A stretch of 64,000 nucleotides of DNA from Yuukianura sp. NJ FZ-2021. Lineage: Eukaryota. A model generated the notes under the pieces. It worked only from the letters and a program-made list of their open reading frames with translations. It searched no databases and had not been told where the DNA came from. Below, piece by piece: positions 1 through 64,000 of this stretch (within the stretch, counting starts at the first letter, position 1; every line of letters starts with the position of its first letter). The position numbers and the translations under genes are program-made. The stretch is from positions 6,324,001 through 6,388,000 of the forward strand of contig CM102285.1 in assembly GCA_046563655.1 (NCBI GenBank), written 5' to 3'.

Positions 1-231
1 CGTTTGTGAGGAAATAACATCTTGGTGGTTTGATTTTGTTGAGACAATCGACTAAAACTGTCGCTTTTTTAATAAGCTCCAAAATATCCATTCTAATTTT
101 TATGCAGACGACTAAAATGGCTAACGACTGAAACTATATGAACACTGCTACAGAGCTTGTCAAATCCTTTCCAGCGGCTACAAAACTATTAATTTCCTTG
201 ATACTTTTATTTATGTTCTTCCATTTATATA

Positions 232-466
232 GAGGGTGTCCAAACATTTAATGCCCGCTGCCACCAAAGCATTGACTTAGAAAATTGCCAGCCTTTTGTA
301 CATTTAACCTTGACATTTACTTTCAGACCATCGAGCAGCATCAGGGATGACCCCTTGACCATGCTTAACATAAAAACCGGCAAAATCGTAATAAGCGTAC
401 GAGTTGCGCACAATTGCCTAAGTTCATGCTTTGGTGAACGCGTGCATCAAATCTTTGGACACCCTG
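232..466. mobile_element. Tc1/mariner-type MITE
   Basis: Imperfect ~27-bp TIRs (GAGGGTGTCCAAACATTTAATGC / GCATCAAATCTTTGGACACCCTG) flanked by TA on both sides (230-231, 467-468); no coding capacity. Confidence 0.75.
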
Positions 467-1018
467 TAGAGTCGACGTAACTAAACAAAAAGACACTATC
501 GCTTACTATTAGTAACGTACTTAGTTACCTTGCATATAATTATTACATACGATTTAAGTATAATTAATGTTTGCATTACATTTTATTTTGACACCCACTA
601 GCTATGTTACATACGAATGACCCAATAAGATTACCTATAATTATTACTATAAGTATTAGAGTTACAATTACAGAGAACTACAGTTAGCTTTTTATACATC
701 GTACTATTCGAATTCCCAATTATGATTAAATCCTAGTCCAAGTATATTTTAATTCAGAACTAGACTCTCATTTATTAGACACTTAATTCATGTGACAGCA
801 CTAATAAAAGCAAATCTCTGCAATTTTGTTTTAAAACATGAGAAACTACTAGCCTTTTTATATAAATTTAAATTATTCCATAACGTAATCGATTTAGCAA
901 AGCGATGAAACGTAGTACTTTCTTTGTTTTCTATCATGACAAATTGACTCGTTGCTGGTGACATTGGGTATAACCTAACCTTAAATAGAATACCACTAGG
1001 TAGTATTCGCACTACTAG

Positions 1019-1380
1019 GCACGGATGTTCCTAGAGTCCGGTGCTTATGAGGCCACCTTGAGACAGCTATCTGGTGGAGAAGCTATATATTACTACTTGC
1101 CCCTTCTCTGAGAAGAGAGGGACCCACTGCGCCGTTTTTGTGCAAAAAAGCTTTTTGTCAGGTTTCCTCTTTCCTCCCCTCGGATGCGAAACGAGGCCTA
1201 TGTTTCGGCATCAAGCGAGGGGAGGAAAGAGGAAACCTGACAAAAAGCGTTTTTTGCACAAAAACGGCGCAGTGGGTCCCTCTCTTCTCAGAGAAGGGAC
1301 AAGTAGTAATATATAGCTTCTCCACCAGATAGCTGTCTCAAGGTGGCCTCATAAGCACCGGACTCTAGGAACATCCGTGC
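1019..1380. mobile_element. Fold-back (almost fully palindromic) non-autonomous DNA transposon
   Basis: ~150-bp near-perfect inverted arms starting GCACGGATGTTCCTAGAG and ending CTCTAGGAACATCCGTGC; TACTAG duplicated at 1013-1018 and 1381-1386. Confidence 0.85.
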
Positions 1381-2202
1381 TACTAGGTAGTGCCAATGGA
1401 AATTTTGTTTGGTTGCCATGTGGAAGAAAAATGACGTCACTCACTGACAAATATAGGATTTCTGCCTTTTAGTGATGGTGTCCTATAGAAACCTGTAAGA
1501 CACATTTTGTTTACATAGATGCTAGCGGGTTCCAATTTCACAATTACGGTATTTTTTCAGCGGGTGACGTCACAAACAAAAATTGCGTTGGTTGCTAAGT
1601 GCGCCATTTGCAGGGGGTTGGGGTATTTATCAATATTTCACCTCAGTTTATAACAGGTGTTTTGTATTTCCCTTCCTGTTACCAAACTCTTACGACGTTG
1701 ACGTTTTACAAAAGTTTTGGTTAAAGAATTTGAGTGAATTTACATTCTTCTGATGCGGCTGCAAACTTTATTTGTTCAGTCGTCAGCCTTCGCATTGCTT
1801 TAATTACTTTCGGGACTTTCGTTTTAGATTTGACCGTCGTATCTTCCAACTGAATAACCATTTATTGAAACGTTGAATGTAAAATGTCTTGAATAATTAT
1901 TTTAGTTAAAAGTGCCACGCAATTTCTTTTAGTGCATTGTTTATTCGCTTATCCACTTGAATGTAGGCGCTTAAATTAATCCTAGAAATAATTTCTTTTT
2001 GATGACAAGTCCAAGTTCATCAACCTTGATTGTAAAACTTTTCTTTATTGAGTATCACCAGATGCTTAAAAGGATCGGTTTGTCCGCCCGTCCGCCCTGT
2101 CTAATTCCGACTGTTGTTTGAGCTCTAGCATTATCACAAAGCCGTTAGACCAGCGATAACGTGTTGGCTTGCGTGTCTTGACTGAGGCAGAGGATGCCCA
2201 TA

Positions 2203-4506
2203 TGTTTACAGAATTGACAGCGTCAATTCTGTTATTTTCTAGATTGTTAACCCCCTCTTTTGGTTAAAATTCAGTTTAATTTTAGACCCTCTTTTCGGTT
2301 TAAATTTTCTTCTTTTTGTCATGCGCACAGCCGCTCTCTCGGATTGCATCATCCTAAAGTTAACTACGCAGTTAGGTTAATTCTGTCTTTTGTTCTCTTT
2401 TCTGTCTCCTCAGAATCAATTCAGTGTCGTTTAGGAACTAGATCTGTACGGTAGCATGCCTCTCTCTAGTTTTCTGACCTATCGACCTCTTTAAATTAGC
2501 TAATTGTCCCTCTCAAATTAACGTTCTGTTAATTAAAATAAGGGTTAAAAGCCCTAATTTATTCGGAATTTCCGTTCTGGTTTTTGTCCGAATTTCATTC
2601 TTAAAAGTTCATATCTAAATGAACATAATTTTCCGAATAATCAAAAGTTCTCTCCCCTGCCTCGTGTTCAAGATGGCGGCCAGTGCCATATCCTAACTCT
2701 AAAAACATTCAGTGTTCCGAGAACTGGACTTCAATCAATCAGTGACTGTAAGTTTCCAGTTCATCATGACCGTCTTGGTCCGAAAGTTGACAGTGCAGCA
2801 GCTGATCTAACCCTTGACCTCGTCGTCCATCAGTGGGAAATCAACCGCCTCTCCAATCCACTCTTCGTCATCTCACATCATCGCTACTAGGAGGTAACTT
2901 TACATCATGTCACCCATGTGACCAGTCGTCACCTCCAGTACGACGGAAGTTACCATCCTCCAATTCGGACTCCATGTTCCGCCTCTCACTCCTCGACACC
3001 TCCAGTCAACATCAATTTTATTTTAATCAATCAATCCTTTTATTTGATTTGGCCGTTTGCACTATCAATTACAATTTTATTTTAAGAAATCAAATTCTTA
3101 ACATTCCAAGCCCTAGCAGCAAGTCTAGGCAGAAATCATGCCGGGATGACGACAAGTTCCAGTCTAATCACCATCTCATCTCTCTCTACTACCAAAGTGG
3201 TACATCAAGTGACCATCGTCGCTGACCACATCAGGTCAAACTCCTCTCTCCAGCGTTTCGATACCGTGGGTGTCACCATCAGCGTGCGTCCAGCAGTCCG
3301 CCCGTTGACTGAAAAGTGAGAGCTCCGCTACAACTGCACTCATCTCAGCCGAACGTCTCGATACCGTGAGTGTCACCATCAGTGTGCACTCATCAGTCCG
3401 CCCGTTGACTGAAAAGTTAGAGCTCCGTTCACCGCAACTGGATTTCCACCTCTAGGATTCCAGTCTCTTTCGGATCAATTCCGTCTACCGAACACCGCTC
3501 GTGTGTTCATTCGTCCCACTACTGGACTCGCTTCTTGGGGGCAGCAGCCAATATTCACTCCGCTTCCTTGGATGAACGTTGGACCTCACAAGAAACATTT
3601 TTCACCCAATTCGTGACCTTGGTGACCTCTGCCTCAAATCTTCCTTTTTTGGCCAGTGGAAACCAGACCAACCTCAGCATCATGCTCAAGACCATTTCCT
3701 CTACTCAAACCGAATGTCGCCGCTCGTGTGCTCTCTACAGGACCTCAACTGGACGGTTTGACCGCTACTCAATTTCAACTGGATTTCCCACTGCAGGCTC
3801 CAGTTACCTCATTCCATATCATGGACACCGCCCGTGCGTCCCATCACCCTCTGACGTCCTCTCATCGGACATTCATCTCTGCTTCCTACAGCATCTCAGG
3901 ACTAATTCTAAGAGTTTCTTTTCTTTCACAATTCGAGTAAAGTGAAAGTAAAATTTAAGGTAGAGTTAGCCTATCTCCTCCTCTAAATTGTAAGTTTCAT
4001 TCTAGCTTCAATTTTCGTAAACATTCGTTTTCTCTTTCAATTCAACGTCAGTTTGGATTTTGGTGGATTCCTAATCCACCAAGGCCGCCGAATGTTTACA
4101 GAATTGACAGCGTCAATTCTGTTATTTTCTAGATTGTTAACCCCCTCTTTTGGTTAAAATTCAGTTTAATTTTAGACCCTCTTTTCGGTTTAAATTTCCT
4201 TCTTTTTGTCATGCGCACAGCCGCTCTCTCGGATTGCATCATCCTAAAGTTAACTACGCAGTTAGGTTAATTCTGTCTTTTGTTCTCTTTTCTGTCTCCT
4301 CAGTCTCAATTCAGTGTCGTTTAGGAAGTAGATGTGTACGGTATCATGCCTCTCTCTAGTTTTCTGACCTATCGACCTCTTTAAATTAGCTAATTGTCCC
4401 TCTCTAATTAACGTTCTGTTAATTAAAATAAGGGTTAAAAGCCCTGATTTATTCGGAATTTCCGTTCTGGTTTTTATCCGAATTTCATCCTTAAAAGTTC
4501 ATATCT
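2203..4506 (+). mobile_element. Non-coding LTR element, probably a non-autonomous BEL/Pao derivative
   Basis: Near-identical direct repeats 2203-2625 (TGTT...AACA, 423 bp) and 4093-4506 (end interrupted by later insertions). The 1.47-kb interior has no recognisable gag/pol. A hairpin plus GGCCGCCGAA precedes the 3' LTR, as in the BEL element at 36.7 kb. Confidence 0.75.
3254..3445 (+). repeat. ~100-bp tandem duplication inside the non-coding LTR element
   Basis: CGATACCGTG(G/A)GTGTCACCATCAG...CAGTCCGCCCGTTGACTGAAAAGT(G/T)AGAGCTCCG occurs twice ~100 bp apart. Confidence 0.8.
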
Positions 4507-4873
4507 GTCCAAGGCCCGTAGGACGGGGGATTAGAGCTCTGGCTCTATCCTACTAACACCTTGGACGGGCGCGGGTTCGAGTCCCGGCGTCGCCGACACG
4601 AAAGTCGTTTAGTTGCAGTTGTGGAGGGGGGTCGTTTGCCGGTATGCGTACGATGCTGTTCCTGTCACTTGCCTGGAGCTGGCTGTGATATATGGTAGGG
4701 CCCTAGCCCGTTCAGCTCTAGCAGAAAGCCTTTTGTCCTTCCCTCAGAACCTCTTTACAACTATCTGACTGTACCACCGCCCCACCCCATAGGACCTCAA
4801 CCCAACCCAAAAATTCCCTAACCCTTGTTGATAGATAGATTATGCTAAAGTCAATAAATCCCGCAAAAAAAAG
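4507..4873 (+). mobile_element. tRNA-derived SINE inserted in the LTR
   Basis: B-box GGTTCGAGTCCC near 4574, A-rich tail at ~4865-4873, 12-bp TSD AAGTTCATATCT (4495-4506 and 4874-4885). Confidence 0.8.
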
Positions 4874-4884
4874 AAGTTCATATC

Positions 4885-7800
4885 TGTAGTGTTTTAGCGC
4901 TGTTCAGCGCTATTCTCAACCTCCCGTAAAGTTAAGTTTTCATCCCAGAGTGGCGGTTACTTTTGAGTCACCACCACTCTCTCTAAAACACATAGTTTTA
5001 GGCACTCAATGTCTGAGTGCCGCTCAGCACACACTTAAAATTAGCTTTAAGTTTAGATTAAATAAACCACTTCATTTATTTAAATTGGAATACACCACAT
5101 TTGGCGTGGCTAGTTAACCAATCAATCAGTCATCGGAAGAAGGCACAGCTACACAACAGACTCACGGTAATCACGGTTTTTTGGGTACGGTAATTGCAAT
5201 CACTTGAATTGACCTCTCCCCATATCAAACTCTTACCTCATAGTCTTTGTAAGTGCTAACTGATAAAATCTGAGGAACAGCATGTCGTCTGGTAGCTCCT
5301 CTAAAGCGAACGTCACTCCGACTCAGTTCGTGAACGTCATCGGCTCAGTTCCGTCCTTTGATCAGGACAAAGATGACTTCGACGACTGGACGGATCTCTT
5401 CAAGTTTTTCCTACTGTCCAACGGTATCGATGAAACGGTACAAGAGACCCGATGCAAAGCCGTCTTCTGCTCGTCTCTAGGGATGCGTACGTACACGCTC
5501 CTTAAGGATCTCCTTTCACCGGAGGATCCTACGTCAAAATCACTACAAGTGCTCATCGATACTCTCTCTAAGCACTTCAAACCTTCACCTAAGGTAATCT
5601 CCAAAAGATTCAAATTCGGAAAGAGGGTACAGCAACATGGTGAGTCTGTTGCTGAATTTTTGGCTGAACTAAGGAAATTGGCGACAACTTGTAAATTCAC
5701 GTGCTGCTTAGATACTCGCCTCCGTGATCAGTTCATTCTAGGTTTAGCCAATGCTGCTGCCCAGAAACAACTCTTTACGAGGGAGGACGATATCTCCCTT
5801 GCTGACGTACTCTCTCTAGCTCAATCGCATGAACTTGCAATTAAGTCGCAACAGCTGATTCGCGATGGGAACTCGGATCAGAAGGAGGAGAACGTAAACG
5901 CTGTTTTTCAACGGAAGGGTGGTAAAGGTCAATGGAAAAGTAAGTCAAAGCCGAAACCTAATAATGTTTCACAGGACAACCAGAAGAAGAATTGTCCAAA
6001 TTGTGGCTCCAGTAAACACTCTACCACCAAGGACTGTGACAAGAAGGACGTCGAATGTCACTCTTGCGGAAAAAAGGGTCACTTTGCCAAATTCTGTCGA
6101 TCCAAGGGCAAGTCAGTCCCTGCCCAACGTGACAATTCTGGACATGGGAAAGTTTCCAACATTTCGTCTGTCAACCACGTTCACTATGGGAAACGTAAGG
6201 AACTATGTGTAAGTTTAACTGTCAATGGTGTTCCACATTCTTTTGAACTAGACACAGGTTGTGAACACAGTCTCCTTTCCGAGGGTTTTTGGAAATCACT
6301 CGGATCTCCGACTTTGCAAAAGTCCAACCTCGTTTTCAAAGGATACCCGGACGTGACTTTTCGACCAATGGGTGAGTTGCCTACGACAGTCACGTACCAT
6401 GGTCAAAAAGTGTCACACCAATTTCCAGTGACAACTGGTTCTTCCCTACTTGGTCGTGACTTAATGGGAAAGGTAAAACTAAATTGGGTTGAAATTGGAA
6501 AAAATTTGTCTCATTGTAACCTTGTGCAAAATTTAACGTTGGAAGGTGTGCGAACTGAATTTTCTCAGGTTTTTGACAATCCAAGTGGGTCAGTCACGTA
6601 CTTCCGTGCAAAAATTGTACTCAAAGAGGACGCTCAACCGAGGTTCCTCAAGGCTCGTCCAATCCCGTTCGCACTGAGGTCAAAGGTCGACGAACAATTG
6701 GATCTTATGGTGAGTCAAGGCGTATTGACAAAAGTCGAGCATTCTGACTGGGCATCACCTCTAGTTTGCGTTCTAAAGCCCAATGGTAAAGTCAGAATTA
6801 CAGGGGATTTTAAAAACACTGTTAACTGTCAGTTGAACATTAACCAGTATCCCATTGCTCGTACCGAGGATTTGTTTAATTTGCTTTCTGGTGGACAAAA
6901 ATTCACAAAATTAGATGGCCCTGACGCCTTCCACCAGATTCCAGTAGACGAAAGTTGCAGGAAGTACCTGGTTGTAAACACCCACAAGGGGCTGTACCAG
7001 TACAACGTACTTCCACAGGGCATTTCGTCGTCACCCTCCATTTTCCAGGAATTTATGGATGGGCTGCTCACTGGAATTCCAAAAGCTGGTGCTTACATGG
7101 ATGACGTCATCTGCACGGGGCATGATGAGACAACCCACCTCAACACCCTACGCATCATCCTGTCGCGGATGCGAGACCGCAACTTTTTTCTGAAGAGGGA
7201 AAAATGTGAGTTTATGCGGGAAAATTTTGTTGGTTTCAGGTTGACGTCAGATGGAATTTGCGCATCTCCTAAACTAGTCGAGTCGATTATCGAGATGCCC
7301 CAGCCAACCAACAAAAAGGAAATGAGTTCATTTCTGGGTTTGGTAAATTTTTATCGTGGTTTTGTACCCAGTTTTGCAGAATTTTCAGCACCACTGTACA
7401 AATTGACACATGATGACGTAGACTGGAAGTGGACCAATCAACACACAAAGATTTTCAACCAGATCAAAAAGAAGCTGTCCTCTACAGAAGTACTCACCTT
7501 GTACAACCAGGATTTGCCCCTTGGGATTTCCTGCGACGCTTCAGGTATTGGTCTCGGGGTGGTACTATTCCACAGAATGGCAGATGGTAAGGAAAAGCCA
7601 ATTGCGTATGCGTCAAAAATCCTTACCAAAACTGAACAAAAATATTCTCAAATCGAAAAAGAGGCTTTCTCAATTGTGTTTGGTTGCAAAAAATTTTACA
7701 AGTACCTTTTAGGCCGCCACTTCACACTTGTGACAGACCACAAGCCTCTCGTCCACATTTTTGGCAAAAATAAAGCACTTCCGTCCTTCGCTGCGATTCG

Positions 7801-9435
7801 TGTGCATCGCTGGAGTCTGTTTCTACAACAATTCTCATACGACGTACACTACAGGAAGACGACGGAACACGGGAACGCGGATGCCCTTTCACGCTTCCCA
7901 ACTTCTGGTCATGACGTGACTTTTGACGACGACGACGAAGGTCTCGTCAACGCAGTGAAAGTTGCCACCGAATCCGTCACCATCACTTCCACAGAGATCC
8001 AGAGGTATGCGAAAAAAGATCAAATTTTGTCGCAGGTTTTTAGGTACATTCGTGACGGTTGGCCAGACAAAGTGGACAAAAACGACCCACTCTACCCATA
8101 CTTCCTACGCAAGGAAGAATTGACAATTGCCAGTAATGTTGTCCTATGGGGCATTCGGGTACTCATCCCAGAAAAACTCCGAGAGAATCTTCTCCAGGAG
8201 CTCCACTCGGCTCACACTGGAATCTTCAAGATGAAGTCTCTCGCCCGAGAATTTTTCTGGTGGCCAAAACTGGATTCCGACATTGAGCAAGTGACGAAAC
8301 GCTGCACACACTGCCGTGAGTCAGCAAAGGATCCACCACCAGCCGAACTTCATCCTTGGGAATTTCCCCAAAAACCCTGGCATCGTCTCCACGCGGATCT
8401 GGCAGGCCCATTCAAAGGTAAAATGAGGCTGCTGATCGTGGATGCACATAGTAAGTGGCCAGAGGTATTCTGTCTGAACAATAATACAACGTCTCATGCC
8501 TTTATCTCGAAATTTCGCGAATGTTTTGTGCGATTTGGAATTCCTAGACAGGTGGTAACAGATAACGGACGCCAGTTCACTTCAACCGAATTTGTACAAT
8601 TCTTGAAGTCGAAAGGAGTAAGACATACGACGAGCTCCGTTTACCATCCTAGGTCCAATGGCGAGGCGGAAAACTTCGTGAATACGTTCAAAAAGTCAAT
8701 TGAAAACAAAGGTGATTTGGACTATTTGGTGCAAAATTTTCTTTTCCACTACAGGATTACACCACACGTCACAACTGGAGTCGCTCCCTGCGAGTTACTT
8801 CAAGGACGTCGTCTACGTTCACTTTTCGATCTTCTCCGTCCTGACGTCAAACAGACTGTCTCGTCTCAACAGGAACGGCAGAAGTCAAATTTCGACAAAG
8901 GAGCGAGACACAGGGAATTTCACATTGGTCAACGGGTTTGGTTTAAATCATTCAAAAAAGATTATCCAAATGGTCATTAGGTGAAATTGTTGAATTCAAA
9001 GGCCCTGTAACTGTCGTTGTCCAGTTTGAGACTAGTAGGTACCGTCGTCACCAGGACCAATTACTCGACGCACGGACATCTCCGTTTTCGTTTCAAAATT
9101 CGGAGGAGGAGGAAGTGGCTCTGAACACTGCAAATCCAAAGCCAGTGACGTCACTAACTCCAAAGTCAACTCCAACGTCTAGTCTGACTCCAAAAACGCC
9201 AGTCAGAGTCCCGTCTCCTCACTCGTTTGCTCCGATTCTGACTCCGCATCTTCCTACGGAGTACTCAAATGCTGATTCCGAACAGTCATCGGAATACGAA
9301 TCCCCGGACGAGGACGACTACACTACGCCGTCCCCTAACCAAAGTCTGTTTGCATCCCCGGAAGCAACTCCAGCCCCTGCACCGACTCAACGTCGCACAG
9401 TTCTTCCGCGTGCCGCTAAAGGCAAGAAAAATTGA
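4885..9435 (+). mobile_element. Ty3/gypsy (Mag-like) LTR retrotransposon 1, 3' LTR missing
   Basis: Putative 5' LTR TGTAGTG...ACCACA (4885-5099) with AATAAA, followed by PBS-like TGGCGTGGC and a single gag-pol ORF; no second LTR copy in the window. Confidence 0.85.
5282..8980 (+). CDS. Gag-Pol polyprotein (Gag with two Zn knuckles, protease, RT, RNase H, integrase)
   Basis: 1232-aa ORF: CPNCGSSKH/CHSCGKKGHFAKFC, LDTG, YMDD, CDASG/YSQIEKEA, HHCC and DLAGP...DNG...EAE integrase. The C-terminus (KWSLGEIV...) continues in another frame after ~8960. Confidence 0.95.
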   Translation: MSSGSSSKANVTPTQFVNVIGSVPSFDQDKDDFDDWTDLFKFFLLSNGIDETVQETRCKAVFCSSLGMRTYTLLKDLLSPEDPTSKSLQVLIDTLSKHFKPSPKVISKRFKFGKRVQQHGESVAEFLAELRKLATTCKFTCCLDTRLRDQFILGLANAAAQKQLFTREDDISLADVLSLAQSHELAIKSQQLIRDGNSDQKEENVNAVFQRKGGKGQWKSKSKPKPNNVSQDNQKKNCPNCGSSKHSTTKDCDKKDVECHSCGKKGHFAKFCRSKGKSVPAQRDNSGHGKVSNISSVNHVHYGKRKELCVSLTVNGVPHSFELDTGCEHSLLSEGFWKSLGSPTLQKSNLVFKGYPDVTFRPMGELPTTVTYHGQKVSHQFPVTTGSSLLGRDLMGKVKLNWVEIGKNLSHCNLVQNLTLEGVRTEFSQVFDNPSGSVTYFRAKIVLKEDAQPRFLKARPIPFALRSKVDEQLDLMVSQGVLTKVEHSDWASPLVCVLKPNGKVRITGDFKNTVNCQLNINQYPIARTEDLFNLLSGGQKFTKLDGPDAFHQIPVDESCRKYLVVNTHKGLYQYNVLPQGISSSPSIFQEFMDGLLTGIPKAGAYMDDVICTGHDETTHLNTLRIILSRMRDRNFFLKREKCEFMRENFVGFRLTSDGICASPKLVESIIEMPQPTNKKEMSSFLGLVNFYRGFVPSFAEFSAPLYKLTHDDVDWKWTNQHTKIFNQIKKKLSSTEVLTLYNQDLPLGISCDASGIGLGVVLFHRMADGKEKPIAYASKILTKTEQKYSQIEKEAFSIVFGCKKFYKYLLGRHFTLVTDHKPLVHIFGKNKALPSFAAIRVHRWSLFLQQFSYDVHYRKTTEHGNADALSRFPTSGHDVTFDDDDEGLVNAVKVATESVTITSTEIQRYAKKDQILSQVFRYIRDGWPDKVDKNDPLYPYFLRKEELTIASNVVLWGIRVLIPEKLRENLLQELHSAHTGIFKMKSLAREFFWWPKLDSDIEQVTKRCTHCRESAKDPPPAELHPWEFPQKPWHRLHADLAGPFKGKMRLLIVDAHSKWPEVFCLNNNTTSHAFISKFRECFVRFGIPRQVVTDNGRQFTSTEFVQFLKSKGVRHTTSSVYHPRSNGEAENFVNTFKKSIENKGDLDYLVQNFLFHYRITPHVTTGVAPCELLQGRRLRSLFDLLRPDVKQTVSSQQERQKSNFDKGARHREFHIGQRVWFKSFKKDYPNGH

Positions 9436-9489
9436 CGTGGAAAAATGTAACGGTTAGTGTAAATAATTGTAAGATTAAATTAAGAACCC

Positions 9490-9920
9490 AGTCACATGGT
9501 CCAAGTTCCCAAGTTGGGGGCAGGTGAGGTGATGGGAGTAACCAATTATCTTCCACATCACTTTGTACTGAAGGACACCAGCTCCACTACCAAATTGAGA
9601 GTCGTGTTTGATGGCTCTGCAAAAACGAGCAATGGAATATCGCTTAACAAATGTGTAATGGTCGGTCCGGCAGTACAAAAGGACATATTCTCACATTTGC
9701 TCAATTTCAGGTCAAAGGCCATTGCTCTAAAGGCGGACATAGTGAAAATGTACCGTCGGTTTCTGGTTCACCCATTGGACCAAGACAAACAACGGATTCT
9801 CTGGAGAGACAGTCCGAAAGAAGAAATTTAAGAATTCAGATTGACTACAGTCACCTATGGCACAAGTTCAGCCCCATTCCATGCTGTCAGATGCTTAAAT
9901 CAACTTGTGCCAGAGGATGA
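9490..9920 (+). pseudogene. BEL/Pao reverse transcriptase fragment
   Basis: YLPHHFVLKDTSSTTKLRVVFDGSAK, ADIVKMYR, QRILWR and (past a stop) RLTTVTYGTSSAPF are typical Pao RT motifs. Confidence 0.9.
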
Positions 9921-9996
9921 CCGAACCCCCAGCTATCCCCTTAGGTTACTATAGCGTACACACACTGATTCTTAGATATGTATGAGTGAGGGATTC

Positions 9997-12900
9997 TGTA
10001 GTGTATTCACACTTATCTTAGTTTTAGTCTCCCTAGTTTTAGTCAAAACTATGTCCCAGTATTAGGGTGTCCCCTCCCGATTCCTGCTCTGCGCCCTCAT
10101 CGCCTAGAGTAGGTACTAACGAAATGTGTGCTACACACACAACCTATCCCTGACCCGGTTTGTACATAACACAATTGGCCTTAGTTTAGAATAAACAATA
10201 GTTCATTGTTTTATTCAGTGTCTAGTTGTTGTACGTCATTTCGTAGACACAACATTTTTGGCGACGAGAGTCATGGCTACAATCGGTACTCTCAAACAGT
10301 TCGAGTCATCAGTGGACGATTTTGAGGTATGGTGTGATGTCTTCTATTCCTTTCTGGTTGCAAATTCTATCGATCAAAAAGAGGATGCTGATAAGTCTAG
10401 GGCGATCTTCCTGTCATGTGTTGGAATCCCCACTTACACAGTCCTCGTAAATCTGATTTCGCCAGAGATGCCGAATAAATTGAAGTTAGACAGAATCATT
10501 GAAGTCCTCAAAGCCCACTACAAGCCTCCACCAAAAGCACTGGCTGAAAGGTTCAAGTTTGCCAGTAGGAAGCAAAACAGTGGTGAAAGTGTAAATGCCT
10601 TTTTGGCTGAGTTACGCAAGCTAGCAACTACTTGCAAGTTTGGAAATGAACTAGAGTCCCGTCTTCGAGATCAGTTCATTTTTGGACTCTCCAGTGAACA
10701 GGCACAAAAAGTTATTTTTTCCAAGGACGATGCCATTACCCTCTCCGAAACAGTTAAACTAGCGGTGGCTCAGGAAATGGCAAGTACCAGTACTTCACTC
10801 GTCCGGGAACAGAATGGTCAATCCGCCGAACACGTGTTGAAAACAGTCTCTCAGAAGAAGAACACAAATGATGGTGGTAAAGGTCAATCCAACCGTAAGA
10901 CCAACAAACAATCAACTGGTAAAGGGAAAAAGTCGAATCAGTCAAATTCGTGTCCCAACTGTGGAAATACTTCACATACAAAAGCCAAAGATTGTCCACA
11001 TAAAAATGTCAAGTGTCATAACTGTGCAAAATTAGGTCATTTTGCTAAATATTGTCGTTCTGAGTCTTCCAGTTCCAAGCAGAGATCACAGACGAACGAT
11101 GTCAGTCAAGTCAATAATGTCCCTGCTGACAACCAGGACATTATTCGGATTCAAGTGACCATCAATCAAGTCCCTCACGTAATGGAATTTGATACCGGAT
11201 GTCGTCGCAGCATCCTATCAGAAGAATTCTGGAAGTCTTCACTTCGTTCTTCACCTCCACTTCAGAAGTCCAATCAATCATTCCGCACCTACACAAATGA
11301 AGTGTTTCACCCCAGTGGCAAGGTTTCAGTAAATCTGGGTTACTAAGGTCAAGTACACCATGTAACACTCAATGTCTCCAAAGGTACGTCACTTTTTGGG
11401 AGAGACTTGATTAGATTAGTGAAACCGGAATGGAATGACATTGTTGAACAGTGTAACATTGTCTCTTCTAATAAACTGAGTTTACAGTCCCTCCTTGCCG
11501 ACTTCTCCGATATTTTCAGTGCTTCTAATGGTTGTGTCAAGGACTATAAAGCAAAAATCGTACTGAAGGAAGATGCAGTTCCAAAATTCCTAAAGGCTCG
11601 ACCGATCCCTTTTGCTTTACGTCCGAAAGTTGATGCTGAACTTGATTCAATGGAAAAGGCAGGAGTAATTGAAAGAGTTGACACCAGTGAATGGGCATCC
11701 CCCATCGTCGTTGTTCCTAAAACTAACGGGAAAGTGAGAATCACTGGCGACTTCAAAAATACAGTCAACTGTCAACTTCATGTTACTCAATACCCCCTTG
11801 CTCGTTCTGAGGACTTATTCAGTGTTATTGCCGGTGGTGAAAAGTTCACACGACTTGACGGTCCCGATGCTTTTCATCAGGTGGAAGTCGATGAACAGTC
11901 AAAAAAGTGTTTAGTGATTAACACTCATCGTGGTCTCTACCGCTACCGTGTCCTACCTCAGGGTATTGCCTCCTCACCCGCAATTTTTCAAGAGTGCATG
12001 GACAAATTGCTCAAGGGAATCTCAATGTCCGGTTCGTTTATGGACGATACCCTAGTGAGTGGCAAAAACGATCAAGATCATCTCTCCTCACTGAAAATGG
12101 TTTTTGAGAGGATGAGAGCTTCAAATTACAAGTTGTCAAAATCAAAGTGTCAGTTTATGCAAAAGTCCCTTGAATTCATTGGTCATGTGATCACTTCGGA
12201 AGGCATACACGTCTCCCCGAAAAAATTCAAGCACTGTTAAGTATACAGCAACCACAAAGTGTCACGGAAGTGAAATCGTTTCTTGGCCTGGTTAACTTTT
12301 ATTGTCGTTTTGTTCCCTCACTTTCAGACATTTGCACCCCACTTTACGAACTAACCCGTAAAGATGTCAAGTTCAAATGGTCTAACCAGTGTCAGTCAGC
12401 GTTTGACAGAGTGAAACGTGAACTCTCAAACACTCCAGTACTCGCACACTATGATCAGTCCAAGCCGATCGGGATCAGCTGTGATGCCTCCAAGTTCGGA
12501 ATCGGTGTTGTTCTTTTTCACAAGGAAAATGGATTGGAACGACCTATCGCATTCGCTTCAAAAACTCTCACTGCCGCCGAGTCTCGTTATGCACAAATCG
12601 AGAAGGAAGCACTGTCAATTGTTTTTGGAGTGAAAAAGTTTTTTCAGTATTTGTGTGGTCGTACATTTTCTATCGTCACTGATCATAAACCACTTTTGTC
12701 TATTTTTGGTTCAAGTGCAGTTCCCTCGTTTGTGGCTACTCGACTTAACAAGTGGTCACTTTATCTGAGCCAATTTAACTTTGATATTTCTTACATAAAT
12801 ACCAAGGACCACGGTAATGCAGACGCACTCTCAAGGTTACCAGTCAAGTCTAATTGTTCCAGTGACGTTCTTGACTGCAGAGATGTTCACTTCCTCGCTG

Positions 12901-14570
12901 TAGAAAATTCAAACACTCTCCCAGTCACCTCTAAGAAAATTCGTAACTTCATGAAGCGAGACAGTGCACTCTCAATTGTTACACGTTATGTGCAAGACGG
13001 ATGGCCCAGTCATCTTCCAGATTCAGAAAAATACCTACAACCATTTTTCATCCGTCGTCATGAGCTCACCATTGTCCAAGGAATTTTGATGTGGGGAATT
13101 CGTGTCGTCATCCCATCAAAATTGAGACAACAGTTACTGGACGATCTTCATTCTACACACTCTGGCATTGTTCGAATGAAGAGCCTCGCCCGTCAGTTTG
13201 TTTGGTGGCCCGAGATCGACAAGGAAATTGAAAACATTGGCAAGTCATGTCAATCGTGTGGTTCTCAGCGATCAAACCCTCCAAGTGCTCCACTTCATCC
13301 GTGGGAATTTCCTGAGAGACCGTGGCAACGTCTACATGTCGACCTCGCAGGTCCATTTCTTAATCGAATGTGGTTAGTGGTCATGGACGCACATTCGAAA
13401 TGGCCTGAAGTTTTTAGTCTGGCCAACAATGCATCAAGCAAATCCGTTATTACCAAAGTTCGTGAGTGTCTCACTCGTTTTGGAATTCCAGACCAGATTG
13501 TAAGCGACAACGGAAGTCAATTTACGTCTGGCGAATTCAAAACCTTCTGTTCTTCGAATGGAATACGTCATTCCACAAGCTCCGCCTACCACCCCCGGTC
13601 CAATGGGGAAGCGGAACGCTTCGTTCGTACCTTCAAGGAAAGTCTGAAGAAATCCACAGGAGATGCAGAACTCTTTCTTCAACGTTTTCTTTTCAACTAC
13701 CGTATCACCCCTCATTCAACTACTGGAGCAGCGCCATGCGAACTCCTGCAGGGAAGGAAGTTGAAATGTTTGTTGGATTTTGTACGTCTTGACGTCCAAC
13801 CCTCAGTCTCCAACTCCCAACTTAAACAAAAGGAAAAGTTTGACCAAAAGTCAAAACAGCGTCAGTTCACCATTGGTCAACGCGTTTGGGTCCAAACATT
13901 TTCGAAAGGAGAAGAAAAATGGAGTCTGGGCACAATCAAATCTGCAGTCGGTCCGGTCACGTACACAGTTTCAACAAATGACAAGGACTACAAACGTCAC
14001 GTCAATCACATCTTGGATGCACCTCCACTCAAGACGGCTGACGCAGTTGCTGAACAGTACGAGTCTCCCGCAGCAGAAGATCCACCTTTGACCTTCTCTC
14101 CGCTTAAGGCTCAACCAGCGATTACACTCAACCCCAGTCCGGAAGTTCCAGTTCCACGTCCCGTTCCAACACAACCGACAGTCTCAGTCCCAGTTCCGGT
14201 ACAACAGGCACCGACGCCCGCCACTACCCGTCCTGTACTCCGACGCTCACAACGCCTCCTGGACAAGACACTCAACAACAGTCTCACCCAAAACAAGTGA
14301 AGGAAGGGATGGTGTAGTGTATTCACACTTATCTTAGTTTTAGTCTCCCTAGTTTTAGTCAAAACTATGTCCCAGTATTAGGGTGTCCCCTCCCGATTCC
14401 TGCTCTGCGCCCTCATCGCCTAGAGTAGGTACTAACGAAATGTGTGCTACACACACAACCTATCCCTGACCCGGTTTGTACATAACACAATTGGCCTTAG
14501 TTTAGAATAAACAATAGTTCATTGTTTTATTCAGTGTCTACTTGTTGTACGTCATTTCGTAGACACAACA
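9997..14570 (+). mobile_element. Full-length Ty3/gypsy (Mag-like) LTR retrotransposon 2
   Basis: 258-bp LTRs 9997-10254 and 14313-14570 (one mismatch seen), TSD GATTC, PBS TGGCGACGAG 10259-10268, PPT AAGGAAGGGATGG 14300-14312. Confidence 0.97.
10273..14300 (+). pseudogene. Disrupted gag-pol of gypsy element 2
   Basis: Two Zn knuckles, FDTG, FMDD, CDASK and an integrase core; broken by TAA at 11344-11346 and a frameshift in an A-run near 12225. Confidence 0.93.
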
Positions 14571-16077
14571 GATTCAGTCTCAATACAGATCTATTCAGAG
14601 CAACAGCTCTTCTCGGTCTTTGTGTATATTGATTGACCTTCTCGGCCAGTGACTCTGCTGACCTCGGCCCCACCGAGCAGCCACCATAGGAGTTTCCACA
14701 TCCGTTTCCGTCTCACGTGGCGACTAAGTGACTCAGGACGAGTCTTACAATCCGAAGATCCGAAGATCCGAAAACACCGAAAGGACAACTTCTACAACAA
14801 AAGGAAAGAAAGGTACCCCTAACACATCAAATTGCAGCCAATAGTGCTTGCTTTCGTTGTTTTTGCTAGTATAAGGTGGTTTTCAGGTCATCATAACGTT
14901 GGCCGTACACTGGTCATGCCCGATTTTCCAAAAAAAGGCTAAAACTTAACGTTTCATAAAAATTTTCAAAATGGCTGACTACAAGAGTCAGCAATAGAAG
15001 GGAAAAAAATAGAAAAAAAAAAGAGGAGCTTAAAGTAAAGACATTCGTATTAGCAGATTACCATATCCAATTATCTTTTCTTTCCATTGCATCCAGTGCA
15101 CTTTACCAAACATAAAGGAGCACAGCATCAGCACATAAACAAACAAATCCTTCCAGCTTCCTTTAGAATTACAAATAAACGAGAATTAAATCAAACAATG
15201 AACGAGTCAACGTCCGCCAACCCATTTTCTGATGACCAGCTTCAGTATTTGACACAACTAATGTCAACCGTTATCCAAGAGTCATTCAAAATTAGAGATC
15301 AACAAAAAGCACTACGAGAGGCCGAACAGGAACAACAAATCATACAGCTAATTCAGCAACAGAAGATAGAGCAACAAAAAGACGTTCCACAATTTACACT
15401 ACTTTCAAATCAACCTTCAACATCTCAACGAGCTATTGTACCAGTGCCATCTAGCGTCACTCAAAATCAAACCCAAACAACTCCAACAGTTCAATCGAGC
15501 TCAAACAACATTTCTGAAACAATTGTCGAGGCTATAAAAAACATTCGATTAACTACAGTCAATTCTCAAATTCCATTGCCGAAATTTGACACCAGACATT
15601 GTTGGATGCTTGTCACGAACTGATTTATTCATAGCTCACACACACTCAATGTGCAAGTGCATGACCTTGCGCACTTGCACATAACACTCCTTACACAAAA
15701 ACAGAGGAGCTACTGCACCTCTATATTATTTCTACGTACTATAGGAAGTGTGAAAGAGTGAAAGGGATAGACTTTGCTTTTTCCGTTCTTTCAAAAGACA
15801 TTTTCAAAAGGCCAAATTGAAGTGAAACAGAAGTTAAAACTCAAACCTCCTAATTAAGTTCATCGTTTGACTTACATCTACCTTCATCACTTAAATCTTA
15901 CGTCTTACATTATCAGATATGTTTCACATTTCTAGTATTGAGTAACATCTATTTAAAAATATTCTAAAAAGTTAAACTGTTTTTTTCTTTAGATGAATTG
16001 CGGTGAACAGAAGGTTTGGATTCTGAACAAGATCTAATTTTGATTTTTGATTGGCATGAGTCACGAGTTCTGGAAGC

Positions 16078-16232
16078 ATCCTTGGCGCATCCCTTCCGTT
16101 TTCCGTGCCCGGGAGGGACACGCTGGTACCAACGCTAGGTCAGTACCCCCGGGGGGAATACCGAAACTGGTACTAGTCTGTTCTTTTGTAGAGGCCTCCT
16201 TCCTCCTTTCTCACCTTCCTGGATTCCGTATG
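16078..16232 (-). other. Conserved structured RNA element in the 3' UTR (copy 1)
   Basis: GC-rich island homologous to 52275-52428; stems contain G-U pairs only when read on the element-sense strand. Confidence 0.6.
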
Positions 16233-16492
16233 AATGACGAATGAATGAATGTGAGAAAGTGACCTCCACTATTTTTATCCTAGGAAACACAAGTTAGACT
16301 AAAATTTTTAGTACTTCGAATTATGAAATATTTGAATTATCATGTATTAGCCGATTAGATCTAATGTCACCCATTCGTAGATTCATTCAGTTTAGATTTC
16401 CAGTTTCCGGCAGTGGTCAGTAATGGTCGTTGGCAGATTTCGGTTCAGTAGATGAGGTCTTGTATGAGGCTAGGTTAAGTGTAGTTCACTGG

Positions 16493-17308
16493 TTAGGTTG
16501 ATTCCTCTATTCCATTCAGCAATTCGTTTGAGGATAGGTTCTGGAAATAGACTTCAAGTGGGACTGCGCCTGAGCTGGGACATCGGCAGTACCTTCCGTC
16601 GTATCTTTTCTTCACTGCAAAAATCACCATGACGGCAACCATGATGATGCAGCAGACGTCAAATATTATCATAATTGACCCCTCGTACCAGGGAACGTTA
16701 TTCTCTTCTTCTGCACTGCTACTTGATCCCATCATCGTTGTATTCGTAATTTCACCTTTTGCCATTTTTGTCAATAGTATCATTCCTAGGAGGATCCCGA
16801 GGACTATCAGCTTCCCAGTCGCACCCCGGGTTGCGCGGTTCTCATGGGTGGGTACGGCTGGAACTCTATACCTGCGGGTGTCGGCGGCCGCCATTCTCTC
16901 CTTTTCTGTCATCATTTTCCAGTGATGACAATGCCAGCATGCTGTGACGTCCGATTCCTTACATTTTGAAACCCCTTCCCGGAGCCAGTAGCTGACGCAA
17001 CTAACCGCTGCGTCTTTCTCTTCCCTGCTCAAAAGGTTGCATGCCCGCAAATATCGAATTCGTTGTTCGGGCGTTTGACGTGTGTCCGTCGGCGACAGGT
17101 GCAGCCGCCGTCGACTGAAGTCGCTGAAGGTGATGTTCCTCCACCAATCTCTCCATCTGGGGTTATATGGTGGCGGGAGCCCATCTCTGTCTTCACTTTC
17201 CGCCCCAAATTCTATTGAACTTTCACTTTCTCTTTCACTGCCGGTGCGACTAACATAGCTTTCGTCACTGAAATAAGTGATGTCACTGTCATGACTGTAG
17301 TCGGTCAT
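16493..17308 (-). CDS. Accessory membrane protein (271 aa) downstream of integrase
   Basis: Intact ATG-to-stop ORF in element sense, with LPPPY, hydrophobic segments LIVLGILLGMILL and IMIIFDVCCIIMVAVMVIFAV, an NTT sequon between them and KKR after the second. Confidence 0.7.
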   Translation of the reverse strand: MTDYSHDSDITYFSDESYVSRTGSERESESSIEFGAESEDRDGLPPPYNPRWRDWWRNITFSDFSRRRLHLSPTDTRQTPEQRIRYLRACNLLSREEKDAAVSCVSYWLREGVSKCKESDVTACWHCHHWKMMTEKERMAAADTRRYRVPAVPTHENRATRGATGKLIVLGILLGMILLTKMAKGEITNTTMMGSSSSAEEENNVPWYEGSIMIIFDVCCIIMVAVMVIFAVKKRYDGRYCRCPSSGAVPLEVYFQNLSSNELLNGIEEST

Positions 17309-17394
17309 GCTTGAGATTATTATTCAGTAGTTATCAGTTTTCACTTTCCCCTGACTTTCACTATAACTTGAGCCTTCCCTAGCAACCCCTGTAG

Positions 17395-18590
17395 TTACTT
17401 TTGTTTCTTCACAATTTGGTCGTTTTTCCTTCTGGGTCTCAAATTGTAACGTTGAGTAGATGTGTGGATAGTTAGATCTTGATTTTGACTTTTAAGTGAT
17501 TTTCCATCTTCCGTTAAGTTTTTCATGACGTCATCTTTTCCAGATCCTATTCCTTTGCTAAGATCATGATTTGAATCTGTGGATTGATTCGGGGCGTCTC
17601 CCGTCATGTTCATTGTTCCTAATTTGTCTTCCCCCTTGTTCTCCTCCTCATCGGTTGTAGTTTTTGGTGGCTCTCTTGGTGGATCTTCATTTGTAAAGCC
17701 TGAATCTGCATTGCTTTCGCCTTCGTCTCCTTTTTCATGAATAAGATGCAAATCCTTATTCCTCCGTAAATACGGTTTCATCTTATCTACATGGACTGTT
17801 TTGCGGTGCTTAGCTTTGCCAGCCGAATATTCCACTACGTAGTTGACTGGTGACCTCTTTTCCATAACAATGTAGGGACCACTGAAGTACTCCATGAGTT
17901 TGGCCGAAAGTCCTTTCTTTTTTGCAAATTTTCGAATGACGACTTCGGATCCAATTTCAAACTCCGGAGGCGGCGTCAATTTTGAGTTGACCCTTTTGGT
18001 GTATTTTTCTTGCTCCTCCGTGATGTGTGCTTTCGCTAGCAGTCTGGTCTCAGAAATCCACTTATGAAGGTCTTCGACCTCTTGGCATGCTGTGTATTCC
18101 GGTAGTAGCGCTAAAGCTGGTAGTTTAGCTTCTCGACCGTACATTAGGAAGAATGGTGACACTCTAGTGGTCTTTTGAGTTGAAGTATTGTAGGCAAAGA
18201 CCAAATGTGGTAGAAAAATGTCCCAATCCTTCTGATTAGTGCTGACGTACATGGAAATACAGTCAGTCAGTGTTGAGTGCGACTGCTGTCCCTGTCGCAA
18301 GTCGCAGTCCCTGTGATTGTGGATGGTAGGCGGTGCTTTTGTTGTGGTCAATTCCTAGCAGATGGTTGATATTTTTGAAAAGATCGCTCGTCAGGATGCT
18401 TCCTTGATCACTTTGGATGACCCTTGGGCAGCCGTGGCGACAAATCACTTGGTCCACCAGAAATTTTGCCAATTCGAGCGTGTCCGCATTTCTAAGGGCC
18501 TTCGCTTCTATCCACTTCGTCAGGTAGTCCACTGCGGTGACTACGTACTTATTTCCTTTAGCTGACCTATTAAATGGCCCCATCACATCA
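17395..18590 (-). pseudogene. Gypsy integrase core + GPY/F domain, frameshifted
   Basis: DVMGPF, VDYLTKWIEA, SDQG, STAYHPQSQG, WDIFLPHLVFAYNT, SPFFLMYGRE, FSGPY, VHVDKMKPY in two frames. Confidence 0.92.
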
Positions 18591-19439
18591 ATGAGAGCTC
18601 GTTCAGCTCGTCCACCATTGTTGGATGCTTGTCACGAACTGATTTATTCATAGCTCACACATACTCAATGTGCAAGTGCATGACCTTGCGCACTTGCACA
18701 TAACAACATCATACAGCCGAATCTTTCTTAAAAGACGTTGAACTTTACTTCGTCAGTCAAGGTTACGCCGCTCCTCAATGGCTTTACCTCGTAAAAACAG
18801 TACTTCCAGAAGAATGTCACGCATGGTGGCAACACACTCATTCCCAATCTGAATCTTGGGAGCAATTTAAAACAATATTTATCGACAGATTTGACGGACC
18901 TAGCGAACAGCGCAACAGAATGCGATATTTTTCAAACAAAATCCAAGGAATCAATGATCCTACTGAAACTTACATCTACGAAACTCTACGTCTCGCCAAA
19001 TTATGCTATCCAAAAGAAACAATCTCCGAACAACTTGAGCGATTACAAGCATCAATTTTTTCCAGGCTTCGTACACATTTGATACTCCGAAATTTCGACT
19101 GTCCAGCAGAGCTTTTCAAAGATTGCAAACGAATTCATGGAAACCTGTCAGCAGAAGACAAAATATACGGAATTTTCGACGCACTTCTTCCATTAGTGTC
19201 GTGCTCATTTGAAAACGCACAAAGTTCTCGTCGTCAGCGGAACTCTCCTCCAGAATATGATTACAACAACCTTGAAAACTTCGAAAACTTAGAATTTCAA
19301 AATCCTGAATACTCTCCAGGAAATTTCAATGAGTCATACTACAATCCAAATCTTCAACAAAAAACTCTGCAGAATTCAGAATTTTACGCCCTTGATGGGA
19401 ACCACCCTGGAAGGGAAAATGACATTTACAGAAATAATG

Positions 19440-19612
19440 GAGTAGTAACGTCTCTGTGGGCGCTACTACAAAACAAACATGACCTGTATTTCAAAAATGT
19501 AAACATGAACTACTTTTCGAAACTGAACTTCTGTCAGTGCAGTTGCACTGACAGAAGTTGAGTCTGTGAACTTTCTGAGTGCATGAGAAGAAGATGATCT
19601 CATCCTCTCATA
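19440..19612 (-). mobile_element. End of a hairpin-terminated interspersed repeat (Helentron/HINE-like), copy 1 of 3
   Basis: Homologous to 33640-33754 and 62530-62648; terminal stem GTAGTAGCG/CGTTACTAC; extra 16-bp palindrome at 19526-19559. Confidence 0.55.
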
Positions 19613-20042
19613 AGTTTTTTGTATGAATCTTCCAGACACATTAAATATGACATTAAGGCTTTACTTGGAGTTCGAGTGTTCCAGAAGTTTTTTTTTGTCT
19701 GTGTAACTTCACCATCTCATTTCTCATATCCCACCATTGAGTTTATGAGTTTTGTGCAGAAAAAAGATTTAACTAACTTTTGGAACACCCGAACCAGTGT
19801 GCGAATATGTCATAGGTGAAAGCAGAAATGTTTAAACAAAAGTTTCATCTTTGACAAAGTAGCATATGCAATGTATCAATTTGTTATGACACTTAATTTT
19901 TATGACTTTCTTTCGCATTAATCAATGCGCTTTGATGGAATCAATGCAGATTTTGGCATTCAACTTTAGTTCAGTTCTTAAGCTTACCAATGTAAGTGTT
20001 CCAAAGACGTTAAAAAAAATTCGTAAAAATTCGAAAAAACAG

Positions 20043-21360
20043 TGGCGGTGATTTGTGGAATATGTCTTGTAGACATTTTGGAAGACGGTGAAGTTTTGTG
20101 GGCGACTAAGTGCTCACACGTATTTCACAAGTAAGCCAAAAATTAATTCTGAATTTTTTTGATTCATTTTCAAAAAAAAATTTTGTTTGATGTTTTACGA
20201 AAAATAATTCTTTCGGTTGTTTTTGAAAATCGTTATCTTTTGTTGTTTCAGACGATGCCTCCTCATTGCAAATCAATCTTGGATATTTCGAAAATTGAAG
20301 ATGGACGTGCGAAGGCAAAAGCTGAGAAAAGGGCTTACGTCAAACCTGAAAAATTCGAGTAAGTTTTTTCTTAATTACCATATTCTTAGTAAAAATTGTA
20401 ATTTTGTATTTGTTTGTAGACCGCAATGCCCATTTTAACTCCGATGGAATTTAGCCCGGAAACGAGCGAGACTTCTCCGTCCGTGGCTGGGATGAGGATT
20501 ATTTTGAGCGAAGATGAGACGCCAAGACCAAGGTTAAAATTTCGAAAAATTAAGTCCTATTAATTAATTTGGTATATGAAGTTGAATGTTGTCTGTTTTG
20601 ACTAGAACTCCACCACCTCCTCCCCCACCCACTGCACATGCCTCGACTTCGACAGGTTCAACATCCCCGTCACTTCTGGAATGCAGGTAAGAATTTTATT
20701 TTGTAAGAAAAAATTCGGCTTACAATTTTAAAACTAATCTTGGTTTGTAAAATTTCTTTTTGTTTTTTAGATGTATCACCAAACAACCAAGCTACTGCGA
20801 GTTGGTTGAAGAAAAAGTCAGGCAGCAGCGTGTGAGGACTGTGGGGAGGGATAAAAGAGGAAACAAAGGACAAGCCAGAAAAAATAAAGGAACCGAGTGG
20901 GACTCGAACCCACACCTCTTCAATCCGGGAAGATGCTCTCTACCAATTGAGCTACCGGTTCGATCTGGCTTGTCATGGGAAGGGAACTGGTGTATGTGAG
21001 GGGAGTGAGACACGGGCCACTTCGTACACCATTCATCCTGGAGATTGGGAGTGGGGACTTGCTGACCAATCGCCACAAGCGAATGAAAATTTATTCCGAA
21101 AAAAAAAACGTGCGGATGATGCGCCAGATGTTTTGAACCAAATTCCGCAACGACAAACCAACACTGAGGAAGCTGCACCGAATCAACATAAGCGACGGAA
21201 GACAGATTCCGATTTGAACCGAGCTAATCCTGGACCGTCACGGAATTTGACCCCGGCAACTGCAGGACCGTCACCTAATTCTTCACAGCTGATTGCAGGA
21301 CCACCACGGACTTCGCTTCCGCCATGTTCAGGAGCGTCACGGAATTTGCCAACTGATTCA
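20043..21360 (+). pseudogene. Multi-exon RING-H2 finger gene fragment
   Basis: CGICLVDILEDGEVLWATKCSHVFH then a GTAAG donor at 20131; the next exon carries PHCKSIL; further short GT-AG introns; truncated by the copia sequence. Confidence 0.5.
20889..20961 (-). tRNA. tRNA-like cloverleaf with non-canonical anticodon loop (pseudo-tRNA or element-borne)
   Basis: GAACCGG-TAGCTCAATTGGTAGAGAGC-ATCTTC-CCGGATT-GAAGA-GGT-GTGGGTTCGAGTCCCAC-TCGGTTCC followed by TTTATTTTTT. All four stems pair, but the loop has C33 and T37. Confidence 0.6.
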
Positions 21361-21362
21361 AA

Positions 21363-24330
21363 CCCAGTGGAGAGAGATCGAACTCCACAACGTGGAGCAT
21401 ATTCCAGGGGGAGCTAACCTCCACTCTGAGAATGTACTTCTGGACAAGGGCCTCAACGTTGTTAAGTCAAGTGACGGCAAGGTCACTTACTTTCGTGACG
21501 GTGTTCCAGACATTGAAGCAGAAATCAAAGATGGTGTCCGGATCATGCTCTTCCGTCCCATCGTCAACAAAGCCTTGACTTGTGTAAAACAGGTCACTTG
21601 GCACAAGAGACTGGGTCACATCAATTCTGAGTTTCTAAATAAAACTGCAAAATTAAAGGCAGTTCATGGACTTGAAAATATGAAGCTGCGGAAAGTGCAA
21701 TGTGACTCCTGTCTACTGTCAAAGGCAACCAGGAAAAGCTTCAAAACTACAGAAAAAGAGAAGCCGGCGAAAGTAGGTGAGTGTCTCCACGCCGATCTTG
21801 CTTACGCCACCACGGCTTCCCACCGAGGAAACAAATATTTTCTCGTGGTCAAGGACGCTGGAAGCTCTTTTCGCCAGATCTACTTTCAAAAGAAAAAGGA
21901 CGAGACGGTGGCCAATATGAAAGACGCTGTTAATTTCATGAGAAATCATACTGGCAACAGTGTGAAAATGATCCGGACCGACAACTGGACAGAGTTTGTC
22001 TGCAAGGAATTTAAACAATTTCTCTCAGACCGGGGGATTCAATTTGAGTTGAATGCTCCCTACACGAGCCGAAGCAACGGTTTGGTGGAGCGGGAAGTAA
22101 GAACGGAGTTGGAAGCAGCAAGAACGATGCTGATTGAAGCTAAGCTCAGCGAAAAGCACTGGGATGACGCTGTCAGTACGGCATGTTACATTCTCAACCG
22201 TACGCTGTCATCCAAAAATAATGAGAAGACTCCTTTTGAATTAGTTTTTGGGAAAAAACCGACACTACATCACGTCCGAATGTTTGGATGTAAAGCTTTC
22301 GCCCGTGTCATGCCAGGAGTGGGCAAGTGGGAGCCAAAGTCAACCGAGTGTACGCTGGTTGCCCACAATGCAACAAACAAAAATTATGTTCTATTTGTAC
22401 CTTCGGAGAGAAAGTACATAGAACAAGCCAAGCATGTCGATTTTCTGGAGAACAGTTTTCTGGGCGACACGAAGTTAAACGGAAGCTCTCAAATTTTTGG
22501 AGAAGAAAATGTAAAGTTTTCTATCACCCCGGAAGCTGAAATCGAATATTTGGACGAAGACAATTTGATTCCACTCAATTCTCTGTCTATTGAAGAGACT
22601 GATGAAGCCATGGACGAGGGGGGAGAGGGGAAGAGTAAATCTGCTCCTTCATCCACTGAAAGTTGGGCTGAAAAAGTGGAACAACAAGAGATGTCCGTCA
22701 CTGAGCCAACGAGACGATCCACCAGAGAAAGGAAACAAGTCCAAAAGTTTCAAGCTGGGTTTAACGCCCACTTGAACATAGGAACTGAAGAACCCTGCAG
22801 CTTCAAAGAAGCAATGGAGTCTAAAAATTCTGAGGAATGGCGGGAGGCCATGGAATCAGAAATGAGAAGCCAACAGGAGAACGGAACGTGGGTCCTCGTA
22901 AAAAGGCCCCACAACAAGAAAGTCCTTAAGAACTGATGGGTTTTCAAGGTGAAAACCAACCCTGACGGATCACTAGACAAGTTCAAAGCTCGTTTGGTGG
23001 TCAAAGGTTTCAGCCAGGTTGAGGGAATCGACTACGAGGAGACTTTCGCACCGGTTTGCCGGTATGAGACAGTTCGGATTCTCCTCAGTCAAGCCGCCAC
23101 TAATGGTTGGGATGTCAAACAGTTTGACATAGCAACTGCCTTCCTTAACCGTCCATTGAAGGAAGAAAATTACATGGAGCAGCCCGAAGGCTTTGAAATT
23201 TCGAAAGATCTCGTCTGCAAACTTGAGCGGGGACTCTACGGACTGAAGCAAAGCCCCAGGGCATGGAATGAAACAATTAACGGAAAGTTAATTGAGATGG
23301 GCTTCCACGCTATTAAGAGCGACCCGTGTGTCTACAAGAAGAGAACGAGGGACACTTTGATCCTTCTAGCTCTGTTCGTGGATGATGGACTCATCATGAG
23401 TGACTCATCACAGAAAAATGAGGTGGAACTGAAGGAATTAGGAAAAAGATTCAAAGTCTCTCTACAACCACTGGATCGTTTCTTAGGAATTGAAATTTCC
23501 AAAACTGACAAGGGAATTTTCATTCATCAAAAGAGATACGTTGAAGACACTCTAAAGAAATTTAATATGTCAGAGTGCAAAACTCTGGACATACCCCTGC
23601 ACTCCAGCTAGAAGCGTGTAAAGAAGCAGATACCATTTTCAAGTTTTGTGAACTAATTGGATCTCTGCTGTTCCTTGCGAGATGCACGAGGCCGGACATC
23701 GCTCACGCTGTACACTATTGGTCACGATTCTTTACAAGTTATGACAAACAACATTGGGATGCTGGGAAGAAAATTCTTCAGTATCTCAAGGGAACAAAAG
23801 ACTTTGGAACCTTCTATGAAAAATTAGAAGGTCAAATGTTGACAGGATTTGTGGAAGCTGACTATGGATCTGACAAGAATTCAAGGAAATCCACGACCGG
23901 ATGTCTCTTTGTGTCCAATGGCGCTCCAATTCTCTGGGTGAGCAAGCGCCAAACGTGCATAGCTCTTTCCTCAACGGAATCTGAGTTTATAGCACTTGCT
24001 CAAGGAGGGAAGGAAGCAGTGTGGATTGACAGGATCTACGAAGAATGTGGAATGTCAAGGTCGGAAGAACGAATCTGCATTCAAACAGATTCTCAAAGTG
24101 CAATGAAACTTGCACGGAATCCAGAATTCCATGACAAGACTAAACACATAGCTATCCGCTACCATTGCATAAGATCGCTCATCGAAAAGAAGCAAGTCAC
24201 AGTTGAGCATCTTCCGGACAAGAAACAACCTGCTGATATCCTCATGAAATCCATTGGAAAAGTGAATTTCGAAAAGAAAAGGCACCTAATGGGTGTACAA
24301 CCAAACCCAAACGACAGGAAGAGAAAAGCT
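21363..24330 (+). pseudogene. Copia pol (GAG-pre-integrase, integrase, RT, RNase H)
   Basis: WHKRLGH, CDSC, IRTDN, SNGLVER, KARLVVKGF, QFDIATAFLN, LYGLKQSPR, LFVDD, ALSSTESEF, KTKHI; stop at 22934-22936 and a frameshift at ~23600. Confidence 0.95.
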
Positions 24331-24368
24331 CTCTCCAGTATTGTTGTTGTGCCGAAGTTGTGCCCATC

Positions 24369-25672
24369 ATGTGGACCATCACTATGCTTCTGCTCACCTT
24401 CCTAACCGTAAGTAGAGCTACGGAGGTGCACAAAACTGGAAGCTCTGTTTTGTGGAGGAAGAGCCTGGACTCAAACAAGCTCTAAATGAGCTTGAGAGAA
24501 AAGTCTTCTCAAATTCTGAAGAATCAAAAGTTCTTCAAAAAGAAATCATGAGATTAACCTCACAAATTGATGGAATTGCAAACGAATTCCACATTTTCAA
24601 AGAAGACATTGTGGAGGTACAGTACATCATTTCCTACCTCACAAGTAAATTGATGGAGGGGAAGAAGATCATGAGCGAAACTGGAAATTCCTGGAAAAGA
24701 GGTAGACTCACAACAGATTTTTTTGAGTATTTAAATTTTACTCTACCGTGTGGAGACGACTGCTCTCTGGAATACGGAATTTTTTACGCTTGTGTCATGG
24801 ACAAAAGCCGGGAAGAAATTACCATTGATTTCACACTACCATCAACAAATCAGAGTTTGACCCGTGTGGAAGCGGACCCATTTATTCTGATGTTCAAAAA
24901 CGACTCAAAGACGTGTGCTCTGAAGTGCACAGGACCAACCATGGCCACAGTGTCCGTAGAGGACGACTGTGTCTATGAGACCCACAACACGAGACCGAAA
25001 GGAAATTTGGAGCTGGCTACGCTTTCCTACTGTTAGAATACGTCAACATTCAAGACGGTGGATCATTACTTCAGAATTGATTGATGCAGAGTCTCATCAA
25101 TTCAGGGTGAAAAAGAATTTACCCAGGTGAAGTTCTTTGACAATGAATATTATATTTATTGTCCTGGGTCCCATTATTTCATCAAGAAGCGGGAAGTGGA
25201 GTGCCCTCTGGAAGTTTTTACGCTGCCTCTCTCACTCACTTTTACTCTAAACAACGTGGAGTACAAAGGAAACGTACTTGAATTGATCAATGACAGAGAA
25301 CGGGAAGACCCTTTTGTGAAGAATCATGTAAATTGGCATTTGAATCCCAACATGAACTGGAGCAACATTGCTGGAGAATTCGAGATTTTCTACAAGGAAA
25401 GTCAGAAGACCATGGAGGATGAAGCCAAAAATCTAAAAGTTTTTGAGTTTCATGACCACGTACGAGCCCATGGCAGCTGGATCCTCGTTAGAATTTTGGC
25501 GGTTCTCCTGGGAGGGACTGTTGGATTCATCGTTGTGCGCAAGTATTGTTACAAGAAGAAACGGAGCCAAGAGAAGCCGAGAAAGAACCGAAGTAGGAAG
25601 GAAATCCCGTTTCAGGAAGTCGAAGAGCTCAAGGTGCCGGAGGTGACTCACCATCACATCGTCATCGAGTAG
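24369..25672 (+). pseudogene. Env/F-like glycoprotein, family A (cleavage site and fusion peptide deleted)
   Basis: Signal-like MWTITMLLLTFLTVSRA, heptad region, Cys-rich ectodomain, TM WILVRILAVLLGGTVGFIVV and basic tail; collinear with 49442-51082; in-frame stops at 25034 and 25082. Confidence 0.8.
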
Positions 25673-25974
25673 TCAGTATTTAGTTTAAAGGGGGTGTTGA
25701 AAACCACAATCTAAATTACTGTACCTTTGATTCCGGGCCGCTGAGAGTAGGTTAGTTATTAATATAACCTTTTAGCAACTTTGTGTGAGGACAAATTCCA
25801 AGGTGGAATTTGTCCACTTAGCACCTTTCACTTTCTGTTTCTCTGTTACCGTTACTAGGCCAAGATCCAATTTGAAACCTTGTAAGCGTTATAAATTGGT
25901 TTGATCTAAATAAACTTAGTTAGTACTCTTTCAGAAGTCATCGGAGTTGTACTAATAACGTTTATTTCAACACA

Positions 25975-27995
25975 TCCATCTTTTCAAAACTGTCCATGTA
26001 CTCGTATGGGTAGACCCCTTTTAAAGCAGAAAAGACATTGCCCTGGGATGATGACGAAATGCACTTTTGGTCATTTGGAACTTATTGACATCCTTTTTCG
26101 CCATCATTTCGACCAAGTCTGCCAAGCTGGAACTGATAAACTGATAAGAGTCTATAAACTTGAGCGCGTTTCCGGCATGAGTTGTACACTCCATTGATGT
26201 AAACTTCTCTTCTGACGTGGGTAGGGGTAAAACATGTTTGAACAAGTTGCTTTTTAACGCTTGAACTATAAAGTGAAAGTCATAGTTTCGAAAATTGTGA
26301 AAAATGATGGGGATTTTTTTGGTGACTTGAAGTTGTAAGTTGCAATTATTGCAACTCACTCCTCGGATACGTCCCGTGAGGTGACAATGGTCAATTACTG
26401 TGTCTCTCACATTTGGAAACCGAACAACACAGTAGATGCAGTTTGTGGCTGCCGCTCTCATATTATAAAAATCGATTTCAGTGTATGATGGGTCACGCCC
26501 AACATCTTGTTTCAATTTTATAAAATATGGTTCAGTAATGTTCGCCAAATCTTCGAGTAAATGCAGAGCAGCGTTTCGACAACAAGAGGTCAATGGTTCC
26601 TCGCACATCTTCCCGGTTGGTCCTACAACAACAAAACTGTAGCCACAGTCAACGTGTTCATTCAGCACGGTTCCAAATCGCATTGTTCCATTTTCTTGTC
26701 GTAAAATGCACTCAAAATCACAGAAAATGACAAATGACAATGGTAGTGTGTGACGAATGTGCTTGAATGTGAACTTGAATTCAGGCGGAAAGCATACACC
26801 CTGCGGCTCAACTGCAGCACAAAAAAACTTGATGCCTTTCTAGTGTTGTCTTGGAGCTCCAATAATGAAGACAAAAGTTGCAAATGTACTTCTGATTATG
26901 CTTCTCGTTTTGTCCCAACAGGCGAGACAAACCGAAGGATGGATTTTAATCTGTTTGCTTCAGCAAAACAAAGTGTGAATTGCAACCTTCAATTAATAAC
27001 AACAGATCAATGTGCTTTTCTCTTTTTTCACGACAAACATGTATGGGAAACACTTTCATTTTCTGGTTCGAGTAATTTGGATCTAGTTCGTCGACTGCTT
27101 CATAGCCATACACATTTACGGATAGTCTTGTGTTGAAGTGTAAGAACTTGTCCAGTTGCTCCGTATTCATAGGAAACTGGATACAGTCAAAGTCCAGAGT
27201 GTGAGAGAAACTGTCGTAGGTTCTTGGGTTGGTGACATGATACCAGTTCACTGATCCATCCTTGTACAATGGATACAATTCAGCTAAAATTGCATATTTG
27301 AAGCACTGGTCGTCAGAGCTTCTAATGTTCACAACACATCTCTGTCTGGTCATATTAGCAGGCGTCGCAATCCAGCCATCACCACGCTGCATTCGGTACA
27401 CGGAAAATTTGAATGTTATCCACTTGAATCGACTCACACGCCAACCAGACCCTTTCCTCAAGAATGCGGCTATTGTATCTCCAATTTTGTTTGACATAAG
27501 CCGAAGGGTATTTTGAATCATTCTGGGTTCTAAGGTGATGTGCGTAAATGAACGGAATGGAAAATCCTCAACTTGTTCTTCAGTGTTACTTCCATGAACT
27601 TGTCGTGTCATTTCAACTAGTGCTACACTGCTCACCAAGTACGACCTGATTTCCCCATGAATCTTTCTCATCAATTCCCGCAAAGTTGCTGAACAGTGAG
27701 TAAAGCCACCAGCCACATCCACAACCACATCTTCATCAAACGTTGCGGTATACTCGCGAGTGGCACCGCCGAATGCAGTCAATTCATCGAAATGTGCTTC
27801 ATTCTCTGGAGCACTTCCACCCGGTTGGTTTTCAACAGAAGGATACAGTTCTGGGCGAGTATTGTACTGGCGCTCACCCAACTGCCCAGGATACTCAAAA
27901 TTTATTCCACACTGAACACAAAATCGTCTCTTGTAATTCCTTAATTCCGAAGCAACAGCATCTAGTTCTGAATTGAAAGACAACATTATTTTCAT
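25975..27995 (-). pseudogene. Polinton/Maverick-type protein-primed DNA polymerase B, N-terminal half with endonuclease-VII-like and exonuclease motifs
   Basis: KGSGW, VVNIRSSDDQCFKYAILA, FCDFECIL, DHCHLTGRIRGVSCNNCNL, IFHNFRNYDFHFI, FIDSYQFISSSL, KGVYPYEYMDS; frameshifted and ending at the copia LTR. Confidence 0.85.
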
Positions 27996-28018
27996 TCAAA
28001 CATTTCCTGAGCACGACC

Positions 28019-28062
28019 TGAGTTAACACTTTTTTGTGAGTTAACAAAAAAGTGTTAACTCA
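28019..28062. promoter_or_regulatory. Perfect 19-bp inverted repeat just upstream of pPolB
   Basis: TGAGTTAACACTTTTTTGT-GAGTTA-ACAAAAAAGTGTTAACTCA; function inferred from position only. Confidence 0.4.
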
Positions 28063-29045
28063 CTTTTTTGCAAGTTTTCATTAAATATTTATCTCATGTA
28101 TGCTTATGACAGACAGCAGATTCGGATAGTACTCCAACAACTACTACAACTACCACCACTCCACCGGCAACTACTTCAACTTTGGCACCCATTACAATGC
28201 CACCAATCGGAATTCCGTCAAATGCAGAAACGAAATGGATTCGCAGGTATATTTCTTCAAACTCTTTTTAGTAACACTATTCTCAAAACGAAATGTTGAC
28301 AAGAGAAGAAATTTTCACATAAAGTCAATAAACAACCAGTCACTCAATCAACCATTTTCTTCACACTGTATGCCTACTGAATCCATTGTTCTTAATTCTT
28401 ACTACCTATCACACAGGCGCAGGAGTACTGTAGAAGCTAAACCCGGATCCTGGATGTACAATCCCAACGATTTTATTTACACTTTCTACACTAAACTTGG
28501 TGAACTGACCCCTGAGCGAGTAGAGGCCGTCCATCAAATTCTGCCATTTACTACAGCGTACTCCAGCGCGCGTGGCGTCGAATTTTTGAAACAAATTGGT
28601 AAATTAACGACATTCTCAAACTCCTCCTTGCTCCCACCAAACATTCACATGTTCTCACTTTTTTAATTATCACACGTTGCGAAAGGAAACTACGGCGTGT
28701 CAAATGAAAAACTGAACTCCTCAAAATAATTCCCATGACAACCACTTCAAAAGTTGCAAAACATGGAGGGATATGTGCAAACGTTCCTTGCAAATTTTTT
28801 TTGCAACAACTTTTACCGAAATTTTTAACAACTTGCTTAGAAATCCCCTCATTGTTTCGAAAATAAACAAGTTGTTTACGTTTAAATTGTTCAGTTTGTA
28901 GTTTGACACGCTGTACACTCGAGTAATTCGAACCAAGAGAAATTAATTCGGATACTAATCTCCGTTAATCTCTAACACAACGCCATACAGTGGTGCAACC
29001 ACGATTCAACCTTCTTAGAGCTTCATTTTTTTTGGATTTTTTCAG

Positions 29046-29946
29046 ATGATAAGCTGGGAAGATTAGCAAACCTACTTTCTGCTACAAACGACGCCAACCG
29101 CGAAGTACTTGCCGTTTTGAGGGAAGTTCGTATGGCCGAAAACGATGAGACTCGAAACTTTCACCTCATTGGCGTTGGACAAGATAGGATAATTCAACTA
29201 CTTCGTGACATGCACCAAGCTGTTGATGCAATTCTTACCAACACAAAGCAAATGGCGACAAGAAAGGCATACGTGAACATCACAAGCGAAACAGGTACCA
29301 GACAAGAGAAGTGGATTCGCAAGTAAGTTTTAACCTTCACTTGCTTAGTATCTTTAAAAATCTCCTATTCAATATTTGTTTAGAAAAGTCGGAATGTAAG
29401 GAATTTCCTAAAGCGAGTAATGTTTTATTAGGAAACGAGCTGTAACGAGTGATTCCGTAACCTCACATGAGCAACCGACATGGATTTCAAACCCTCTTGC
29501 CTTCGTAATGGCCATCAACGAGAAACAGAAGGAACTTGGCCCCGATAAATAAATAGCAGTCAAGGACATTATACCTTTCGTTGTTGCATTTTCCACCTCT
29601 CGCGCTGCGGAGTACCAACGAAACCTTTGTAACAACGCATTTCTGCTTACCGTTTGATTTACCGCAGTTTGTAAATGTTACAAAATTTTTTTACTTTTCA
29701 GTGCAAGCGATTGTTCCAGCAACTAAGCAGCAAACTGATTTATTGACTAACCTGCTGTCCTCCTCTAAGACGACGCATGCCGACTTGGTGGCGATTTTGA
29801 AAATTATACAAGCATCTGGAAAGGAGGTAGGAGACATGACTGCGTATACTTTTTATAGACTTGTGGGATTTGTTGCCTCAGCAGTAGCTCTTGCGATTCT
29901 GAAGTGCATCTGTAAGGGCATTTGTGCTGACGTTGAACAAATCTGA
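29046..29946 (+). CDS. Putative spliced helical/coiled-coil protein with C-terminal TM segment
   Basis: Open segments 29046-29322 and 29702-29946 bounded by polypyrimidine-AG acceptors and a GTAAG donor; ends LVGFVASAVALAILKCICK. Confidence 0.35.
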
Positions 29947-30448
29947 ACATGAGCATGGTTACAAGCGGTAACACACAACCGTAGTGTTGAAATGGGGCCT
30001 AAGTACGTTAATTAAAAACACGTAGAACTTGTTACATAATGAAAGTAGGTTGCCTTAAAACTTGGTGCATGAGAAACAAGTATCAATTTTGTTCAGTGTA
30101 GTAAACAGAGACACGAATAAAAAGTGCATCTCGTTTAGTATACATTTAACTCAGGTTAATTTCTTCCTCAAAAACCGGAAAGGTTACACTTGGAACAGGT
30201 ATAGTACAGATGAAGCTCTTTCGAAATCGTTTTCCTTTTGCCTTTCTTTTGTGTTTAGTCACAATACAAAGTTTAGACAAAGTTTAAAGGAGTTACGTAT
30301 GTTTTAAATCTGTTCAAATTGCACATTGAATTTAGGAACCATTTGTTAATTAAGTAACTCTTGCGGGCTGTAAACTATCTCCTTAGATTTTTTTGACAAC
30401 GCCAATGTATTCCCGTATTTTTTTTGCGTATCAGAATCCAACCGGGAA

Positions 30449-31410
30449 ATGGCGTCTGGACTGTTGAGTTTGCTCTGCGTAGCATCTGTCTTTGGCTTGG
30501 TTAATTCTCAGGTCTTCGGCCTCAGCCGAATGCTGAGGGTAATTCCTCAGCATTCGGCCATCAGCTGAGTGAGTTGGATCGCATTTATGAGTACCGTATT
30601 TCCTCGCCTACAACACGTTCTCGTATATAACACGCATGTAGGTATTTTTTAAAAGACATCAAAGCATTGAAAAAAAATTAAACTACAAGGTTGAAATACA
30701 ATTTCTCGTCAGGTTTCCTATCTTGGGGTAACAATTCATTTACAAGTGCGGAAAACTCTGTTCTTTTTTATTTTGTTCTAATTGCTCATATAAGACGCGC
30801 GTTGTATGCAAGGAAATACGGTATAAAATAATAGTCGCGGCTACTCCACGACGTCTTGTTTTCTGTTAGGTGTTAAGCAGTACGTCGAGAGCACGCCAGT
30901 GCTCTCGCAGATGAAATCGTTGTACCATTGGATCGCTGGAGCTCCGGAAAAAGCAAGAGAAACCCAAAACAATTTTCTGTATGGCAACAGATTGCCGTTT
31001 TACTCGCAATTGTCTTCGGCCATACTTGCCGCAACTGGGGACACCGACGGTGCCACAAAACTGCAGGAGGAATTTGTCAAGGATATTGAGACAACACTTT
31101 CGAAAATACCAATTGCAGGGCATATCATGGGAATTGCAAATGGAATAAGTGGGAACAAAACGCGAGGCGCCGTGCTTGTGACCAACAACAACAACAACAT
31201 GGGTTTGGGAGCCTCAGGACTAGCATTGCTCTTGGGTAATACTGCGCAAAGGCTTAGTAACATTTCTGGACTAGAAGCTGAGTTGTTGTTGAAATTTCTC
31301 ATAAACTGTGTTGCATAGGTGGTGGACTTCCAGGCGCTGTACTTGCTGGCGTTGCGGGGGAGGCTGTGGCAGACGTCATTTCAGAGGTGGTGCCACCGCC
31401 GCAGAAGTAA
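30449..31410 (+). CDS. Putative secreted protein with internal PV(L)SQ..S...A.GD...A...Q..F repeats and glycine-rich C-terminus
   Basis: Signal-like MASGLLSLLCVASVFGLVNSQ, an intron containing a MITE, exon from 30870 (TPVLSQMKSLYHWIAGAPEKARETQNNF / LPFYSQLSSAILAATGDTDGATKLQEEF), last exon GGGLPGAVLAGVAGEAVAD. Confidence 0.5.
30594..30821. mobile_element. Tc1/pogo-type MITE
   Basis: TIRs CCGTATTTCCTCGCCTACAACACG / CGCGTTGTATGCAAGGAAATACGG with TA on both sides. Confidence 0.8.
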
Positions 31411-32237
31411 CCAATAAGAACAGAAATATCGTTAACGGAAGCAAAAAACAGGAAGCCTGAAACTGAAGCAAAAACGTACGATAACAATTTTTTTCTATAG
31501 AAAGCTTAGAAGGGAAGTTTAACGTTTTGACACTTGTTCTGACTGGGCAATAAGTGTTACGACACGTGTTGACGGGTCTTGTTTTGTATGAAATTGTTTT
31601 ACTTCTCATTCTTATTTCCCAAATGATTTGCTGTGTAATAAAGACAGAAAGCTATCTCATAACAAGCGATTTGCAGCAGAGTCTTTGTAGCAAAATCCAT
31701 CCAACGCTTTCAGGAAGGACGATTGCGATGAAAAGTAAGGAGAAAGTATCGGTACGCAGCGGTGAAGCGATAACAGGAGACTGCTTCCGCACACGCTCAT
31801 CATATTAAACCCGACATAACTATGGGTAGCGTTAGTTGCGATTCAGAGACGTAACGCGATTTAAAGTTAAAACTACATTCACAGTGCTGGCAGGAAGGTT
31901 TAGAGCAAACGTTTCACTGACGACGCAATTATAAATGTTATAAGTAAAAGTAACATAGGATAATTTGGAAGATGGGCAGAAGCGTTGTGAAGTGTTCATT
32001 GTGTAAGTTTAATATGCAGCCATTGAAGGTGCAAAACGACTAACTGCAGCCTTTATGTGAAAAAAACTAAGTCGTAAAGTTGTAAGCAAACGTGCGCAGA
32101 AAGGAACTAAGGAAAAAATTGTTTGTGAATGAGTGTATGCTGCTTCCAGTTTTGACAACAAAGCAGCTCCAAATTTACTCGTTTGTTCAAGTTTTCTGCA
32201 AAAGAAGTAAGTAGCTAAAAATAGTCAATTTGTTGAA

Positions 32238-32915
32238 CATTCAAAATACAAAGGAAGGATAAAGTCCTGGTGGGGAAAGAAGTCCAGTGTTGAATGAAAC
32301 TGCTGATGCTGTTTCCATTTTTGAAAACACAGCAGGTCAAATCCTAATCGTTTACTAAATTTTTTGCAAAAAATGCGAAAATCAAAAAAATTCAATTTTT
32401 TCAAAATTCAAAAACAAAAGAAGGATAAAGTCCTGGTGGGGAAAGAAGTCCAGTGTTGAATGAAACTGCTGATGCTGTTTCCATTCTTGAAAACACAGCA
32501 GGTCAAATCCTAATCGTTTCCTAAATTTTTGCAAAAAAAATGCGAAAATCGAAAAAATTCAGTTTTTTCAAAATTCAAAAACAAAAGAAGGATAAAGTCC
32601 TGGTGGAGAAAGAAGTACAGCGTTGAATGAAACTGCTGATGCTGTTTTCATTTTTGAAAACACAGCAGGTCAAATCCTAATCGTTTCCTAAATTTTTTGC
32701 AAAAAATTGAAAAGTAGAAAAAATTCAATTTTTTTAAAATTCAAAAACAAAGGAACGATAAAGTCCTGGTGGAGAAAGAAGTCCAGTGTTGAATGAAACT
32801 TCTGATGCTGTTTCCATCTTTGGAAACACAGCAGCTTCAAATCAAATCAGCTCGTTGATTAATTTTTTTGCAAAGAAGTACAAAGTAAAAAAAAGTTAAT
32901 TCTTTCAAAATTCAA
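32238..32915. repeat. Tandem repeat, ~166-168-bp unit x4
   Basis: GATAAAGTCCTGGTGG(G/A)GAAAGAAGTCCAGTGTTGAATGAAACTGCTGATGCTG recurs at ~32258, 32424, 32591 and 32757. Confidence 0.92.
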
Positions 32916-33639
32916 GAATTGTGTGTGAACAGGGAATGGCCGACAGGAAAGCAGAGGCGCAGAAGAAGTGGATGCGACTGGGGGCAACGTTTGCCAGCGA
33001 CGTAAAGGACTTGATGCGGGAGGGCTTCTGGGCAAAAGTGATCGTTGAGAACAGTTCGTTCGAGTCGAAAAAAACGGTTTCAGCGAAGGCTAAGGGGTTG
33101 GTTTATTCCCAAATTAAAACGGAAAACGAAGCAGTAGTAGTGAACGGTTTGACAGAGAGTGGGTTTAAGGACGCAGATATTGAAGAGTACAAGAAGCGTC
33201 TGACAGAACAACGCTTGAAACTAACGATAGTTATCAATTTCCACACTTAAAAACAAACTCAACTCAAGGATTCCTGAAAAATTAATTTATTGCAAATCAT
33301 TTATTTTTGGTCGCATTTCAATTATTAATGAATTTTCTGCATTTTCCGCTGATTCTGAGGTTTAGTGGGGATCTCCGGCTGCTTCTGAGGTTTAGTAGGG
33401 ACATTTTCATACCGCGGCATGGGTGCCGCGGAAAGTTCGGCCGGTTCCGAGGATTAGTCGTTCCAACCCATACCGTGGTTATACCGTGTTCCAAATTCAC
33501 GGACATTATGAGTAATGTGTAAAAAAAATACCTAACTTACCCTCCCCTCATAAGTTTCCTCCCAAGTGAGAATGAGTGGAAGTGAACTCTTCCCCGCATA
33601 CTCTTCTACACTGGGAGAAGGAATGAGATCTCCACTGGG

Positions 33640-33754
33640 AGGAGGAATGAGATCTTCATTTTCTCATGCACTCTGAAAGTGCAACTAGGTCATGTTTATA
33701 TTTTTGACAGGTCATGTTTGTTTTGTAGTAGCGCCCACAGAGACGTTACTACTT
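33640..33754 (+). mobile_element. Hairpin-terminated repeat end (HINE-like), copy 2
   Basis: TGCACTCTGAAAGTGCA inner palindrome and terminal stem 33725-33752 followed by TTT; homologous to the 19.5-kb and 62.6-kb copies. Confidence 0.55.
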
Positions 33755-36700
33755 TGGAGATTTCAAAATTCTATTCAAATTCGAAAGAGGCACATAAAAA
33801 TGTTCCTGAGGACAGAAGAGGCAAAAATGACAATTTCAGTGACCTTGACGTGGACAGAGTCTTAGGAGTCTGCTGGGATTCAAATGTCGATGAATTTCAC
33901 TTTCGTAGATTCTCGTCTCAGCCAATTGGAATTCTAACCAAAAAAATCATTTTGTCTAATATTTCTCGTGTTTTTGATCCTCTAGGATTTTTAAGTCCTC
34001 TAACTGTAACTATCAAGATTTATTTTCAGGAATTATGGGAGAATGATTACAGGGGTCAGAAGCTCAAATGAGATGATGAAATCCCAACAGAATTACAACA
34101 GCCGTGGAGAGAGTACATTGACGGTTGAATAAGGTTAAACTAATTAAAATTCCCAGATTCTTAGGATTAGGTGGGGCTAGCCAAGTAGAAGTGCATGGAT
34201 TTTTGATGTCTGAACATGCCTACTGTGCTGCAGTCTACATCAAATGTACTTTCCCAAATGGATCAATTGCTACGAACTTAGCAGCAGCGAAAACGAAAGT
34301 AGCTCCTGCCAAGCAACTCAGTCTCACAAAATTGGAACTGTGTGGAGCACTTCTGCTGCCAAAGCTGATTCCGAAGGTAATGGAACCATTTAATCTAAAA
34401 TGTTTTATTGCAGCTTGGTCAGACAGTGAAACTGTTCAGAAATGGATTCGGAATTCATCTCGTCGTTTCGTCATATTCGTTGCGAACCGAATTGCTGAAA
34501 TACAGGAAGTACTACCAATGGAGTCCTGGAACTTCGTACCAGGAATAGAAAATCCAGCTGATCTTGGCACTAGAGGAATCTGTGCAGAGGATTTAGCAAA
34601 TTCATCATTTTGGTGGAAGGGACCATTATGGTTAAGTGACCAAAATATACCTAATTTTGAGCCAGGGGGCAAGGTGAGTGAGCATTCTGACTTAGAATTA
34701 CGAAAGGTAAAAGTTAATTTGTCAATTATTGAGCTGACTTTTAAGTTGAGGTTTTCAATCATCATGAGGCTTAATCGTGCAGTGGCATATGCCACAAGAT
34801 TTATATTCAATTGTAGGAACAAAAAGTTGGGTCAAAGTCACACTGGAGACTTAACGGTAGCAGAAACTCACTCTGCATTCATGGTTTGTGTCAGATCCGC
34901 CCAATGGGATGACTTTTGGGAAGAAATCACATTACTACAGAAAGGGAAACCAATTGGTAAGAGTAGTTCCATAAGTTCACTAAATCCGTTTCTAGATGAA
35001 GAAAGTGTACTGAGAGTCGGAAGCAGACTACAGAATTCGGAAGCTCCAGATGAGCAGAAACACCAAATAATCATCAGTGGACACCATTATTTGACACAAC
35101 TAATCATCATGGACTACCGTAAGTTTCATCATGCAAATTATCAGCTGCTCTGGTCCAATCTTTTTGAAGATTTTGGATCATTCGGGCCCGAGTGGCCATT
35201 CGGAACATGATTCGGAACTGCCTTCGTTGCAAGAGAATGAAGGCTAAGATCACAGAAAAACTCATGGGTAGCCTGACCAAGACCAGAGTCACTCCTTCGT
35301 CACCATTTAATCACTGTGTAGTTGACTATGCTGGACCGACTAAGCTCCAAAAAATACGGACGTGGGAAACGACAATTCAATGCCTATTTTTGCATCTTCG
35401 TTTGTTTCACCACTAAAGCAGTTCACCTTGAGACGGTGGCTGACTTAACAACGGAGGCTTTTATAGCCACACCAAAATGATTCATTTCCAGGAGGGGTCT
35501 CAGTACTAATATTTATTCAGATTGTGGATCTAATTTTGTTGCTGCTGCTAATGAGCTAAAGGAGTGGCACTCAATTATCTCAAATTCTAAAGTATTTGAT
35601 TTTTCGTCTTTTCAGGGAATTCAGTGGCATCTGAATCCACCTGATGCACCCCACATATGGAGGAATTTCGGAAGCAGGCGTGAAGTCTGCCAAATACCAC
35701 ATTAAGAGGGTCGTGGGAACAACTACATTGACCATGAAGGAGTACTATACACTGCTGAGCTCCGTGGAAGCTGTTCTCAATTCCCGACCAATTTGTGCTA
35801 AGAGCCAGGATCCGAGGACTACGAGGCACTAACTCCAGGCCATTTTCTAATTGGGAAGCCTCTAATGTCAATTCCGGAACTGGATTTACGAGAAATCAAG
35901 GAAAAGCGACTTCCCCGCTGGCAGAGAGTCCAGCAGATGACTCAGTATTTTTGGAAGCGCTGGAGCGCAGAATACGTCAATACACTCCAACAGAGGAACA
36001 ATTGGAAAACCAAAGATGACAATTTGAAAATCGGAGATCTCGTTCCCATAAAAGATGAAGATACTCCGCCTCTGAATTGGAAATTAGCAACGATTTCAGC
36101 TGTATTTCCTGGTGAAGATGGGCTTGTTCGTACTGTGGAGATTACTTGGAAGTCAGCTGAGCTAAATCACAAGGGTGAAATCATCAAACAGATGGAACAT
36201 GTCTACAAACGTCCAACTGTAAGAATCTGCAAATTATTAGACAAAGAGGATTTGTAGGTTTAGGATTTTACTCAATTAATACTTAGTGTAAGCTTTAGGT
36301 TTCAATTTAGGAGTTAAGATTCAATGTAAATTCAATTTTGTCAAATTTAACGTAAGTAGTTAGTTTGGTACTAGATTAAGGCAACTGAGAATTTTTAACA
36401 TTGGCCGTTCGAGTAATTTTTAATTCAAGTCATAGCATGCAAATCAGAAGTGATCGTGATTGTATGTGACCTGTGTTTCCTAGTGAATTGGATGCTGACC
36501 AGGTCAAACAAAGACTGGCCTGACCGCTCCCAGGCGAGGGACTTAGTCCACCCCTCAGGTCGCCGAGGTCAGTTGATGGTTCACTTCCCTACTCTGTCCT
36601 TGTATGTGTGAAGTACAATCACTTTTGATTACATCTTTTTTGTTCACTTGTGCACTTTGTTTTGATTTTTGGATTTGAATCCGTGATTCAAATCGGAGGC

Positions 36701-37250
36701 CAGTGTTGAGAATTACTCAGCATATCCCAAAAGGGAATAGACTTAATTTAATATTAAAATTAAATTGGGTTTAGGATGGAACGGAAGTAGAATTAAGTGT
36801 AACTAACTTAGAAGTTAATGTTAAATCGCATGAGAGGAGATGAGAAGAGAAATTAAGTCTAGATGTAAACAAAGGGTTAAATTAATCCACTTGTGTGGAG
36901 AAAAGTATCAAAGGGAAAGAGTTAGCGTCTACTTTGTATGTGAAAATAGTACTATTGTAGTACTGATTTGCGCACTAGAGCAGGGATAGTATGTGTGTGT
37001 AGTCAACGCTCTCCATAAGGTAGAATCTCTCCCTCGTTGTACTACAAAAAAGTACAAGAAAAGTAGAGAGTCTTCTAGTAGCCTTTGCAGAGGCAGCAAC
37101 GTATACATAGATTCTCACCTGTCACATTTCACTTTTCAGTAACTTCAATCAGTTAATTAGTCATCTAACGTAAGTTTTGAGTTTTCAATTATTAATAAAT
37201 GAGTCAATCAAATATCGATCAGTGTCCAGAGTAAGGCATTCAATCCAACA
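33755..37250 (+). mobile_element. 5'-truncated BEL/Pao retrotransposon (RT end, RNase H, integrase, 3' LTR 36704-37250)
   Basis: RVLGVCWD, VFDPLG, AKTKVAP, KLELCGA, ENPADLGTRG, VDYAGP, KAVHLETV, LNSRP, FWKRWSAEY, WKLATI; multiple frameshifts; TGTT...CCAACA LTR homologous to 59940-60517. Confidence 0.92.
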
Positions 37251-37849
37251 ATCTTCAACCCGCGAGTGATTTTAATACAAACTTACAAGTTGTCAATTTG
37301 CATACTATCACAACTTTGTCCGATATTAGACATTTATGACAAAACTGGATCTTAAATCCTGGTCATTAACGTCTGATCACGGACTTGACTCCCAAGTGTG
37401 TTGCCAAGGGCGGTCAAACCTTGCGGATAGCATAGGTCAAATCGTAGGTTATAAATACAAGTGGAAACTCTGTAGAAGTTAAGTCATTCTTACATAAGCT
37501 TTAGCACTAAGCTCTCTTAAGTTAGTTCTCTCTCTCTTCACTTCATGGGGAAAATAACCCAGTAAAACCAAATCTCCGTTGCTGTCCGCTCCAGAGCAAC
37601 TTAGTTAGTTTTCAAGACGACGCAAAGAGTTGCCGAAAACAACCGAAGTCGTGTGAGGTGAGCAAATGCTCTTTACGTATTTACACTCTCTATTAGGCAG
37701 GTAAGGGGGTCCGGTGGGTCCGGCCCCACCTAATGTTGGTCACAAGTTAGGGGATGCTTTAAGGGCCCGGAAGGGTCAATGGGTTAGGTCACGAGGGGTG
37801 GCGGGTTTTAGACCCGCAGAGGCTAGGAGCTTCAGCGCAGTACAATTTT

Positions 37850-38242
37850 TTTCAGAGAACAATTGAGTAGAAATATAAAGTAGGGACTTTAATGAGCGCT
37901 AGATTATTCACTCCGTTTCAATTCTATAAATTGTTGATGGAACTTCAGTTCGTCCAACTACCGCTGGAGCGGAGCAGGACAAGCGGGAGCAGTGGAACAA
38001 CGAAGCGTTCTCCATGATGCTTCTCGCAATGAATGATGCGGTAGGTGAAGTAGATTCCATATCAAGCTACACCACCGCACATCAGATGTAGGCAAAATTG
38101 TAGTCGATCTACCACGGCGTTAGCGGTGAGTCAAAGTCAGCCTTATGGCTTAAATATCATGACGTGACAGCGGGACCTGATAAATCGGCCCTAAATGCCA
38201 TTATCGAGATCCAAAACTATGCTTCACAATTACGAGCCATAG
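37850..38242 (+). pseudogene. Copia gag fragment related to the env-bearing element
   Basis: IYHGVSGESKSALWLKY...DKSALNAIIEIQNYASQLRAI matches IHQDVSGESKGLLWQKF...DKSALQAMIEIQNLAVQLRSL at ~45530-45660. Confidence 0.75.
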
Positions 38243-38329
38243 ACCGTTTTTATAGTTTTTATAGTATTAACTTTATTTTGTAATAAAAATTAACAAAACC
38301 CAACATCCGCTTTTCCATCCAATTCAATC

Positions 38330-39245
38330 CATGGTGCCGAAAGACGGTTTTTGTAGACGAATCGACAACCACCACTCAACAGAGGATGAAGCATGCGGTA
38401 TTTTGGTAATCGTTAACTAGCGTAACAGTTAACTTATGTGAGTTCAAAAGGGGAAATTGAACTAATGTGTTAATCATTGTGTTAACTTGAAGTGTGTTAT
38501 TGTAACTCGTATACTCCTGCATTCTTGGGTCATGTCATTGTGTATTTGGCAACAGTACCTGTCACCTAAACTGTGTGTGGCTCTTTTGAGCAATTAATCA
38601 AGGTACAAGCTGTTGACCAGAAAGAAAGCCAAGGATTTATCTTTGGTCATGTCAGACCAAGAACAGGAAAGTATGAGTAAGCCCACAGCAGAAGGTCAAG
38701 GTCAGGTCAAAGCGACTGACTTAAAGAAACTGCTAAGTCTGGCATCACCTCCCGTGGAGTATGAGAATTTACAAAGAATGGTAAAAGCCATCAGGGGATT
38801 TAACATTGATCTCGAATATTTTCAGCAGAAAGTTGAGTACTCGACTACTCAGTCCAGGATGACTATGGAACGTAAGAAACTCGAAAGTTTCGAGTCAAAG
38901 CAGAGTGAGTTGCGCAGTGAGGTGTACATGAACTGCGACGACGATAATCAAATTCGCGCGCAGAGCGCGCAATTAAATGTGTGTGACAAATTTATTGATG
39001 CATTCTAAAATTAATTTCTTTTGAGTAACAGGTCAGTGCAGGCTCAATTTCATGAAAAATGAAAGTTAACATGCCGAAGTTGGAACTTTCGACTTTCAGT
39101 GGCAAGTACGAAGACTGGTTGTCCTTCAAAGATCTGATTTTGACTTACATTGTCAATAATCCTGACCTTACTGGAAGCCAGAAGTTGGGGTATCTCCAGC
39201 CTACGCTGATGGGTGAGGCTGAGGAAAATCATTGCTGAACCGCAA
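38330..39245 (+). pseudogene. BEL/Pao 5' fragment: PBS, leader and gag
   Basis: PBS-like TGGTGCCGAAAGACGG at ~38332; ORF 38613-39008; then MPKLELSTFSGKYEDWLSFKDL...QKLGYL (DUF1759-like Pao gag). Confidence 0.8.
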
Positions 39246-39439
39246 TGATATTCCATAGGATTCTTGAATCTATAAATCCAATTCAGTTCAAGAAGTTAAA
39301 CTTCAATTTAGTTTGAACTTTTGAACTAGTAACAATGCCTGTGACAATTTGGTCTTTGTGCAACTACTCCATCGTCGACAATAACGCAGCTTTTGTCCAA
39401 ATTGAGTGGGCTCATGCTTATGGAGGGATATTAGTAGCA

Positions 39440-39700
39440 AAACTAATTAACTTTTTCCCGCCAATAAACGTTTCGCCAATTCCAAAAGTTAACTTTCGCC
39501 AATTAATTTAATTGGCGAAAAGTTAATTTTAATTGGCAAAAAGTTAGTTGGAGAAATTCTAGACGGCGAAAAGTTAATTGGAGAAATTTTAAACGGTAAA
39601 AAGTTAATCGGAAAAATTTTAAACGGCGAAACTTAAATTGAGGTAGCTAGTGGTTCTCCCGTAAGCTTTTTTTCCCATAAGCTTTTTTCTCCCCAATAGA
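39440..39700. repeat. Array of short GGCGAAAAGTTAATT motifs in both orientations, likely DNA-transposon subterminal repeats
   Basis: Repeated AAAAGTTAATT(G/T) units with inverted copies (AATTAACTTTT, AACTTTCGCC). Confidence 0.5.
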
Positions 39701-41815
39701 TTTAACAAAAATACTTAGGGGTGATACCGGGCACTTGAAATATATGGGCACCCAAATTATTTATTATTTATTTTAAACATTATATAAATTAAATTAAACT
39801 AATTTTAAAACTAATTAAAATCTCCAATTATTTTTAATTAACATCTATTACATTTAGTTTTTCATTAATTAACTTCTAATTCAATAATTATTAAATATAA
39901 TATTGCACATGCATGAAGTGGGAATTGTGGGCTGAGAAAAGACTTTTTATTTACCCTTTTGTTTTGAAATCATACAAAGGTGTTATCGCTCGTGTTTGTT
40001 GTTAGCTCTAACTGTTTTACCGAAAACTAAAGAAACATGCAGGCGCCAACAGACTGCTGGAAGTGTGGACAAGAGGTCACATAAGGTCAACCCACACAAC
40101 AATCGTATCGTCATGGAGAGCGGCAGAAAGTATGAGCCTTGTAATGGCTGGTTGTTAACCTCTTAAGCGAAGGTAACGAATTCCGATGCCAGGATCCGTA
40201 GAAGAATTTCAGGTAAGCTAATAAATGTACTTTAATAAGTAAGTGAATAATGTATTTATTTATTGTCGTTAAGTTACGCCACCGGAATTAAATGATGCGT
40301 ACTCTTTAAACAGCACAGATTGCCAGACTGCCGAGGCCTCTGGATTATGCCGTTGTACCGTTCCTTTTTGGATATCCTGTGTTGCACCTGTAACTAGTTT
40401 CACTTTCACTTTTAATGTCAAGGTTAAAAAACTGCCCTTGGCCATTGTCACTTAGTTGCCCTGTAGTTTGTCACTAACAGGAACAAAAGCAAGGCCAAGA
40501 TAATTGAGATGGAAACCACTAGGCCAAACTTATTAATTTAGCACAATTAATTCAACCACAGCCTCTGCCGGTAATGCGGTTTTAGGACAGAACCTACCCG
40601 GAAACCACACTAATCAACAACCCCAATTATGAACTTATGTTAAATACCCAGTAGCCACTGCTTAGAAGTAAGAAAGGACAGAAACAGAGGAAGGAAGGAA
40701 GACTAGTGAAAGAAGCACCTAACGAATTAAGTACTAAAAGTCACCTACGAATAATTCACTGTAAAATAAAGAAATCACCAGCAGCAGAAAGTATGGAAAC
40801 TCACAAACCGGGATCGAACTCATCGCCGGGAAGGGGTCCCAAAGCCCCTTGACCCCTTGGACTAAACAGCGGTTGACCCAAGGGCCCTTCTGGACGGTAT
40901 TGCGTTTTTCAGACGTAACACCCATTTCCTGGAAGGAAGTCATCTCAGCTTTCATGGATGCATCGGATACCACATCTGCTGCAAACAGTTTTCGGATATC
41001 AGCGTCACAACCACGTGCAACGGGGTTAGGTGAGACCCCGGCGGGAACACAATTCAAATTCATGAGATATAGGGAAACTTGTATATAGATAGAGTTAGTC
41101 TCAATAAACACCTCGACTAGAGATCATCTCTTCTCGTTAGCTTCCTTCCAGTTGTTCATTTGTTAGGCAAGGATAGCATACAGAGTCGCAGGTCAAAGGT
41201 GAAAAACATCAATCTTCGCCTCATGTGGAGCCATTGGACCGGACATTGCAATTTGGAAATCATCGCAGTCAGAAAAAAGTAAGAAAAATGAGAACCGTCA
41301 AACATCAACCGACACTTTGCAACCATCTACCATCAGATTCAGATTCGGATTATCTTGATTAACACGGACAGTGTCCTAAAGGTCATACATAAAACATCGT
41401 TATTAGATTGCTTCTCCTCTACCCGCTTGAAAGTCCGTCTATCTTGTTTTCAAGGACAGAGTTCTAAATTTGTAAATTTTTAAAACTTAAAGTCTATAAA
41501 AAGGCAGAAAAAGTAACAAATAACGATTGAGACTCACTTAACGATTAAAAGAGCAACGTCTGAAACATAAAATCATAAAAAATTTAAAGAAAAATTATCA
41601 TTTTTGGATTATTTCTGTAAGGTGAACTACGAAAAGTAGGCTTTTTCGTCAAGGCGCCATTTTCTCAAAAAGATCGCTTTTCTTGTCTTTGCTCATTTAC
41701 ATAAAAGGAGACGCCGGCAAGACAAAGACACTACCGTATTCCGATTCAGGAATTGACAAATTGACAATACAAAACACAAATTTCCGATTCTGGAAAAACA
41801 CATACAGTTTAAACA

Positions 41816-42240
41816 TCAGCTGACGTAAATACAAAAATAGTGTGATGCATTAGATTTTTTGTCCCTCAGAAGCAGTAAATTTGCAGTTTGTGAGCTGGAG
41901 TAATTTTTTTGTGAAATCCGTACTGGCAAGATGCCATCGAAACTATTGTGCTCAAAAACATTCACTGCAACATCATTGTTGTCTTCAAATTTGCAAATCT
42001 GATTTAATGAAACTGGGTACTCAACGCATCCAAAGTCATGAAGGTGTTCGAATTGCTGATAAACTGCAGCACGGTATGTCTCTTTAGAAGGACGATACAG
42101 TGAACTGAGAATAGCCCATTTGAAAAAGAGATTACCCCTGGTCTTAATATTCACCGTGGCTTTTTTGTACTCCAAGTCTTTCGGAAGCTTCTTCCAGCTA
42201 CCTCCAGTGAATGGTTTAAATTTTCCGACTCGGATGTCGC
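41816..42240 (-). pseudogene. Second Polinton-type pPolB fragment
   Basis: GGSWKKLPKDLEYKKATVNIK...FKWAILSSLY...YPVSLNQICKFEDNNDVAVNVF...NLLLL...HYFCI, homologous to 26946-27995. Confidence 0.8.
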
Positions 42241-42469
42241 AGGAAAAGAATTGTGTGAAGATCCTGCTAGTTTAGAGGTTGCAAAATCAAATCCGCTACA
42301 ACGTAGTCAACAATTTCATGAAGCAGTGAAAGATGCAATGCGCAAGAAATCTGCTACCGAAGTTGAGGTAATTTTTTTTTTCTTAAGTTTTTCTAAAGTT
42401 TTTTAGGGGTTTAAAGGGGGCTAAATCATGGAGCAATTTTAGAACAAATACAAACCCAATTTTTTAGAC

Positions 42470-43233
42470 GATTTTTGGCCTTGGGGTTCAGAGTTGCTGG
42501 CTATTTAATTAGACTTGAAACAGCATCAAGACACTTATCGAAATCTATACTCAAACAAGCGATCTCTTTTTGCATCAAACTACTGCTCATGCCGGAAGAG
42601 AGAATTCCCAGAAAATGCTACAATGAACTCTGCAGAATGAACTCTACTAACCCTTCACACAGGCATAATTGGGTATCACAACTACATTCAACACTAAGAG
42701 AAAATGACCTTGGCGACCTATGTCAAATCACCGACCCTAAGATTCTCATAAACAAATTCCAATCAATTCAAGAAACGCTGAACAAGCAATCGGTAGAAGA
42801 AGATTTTCGAAGCGTCGAGATGTCAGCGAGGAACAATTTTTATTCCCACAGAAGAGAAGAGTAAATGCAGATCCCCCCATTCTACCTAACCAGCCCCCTT
42901 CCACTGAATGACAAGAGACTAATTGCTGCAGTACGCTTGCAAAGCGAATTCCTAAGAATCAATCGAAAATCCATTCAAATTAATTTGGAAGGAGAATGCA
43001 AGTACTGTAACTTACATGCCACCGACTCAATCTTTCACTTACTGTGTGAATGTCCACACACTTTCAGCTCATATCTCCGCAGAAAAATCGTAAACGAAAA
43101 CAGTCCACTCCAGCTCCTTCAACTACTAGGAACGAAATCGACGGAATCAGAATTAAGAACTGCTGCTGTACAAATTGGATCTTCAATCATCAGAAGACAG
43201 GTACTCCAGACGCACCAATCAGACGTTGACTAA
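42470..43233 (+). mobile_element. 3' fragment of a non-LTR retrotransposon ORF2
   Basis: YLIRLET, MPEERIPRKCY, NWVSQL and C-terminal CKYC...DSIFHLLCECP zinc motif; one in-frame stop. Confidence 0.75.
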
Positions 43234-43392
43234 GTACATTTCTTGACAAGACTCTGACTCTTACGTTAGTTAACACCCATTGAAACTTGGTCTTCCACTC
43301 TAATTTAATCTTATGTTTTACGTCTCTAGATACATTAGATTTTAACATAATTTAATCAATACTAATACCTTAAATTTTAAACCCTAGGTACG

Positions 43393-43782
43393 ATGCAGCT
43401 TTCTGCGGCTCTCTTCCTCACCACCCTCTGTGGCTCCTTCGCTGCACCAAGCGGTCTGGCAAAGGTGGGCGTTCCTATATTGTCAAATATTCTTGCCTCG
43501 TTCCTCGGACGTATTCGAGCAAATTATGGGAATGGCAACGAGTTCGCAATGAAAAACGGATTCTCTTACAATGATGTCTACAGCAATAACCTAATGATGT
43601 CCACTATCAACGCCGCCACAAACCAAAAGCAAATGGAGGAAGAAGCGAAACAAACGGAGTTGATGGAGACCGAAATCCATGAGGATAAACAACAATTCTA
43701 TATTCTCGTGGGGTTATTAATATTTCTGCTAGTTTGCGTCGCTTCCGGCACGCTTATTGCAAAAAAAATAGCAGGGACATAA
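43393..43782 (+). CDS. Small type I membrane protein (129 aa), function unknown
   Basis: ATG start, signal-like MQLSAALFLTTLCGSFA, TM FYILVGLLIFLLVCVASGTLIA followed by KK; intact. Confidence 0.55.
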   Translation: MQLSAALFLTTLCGSFAAPSGLAKVGVPILSNILASFLGRIRANYGNGNEFAMKNGFSYNDVYSNNLMMSTINAATNQKQMEEEAKQTELMETEIHEDKQQFYILVGLLIFLLVCVASGTLIAKKIAGT

Positions 43783-45185
43783 AAGAACTTAGTAGTAAAA
43801 CAGCGACTGAAGAATATGAAAGAGGTTTGGCATTTAAATCTTTGAGGGACCGTAGAGGGGGTGAGGAATAGTGCCGTGAATTAATTTAATTTTAGGAAAA
43901 TCACTTTTGATCACTCTTGTGTTTTACAATTAAACTTGCTTTGTTAAATATAAATACTAATACTAATACTACATTCAATCCGACAATCAGTACACCTATT
44001 GTATATTGATATTAACCTAACAAAAATTTAAATTAGCATAGAATAGTGAACCGACCATGTACTACTAATATTTAATTTTCTTTGAGCTCCATGGGCTGTG
44101 GGCCCGCAGGGAGCAATAAATCAAGCAATACCAATACCAATACTAACGAACGGATGACAATAAACCAAAAGTGTGCAAGCAACTTTTTTTGCAAGTTGAA
44201 GTTATATCCTTTGGTTCAGAGAACCGAAAAGGCGTCGTGTCAGTTTGACACAAAGACAATCAGACTTGGATGGCAAATTGACAGACTGCATTTTTTGCCA
44301 TCAAGTCATAAATACCTGGGGCAACTTGAGATTTCCGGCAGGCAGTAGTGGCTTACAGCCCTCATCAAATTTTCTCATTGAAGTATTTAAATGAATTGTG
44401 ATGTCTTGATGTACTTTGAATTGTCAAGTCTTCTTCTTCGACAAAAACGAAATCATCAAGCATTTGCAAGTTGAATTTAAACAACTTTCTTGCAAATAGT
44501 TATGTACTTTCGCTATCATTGGTAATAATGTATCCTTTGAACTCGTTTCCTACAATCCGAACAAATTTTCTTGCGATTATAATAGGGTTAACCTCTGAAG
44601 CCTCTATTTTTGCAAAATACTGTCACTTTCATTTTGAATAATGAGAAGAATCATGTTAAAAATATGGTTAGCATAATTTAAATCATACAAACAAGAATAT
44701 GCGTCACATTAGGAATTTAGAATTAGGACGTCTACCTCTACTCACGTAAATGTAAATAAGGTCAAATGAGCAAACAGGATTTGGTAAACTAATTTTAAGT
44801 AGGTAATTAAGTCACCTCATTTAGTTTACAATAACATAATAGACAAGGACAAGGAAGGTCATAGTTGACGTAGGTTCCAGGATATAACGTAAGAAATAGT
44901 TTTTATCAAGGACACTAGGTCAAGTGACTAATGTCAAATTTCAAGTTAGTGTAACCATATAAATACCAATCACCTAGATAGGAAAAAGTGTCAGTGGTGC
45001 TTCGTGGTTAAAACTCCAAGTTTATTGTTATAACAAAACCTCAAAAATCCAAACGCTGCGATTTACGACTGAGTTTATTATAAACTTTCAACACGTTATC
45101 AGCATGATCTACACGATCTACGCGATCTTCACGATCTACCAAAAAGGGTCCGTTCTAGAAGAATTCAGCCAGCTTAGAAGACGCC

Positions 45186-48100
45186 ATGGCTTCCAACTCT
45201 AATCAAACATCTGCAGCTGTGCCCGGTGGGACCGTAACAAGTTACCATTTTTTAAACAAAAAATTCGATACTGATTCCATTACAAAACTTAACGAGGACA
45301 ATTATATAACGTGGAAACTGAGGTTAGAAAGCTTGTTTAGAGCACATTTTAAAGGTAGTCAATGGGACTACGCCAAGACCTGCAAATGCAGGCGTTGACC
45401 AGAGCAAGTGGGACAAGCATAATAACGAGGCAATAAGTTGCATTTATCTTTGTATCAAAGACAAAGAACTAAGTTCCATTGCAAGTTGTTCCACTGCTGC
45501 AGAAGCATAGAACAAACTGGCAACAATTCATCAAGACGTAAGCGGAGAGTCAAAAGGACTGCTCTGGCAAAAATTCTAGCACGTCAAAACAAGCAGCGAT
45601 AAAAGCGCTCTTCAGGCAATGATAGAAATCCAAAACCTTGCGGTTCAATTGAGGTCATTAGGCTCCGTCGTAGACGAGGAGTCTGAAGTCTCGAGAGTTA
45701 TCACCAGTTTGGATGATAACAAATACAAGCATTTTAAGGAAGTCGGTCGAAAGTTCAAGGAGAACGACAGGAAATCTCCTGTCACGACTTAAAGCTTTGG
45801 ATTTAGAGCAACCTAAAGAAAAACAGGCTGATGAGTCAGCATCAAAATCCTTTTCTTCTAATGAAGGTAAGGAGGGGAAATTTAACAACCGCAAAGACAA
45901 GTCAAATGATATTTGCAGAATTTGCTCCAAGAAGGGGCATCGGGCGAGAGACTGTTTTCATAAAAATACTCCTGTCTCATACAAAAATATTCCCAAGGGT
46001 ACAAAAATACGCCCGAACACAGGGACCTATAAACGAGACTCAAATTGGAAACCCAATGAGCAGGGAAAACGGGAAAACAGAGATAGAAATGCCTACATGG
46101 TATGGCAGATCTAGATCTAGTCGATCTAGCAGAACAATGGATAAACGATTCTGGCGCAGATCAACATTACTGTGGAAATCGAGAATTGTTCTCAGATTTC
46201 ACAGTCTATGAGAAACCCAAAGAAATTCACATGGCAAATAACATGTGCAGTTACGCTGAGGGCTTTGGCACGGTCAAAGTAAATGCTTTTAAACAAGGAA
46301 GATGGGAAGAAATTGAATTACATAACGTGGATTACATTCCCCAAGGAGTAAACCTTGTTTCAGAAAACGCGCTTCTAGAAAAAGGTTTTGAAGTAATAAA
46401 GAATAAATTTGGGGATATAACGTTCTTTTGGAACAATGAGCCGGATCTTGAAGCCGTTCGGAAGGACGGGCTTCAATTCTTGAAATTCAAGCCCATAAAA
46501 AGAAAACATGCTTTCACCTGCATAAAAGAGGTAACATGGCATAAGCGCCTTGCCCATATTAATGGTGAATTTCTAAAATTGACAAAAGAGAAAGAAGCTG
46601 CTCTTGGATTAGAGCAAATGAAGGAGGAAGATTTTACTTGTGACTCCTGTCTTTTGGAAAAATCAAAGAAACAAGGGTATAAATCCAGCCAGACGGAAAG
46701 CAATTTCAAAGAGGGTGAATGTCTTCACCTTGATCTGGGTTATGCAAATACCACCTCGAAAAAGGGAAATAAATATTTCCTCGTCATTAAAGATCAGGCA
46801 AGCAACTTCAGGCAAGTGTATGCGCAGAAGACTAAATATGAGACTGTGAAAAATATTAAGGACGCTGTTCACTTTATCGCTAATCAAACGGGAAATTATG
46901 TCAAAGTCATTCGAAGTGACAATGGCACTGAAATAATTAATGAGGAGTTAAAACAGTTTGTGTCTCAAAAAGGAATACAGTTGGGCACAAATGCTCCTTA
47001 CTCAAGCGCGAGCAACGGTTTTATCGAAAGGGACATCAGAACCATTCAGGATGCAACTCGTACAATGATAATAGAGGCAAATTTAAATGACACTTTCTGG
47101 GAAGATGCAGTAAAAACCTCAGTCTATTTTCTGAACAGAACTCTATCTTCCCGTAATAAAGTCAAAACGCCGTATGAGCTGATTTTTGGTAAAAAGCCAA
47201 AATTACATCATGTCAAGACATTTGGATGCGAAGCTTTCGCGCATAAAATGACAAACGCAAATAAGTGGGAAGAGAAAGCAACAAGATGCATTCTGGTGGG
47301 GTACAACTCCGCCAACCATTTGTATAGGCTCTACAGCCCAGAAAATCATGTTTACCTTGAACAAACAAAACACGTGTCACTTAACGAAAAGGTTGAAAAA
47401 ATCAAAATCAGAAATATCTGTCAAGAAGATATCACCGCAATAGAGACACTTCCAACGTCACAGACAAAAATTGATACCTTGGATACGTCAAAATCTGATC
47501 CTGCCAGCAATAAAATTGTTTTAAGGAAGGATTTGACAGGAGAATACAGAATTGTTTCTCCCGCAAAAGACGAAAAACTTAACGCGGATTGTGATTATGT
47601 AAATATTGAAAATTTAAAAATCAAATCAGACACTGAAAATAATTCAGTCGAAATGACACCGGAACTCACGCATGACAATGAGTCTCTTAACGCAAGAGAC
47701 TCATCGTTAATACTACTGCTGGTAGTACTGAAAACACACTGCGCAGGTCCGCTCGCTTGTTGGCCAAAAATGCAAAATTCCAAATGTTTGTACTACAAAC
47801 TGTTCCCAACTCTTACAAAGAGGCCATTCGAACACAAGAAGCTGACGAATGGAAACAGGCAATGGAAGATGAGTTCAAAAGTCAACTCCAAAACAAATGT
47901 GGATTTTAGTATCAAGACCATTGGAAAGAAAAATACTCAAAAACCGATGGGTATTTCGCATTAAGACCAACCCTGACGGAACAATTGAGAAATATAAAGC
48001 CAGATTAGTAGTAAAAGGCTTTAATCAAGTAGAAGGGGTCGATTACGAAGAAACGTTTGCCCCGGTTTGTCGTTATGAAACAATTCGAATAATGCTGGCC

Positions 48101-49441
48101 CTAGCTGCTCAAGAAAGCTGGGATATGATTCAATTTGATATTGCCACAGCTTTCTTGAATAGCAATTTAGACGAAGAAATATACATGGAGCAACCTGAAG
48201 GTTTCGAAGTTCAAGGTACTAGCATTAAAGGAGAGAGTTTAATCTGTCTCCTTAAGAAGGGCTTGTACGGACTCAAGCAAGCGCCATGGTGCTGGAATAA
48301 TACTCTGAACAACGAACTTCAAAAATTAGGGTTTTCCGCTCTCACGTCCGATTATTGTGGTTACAAGAGAGCACAGGAGAACAAAGTTACTTTCATCATA
48401 ATTTATGTCGATGATGGCATAATTATTGGAAATGACAAAAAGGAAAATCAACAAATCTTAGCAAAATTACAAAATGTCTTTAAATTGACAGTAGGAAACT
48501 TGACCAAGTTTCTTGGCATAGAGATCAAGCAAAAGAAAAATAGCATTGTTAATAGTCAAAAAGGGTACATTGAATCTATGTTGGAAAGGTTCAATATGTC
48601 CAATTGTAAACCACTCAACATTCCAATGAGCCCTGGTTTACAACTCAAAACAGCAGAGACAAAAGGCAATTCAGACTTTGAATATCAGGAATTAGTAGGA
48701 TCTTTATTGTTCCTGGCTATATGTACTAGACCAGACAATGTTCACTATCTGTCACGTTTCTTTGGCGCCTATGACAAAGATCATTGGGAAGCCGCCAAAA
48801 ACATTCTGAGATATCTAAAAGGGACAGCAGACTTGTCCATAGAATATAAAAAGGACTCGACCTTGACACTGGACGGTTATGTTGACGCAGATTATGGCTC
48901 AGACATCAACACAAGAAAGTCAACTACGGGTTGTCTATTCACCATAAATGAAGCACCTATAATCTGGCTAAGCAGACGACAAACTTGCATTGCGTTATCT
49001 AGCACCGAAGCAGAGTACATTGCTCTGTCTCATGCAGGAAAAGAATCTATCTGGTTGAGACACATTTTGGCTGAATGTGGTCACCCTCAAGAGCAAGTTG
49101 TCATTCAAACTGATTCCCAGAGTGCTATTAAACTTGCAAAAAACCCGGAATATCACGACAAGACAAAACACATTGACATCCGCCATCACTACATACGCAA
49201 CTTGATGGACAAAAAATTGGTCACGTTACAGCACACTCCTGATAGTGTTCAACCGGCGGATATCCTGCCCAAGGCAGTTAACAAAGAAACTTTTCTGAGA
49301 AAAAGAAAATTAATGGGACTTGATGAACATCCCACATCCTATGCACATGCAGTAAAAAGGAAAATTTTAAAGACGACTGTCAGTTCTACTCCAGAGTCCG
49401 CGACGACAACCAACTCTAGTGCAACATTTAAAACTGGCAAA
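45186..49441 (+). pseudogene. Copia gag-pol (gag, PR, IN, RT, RNase H)
   Basis: KLNEDNYITW, CRICSKKGHRARDC, WINDSGADQHY, WHKRLAH, IRSDNGTE, KARLVVKGF, LYGLKQA, IYVDD, YVDADY, KTKHIDIRHH; several stops/frameshifts. Confidence 0.95.
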
Positions 49442-51082
49442 ATGCATTTCATTTGCTGCCTTCTTCTTCTGATCACCATGGGTACCATCGGAGATGGCTC
49501 AGTGGTTCCTGCTCATTTGGTCAATTTGTTATCTGGCGTCAAAATCCTACTCCCGTTGTGACTCCAATCCAGAATTAAACTTGTGTCGCCGTGTGATCTT
49601 CTTTCACCACACAACACCGGAAGTCGGTTCATCAATGAAGTTATTGATAAGTGCGAGGACAATTATCACGAGATTGTACTGGACAATTTGAAAAAGATCT
49701 GCCCTCCACAACCAAATACCTCAATGACAAGAGGGAAGAGAGAGTTATTTCTTACCATTGGTATTTTGGTAGTTGCCGCCATTGCCACCACCGGCATTGG
49801 ACAAGGTGGACTAGCTCTTACCAAATCAATGTCTGTTCAAACAAGACAAGAAGAAATGAAAATTGTGCTAGACGACCTCGAGAAAAAAGTTTTCTGAAAC
49901 TTTGAAATCAACAAGAGTGTGCTACAAAAAGAAATTCTTAAATTGGCTGGAAAATTGGATCAAATTCGCAATCAAGTTCTGAATAGCCAACAAGAAGCTG
50001 TGGAATGGGCATACGTCGTTTCATATTTAATGGGTCGGATGTTAGAAGGAAGACAAGTCATACTTCAGACTGGAGAACTGTGGCGCAGCCGTCAACTAAG
50101 TAATGATTTCTTCTCTTACTTCAACATCACCTTACCTTGCGGAAGTAATTGCCCTGTGACCCACGGCAGCTTTACTGGATGCTATATGGATGACGACGAT
50201 GAAATCCATTTGGATTTTACCGTTCCAAACGTCGATCCGTCACTGATCCTTTTCGAGGCTGACACTTTCAAAATACGACAAACTGTAGGAAACAAAACAT
50301 GTTTTCTTCAATATCGCGGTCCAAAGTCTGTCATCATGTCTACCACACGTGACTGCATCTTTGATACCTTCAATGAAAAATTGAACAAGAACTTTATTTT
50401 GAGCACGACGCAAACTTGCAAAAATTCGCTGCAGAAAACTCAGCAGGAATATTTCCAAGTAGATACTTGTGAAGCTACACAAACACCATTACCACCTTTC
50501 ACCCAAGTGAAATTCTATGACAACGAATATTATATCTACTGTCCGTCCAGCAACATAGAATACAATGGAAGAAAAATTCCGTGTTCTAACAGTATGTTCA
50601 CCCTTCCACTGTCAACATCATTTACGTTAAATGGGGTCAATTATACTGGAAATATTTTACAAAAAATATACACGGAAACAGAAGATCCAATTCTAAGAAG
50701 CCAGTTGAATTGGCATCTCAATCCGGTGAAAGCGTCTAATCAATCCGTGGAAGAACTTGAGAAGTTTTGGAACAAAGAAATACAGGACATAGAAGAAAAG
50801 ACGCACCACATTAAAGAATTTGAATTTTCGGATTCATTCTCGTCAAACAATTGGTGGGGATTGGCAGTCCTTCTCATTCTCATCCCTGGAAGTTTGATTG
50901 CCATGAAGATGGGAGTTCAATATTACAGGAGACGCCGAAACTTTCTAACCAGGCGACGTCAAATAGCAACACGCGCAAGTCCTCCAGGAATTGAAATGGA
51001 GGTTTTGAATCCACCTGTCCCACGTCAACAACCTGTACCGAAAACTCCAACTATCAGTAATCATCACATTATTATCAGTTAG
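49442..51082 (+). pseudogene. Class I fusion (env/F-like) glycoprotein, family B
   Basis: Signal MHFICCLLLLITMGTIGDG; RGKR at 49730-49741; hydrophobic ELFLTIGILVVAAIATTGIGQGGLAL; heptad repeat; Cys-rich domain with NTS/NIT/NKT/NYT/NQS sequons; TM WWGLAVLLILIPGSLIAM; RRRR tail. Same frame as RT-RH, with TGA at 49559 and 49895. Confidence 0.88.
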
Positions 51083-52274
51083 ATTTACAGGTAACATATT
51101 CTTGTTTGAGAAGGGTGTTAAAAATATGGTTAGCATAATTTAAATCATACAAACAAGAATATGCGTCACATTAGGAATTTAGAATTAGGACATCTACCTC
51201 TACTGACGTAAATGTAAATAAGGTCAAATGAGCAAACAGGATTTGGTAAACTAATTTTAAGGAGGTAATTAAGTCACCTCATTTAGTTTACAATAACATA
51301 ATAGACAAGGACAAGGAAAGTCATAGTTGACGTAGGTTCCAGGATATAACGTAAGAAATAGTTTTTATCAAGGACACTAGGTCAAATGACTAATGTCAAA
51401 TTTCAAGTTAGCGTAACCATATAAATACCAATCACCTAGATAGGAAAAAGTGTCAGTGGTGCCTCGTGGTTAAAACTCCAAGTTTATTGTTATAATAAAA
51501 CCTCAAAAATCCAAACGCTGCGATTTACGACTGAGTTTATTATCAACTTTCAACAAATTACGTCGGTTTTACGAAAAAAAATCGTTTTTCTGGTCTCTTC
51601 TATTTTTCCCTGCAGGTGTGCATCAATAATTAATTTTCTACCACTGGTATTAGCTAACTTTGTTTTGGTCCAGGGGATAGAGTCCCCACCCCGAAAAAGG
51701 TCACTTTCGCCGTTTCGCCCGACAGGTGTTCATTGTTCAATCCCACCTCGGGTCGAATTCTTTTTTTTCGCGTTGTGAAACGAGAATGGTGCTAGAAGTG
51801 TTTTTGAACAATGAGAAACCACTTCCGTGTTTCAGAATTTCAGATTTCGAAAAACGGCCAAGAGCCAGTCCTCGTAAGTTAGGTTTTTTTTTTATAAATT
51901 AAGTGGAGTTGATGAAATTAAAAAAAAAATTAGCACAACATGTCCATTTCCGGCTCCGACTCCATCATGTGGCGCCGCAATTTTATCTGTGGGCCACTCG
52001 ATCAATGGATTTCGGATTATGTTGAATTTTGGATCCAGTGGCTATTTGGTGACGGGGTAAATACGAAAAAACAGGAATTATGTGTAATCTCACAATAATA
52101 CATTTGCTGACTTCTTTTCTTTCAGTCAAGCTATGAATGCAGTGACTTCCGCAATGCACTTGACGTGCAGAAGAATTCAAGCTCTTATGGCAAAGTTGGA
52201 TGCGTAAGTTGAAGTCTAGTTAATATTACTCGTAACAATTCATTAATTAAATTCCACAAATTTTTCCCATACAC

Positions 52275-52428
52275 GCGGAATCTAGGAAGGTGGGCATGGA
52301 GAAAGGAGGCTCCTACAAAGGAACGGGCGGTTGCAGGTTCGGTATTCCCCCCTGGGGGGTACTGAGCTAGCACTGCTACAACCACGTTCCTCCCGGGCAC
52401 CGCAAACGGAAAGGATTGCGCCAAGGAG
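52275..52428 (+). other. Conserved structured RNA element (copy 2)
   Basis: Reverse-complement homolog of 16078-16232 with compensatory stem changes. Confidence 0.6.
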
Positions 52429-52434
52429 AAATTA

Positions 52435-54261
52435 GGGGTTCTCATGGTGGTGGATTATTATCCAAATTCTGATTTTTTTTCAGAATTGGTTCTTTTTTCA
52501 CGGGCGCGAAATTCAAAAAGTGGATTATAATCCCTTTTTCCTCGGAACTTCTCTGGAGTGTTTCTTTTTGAAAAGAATCCGATTCCCTCTGTCTCTTTAT
52601 TCGGTTTTCAAAGTTGCCGCTAGTTTTCAGTTGTTTGATCTAGATTAATTAGTAGTTATATCCGTGTAACTCCAATGCCAAAGGTCCGACACCCCTCTAG
52701 TGATAGTGCGGTTACTCCATCATCGTTCAAATAGACACATTAAATTAAAGCTGGGATGGCTGAGTACATTGTTGCACATTATGAAGCCTACAAGGGGAGA
52801 AAATGGGAAAAGGAGCTCGGAAGACTAAGTATCGTCAATTTAATGAATCTGTTTATTAGTTAAATGTTTTATTTTTGATTTGTTTTGATACTTTATAGAA
52901 TGTTGGCGACAAGGGTGGTCGAAAGCTACGTTATCTTCGCAATATGCGCGACAATCTCAAGTTCGACTGCACCGATCAGCAATTGAAAAATGGATTTAAC
53001 AAGTTCATCAGTAAATACATAGAAATTGGACAAAAGCTAAACTCTAGCGGATTTGGTGTGGATCCTGACGTTGACAGTGCCCTTGATAAAGGTGACCTGA
53101 AATAAACCTGACAGAAAACACGAAAATATAACCCAGGAAATGTTATCATTACATCGTGCTGAAAATAGCAAACAAGAATATATTATAGTTATGACTCATC
53201 ATGTGTGGTAATGACTAATCTTGATCTAGGACACATTTATCTTAATTAGAATAAGAATAGGATTTGGTGGCATATTAATTATCAGGTGATTAGGTTGAGG
53301 TTAGCGTCATTAATACGATAGGCATTGTATTAGGTCATTACCTCCTTAGACTCTAAGAACACGACGTTTTAATTAACGTTATGCAAATATGACTAATGCT
53401 AATTGTAGGTCAGTTAAGTAGTATAAATACTGCCCTGTTAGATCAGTGTGTAACTGATCAGTGTGTGCCTCGTAAGCTTTGAAATAAGAAGTTTATTGTT
53501 ATTCTAAATAATATCAACAAAATCCAAAGTGTGCAGTTTCAGTGACGCTGATTTATTCAAAATCTTCAACACATCGCCTTGTGCTTTAGGTTGGATCATA
53601 AAGCAATGTCCATACGTTGAAATTTTGGACGAAGTAATGGGTACACGACCGAACATTACACCTTCTTTTGTTTTGGCTTCTGATGATTTTGAGAGATTGG
53701 AGTACCCGACGAAATTGTTACACAAGATTCAACAGTACTTGAAGCTGTGGGAGATACTGATATAATTCTGCTCTGCTGGTCCCAGCCCAACTGACGATGG
53801 AACTGACAAAACTAGTCCAATTGCCAAATTGATCAAATCGTCGTTTTTGCGCGTTGGTGTCAAGGAGAAACCGTCAAACGTTCCCAAATCTGGATTAGCA
53901 ATTTTTGCACAGATGATAAAGAAGAAGTCAGATGACATTAGGTCGGTGGAGGCAAAAAAGCTAAAATTGGACGAGGAAAAACCCTAATGCACGATGAACG
54001 ATCCATTTGCATATGCTGGCGAAACCGCATTAACTGCTTTTCAATTTTTGACGGCATCCTTAACTGTTTTTAAGTGATAAACAAATAACTGAAATCAACT
54101 AGTGAAGCAGAGGTTACCACTACTTACAAATTCTATCCCGCCTAAAAGTCCGATTATAATCTTTTTTTAGAAACTGTCCACTCAAGCAGAAGGATTATAA
54201 ACCGAGAAAAAAAGAATCGCTTTTAAAAAGAATCGGATTATTTTTTGGGCCGTGAGAACCC
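52435..54261 (+). mobile_element. PIF/Harbinger-type non-autonomous element with Myb/SANT-like gene remnant
   Basis: Ends GGGTTCTCATGG / CCGTGAGAACCC flanked by TTA; subterminal GGATTA/AAGAATC repeats; spliced remnant ...QLKNGFNKFISKY...SSGFGVD / CPYVEILDEVMGTRPNITP. Confidence 0.7.
53157..53571 (+). mobile_element. Solo LTR related to the env-copia LTR
   Basis: TG...TTCAACA, 415 bp, TSD CATCG (53152-53156, 53572-53576); TATAAATAC, AAGTTTATTGTTAT and AAAATCCAAA blocks shared in order with 44654-45093. Confidence 0.8.
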
Positions 54262-54589
54262 TTATTCACAATTTCCACAATTACAAGTTTCAACCAGAAT
54301 TCTGGAATGCAAATCCTCTTCTAGACCCATCTAAAAGCAATAAATTTTAGAATAATTTGAATTAAAATTTACTTAGTACTATGACTGCAACACTATCTAA
54401 TAGCACGTTGAGTAAGGTAGACAGTAGATTAAGTATTGTGAAATTCCAAGATTGATGTAAGCAGGAATCCAGTGTTTTCAAACTAATCTAACTTCACTAT
54501 TTGAAAATTCAAAATTCCACTGTTAGGCAAGAAAACGGAACAACAAAACTTTCTCTTTTTGTACTTCTAAATCTTCCCATATCTATAAG

Positions 54590-54723
54590 TAATACATAGA
54601 GGTGCAGTAGTTCATCTTTTGTTTGTGTGAGGAGTGTTGTGTGTGCAAGTGCGCAAGGTCATTCACTCGCACTTGAGCGTGAGAGATATGAATAAAAGTC
54701 AGTCAATCACTAGCATCCAACAC
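54590..54723 (+). mobile_element. 3' end and short LTR of a relative of the 87-bp-LTR element
   Basis: ATAGAGGTGCAGTAG...GGAG-TGTT...GTGCAAGTGCGCAAGGTCAT...TATGAATAAA...AGCATCCAACA matches the reverse complement of 15600-15730. Confidence 0.85.
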
Positions 54724-54781
54724 AATGCACTGAAGTTTCATTCAAGTGGCAAAAAAAGTTCAATGATTGCCATTCAATAAT

Positions 54782-55020
54782 TTGTTCAATTGGCCGTGAG
54801 TTAGTTGGGGATCATCCCCCTTCGGACACGAAGGCTATCGTCGTTCCCACAGATTGCAACCACGTGTTGCATTGATAAGAAAAAATAATTTGACCTAGTT
54901 TTGTTTTCGCATTGAAATGTTTTTGAAATTGATCAATTGTTTTTTTTTTAGGGTTTGTAGGATCTACTGGTCGACATCCAAAAATACTGAATGCATCGGA
55001 CGTAAAGATGAAGTGGTGTA
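54782..55020 (+). pseudogene. Possible degenerate RING finger exon(s)
   Basis: CSIGREL...VVPTDCNHVLH followed by intron-like AT-rich sequence; second Cys not conserved. Confidence 0.3.
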
Positions 55021-58000
55021 AGATTTTTTCAAGTTTTTCTTAGTTATGTGTAGCTCTAGGTATGTGTAGTTTTAGTCCTGCTTTGTTTTTTTTTTTTGCG
55101 GTTTTGCGGTGTGCTATCGTGGAGTAAAAACCATGGGAGAACAAGTCGATGGGCAGAGAATCTACTTCTTCTCCCACGATGGGGCGCAGGTGGCAAGTGA
55201 AAACGCCAATAACATGTAAGTGTTTTTTTTTTGTTTCGCAAAATATTATCATAGAATAAAAGTTGAAACGTATTTTTTCATTTTAGTGCTTTGATGAGAG
55301 AGATTCGTACTGTTCTCGGCGACATTCAGAGGAGGATTGCTGCGTTGCATATGCAAAGTGTGTTGTAAGTGAATTTCTTTTCAAAATGTTTAAGAATAAT
55401 TTGAATTTCATTGTCAAGAAAAAAAATTTGTCTTTGTTTTTCTTTGTTTTCAGAGCCAGTAGAGCTACTGAGGTCGAATGTGGTTCGGCTCAGAAGACTG
55501 CGGCCATTTAGCTCCAGTTGGAGCTGAATGAAAGAGAAACGGAGCAGAATTCAAAGACGCAATCGTGGTGAGTGTAACATGCTCAGTAAAGTTTTGTCAA
55601 TTTGATTTCTACTTGGTTGATTTATGACGTTTTGTGTTGCAGAAAAACAACTTTGGCGAACAACGTTTCCTTGATGAACAGCATTAACGCATGCCTGTCA
55701 ACGTTGGAGAAACGGATTCAACAATTGAATGAAAAAATGAAAGATTCTGCATTTTTTTTGCGGAAACAATGGCTTTTTCGGCTGAACGCTGCAAACAGGA
55801 ATCCGTCGATGAACTTGCCCGTTCAACATGTGAGTTTTTAGCCAGCGGGAATAAATAAAACCGGGGCGGAAAGAGATAGAGCGGCAGGAGCCGGGGAGGA
55901 AGCACTCAAGGAAGGTTCGTCTGTGACAGAAGCCGGGGCGAGAGTCACCAAGGCCAGAGCGGGAAAACCCGGCGACGTAGGAGCGGGAGTCATAAAGGTC
56001 GCAGCGGATCGAGCGAGAGTGACTAAGGAATTTATTCAAAAAACTACAAAAAAAAATGTTTGATTTTTGATTCATTTTATGCTTGAGTTTTTTTTTTGTA
56101 CTTGTGTTGAGAAGTGTGAGAAAAAGTGTAAGAATCTTTACATTAAATTTATGGCTTCTCGTCACATATCAAAGGCAAAAGCAATAAAATGAGACTTGAC
56201 TTGACACAACACAGTTGCCGCTTTGTGATATTGTAAACCCGATCAATGGGCTTTAAAAAATGATTTTATGTAACCTTTGTTTTGCTAAACGTGTACAAAT
56301 CAAAGATCTAGAGTTAAAAAGGAACAGGCGTTTCAACATAGGGGGTCTAGAACGAGAGTTTATTTCAGTTTGAAGAAAATGAAGACTTTGCCAACTCTTC
56401 ATAATTTTTGTGTTTAAAATTTTGAAAAACGTTTTCCAAAAGGGCATAAAGTACATGCCTTTCTGGGACAAAACGTGCAAGTTTGTGCGACAGAGTCGGA
56501 AGAAAGTGCAGCTGCAGTTGAAAACACCGGAAAATACGGGCAACGGCTCGGAAATGAACGGAATTCGCTCGGCTGTAAGTACCCGTATTTTTTTTTAGTA
56601 ATTAGGGTTGTTTGTACAACATTTTAAAAATTCAAATTTCAGTTTGTGCAAGATGTAACAAAACTTGAGACTTTGGTTTTGATTCTACAAAGCCAGTAGG
56701 TTTTGAACCTGAGATTTTTTAAATTTTTAAATTTTGTTTGAATCCTTAAAAGTGTTCGTTTTCTAAAGTTGACGCGTCAATCACGGAAAATCTAACACAA
56801 GCGCAGCACCATGCCTGTTGCTACTTGTAGTTTGTGCGAGTTCTCAATTATAGATAACAATCCAGCATTTGTGGAAATTTCTGGTGCCCATGCAACTGCT
56901 TGGGTAACGGAATGTTTTGTTAAATTGTTAAAGCGTTATTTGGGGGTTGTATTTTAAGTCTAATTTTAGATTTTGTGTTCGGCGGGAAACCTGAATATAG
57001 TTTTTGTGGGTGGAGTTGCGTAGCGTCTGGCCTTGGGCAGATTGTTGTCCGTTAGGAATAAGTATACAAGTTTTTTTTTGGAATTAACTATTGAAGTATG
57101 AGATTTTGACAGTACAAGAAGGCCATTGGTTTTAAGTCATAAGTTTGTCAATTCTTGATTTGATTTTAAAATGGGAATAATTTCACAAATCGGTAATTAA
57201 AAGTGTAAAATTTGAAATCAGAAGTCTTGTTTTGGATGACATTGATTCTTAGCGTGGTCCGACAAATTATTGTGAACGAAGATTTAGCGGTTAGGAAATT
57301 CAACTTTCCGTTGAATAGTTTAGCTATTTAACAGTTTGGCACACCTTTCACTGGTGAGTTTAAATTTTTTTTGGAAAAAATAATTTTTTAAGATTGTAGA
57401 TGAACTAATTTGTGAATTTTGATTTAGGAGATCATAAAAATCATTGCGGTTGGAACAGTAATCAACACCCATGATCAAAGCTGAATGTACTTTTTTTTGT
57501 TTATAATTTGTAATTTTATTCTTAATTTTATTTAAAGTATTTTTCTTACGGCTCTCCTTGGGCCCTAAGCCCATAGAGCCTTTGGCAATGATACATTATA
57601 TTTTGAGTTTGGGGGATATTAATTAGTTTAGAATATTGGGGTAAAAGACAAGAGTTTAGAGACAGTTATTTTGAAATGATTCGAATTGAATTAAATTTAG
57701 ACCAGCTTGTTGCAGAAAAGAAAAATAAAAGAAAAGGTAAAGTTTTGAATTAGGAGTTTGCGTCCCAATGATTGATGTGGACGGTCGGTCTGTAGATCAT
57801 CGCGGTTCTTCAAATTTTGGCTGCAATCTTTTTCAGTTCCATGTCTCGATTGTGCTCTCTTACTGCTTTCTTCCTTCCTCGTTGTTTAATCTCCTTTAGA
57901 ATTCTGATGATGAGTAAGGTTAGCAGCGACGTGTTGATGACAAGAATTAACAGGAATAAAATCTGTTATTTGCCTTGGCATGTCCTATCACTGGCGCGAT

Positions 58001-58079
58001 CCTACACTAAAATACGCCCCGAATTCCTCTTTCAATTAACTCTCTCAAATATTCAAAGCCCACACTAACACATAATATA

Positions 58080-58490
58080 GCAGCAGCATCTGCTACACCA
58101 GGCAAAGTGTAATAATGAGCAGGGTCTAAAGTCTGCTAAAAATCTCTCTCTAAATTGTGAAAACAGTCAGCAAGAAGTGTGACATTCAGAGACACATAAA
58201 TGTTATTGACATTAGCCTAACCTAACCTAACCCTAGCTAATGTCAATTAACTCTCCAAAAAAATAAAATAAATGTTATGATAATCTTTCAAAGTTTTACA
58301 ACCAAATGTTTTCCAAACACGCTGCGCATGTTCAAATTTTTCATCACCAATTCCCTTCCCTGTTAAGTCGCTCACACACACGCATTTGGGTGGTAAACTT
58401 GTTTCATCCCATTGTTCAAATTTGTCAAAACCTGTATAAGTGTACACTCAATTGCGAAACAACAAATTCATATTCTTATAATTCCTATCA
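58080..58490 (-). pseudogene. Third Polinton-type pPolB fragment
   Basis: ETSLPPK...DLTGKGIGDEKFEHAQRVWKTFGCKTLKDYHNIY, then VTLLADCF and LDPAHYYTLPG after a small insertion. Confidence 0.85.
58207..58267 (+). mobile_element. 5'-truncated retroposed tail (hairpin + A-rich end)
   Basis: 11-bp TSD ATAAATGTTAT (58196-58206, 58268-58278); stem TGACATTAGC/GCTAATGTCA around (CCTAA)3. Confidence 0.7.
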
Positions 58491-59939
58491 AGAGTGGTTT
58501 TCGTTATGAGGATGTAACGCTCTCCGACGCTAAACAACTGATGAAACACCTAACACCACCAGACTACTCTCCGAGATTATATTCTCACAGACCCAAATAA
58601 CTTCCAGAAAATCACCACTGCAAGACCATTGATGACAAATAAATATATGTGTATATTTATTGAATCGATGGTAACTGAAAATATACAACTGATGATGACT
58701 TGATCATACTACAATATCTCTCCACTCCGATCTCCACTAAACCCAAAAACACACTGAACTCTGTATACAAAACTCCTCTCTCTCTCTACCACACCGCATC
58801 TCAAATCTCCCGCGGCTCATCTCGCCGCATCCTAACCTAACTAATCGCCGGAGTAGCAGACGCCAACAAGGAACTTGTCAAAGTTGTCATTTGCCAAAAC
58901 TTTCACTTAATACGCTAAACTCGAGCGTATAAACTGGAAAGAATTCAACTTGAGTACATATCCTTCAAAAGTTGTTAATTGCATTGAAGTAAACTTTTCA
59001 GTCGAATCTGGGAACACTTCAAATTTTTTCAGTTTTGTACTTGTAAGTGCTTGCACAATGAATTTTGAGTCATAGTGACGAAAACCATGATATATGATTG
59101 GAATGAAATTAACTGTTTCATTTTCTAAACTTCTAAGTTACTCACACTAATTTAAAATGTCTTCTCATTCTGGTTGTTGCGTTCTCTTACTATAAGTTTA
59201 GAAATGCTCATGCCTCCTTTTACCATTCATTTTTGTCTTCTTAGGTTATAAATTCTAGTAACACACACTCACTCGAGGTTCATTCCACATCTTCCTTCAG
59301 TAACCGTCTTCTTTGTTTTCTTTCTTATTCTTACTAAACATTCAATAAATACCATAACGTAAAAACTCGATGTTCTGACTTTTCTCTGTGGCTTCACCAC
59401 TCACTTGCTCTACCACATTCATCTGAGTTCACGGAAGTAAACAAACAAGGGTAGGTGAAAATTTCCGTAGTATTCAAATGATCAATTGAAGTTACTTCAA
59501 AATTAGAAGAATACTTGCCATTAATTTTCGACAGATAAGAGTAAATTTGTTTGTATATTAATTGTTAAAGGCTGGCAAGGGTGTAGTTTCTAAAGTATAC
59601 TGAATTTGAAGAATCAATGTGTTGTATCGCAGCCCAATACACAGCACCCCTCCATCCCCTCATAGGATCGGGATAGGATACTGTACATGTATGCACCATT
59701 CAATCACTCCATCTCAATAAACATTACTATTGGCATCGTCTGTCTTGTCTCCCTTCTCCGTCCACGTCATTCAGCATCAACAGGTCAGAGGTCATTCCCC
59801 GGCTCACGTGGCGCACTGCTTTAAAGGAGACGACCTTACAATCCTCAACAACAAGTTAAAACAACGGTAAAGCGGACAAAAAAAATTAAAAAATGTGAAA
59901 TTGTGATCAAAGAGATCTTCCTGTGCGTTTCATTAAAGT

Positions 59940-61010
59940 GAGTTGAATTAATCCACTTGTGAGGAAAAGAGAATTAAAAAGAAAGGGTTAGCGTCTACTT
60001 TTAATGTGAAAACAGTACTACAGTGAGTGCCACGGAAACCCGCACACCCCAAATTTGTTATCCCTGGCAACAGCTAAAATTATGGAGGCGAAATCGTAGC
60101 TTTTGCGCTGACAAACTTGATTATGTTGCAAAATTATCAGTTCGGCTGTTTTCATGAAACCAGTTCCCCCCACAATTTAGCAAAATATACAAAAAGCTGC
60201 TTTTGAGGTGTGGTTTTCGTGGCACCCACTGTATTGCACTACTGACTTGCGCACTAGAGCAGGGATAGTATGTGATATATATAAAAGTCAACACTCTCTC
60301 TCAATCTTTCGTGTGTAAAGTCAACGCTCTAAACATAGACATATAGAGACTCTGTCTTCGTCTCAGCTTCCTACCAGAGAGTCCTACTTTTTCAATTATC
60401 AATTTTTAGTAACTTCCAATTGGTCGCATCAATTAGTGTAAAGTTTTAAGTTTAACTATTAATAAATCCGTTAGTCAACTAACAATCAGTGTCCAGAGTC
60501 TGGCATTCCATCCAACATTCTTTATGGCGCCGAAAGACGGTTACATAAGAGGTTGAGTGATAATCAATTCGACTGCCTGTTACACAAAGGATGACGGACC
60601 GATTTGGACATTGAAGTGTAAGTGAGTGTACCTGAGTGTACCCATAGTACCGTAACCACGGCGTTAGGAACGAGGTCACGAGTCCGGGCAGCAAGTATAT
60701 CCAACATGGCGTTAAGAGCGATGATACTGGGATATCTGAGGCTGCTGCAGGAGTTGGACCAGCAGGGACCAGCTTTAACGTAATTCCGACTACAGAAACA
60801 GAAACAATGAAGAAACTGAGAGGGTCACTAAAAGGATTTGGTCTTGACCTCCAGTATTTCCACATGAAAATAGAGGAACTTTCGACTTCCTCAACTGCAG
60901 TCACAGGGGCTGCCATTGCCAACGAACGAAAGAAAATTGAGCACTTTATGTCTAAGTTGGGTTTGATTAGGCATGAAATCTACATGAATTGCGAAGACGA
61001 TGACTCACTA
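59940..61010 (+). mobile_element. BEL/Pao partial 5' LTR (to 60517), PBS and gag start
   Basis: LTR homologous to 36880-37250; PBS TGGCGCCGAAAGACGG at 60525; LKGFGLDLQYF...EIYMNCEDD homologous to IRGFNIDLEYF...EVYMNCDDD at 38.8 kb. Confidence 0.85.
60021..60231. mobile_element. TA-flanked MITE inside the BEL LTR
   Basis: TIRs CAGTGAGTGCCACGGAAACC / GGTTTTCGTGGCACCCACTG; the homologous LTR at ~36950 has the empty site GTACTA-TTG. Confidence 0.88.
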
Positions 61011-61560
61011 CTTTCCTGGTATGCCACGTCCTAACAAAAACCAATTCCAAACGTCAAACTGGACTCAGAGGCCATTGACAGTCGAACAAATCGAATACGC
61101 TCGGGCTGATTCCCACATTGTATTTAAGATCTGGAACCAACTCAAGAAGTTTTGTGGAAGTCACGCTATGCACAATCTCAAATCAGACTACGAGATTGCA
61201 TCCCTGGAAAGACCACATCAGATCCTAGCCGCGTTTCATCTTCCAAAACTGGAGAGTTTTGAAGGGTTAAAAAGAAAAATCAATGGTTCCACTGAAGAGC
61301 GACAACACTTTTCCAAATTATTCCAGAAAAGAGACGAGATGGCGCAAAAGTTGATTTACTTCCAACTTTGATTCGTGAAACTACCAGACTGAGACTATCT
61401 GCCTCAACAAAAACAAAATTAAGTCCGAGAAAGACCTACTAAATTTGAAGCCAAGCGATTCCTACTTCTTCCAAAAACACTTCAGTCAAGAGGTTCTTCA
61501 AATTCTAGAAGTCGTCCCTAAGCCCAAAAAATTGATCAAAACCACTCCTCGCCGTGAGAC
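61011..61560 (+). pseudogene. DEDDy 3'-5' exonuclease (RNase D/RRP6-like) C-terminal part with possible HRDC-like helices
   Basis: QFQTSNWTQRPLTVEQIEYARADSHIVFKIWNQLK matches the ExoIII signature; downstream FSKLFQKRDEMAQKL resembles the HRDC start; intronless. Confidence 0.7.
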
Positions 61561-62529
61561 AGCTCTAATTTGGTTGAAATTGTCTCAGACAACAAAGAAG
61601 TCACACGAACTCCAGAACAAACAGTCAAACGCAGTTTCAAAGAACTTACCGCTCTAGAGGAGCTCGATTTATTGACAATTTCAGATAACGACGACAATAT
61701 TTCAACGTTTCTTGCACCAACTCCATCGACATCAACTTTACCTCAACCTCCCCCAGCTCCCAAAATTGCATTGAGCAAATCTACCGAAACTCTGACAGAT
61801 CTAGCAGAAGAGGAAGTTGAAGTTGAATGTTACATTGAACAGATTACGCATCGCTGAATCGAAACAAAACTGATCCTGTCTTCATCTCTAATCTCTAACT
61901 CATCTCTAAACGAGACAAGGCTTGTTTAAAACTCTGCTATTTCTCCTCACAACAAAAATATTCCGCCAGATTGTCTCCTTTGCTTTTGACCATGTCAGAA
62001 GTCAATGCCCAGACCGACAACGATATTTGAACAAAGACAAGTTCATGAAATCGATCGTTCTTATAATCGATCGATCTAAACAAAAAATTATGGAGGAATT
62101 TCCTTAGTATTTTCTTGCCAAATCCAGAAAAAGTGAACAACGGGAGGAAAATGAGAGGAAGCGACAACGTCAAAATTAAACACAAAACCGACACCTGTAG
62201 GTGCTCATGATCCTGTATTGACGATGACCACCATGTAATAACATTTCCCAAATACTAACATTTATGTAACTCAAATCAAAGTGCTCAAATGCAAATGGGT
62301 TTGTAGTTATAGATCCAATGTAGTTTTCTGATGGTAAAAGTCCAATTAGTATCGGATCGCATATGAAACCAGAAATGAGATTTTCGTTGACGTTGGTAAC
62401 TGTGCCATGGGATAGAGTATATGTTTTAATTTTGTTTCATTGGTAAGTTGCTGGCCTTCCACGCTCCCAAACTTGGAGAATTAAACTTAGTAATGAGAGA
62501 AGGAGTTCGTGGCCCTGTACAATGAGGCG

Positions 62530-62648
62530 AAGTAGTAACCATCGCGTGACTACTACTGAAAACCAACTTGACAGTTAGGTCAAAAATGTAAACATGAGCT
62601 AGTTGCACTTTCAGAGTGCATGAGAAAATGATGATATCATCTTCTCAT
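62530..62648 (-). mobile_element. Hairpin-terminated repeat end (HINE-like), copy 3
   Basis: TCAAAAATGTAAACATGA...TGCACTTTCAGAGTGCATGAGAA shared with the other copies; terminal stem at 62532-62556. Confidence 0.55.
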
Positions 62649-64000
62649 TAATTTTTTCCAGAGACGGCGAGACAGTTATGAAGTTTAATTTTTTTCACAA
62701 TGTAACTTTTCAAGCTCATCTCGTATCTTACGGCGTTGAGTTTTTGATGTCAATGATCACTTGGCATAAAAGATGCATCTTCGGTTGTGTACCATATGTA
62801 AGACTTTGTAATTACACTAAATTTTTACGAATTTCGTCTCTCACAGTAATCAATTTAATAGATTGATCTTGAGATCAACACAGATTTTGATTTCAAATTT
62901 ACTTCTGTTGAAGTAGCTGAAGAAAGAAACTTTACAAAGTCTTTCCACTAACTAACACAAAAAGTGCACCACTTTTCGTAAAGTTCATCGTCAAATATAA
63001 TTAACTTTGTCGGTTCTCCTACTGCACTTTCGATAAATTTAAAAAATTCTTTAGAGTCGGTAAGACTTATTTCACCAATCTTAGCCGCACCGTCTGGTGT
63101 GCTGATGGAGTAGGAGTTTATTTTGTTAGACTGATGAATGTAAGGAAATCCAAAGTTCCTTATAAGCCAATTTTAAATTGAGTTAGCTGCATGATCTTCA
63201 GCAGAGAATATCTCTAAGTCACCAACTCCACAAGTTTTTTAAAAGGTTAAATCAAAACCCCTTGAAAATGTCCTTTTGTCTTTTATGCGTTTGCCTTCAT
63301 GTCTCACTTTTTAATTGAGTTAAGTAGAATGTATTCAGTAAAGTTCACCAAAATCCCACAGGATTTAGATTATTATAGCTTTGAGACCAGTCTCCTAATT
63401 TCTGAGTGTTTAATTGTCTTTATCAGCGACTTCAGCAAAATCGTCTAAAATAAAATAATCCTTGTGAAAGCCATTGCGTCTAACAATGAAATTTTTGTCG
63501 ACTAGAGTGAAGACGTTAGACCTACACAAAACGACATTAAGTGTCAACGCTTTATTACTTAAGTCCAGTTGATCCATCTAAAACACATCTGATTTTGACA
63601 CTGTAGACATTCACTATACTTTGTCATTTCAAAATTCCGAAGTATCAATTTTGCCCTTGCTACCAATGGAACAAGGAATTATTTCAGCAATTCTTGCAAT
63701 TCTTGTTCAGTTACGAATTCAACTGAGAGAAACCACTAAAGAGCTTTATAACACCAAGGATGCACTTTACAAACTGAGAACTGTAGTCGTAGAAAAAGAG
63801 AACGAAATTACAGTTTTCAAGCACGAGTAAGCATTTCCATTGTCAGAGGCGTATGTATTGTCTTTATTTGTTCTTTTTTTTATATCCACTTTGTTAGAAT
63901 CCTGAAATTGGAAGATGAATTGAAAAACGAAAGGAATGCAAGCGAGATGTGGATTAAGGATGCAGGAGATGTGTTTGCAAAAGTAATACAGACTCCACGC

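Follow-up and report, generated by a model that had tools for sequence, protein, structure and literature searches.

Envelope (env) genes make an LTR retrotransposon potentially infectious. In animals they are documented in Ty3/gypsy elements (the errantiviruses) and in BEL/Pao elements; within Ty1/copia, the only cases known to us are the sireviruses of plants (SIRE1 and its relatives), where an env-like ORF follows pol and precedes the 3′ LTR. The window analysed here, a stretch of 64,000 nucleotides from Yuukianura sp. NJ FZ-2021 (GenBank assembly GCA_046563655.1, contig CM102285.1, positions 6,324,001 to 6,388,000), contains two copia elements with an env-like last gene: the originally reported copy (element 1, 21359–25972) and a full-length element (element 2, 44654–51555). 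Is this gene a fusogen, and did it descend from a common ancestor of several copia families or enter a single one? The reading that we favour, at a probability of about 0.85, is that element 1 is a dead, 5′-truncated Ty1/copia insertion with an F-type env as its last gene, and that the two elements represent two diverged families of one env-bearing copia clade.

Element 1 has the order integrase, reverse transcriptase and RNase H, env-like gene, polypurine tract and 278-bp LTR:

21359–22936, plus strand: integrase part of pol, truncated at its 5′ side (Pfam gag_pre-integrs, rve, SH3_retrovirus; tblastn, 55.6% to element 2); the ORF closes with a stop at 22934–22936
22937–23599, plus strand: copia-type reverse transcriptase, frame 2 (Pfam RVT_2, E 8e-60; 53.9% to element 2)
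23581–24357, plus strand: RNase H with the tail of pol, after a shift into frame 1 (tblastn, 56.5% to element 2, 55% to the relative P0003)
24369–24482, plus strand: what remains of the env signal peptide and of the conserved V/I-x-W-R-K-S motif, in frame 3, then a stop (translation; weak tblastn match to P0003 628–685, E 0.002)
24416–25036, plus strand: env part 1, end of heptad repeat A and Cys-rich ectodomain, frame 2 (BLASTP to element 2, E 9e-44; profile positions 147–335, E 2e-60)
25037–25084, plus strand: in-frame stops breaking env (ORF list, translation)
25085–25672, plus strand: env part 2, remainder of the ectodomain, membrane-proximal helix, transmembrane segment and basic tail to HHHIVIE (BLASTP, E 4e-41; profile positions 353–511, E 8e-44)
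25687–25694, plus strand: polypurine tract AAAGGGGG (read from the sequence)
25695–25972, plus strand: 3′ LTR, 278 bp, TGTTGAAA...TTTCAACA (read from the sequence; termini common to the element 2 LTRs)

The original prediction had described a diverged env-copia family with a 278-bp LTR and an env collinear with that of the 440-bp-LTR family. The LTR and the collinear env are present, but the env is not intact and the 5′ LTR, gag and protease are missing. A repeat of the LTR was looked for in 18500–27500 and none was found upstream, and the length of 278 bp comes from this single copy. Upstream of pol, where homology to element 2 begins at 21359 (tblastn), gag and protease are absent. Compared with its relatives, the env has lost about 325 nt between 24357 and 24470. 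The deletion covers profile positions below 147, namely the F2 core, the cleavage site and the fusion peptide, and no profile match was obtained below model position 147 in this env.

Element 2 retains both LTRs and the following parts:

44654–45093, plus strand: 5′ LTR, 440 bp (9 of 440 positions differ from the 3′ LTR)
45186–46114, plus strand: gag region, broken over several frames (ORF list)
46087–47964, plus strand: protease-like beta-barrel and integrase (Pfam Pol_BBD, gag_pre-integrs, rve, SH3_retrovirus)
47873–49384, plus strand: reverse transcriptase and RNase H (Pfam RVT_2, E 4e-68)
49442–51082, plus strand: env, in a frame shared with pol (profile matches at 49562–49894, E 1.5e-22, and 49898–51079, E 2.6e-91; model and fold search)
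51116–51555, plus strand: 3′ LTR, 440 bp, with the purine run GAGAAGGG just before it (read from the sequence)

Its env comprises a signal peptide, an F2-like part, an RGKR site, a hydrophobic fusion peptide, a coiled coil, a Cys-rich ectodomain, a transmembrane segment and a tail, and is disrupted by frame changes near 49520–49580 and by an in-frame TGA at 49895–49897. The flanks, inspected for a 5-bp target duplication, read AATCA and AATTA, a match at 4 of 5 positions. Many pieces that are 90–99% alike lie on DNA contigs of two organisms, so the element 2 family is multi-copy. LTR ends of the form TG..CA and a purine run are found in both elements, in element 1 with the 3′ LTR only.

Both pols are of the Ty1/copia type, with RVT_2 in each element and rve, gag_pre-integrs and SH3_retrovirus upstream of the reverse transcriptase. 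Assignment to the errantiviruses, whose Ty3/gypsy pol has RVT_1, RT_RNaseH and an integrase after the reverse transcriptase, was ruled out on this ground; gypsy pol is borne solely by more distant relatives of the env.

Comparison of the two elements bears out what had been observed in them. All five quoted pairs of env motifs are present in the translations of both elements, and the env genes are collinear: the element 2 ORF at 49898–51082 matches both element 1 parts in BLASTP, 24416–25036 with 39% identity over 168 aa (E 9e-44) and 25085–25672 with 36% identity over 195 aa (E 4e-41), and tblastn joins them in a single collinear match of 390 aa (36.7%, E 5e-83). Identity in pol is 54–59%. 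The LTRs, said to differ in length (278 and 440 bp) with no obvious alignment, indeed have only their termini in common when both families are aligned. In the family, nine cysteines and ten further env positions show conservation of 90% or more; of these 19, element 2 has all and element 1 has 18.

The original prediction further proposed long purifying selection on env. Between elements 1 and 2, dN is 0.62 for env and 0.34–0.38 for pol, and pairwise Nei-Gojobori pS reaches 0.85–0.91, a saturation of synonymous sites that leaves dN/dS uninformative and without a ratio. Selection can be upheld for the lineage but not for the two copies in the window; because both copies are dead and decaying, we attribute it to the former.

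On the basis of profile matches, of AlphaFold models for two env proteins and of two fold searches, the env is predicted to be an F-type protein like those of paramyxoviruses and pneumoviruses, and thereby a class I fusogen. A profile built from 44 env sequences has its best PDB matches in paramyxovirus/pneumovirus F0 (7ki4_A, E 1.8e-5), in register at the cleavage site, the fusion peptide and heptad repeat A. For the intact relative P0004, the AlphaFold model (pLDDT 79.4) gave a best Foldseek match of E 5.4e-9 (probability 1.00), with only paramyxovirus/pneumovirus F chains among the matches listed. The model of the 394-aa env ORF of element 2 (pLDDT 79.0) gave a best E of 2.6e-5, with F chains in all matches listed, to rank 40. 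In VIA-align wide, which is independent of Foldseek, the top 16 rows are paramyxovirus/pneumovirus F or foamy-virus Env, with Z from 7.4 to 4.7. These TM-scores (0.2–0.4) and Z values (at most 7.4) for the F fold are not strong in absolute terms, but they are consistent, and low TM-scores are to be expected if the helices differ in placement. The N-terminal part is covered by 76 rows, and 57 of these have R-x-[KR]-R with a hydrophobic 30-mer after it. Signal peptide, basic site, fusion peptide and transmembrane anchor are found in the family and in element 2 (with RGKR), not in element 1. Among Pfam families, Fusion_gly (PF00523) had no match in the window ORFs. No env family reached the cut-off in the env ORFs or in their relatives, the best Fusion_gly score being 24.3 bits (P0020) against a gathering cut-off of 29.8. 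At E ≤ 0.01, Fusion_gly was hit by 3 of 44 env members, none above the cut-off, other viral env families by at most 2 members each, and the baculovirus F family by 0 of 44.

The env has many relatives. An exhaustive protein search retrieved 428 related clusters at E ≤ 1e-3, 202 at ≤ 1e-10 and 50 at ≤ 1e-30; because it did so, we take the blank from a word-indexed protein search with the env ORF (near lengths) as a limit of sensitivity. Among the best 150 of the 428 clusters, the env is fused to copia pol in 33 and to Ty3/gypsy pol in 14. An uninterrupted gag-pol-env ORF occurs in 25 distinct clusters (1741–2006 aa; 12 of 24 long proteins scanned and 13 of 17 env-bearing reverse transcriptase hits), and these intact relatives are built as LTR, one continuous frame for gag, protease, integrase, reverse transcriptase, RNase H and env, polypurine tract and LTR. 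The three relatives with an organism name are from two springtails, Orchesella dallaii and Folsomia candida. Within the window, a six-frame profile scan found env homologues only in the two copia elements; the gypsy-type and BEL elements also present have none.

Phylogenies of pol and env speak to the origin of the gene. In a tree of reverse transcriptase and RNase H (97 rows; quick LG+G4 search, SH-aLRT support only, midpoint root, built from rows with a complete reverse transcriptase and after leaving out 30 rows of unknown env state), all 34 env-bearing rows, elements 1 and 2 among them, belong to a single 35-row clade (SH-aLRT 99). An env-less row in this tree is one with no env within the same predicted protein, which allows for a separate downstream env ORF. 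The sole such row inside the clade is P0175, a Folsomia candida gene model. Its env-less state is a gene-model artefact: it is near-identical to the env-bearing P0171 over aligned blocks (84% overall, with gaps) and exits the frame at the pol/env junction. In the env tree (100 rows), one branch (SH-aLRT 95) parts 32 copia-linked from 14 gypsy-linked rows. Trees of reverse transcriptase and of env made for the same 16 elements have 7 of 13 splits in common, as against at most 3 in 2000 label shuffles; elements 1 and 2 are placed identically in both. A single origin of env within copia is sufficient, and the one env-bearing clade, the tree agreement and the copia/gypsy split, together with the uninterrupted gag-pol-env ORFs and the conserved env positions, support the view that env is ancestral to a multi-family copia clade. 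Capture of env as a one-off event in a single family, which had been argued against from the start, is disfavoured by the clade and the agreeing trees.

Three other explanations deserve attention. The two copia families may have acquired env independently and not long ago, for instance through recombination with a Ty3/gypsy errantivirus-like element in the same host that bore an env of this kind. Gypsy-type elements do occur in the window, and 14 of the 150 best clusters join the same env family to Ty3/gypsy pol, which indicates exchange between superfamilies at least once. However, the gypsy and BEL elements of the window lack an env homologue, one branch separates copia-linked from gypsy-linked env, the env-bearing copia reverse transcriptases all lie in one clade, and the env and pol trees of the same elements agree; we regard separate gain as very improbable. 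Just as little probability is given to the 3′ ORF being a secreted or membrane protein of another kind, or a gene captured from the host, with a superficial likeness to F through a coiled coil and a beta-rich domain. This would fit the absence of any Pfam family above cut-off, the low TM-scores and Z values in a range that VIA-align terms middling. Against it, three independent lines agree on F, namely the sequence profile, Foldseek with two models and an aligner unrelated to Foldseek, and each of them aligns cleavage site, fusion peptide and heptad repeat A in register; the layout is that of an F protein (signal peptide, small N-terminal subunit, furin-type site, hydrophobic peptide, long helix, Cys-rich domain, second helix and transmembrane segment); and the ORF sits between pol and the 3′ LTR, the position of env.

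The remaining alternative accepts that env is ancestral and holds that it is now a decaying relic across the host genome, the clade here being an ordinary intracellular retrotransposon or extinct. Both window copies have a broken env, and the fusion peptide region of element 1 is wholly lost. On the other hand, these copies also have a broken gag and pol, which points to general decay after insertion and not to a loss specific to env, and 25 clusters elsewhere keep uninterrupted gag-pol-env ORFs. We find this alternative somewhat unlikely, and clearly less remote than the other two.

Sireviruses resemble the window elements in belonging to the copia superfamily and carrying one more ORF after pol, ahead of the 3′ LTR; they are set apart here by description and by their plant hosts, and to our knowledge no likeness of their env-like ORF to F proteins has been demonstrated. 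Paramyxovirus and pneumovirus F proteins (PDB 1ztm, 3rki, 3maw, 8utf) are the best profile and fold matches to the env, and share with the env family a small N-terminal and a large C-terminal subunit, a basic cleavage site, a fusion peptide, heptad repeat A, a beta-rich body, heptad repeat B and a transmembrane segment. Unlike them, the env family has its own cysteine pattern, an identity to F of 8–16%, and a gene on a retroelement instead of a negative-strand RNA virus. Errantiviruses are described as Ty3/gypsy elements whose last gene, env, is like paramyxovirus F, with a signal peptide, a furin site and a transmembrane segment, and in which env and pol largely co-diverge, in a study restricted to elements classified as Ty3/gypsy (PMC13524379, eLife 2026). 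The window elements are likewise LTR elements with an F-type env in last place, but their pol is Ty1/copia (RVT_2, integrase before reverse transcriptase) and the env of the copia clade shares its reading frame with gag-pol. Beyond Ty3/gypsy, F-like fusogens are reported in Roo (BEL/Pao) and as the Env of lokiretroviruses (as cited in PMC13524379), which have pols of other superfamilies and are set apart by description.

Our literature search found no description of an animal copia element with env; Repbase entries or bioRxiv supplements may hold such annotations. The clade is large, is known so far from springtails and seems to be undescribed in print. It may correspond to CoCol, a Collembola-specific Copia clade defined from reverse transcriptase/RNase H only (Klai et al., 2025; PMC11889832). 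An element would count as CoCol if it grouped, by these domains, with Copia-2_FoCa and Sicur_clus4; the CoCol reference is a Folsomia candida Repbase element, and the words “envelope” and “ORF” do not appear in the main text of that paper (PMC11889832). The named relatives of the window elements, from Orchesella dallaii and Folsomia candida, are likewise of springtail origin. The Folsomia candida sequence P0175 lies inside the env-bearing clade, an observation that bears on the identity with CoCol.

How such an env might act can be outlined as follows. The signal peptide would direct it into the ER, and a furin-type protease would cleave it at R-x-K/R-R, giving a small subunit like F2 and a large one like F1, presumably assembled as trimers. 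The hydrophobic peptide at the new N-terminus would insert in the target membrane, and refolding of the two helical repeats would draw the membranes together for fusion. Capsids with element RNA could thereby pass from cell to cell and be infectious, by analogy with errantiviruses. Several relatives have no methionine ahead of the env signal peptide, so their env would have to be expressed from a spliced mRNA with a start codon taken from upstream, or through a signal sequence inside the polyprotein.

A broader proposal, to which we give about even odds, is that the env-bearing clade as a whole, an animal Ty1/copia lineage that may include all springtail copia (CoCol), consists of retrovirus-like agents with an F-type fusogen, the equivalent within copia of the errantiviruses. 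One transfer of env between copia and gypsy would have been followed by co-divergence with pol, and the single gag-pol-env frame, in several cases lacking a start before the signal peptide, would imply an unusual expression of env, by splicing or through an internal signal as in flaviviruses. If this is true, all three LTR superfamilies would have taken the env route with the same kind of fusogen, and the clade would supply a dated example of env passing from one superfamily to another. The separate clade formed by springtail copia elements, and the movement of copia between hosts, could also become easier to understand. The single gag-pol-env frame poses the question of the route by which env is expressed.

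The reported Ty1/copia element (element 1, positions 21359–25972) and a second copia element (element 2, positions 44654–51555) both carry an envelope-like gene (env) between pol and the 3′ LTR.

Features of the two elements and of a neighboring BEL/Pao element
21359–22936, + strand: element 1 integrase (Pfam)
22937–23599, + strand: element 1 reverse transcriptase (RT; RVT_2, E 8e-60)
23581–24357, + strand: element 1 RNase H, in a frame different from that of RT
24369–24482, + strand: element 1 signal peptide remnant and W-R-K-S motif (translation)
24416–25036 and 25085–25672, + strand: element 1 env-like gene, two ORFs (ORF list)
between env and LTR, + strand: element 1 purine run (read from sequence)
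25695–25972, + strand: element 1 LTR, 278 bp, TG..CA ends (read from sequence)
34122–35210: BEL/Pao Peptidase_A17
44654–51555: element 2, full length, two 440-bp LTRs
49384–49500: pol/env junction features, also located in the related proteins P0155, P0156, P0159, P0160, P0165, P0171 and P0002

Both copies are dead. Element 1, whose homology to element 2 starts at 21359, is devoid of 5′ LTR, gag and protease, and a search upstream for an LTR copy found none; its pol contains frame changes, and its env has in-frame stops at 25037–25084 and lacks about 325 nt, a part that specifies the core of the small subunit, the cleavage site and the fusion peptide in relatives. In element 2, the LTRs differ from each other at 9 of 440 positions, gag is fragmented, the frame changes near 49520–49580, and env contains an in-frame TGA (49895–49897). 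The element 2 family is multi-copy, because many pieces 90–99% similar to it are present on DNA contigs of two organisms. Just before the point where element 1 is truncated come a tRNA-Ser(GGA) gene (20889–20961, − strand) and, after it, a pair of 33-nt direct repeats that are 73% identical (21212–21277).

The window comes from an animal genome and is rich in transposons, among them Ty3/gypsy, BEL/Pao and polymerase-B elements. Immediately past the 3′ LTR of element 1, two minus-strand ORFs (26021–27995) with Endonuclease_7 and weak DNA_pol_B_2 matches represent a polymerase-B type mobile element, and a similar N-terminal fragment, for which no Pfam match was found, lies at 41816–42271 (− strand). 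A Ty3/gypsy element at 9989–14570 has 266-bp LTRs (9989–10254 and 14305–14570; 99% identical) and a pol in three ORFs, and another gypsy pol ORF (1237 aa) occupies 5267–8980. The region 16493–18354 (− strand) contains a Ty3/gypsy-type integrase C-terminal fragment and, downstream, an ORF of 276 aa containing a pair of hydrophobic segments, which matches neither Pfam nor the F-type env profile. About three tandem copies of a unit of about 166 nt (32193–32825) precede the BEL/Pao element.

An exhaustive protein search with env against 1.84 billion cluster representatives yielded 428 related clusters (E ≤ 1e-3), 202 of them with E ≤ 1e-10 and 50 with E ≤ 1e-30; the best 150 of 428 were looked at in detail. 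Pfam gave no match above cut-offs for the env ORFs and their relatives. Intact relatives share an order of signal peptide, small part with conserved cysteines, R-x-K/R-R with a hydrophobic stretch behind it (in 57 of the 76 rows covering that part), long coiled coil, Cys-rich beta body, second helix, transmembrane segment and short tail. The best PDB matches of an env profile (44 members) were F0 chains of the paramyxo/pneumovirus fusion glycoprotein (F; best E 1.8e-5), in register over cleavage site, fusion peptide and heptad repeat A. Two AlphaFold models were searched, one of the intact relative P0004 (pLDDT 79.4) and one of the 394-aa env ORF of element 2 (pLDDT 79.0). Among the matches listed by Foldseek, the former retrieved paramyxo/pneumovirus F chains only (best E 5.4e-9, probability 1.00; TM 0.28–0.42), and in a comparison with 48,161 chains that does not rely on Foldseek, F proteins or foamy-virus Env made up all of the top 16 (Z 7.4–4.7); for the latter, all listed matches to rank 40 were F proteins (best E 2.6e-5). 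The absolute fold scores are modest, yet the profile and both models concur. Since these lines all agree, we conclude that env is a predicted F-type class I fusogen, the same kind of env as in errantiviruses, which are Ty3/gypsy elements found across animals (PMC13524379).

Among the best 150 of 428 env relatives, 33 are preceded by copia pol within one predicted protein, 14 by Ty3/gypsy pol, and the other 103 comprise env only. In a 100-row env tree, a single branch (SH-aLRT 95) parts 32 copia-linked from 14 gypsy-linked rows, and 0 of 500 label shuffles required as few changes. The gypsy-linked env (P0078, P0084, P0093, P0105, P0109, P0111, P0118, P0122, P0126, P0127, P0133, P0134, P0145 and P0146) occupies the C terminus of Ty3/gypsy-type polyproteins (948–2686 aa), also in one ORF.

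Intact relatives encode env in frame with gag-pol without an intervening stop; one frame is likewise shared by RT and env in element 1, and by pol and env in element 2. Several of the relatives nearest to the window elements lack a methionine ahead of the env signal peptide and carry a conserved basic stretch (K-R-x-A-L-S-S-V-I..P-K-R-P) directly before it. Given the single frame and, in several, the missing methionine, env expression would need either an upstream start supplied by a splice or a signal sequence internal to the polyprotein.

The original prediction held that env is ancestral in a multi-family copia clade and under long purifying selection, rather than captured once in passing. 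Its observations on the two elements were borne out: the env genes are collinear (36–39% identity, E 9e-44 and 4e-41; pol, 54–59%), all motifs quoted were found in both translations, and the LTRs (278 vs 440 bp) are alignable at their termini only (TGTT[GA]AAAA and GTTTATT..TCAACA). An RT-RNase H search of longer proteins with element 2 as query gave at least 120 matches, 117 of them new, and 17 of these 117, among the matches listed, carry env. The RT-RNase H tree comprised 97 rows, 34 with env and 63 lacking it in the same protein, after 30 rows assignable to neither state and all rows with incomplete RT were left out. All 34 env-bearing rows fall into one 35-row clade (SH-aLRT 99). Its sole env-less row is P0175 (Folsomia candida, named "Copia protein"). 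This gene model departs from the frame right at the junction between pol and env, and in the aligned blocks it is near-identical to the env-bearing P0171 (overall identity with gaps, 84%). With all env-bearing rows in one clade and P0175 a gene-model exception, one env gain is enough for copia. RT and env trees built for the same 16 elements have 7 of 13 splits in common (maximum 3 in 2000 label shuffles), and both recover ((element 1, element 2), P0003) with support of 97/94 and 100/100; for both genes, the larger trees put element 2 as the early branch of one and the same small clade. Env is also conserved: 19 positions, including nine cysteines, reach ≥90%, and all 19 are retained in element 2 and 18 in element 1. 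Together with an uninterrupted gag-pol-env ORF in 25 clusters and a dN of 0.62 between the two env genes, whose saturated synonymous sites preclude a dN/dS ratio, this conservation indicates selection on env in the lineage.

Searches of full-text papers turned up no report of env in a copia element from animals. F-type env is already known on Ty3/gypsy and BEL/Pao elements, and the eLife survey of errantiviruses covered springtail genomes but retained only Ty3/gypsy elements (PMC13524379). The named relatives are from springtails, namely Orchesella dallaii (P0003, P0024) and Folsomia candida (P0175). According to Klai et al. (2025), who relied on RT/RNase H alone and whose main text makes no mention of env, all springtail copia elements belong to a taxon-specific clade, the Collembola-specific CoCol (PMC11889832). 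We infer that the env-bearing copia clade is CoCol.
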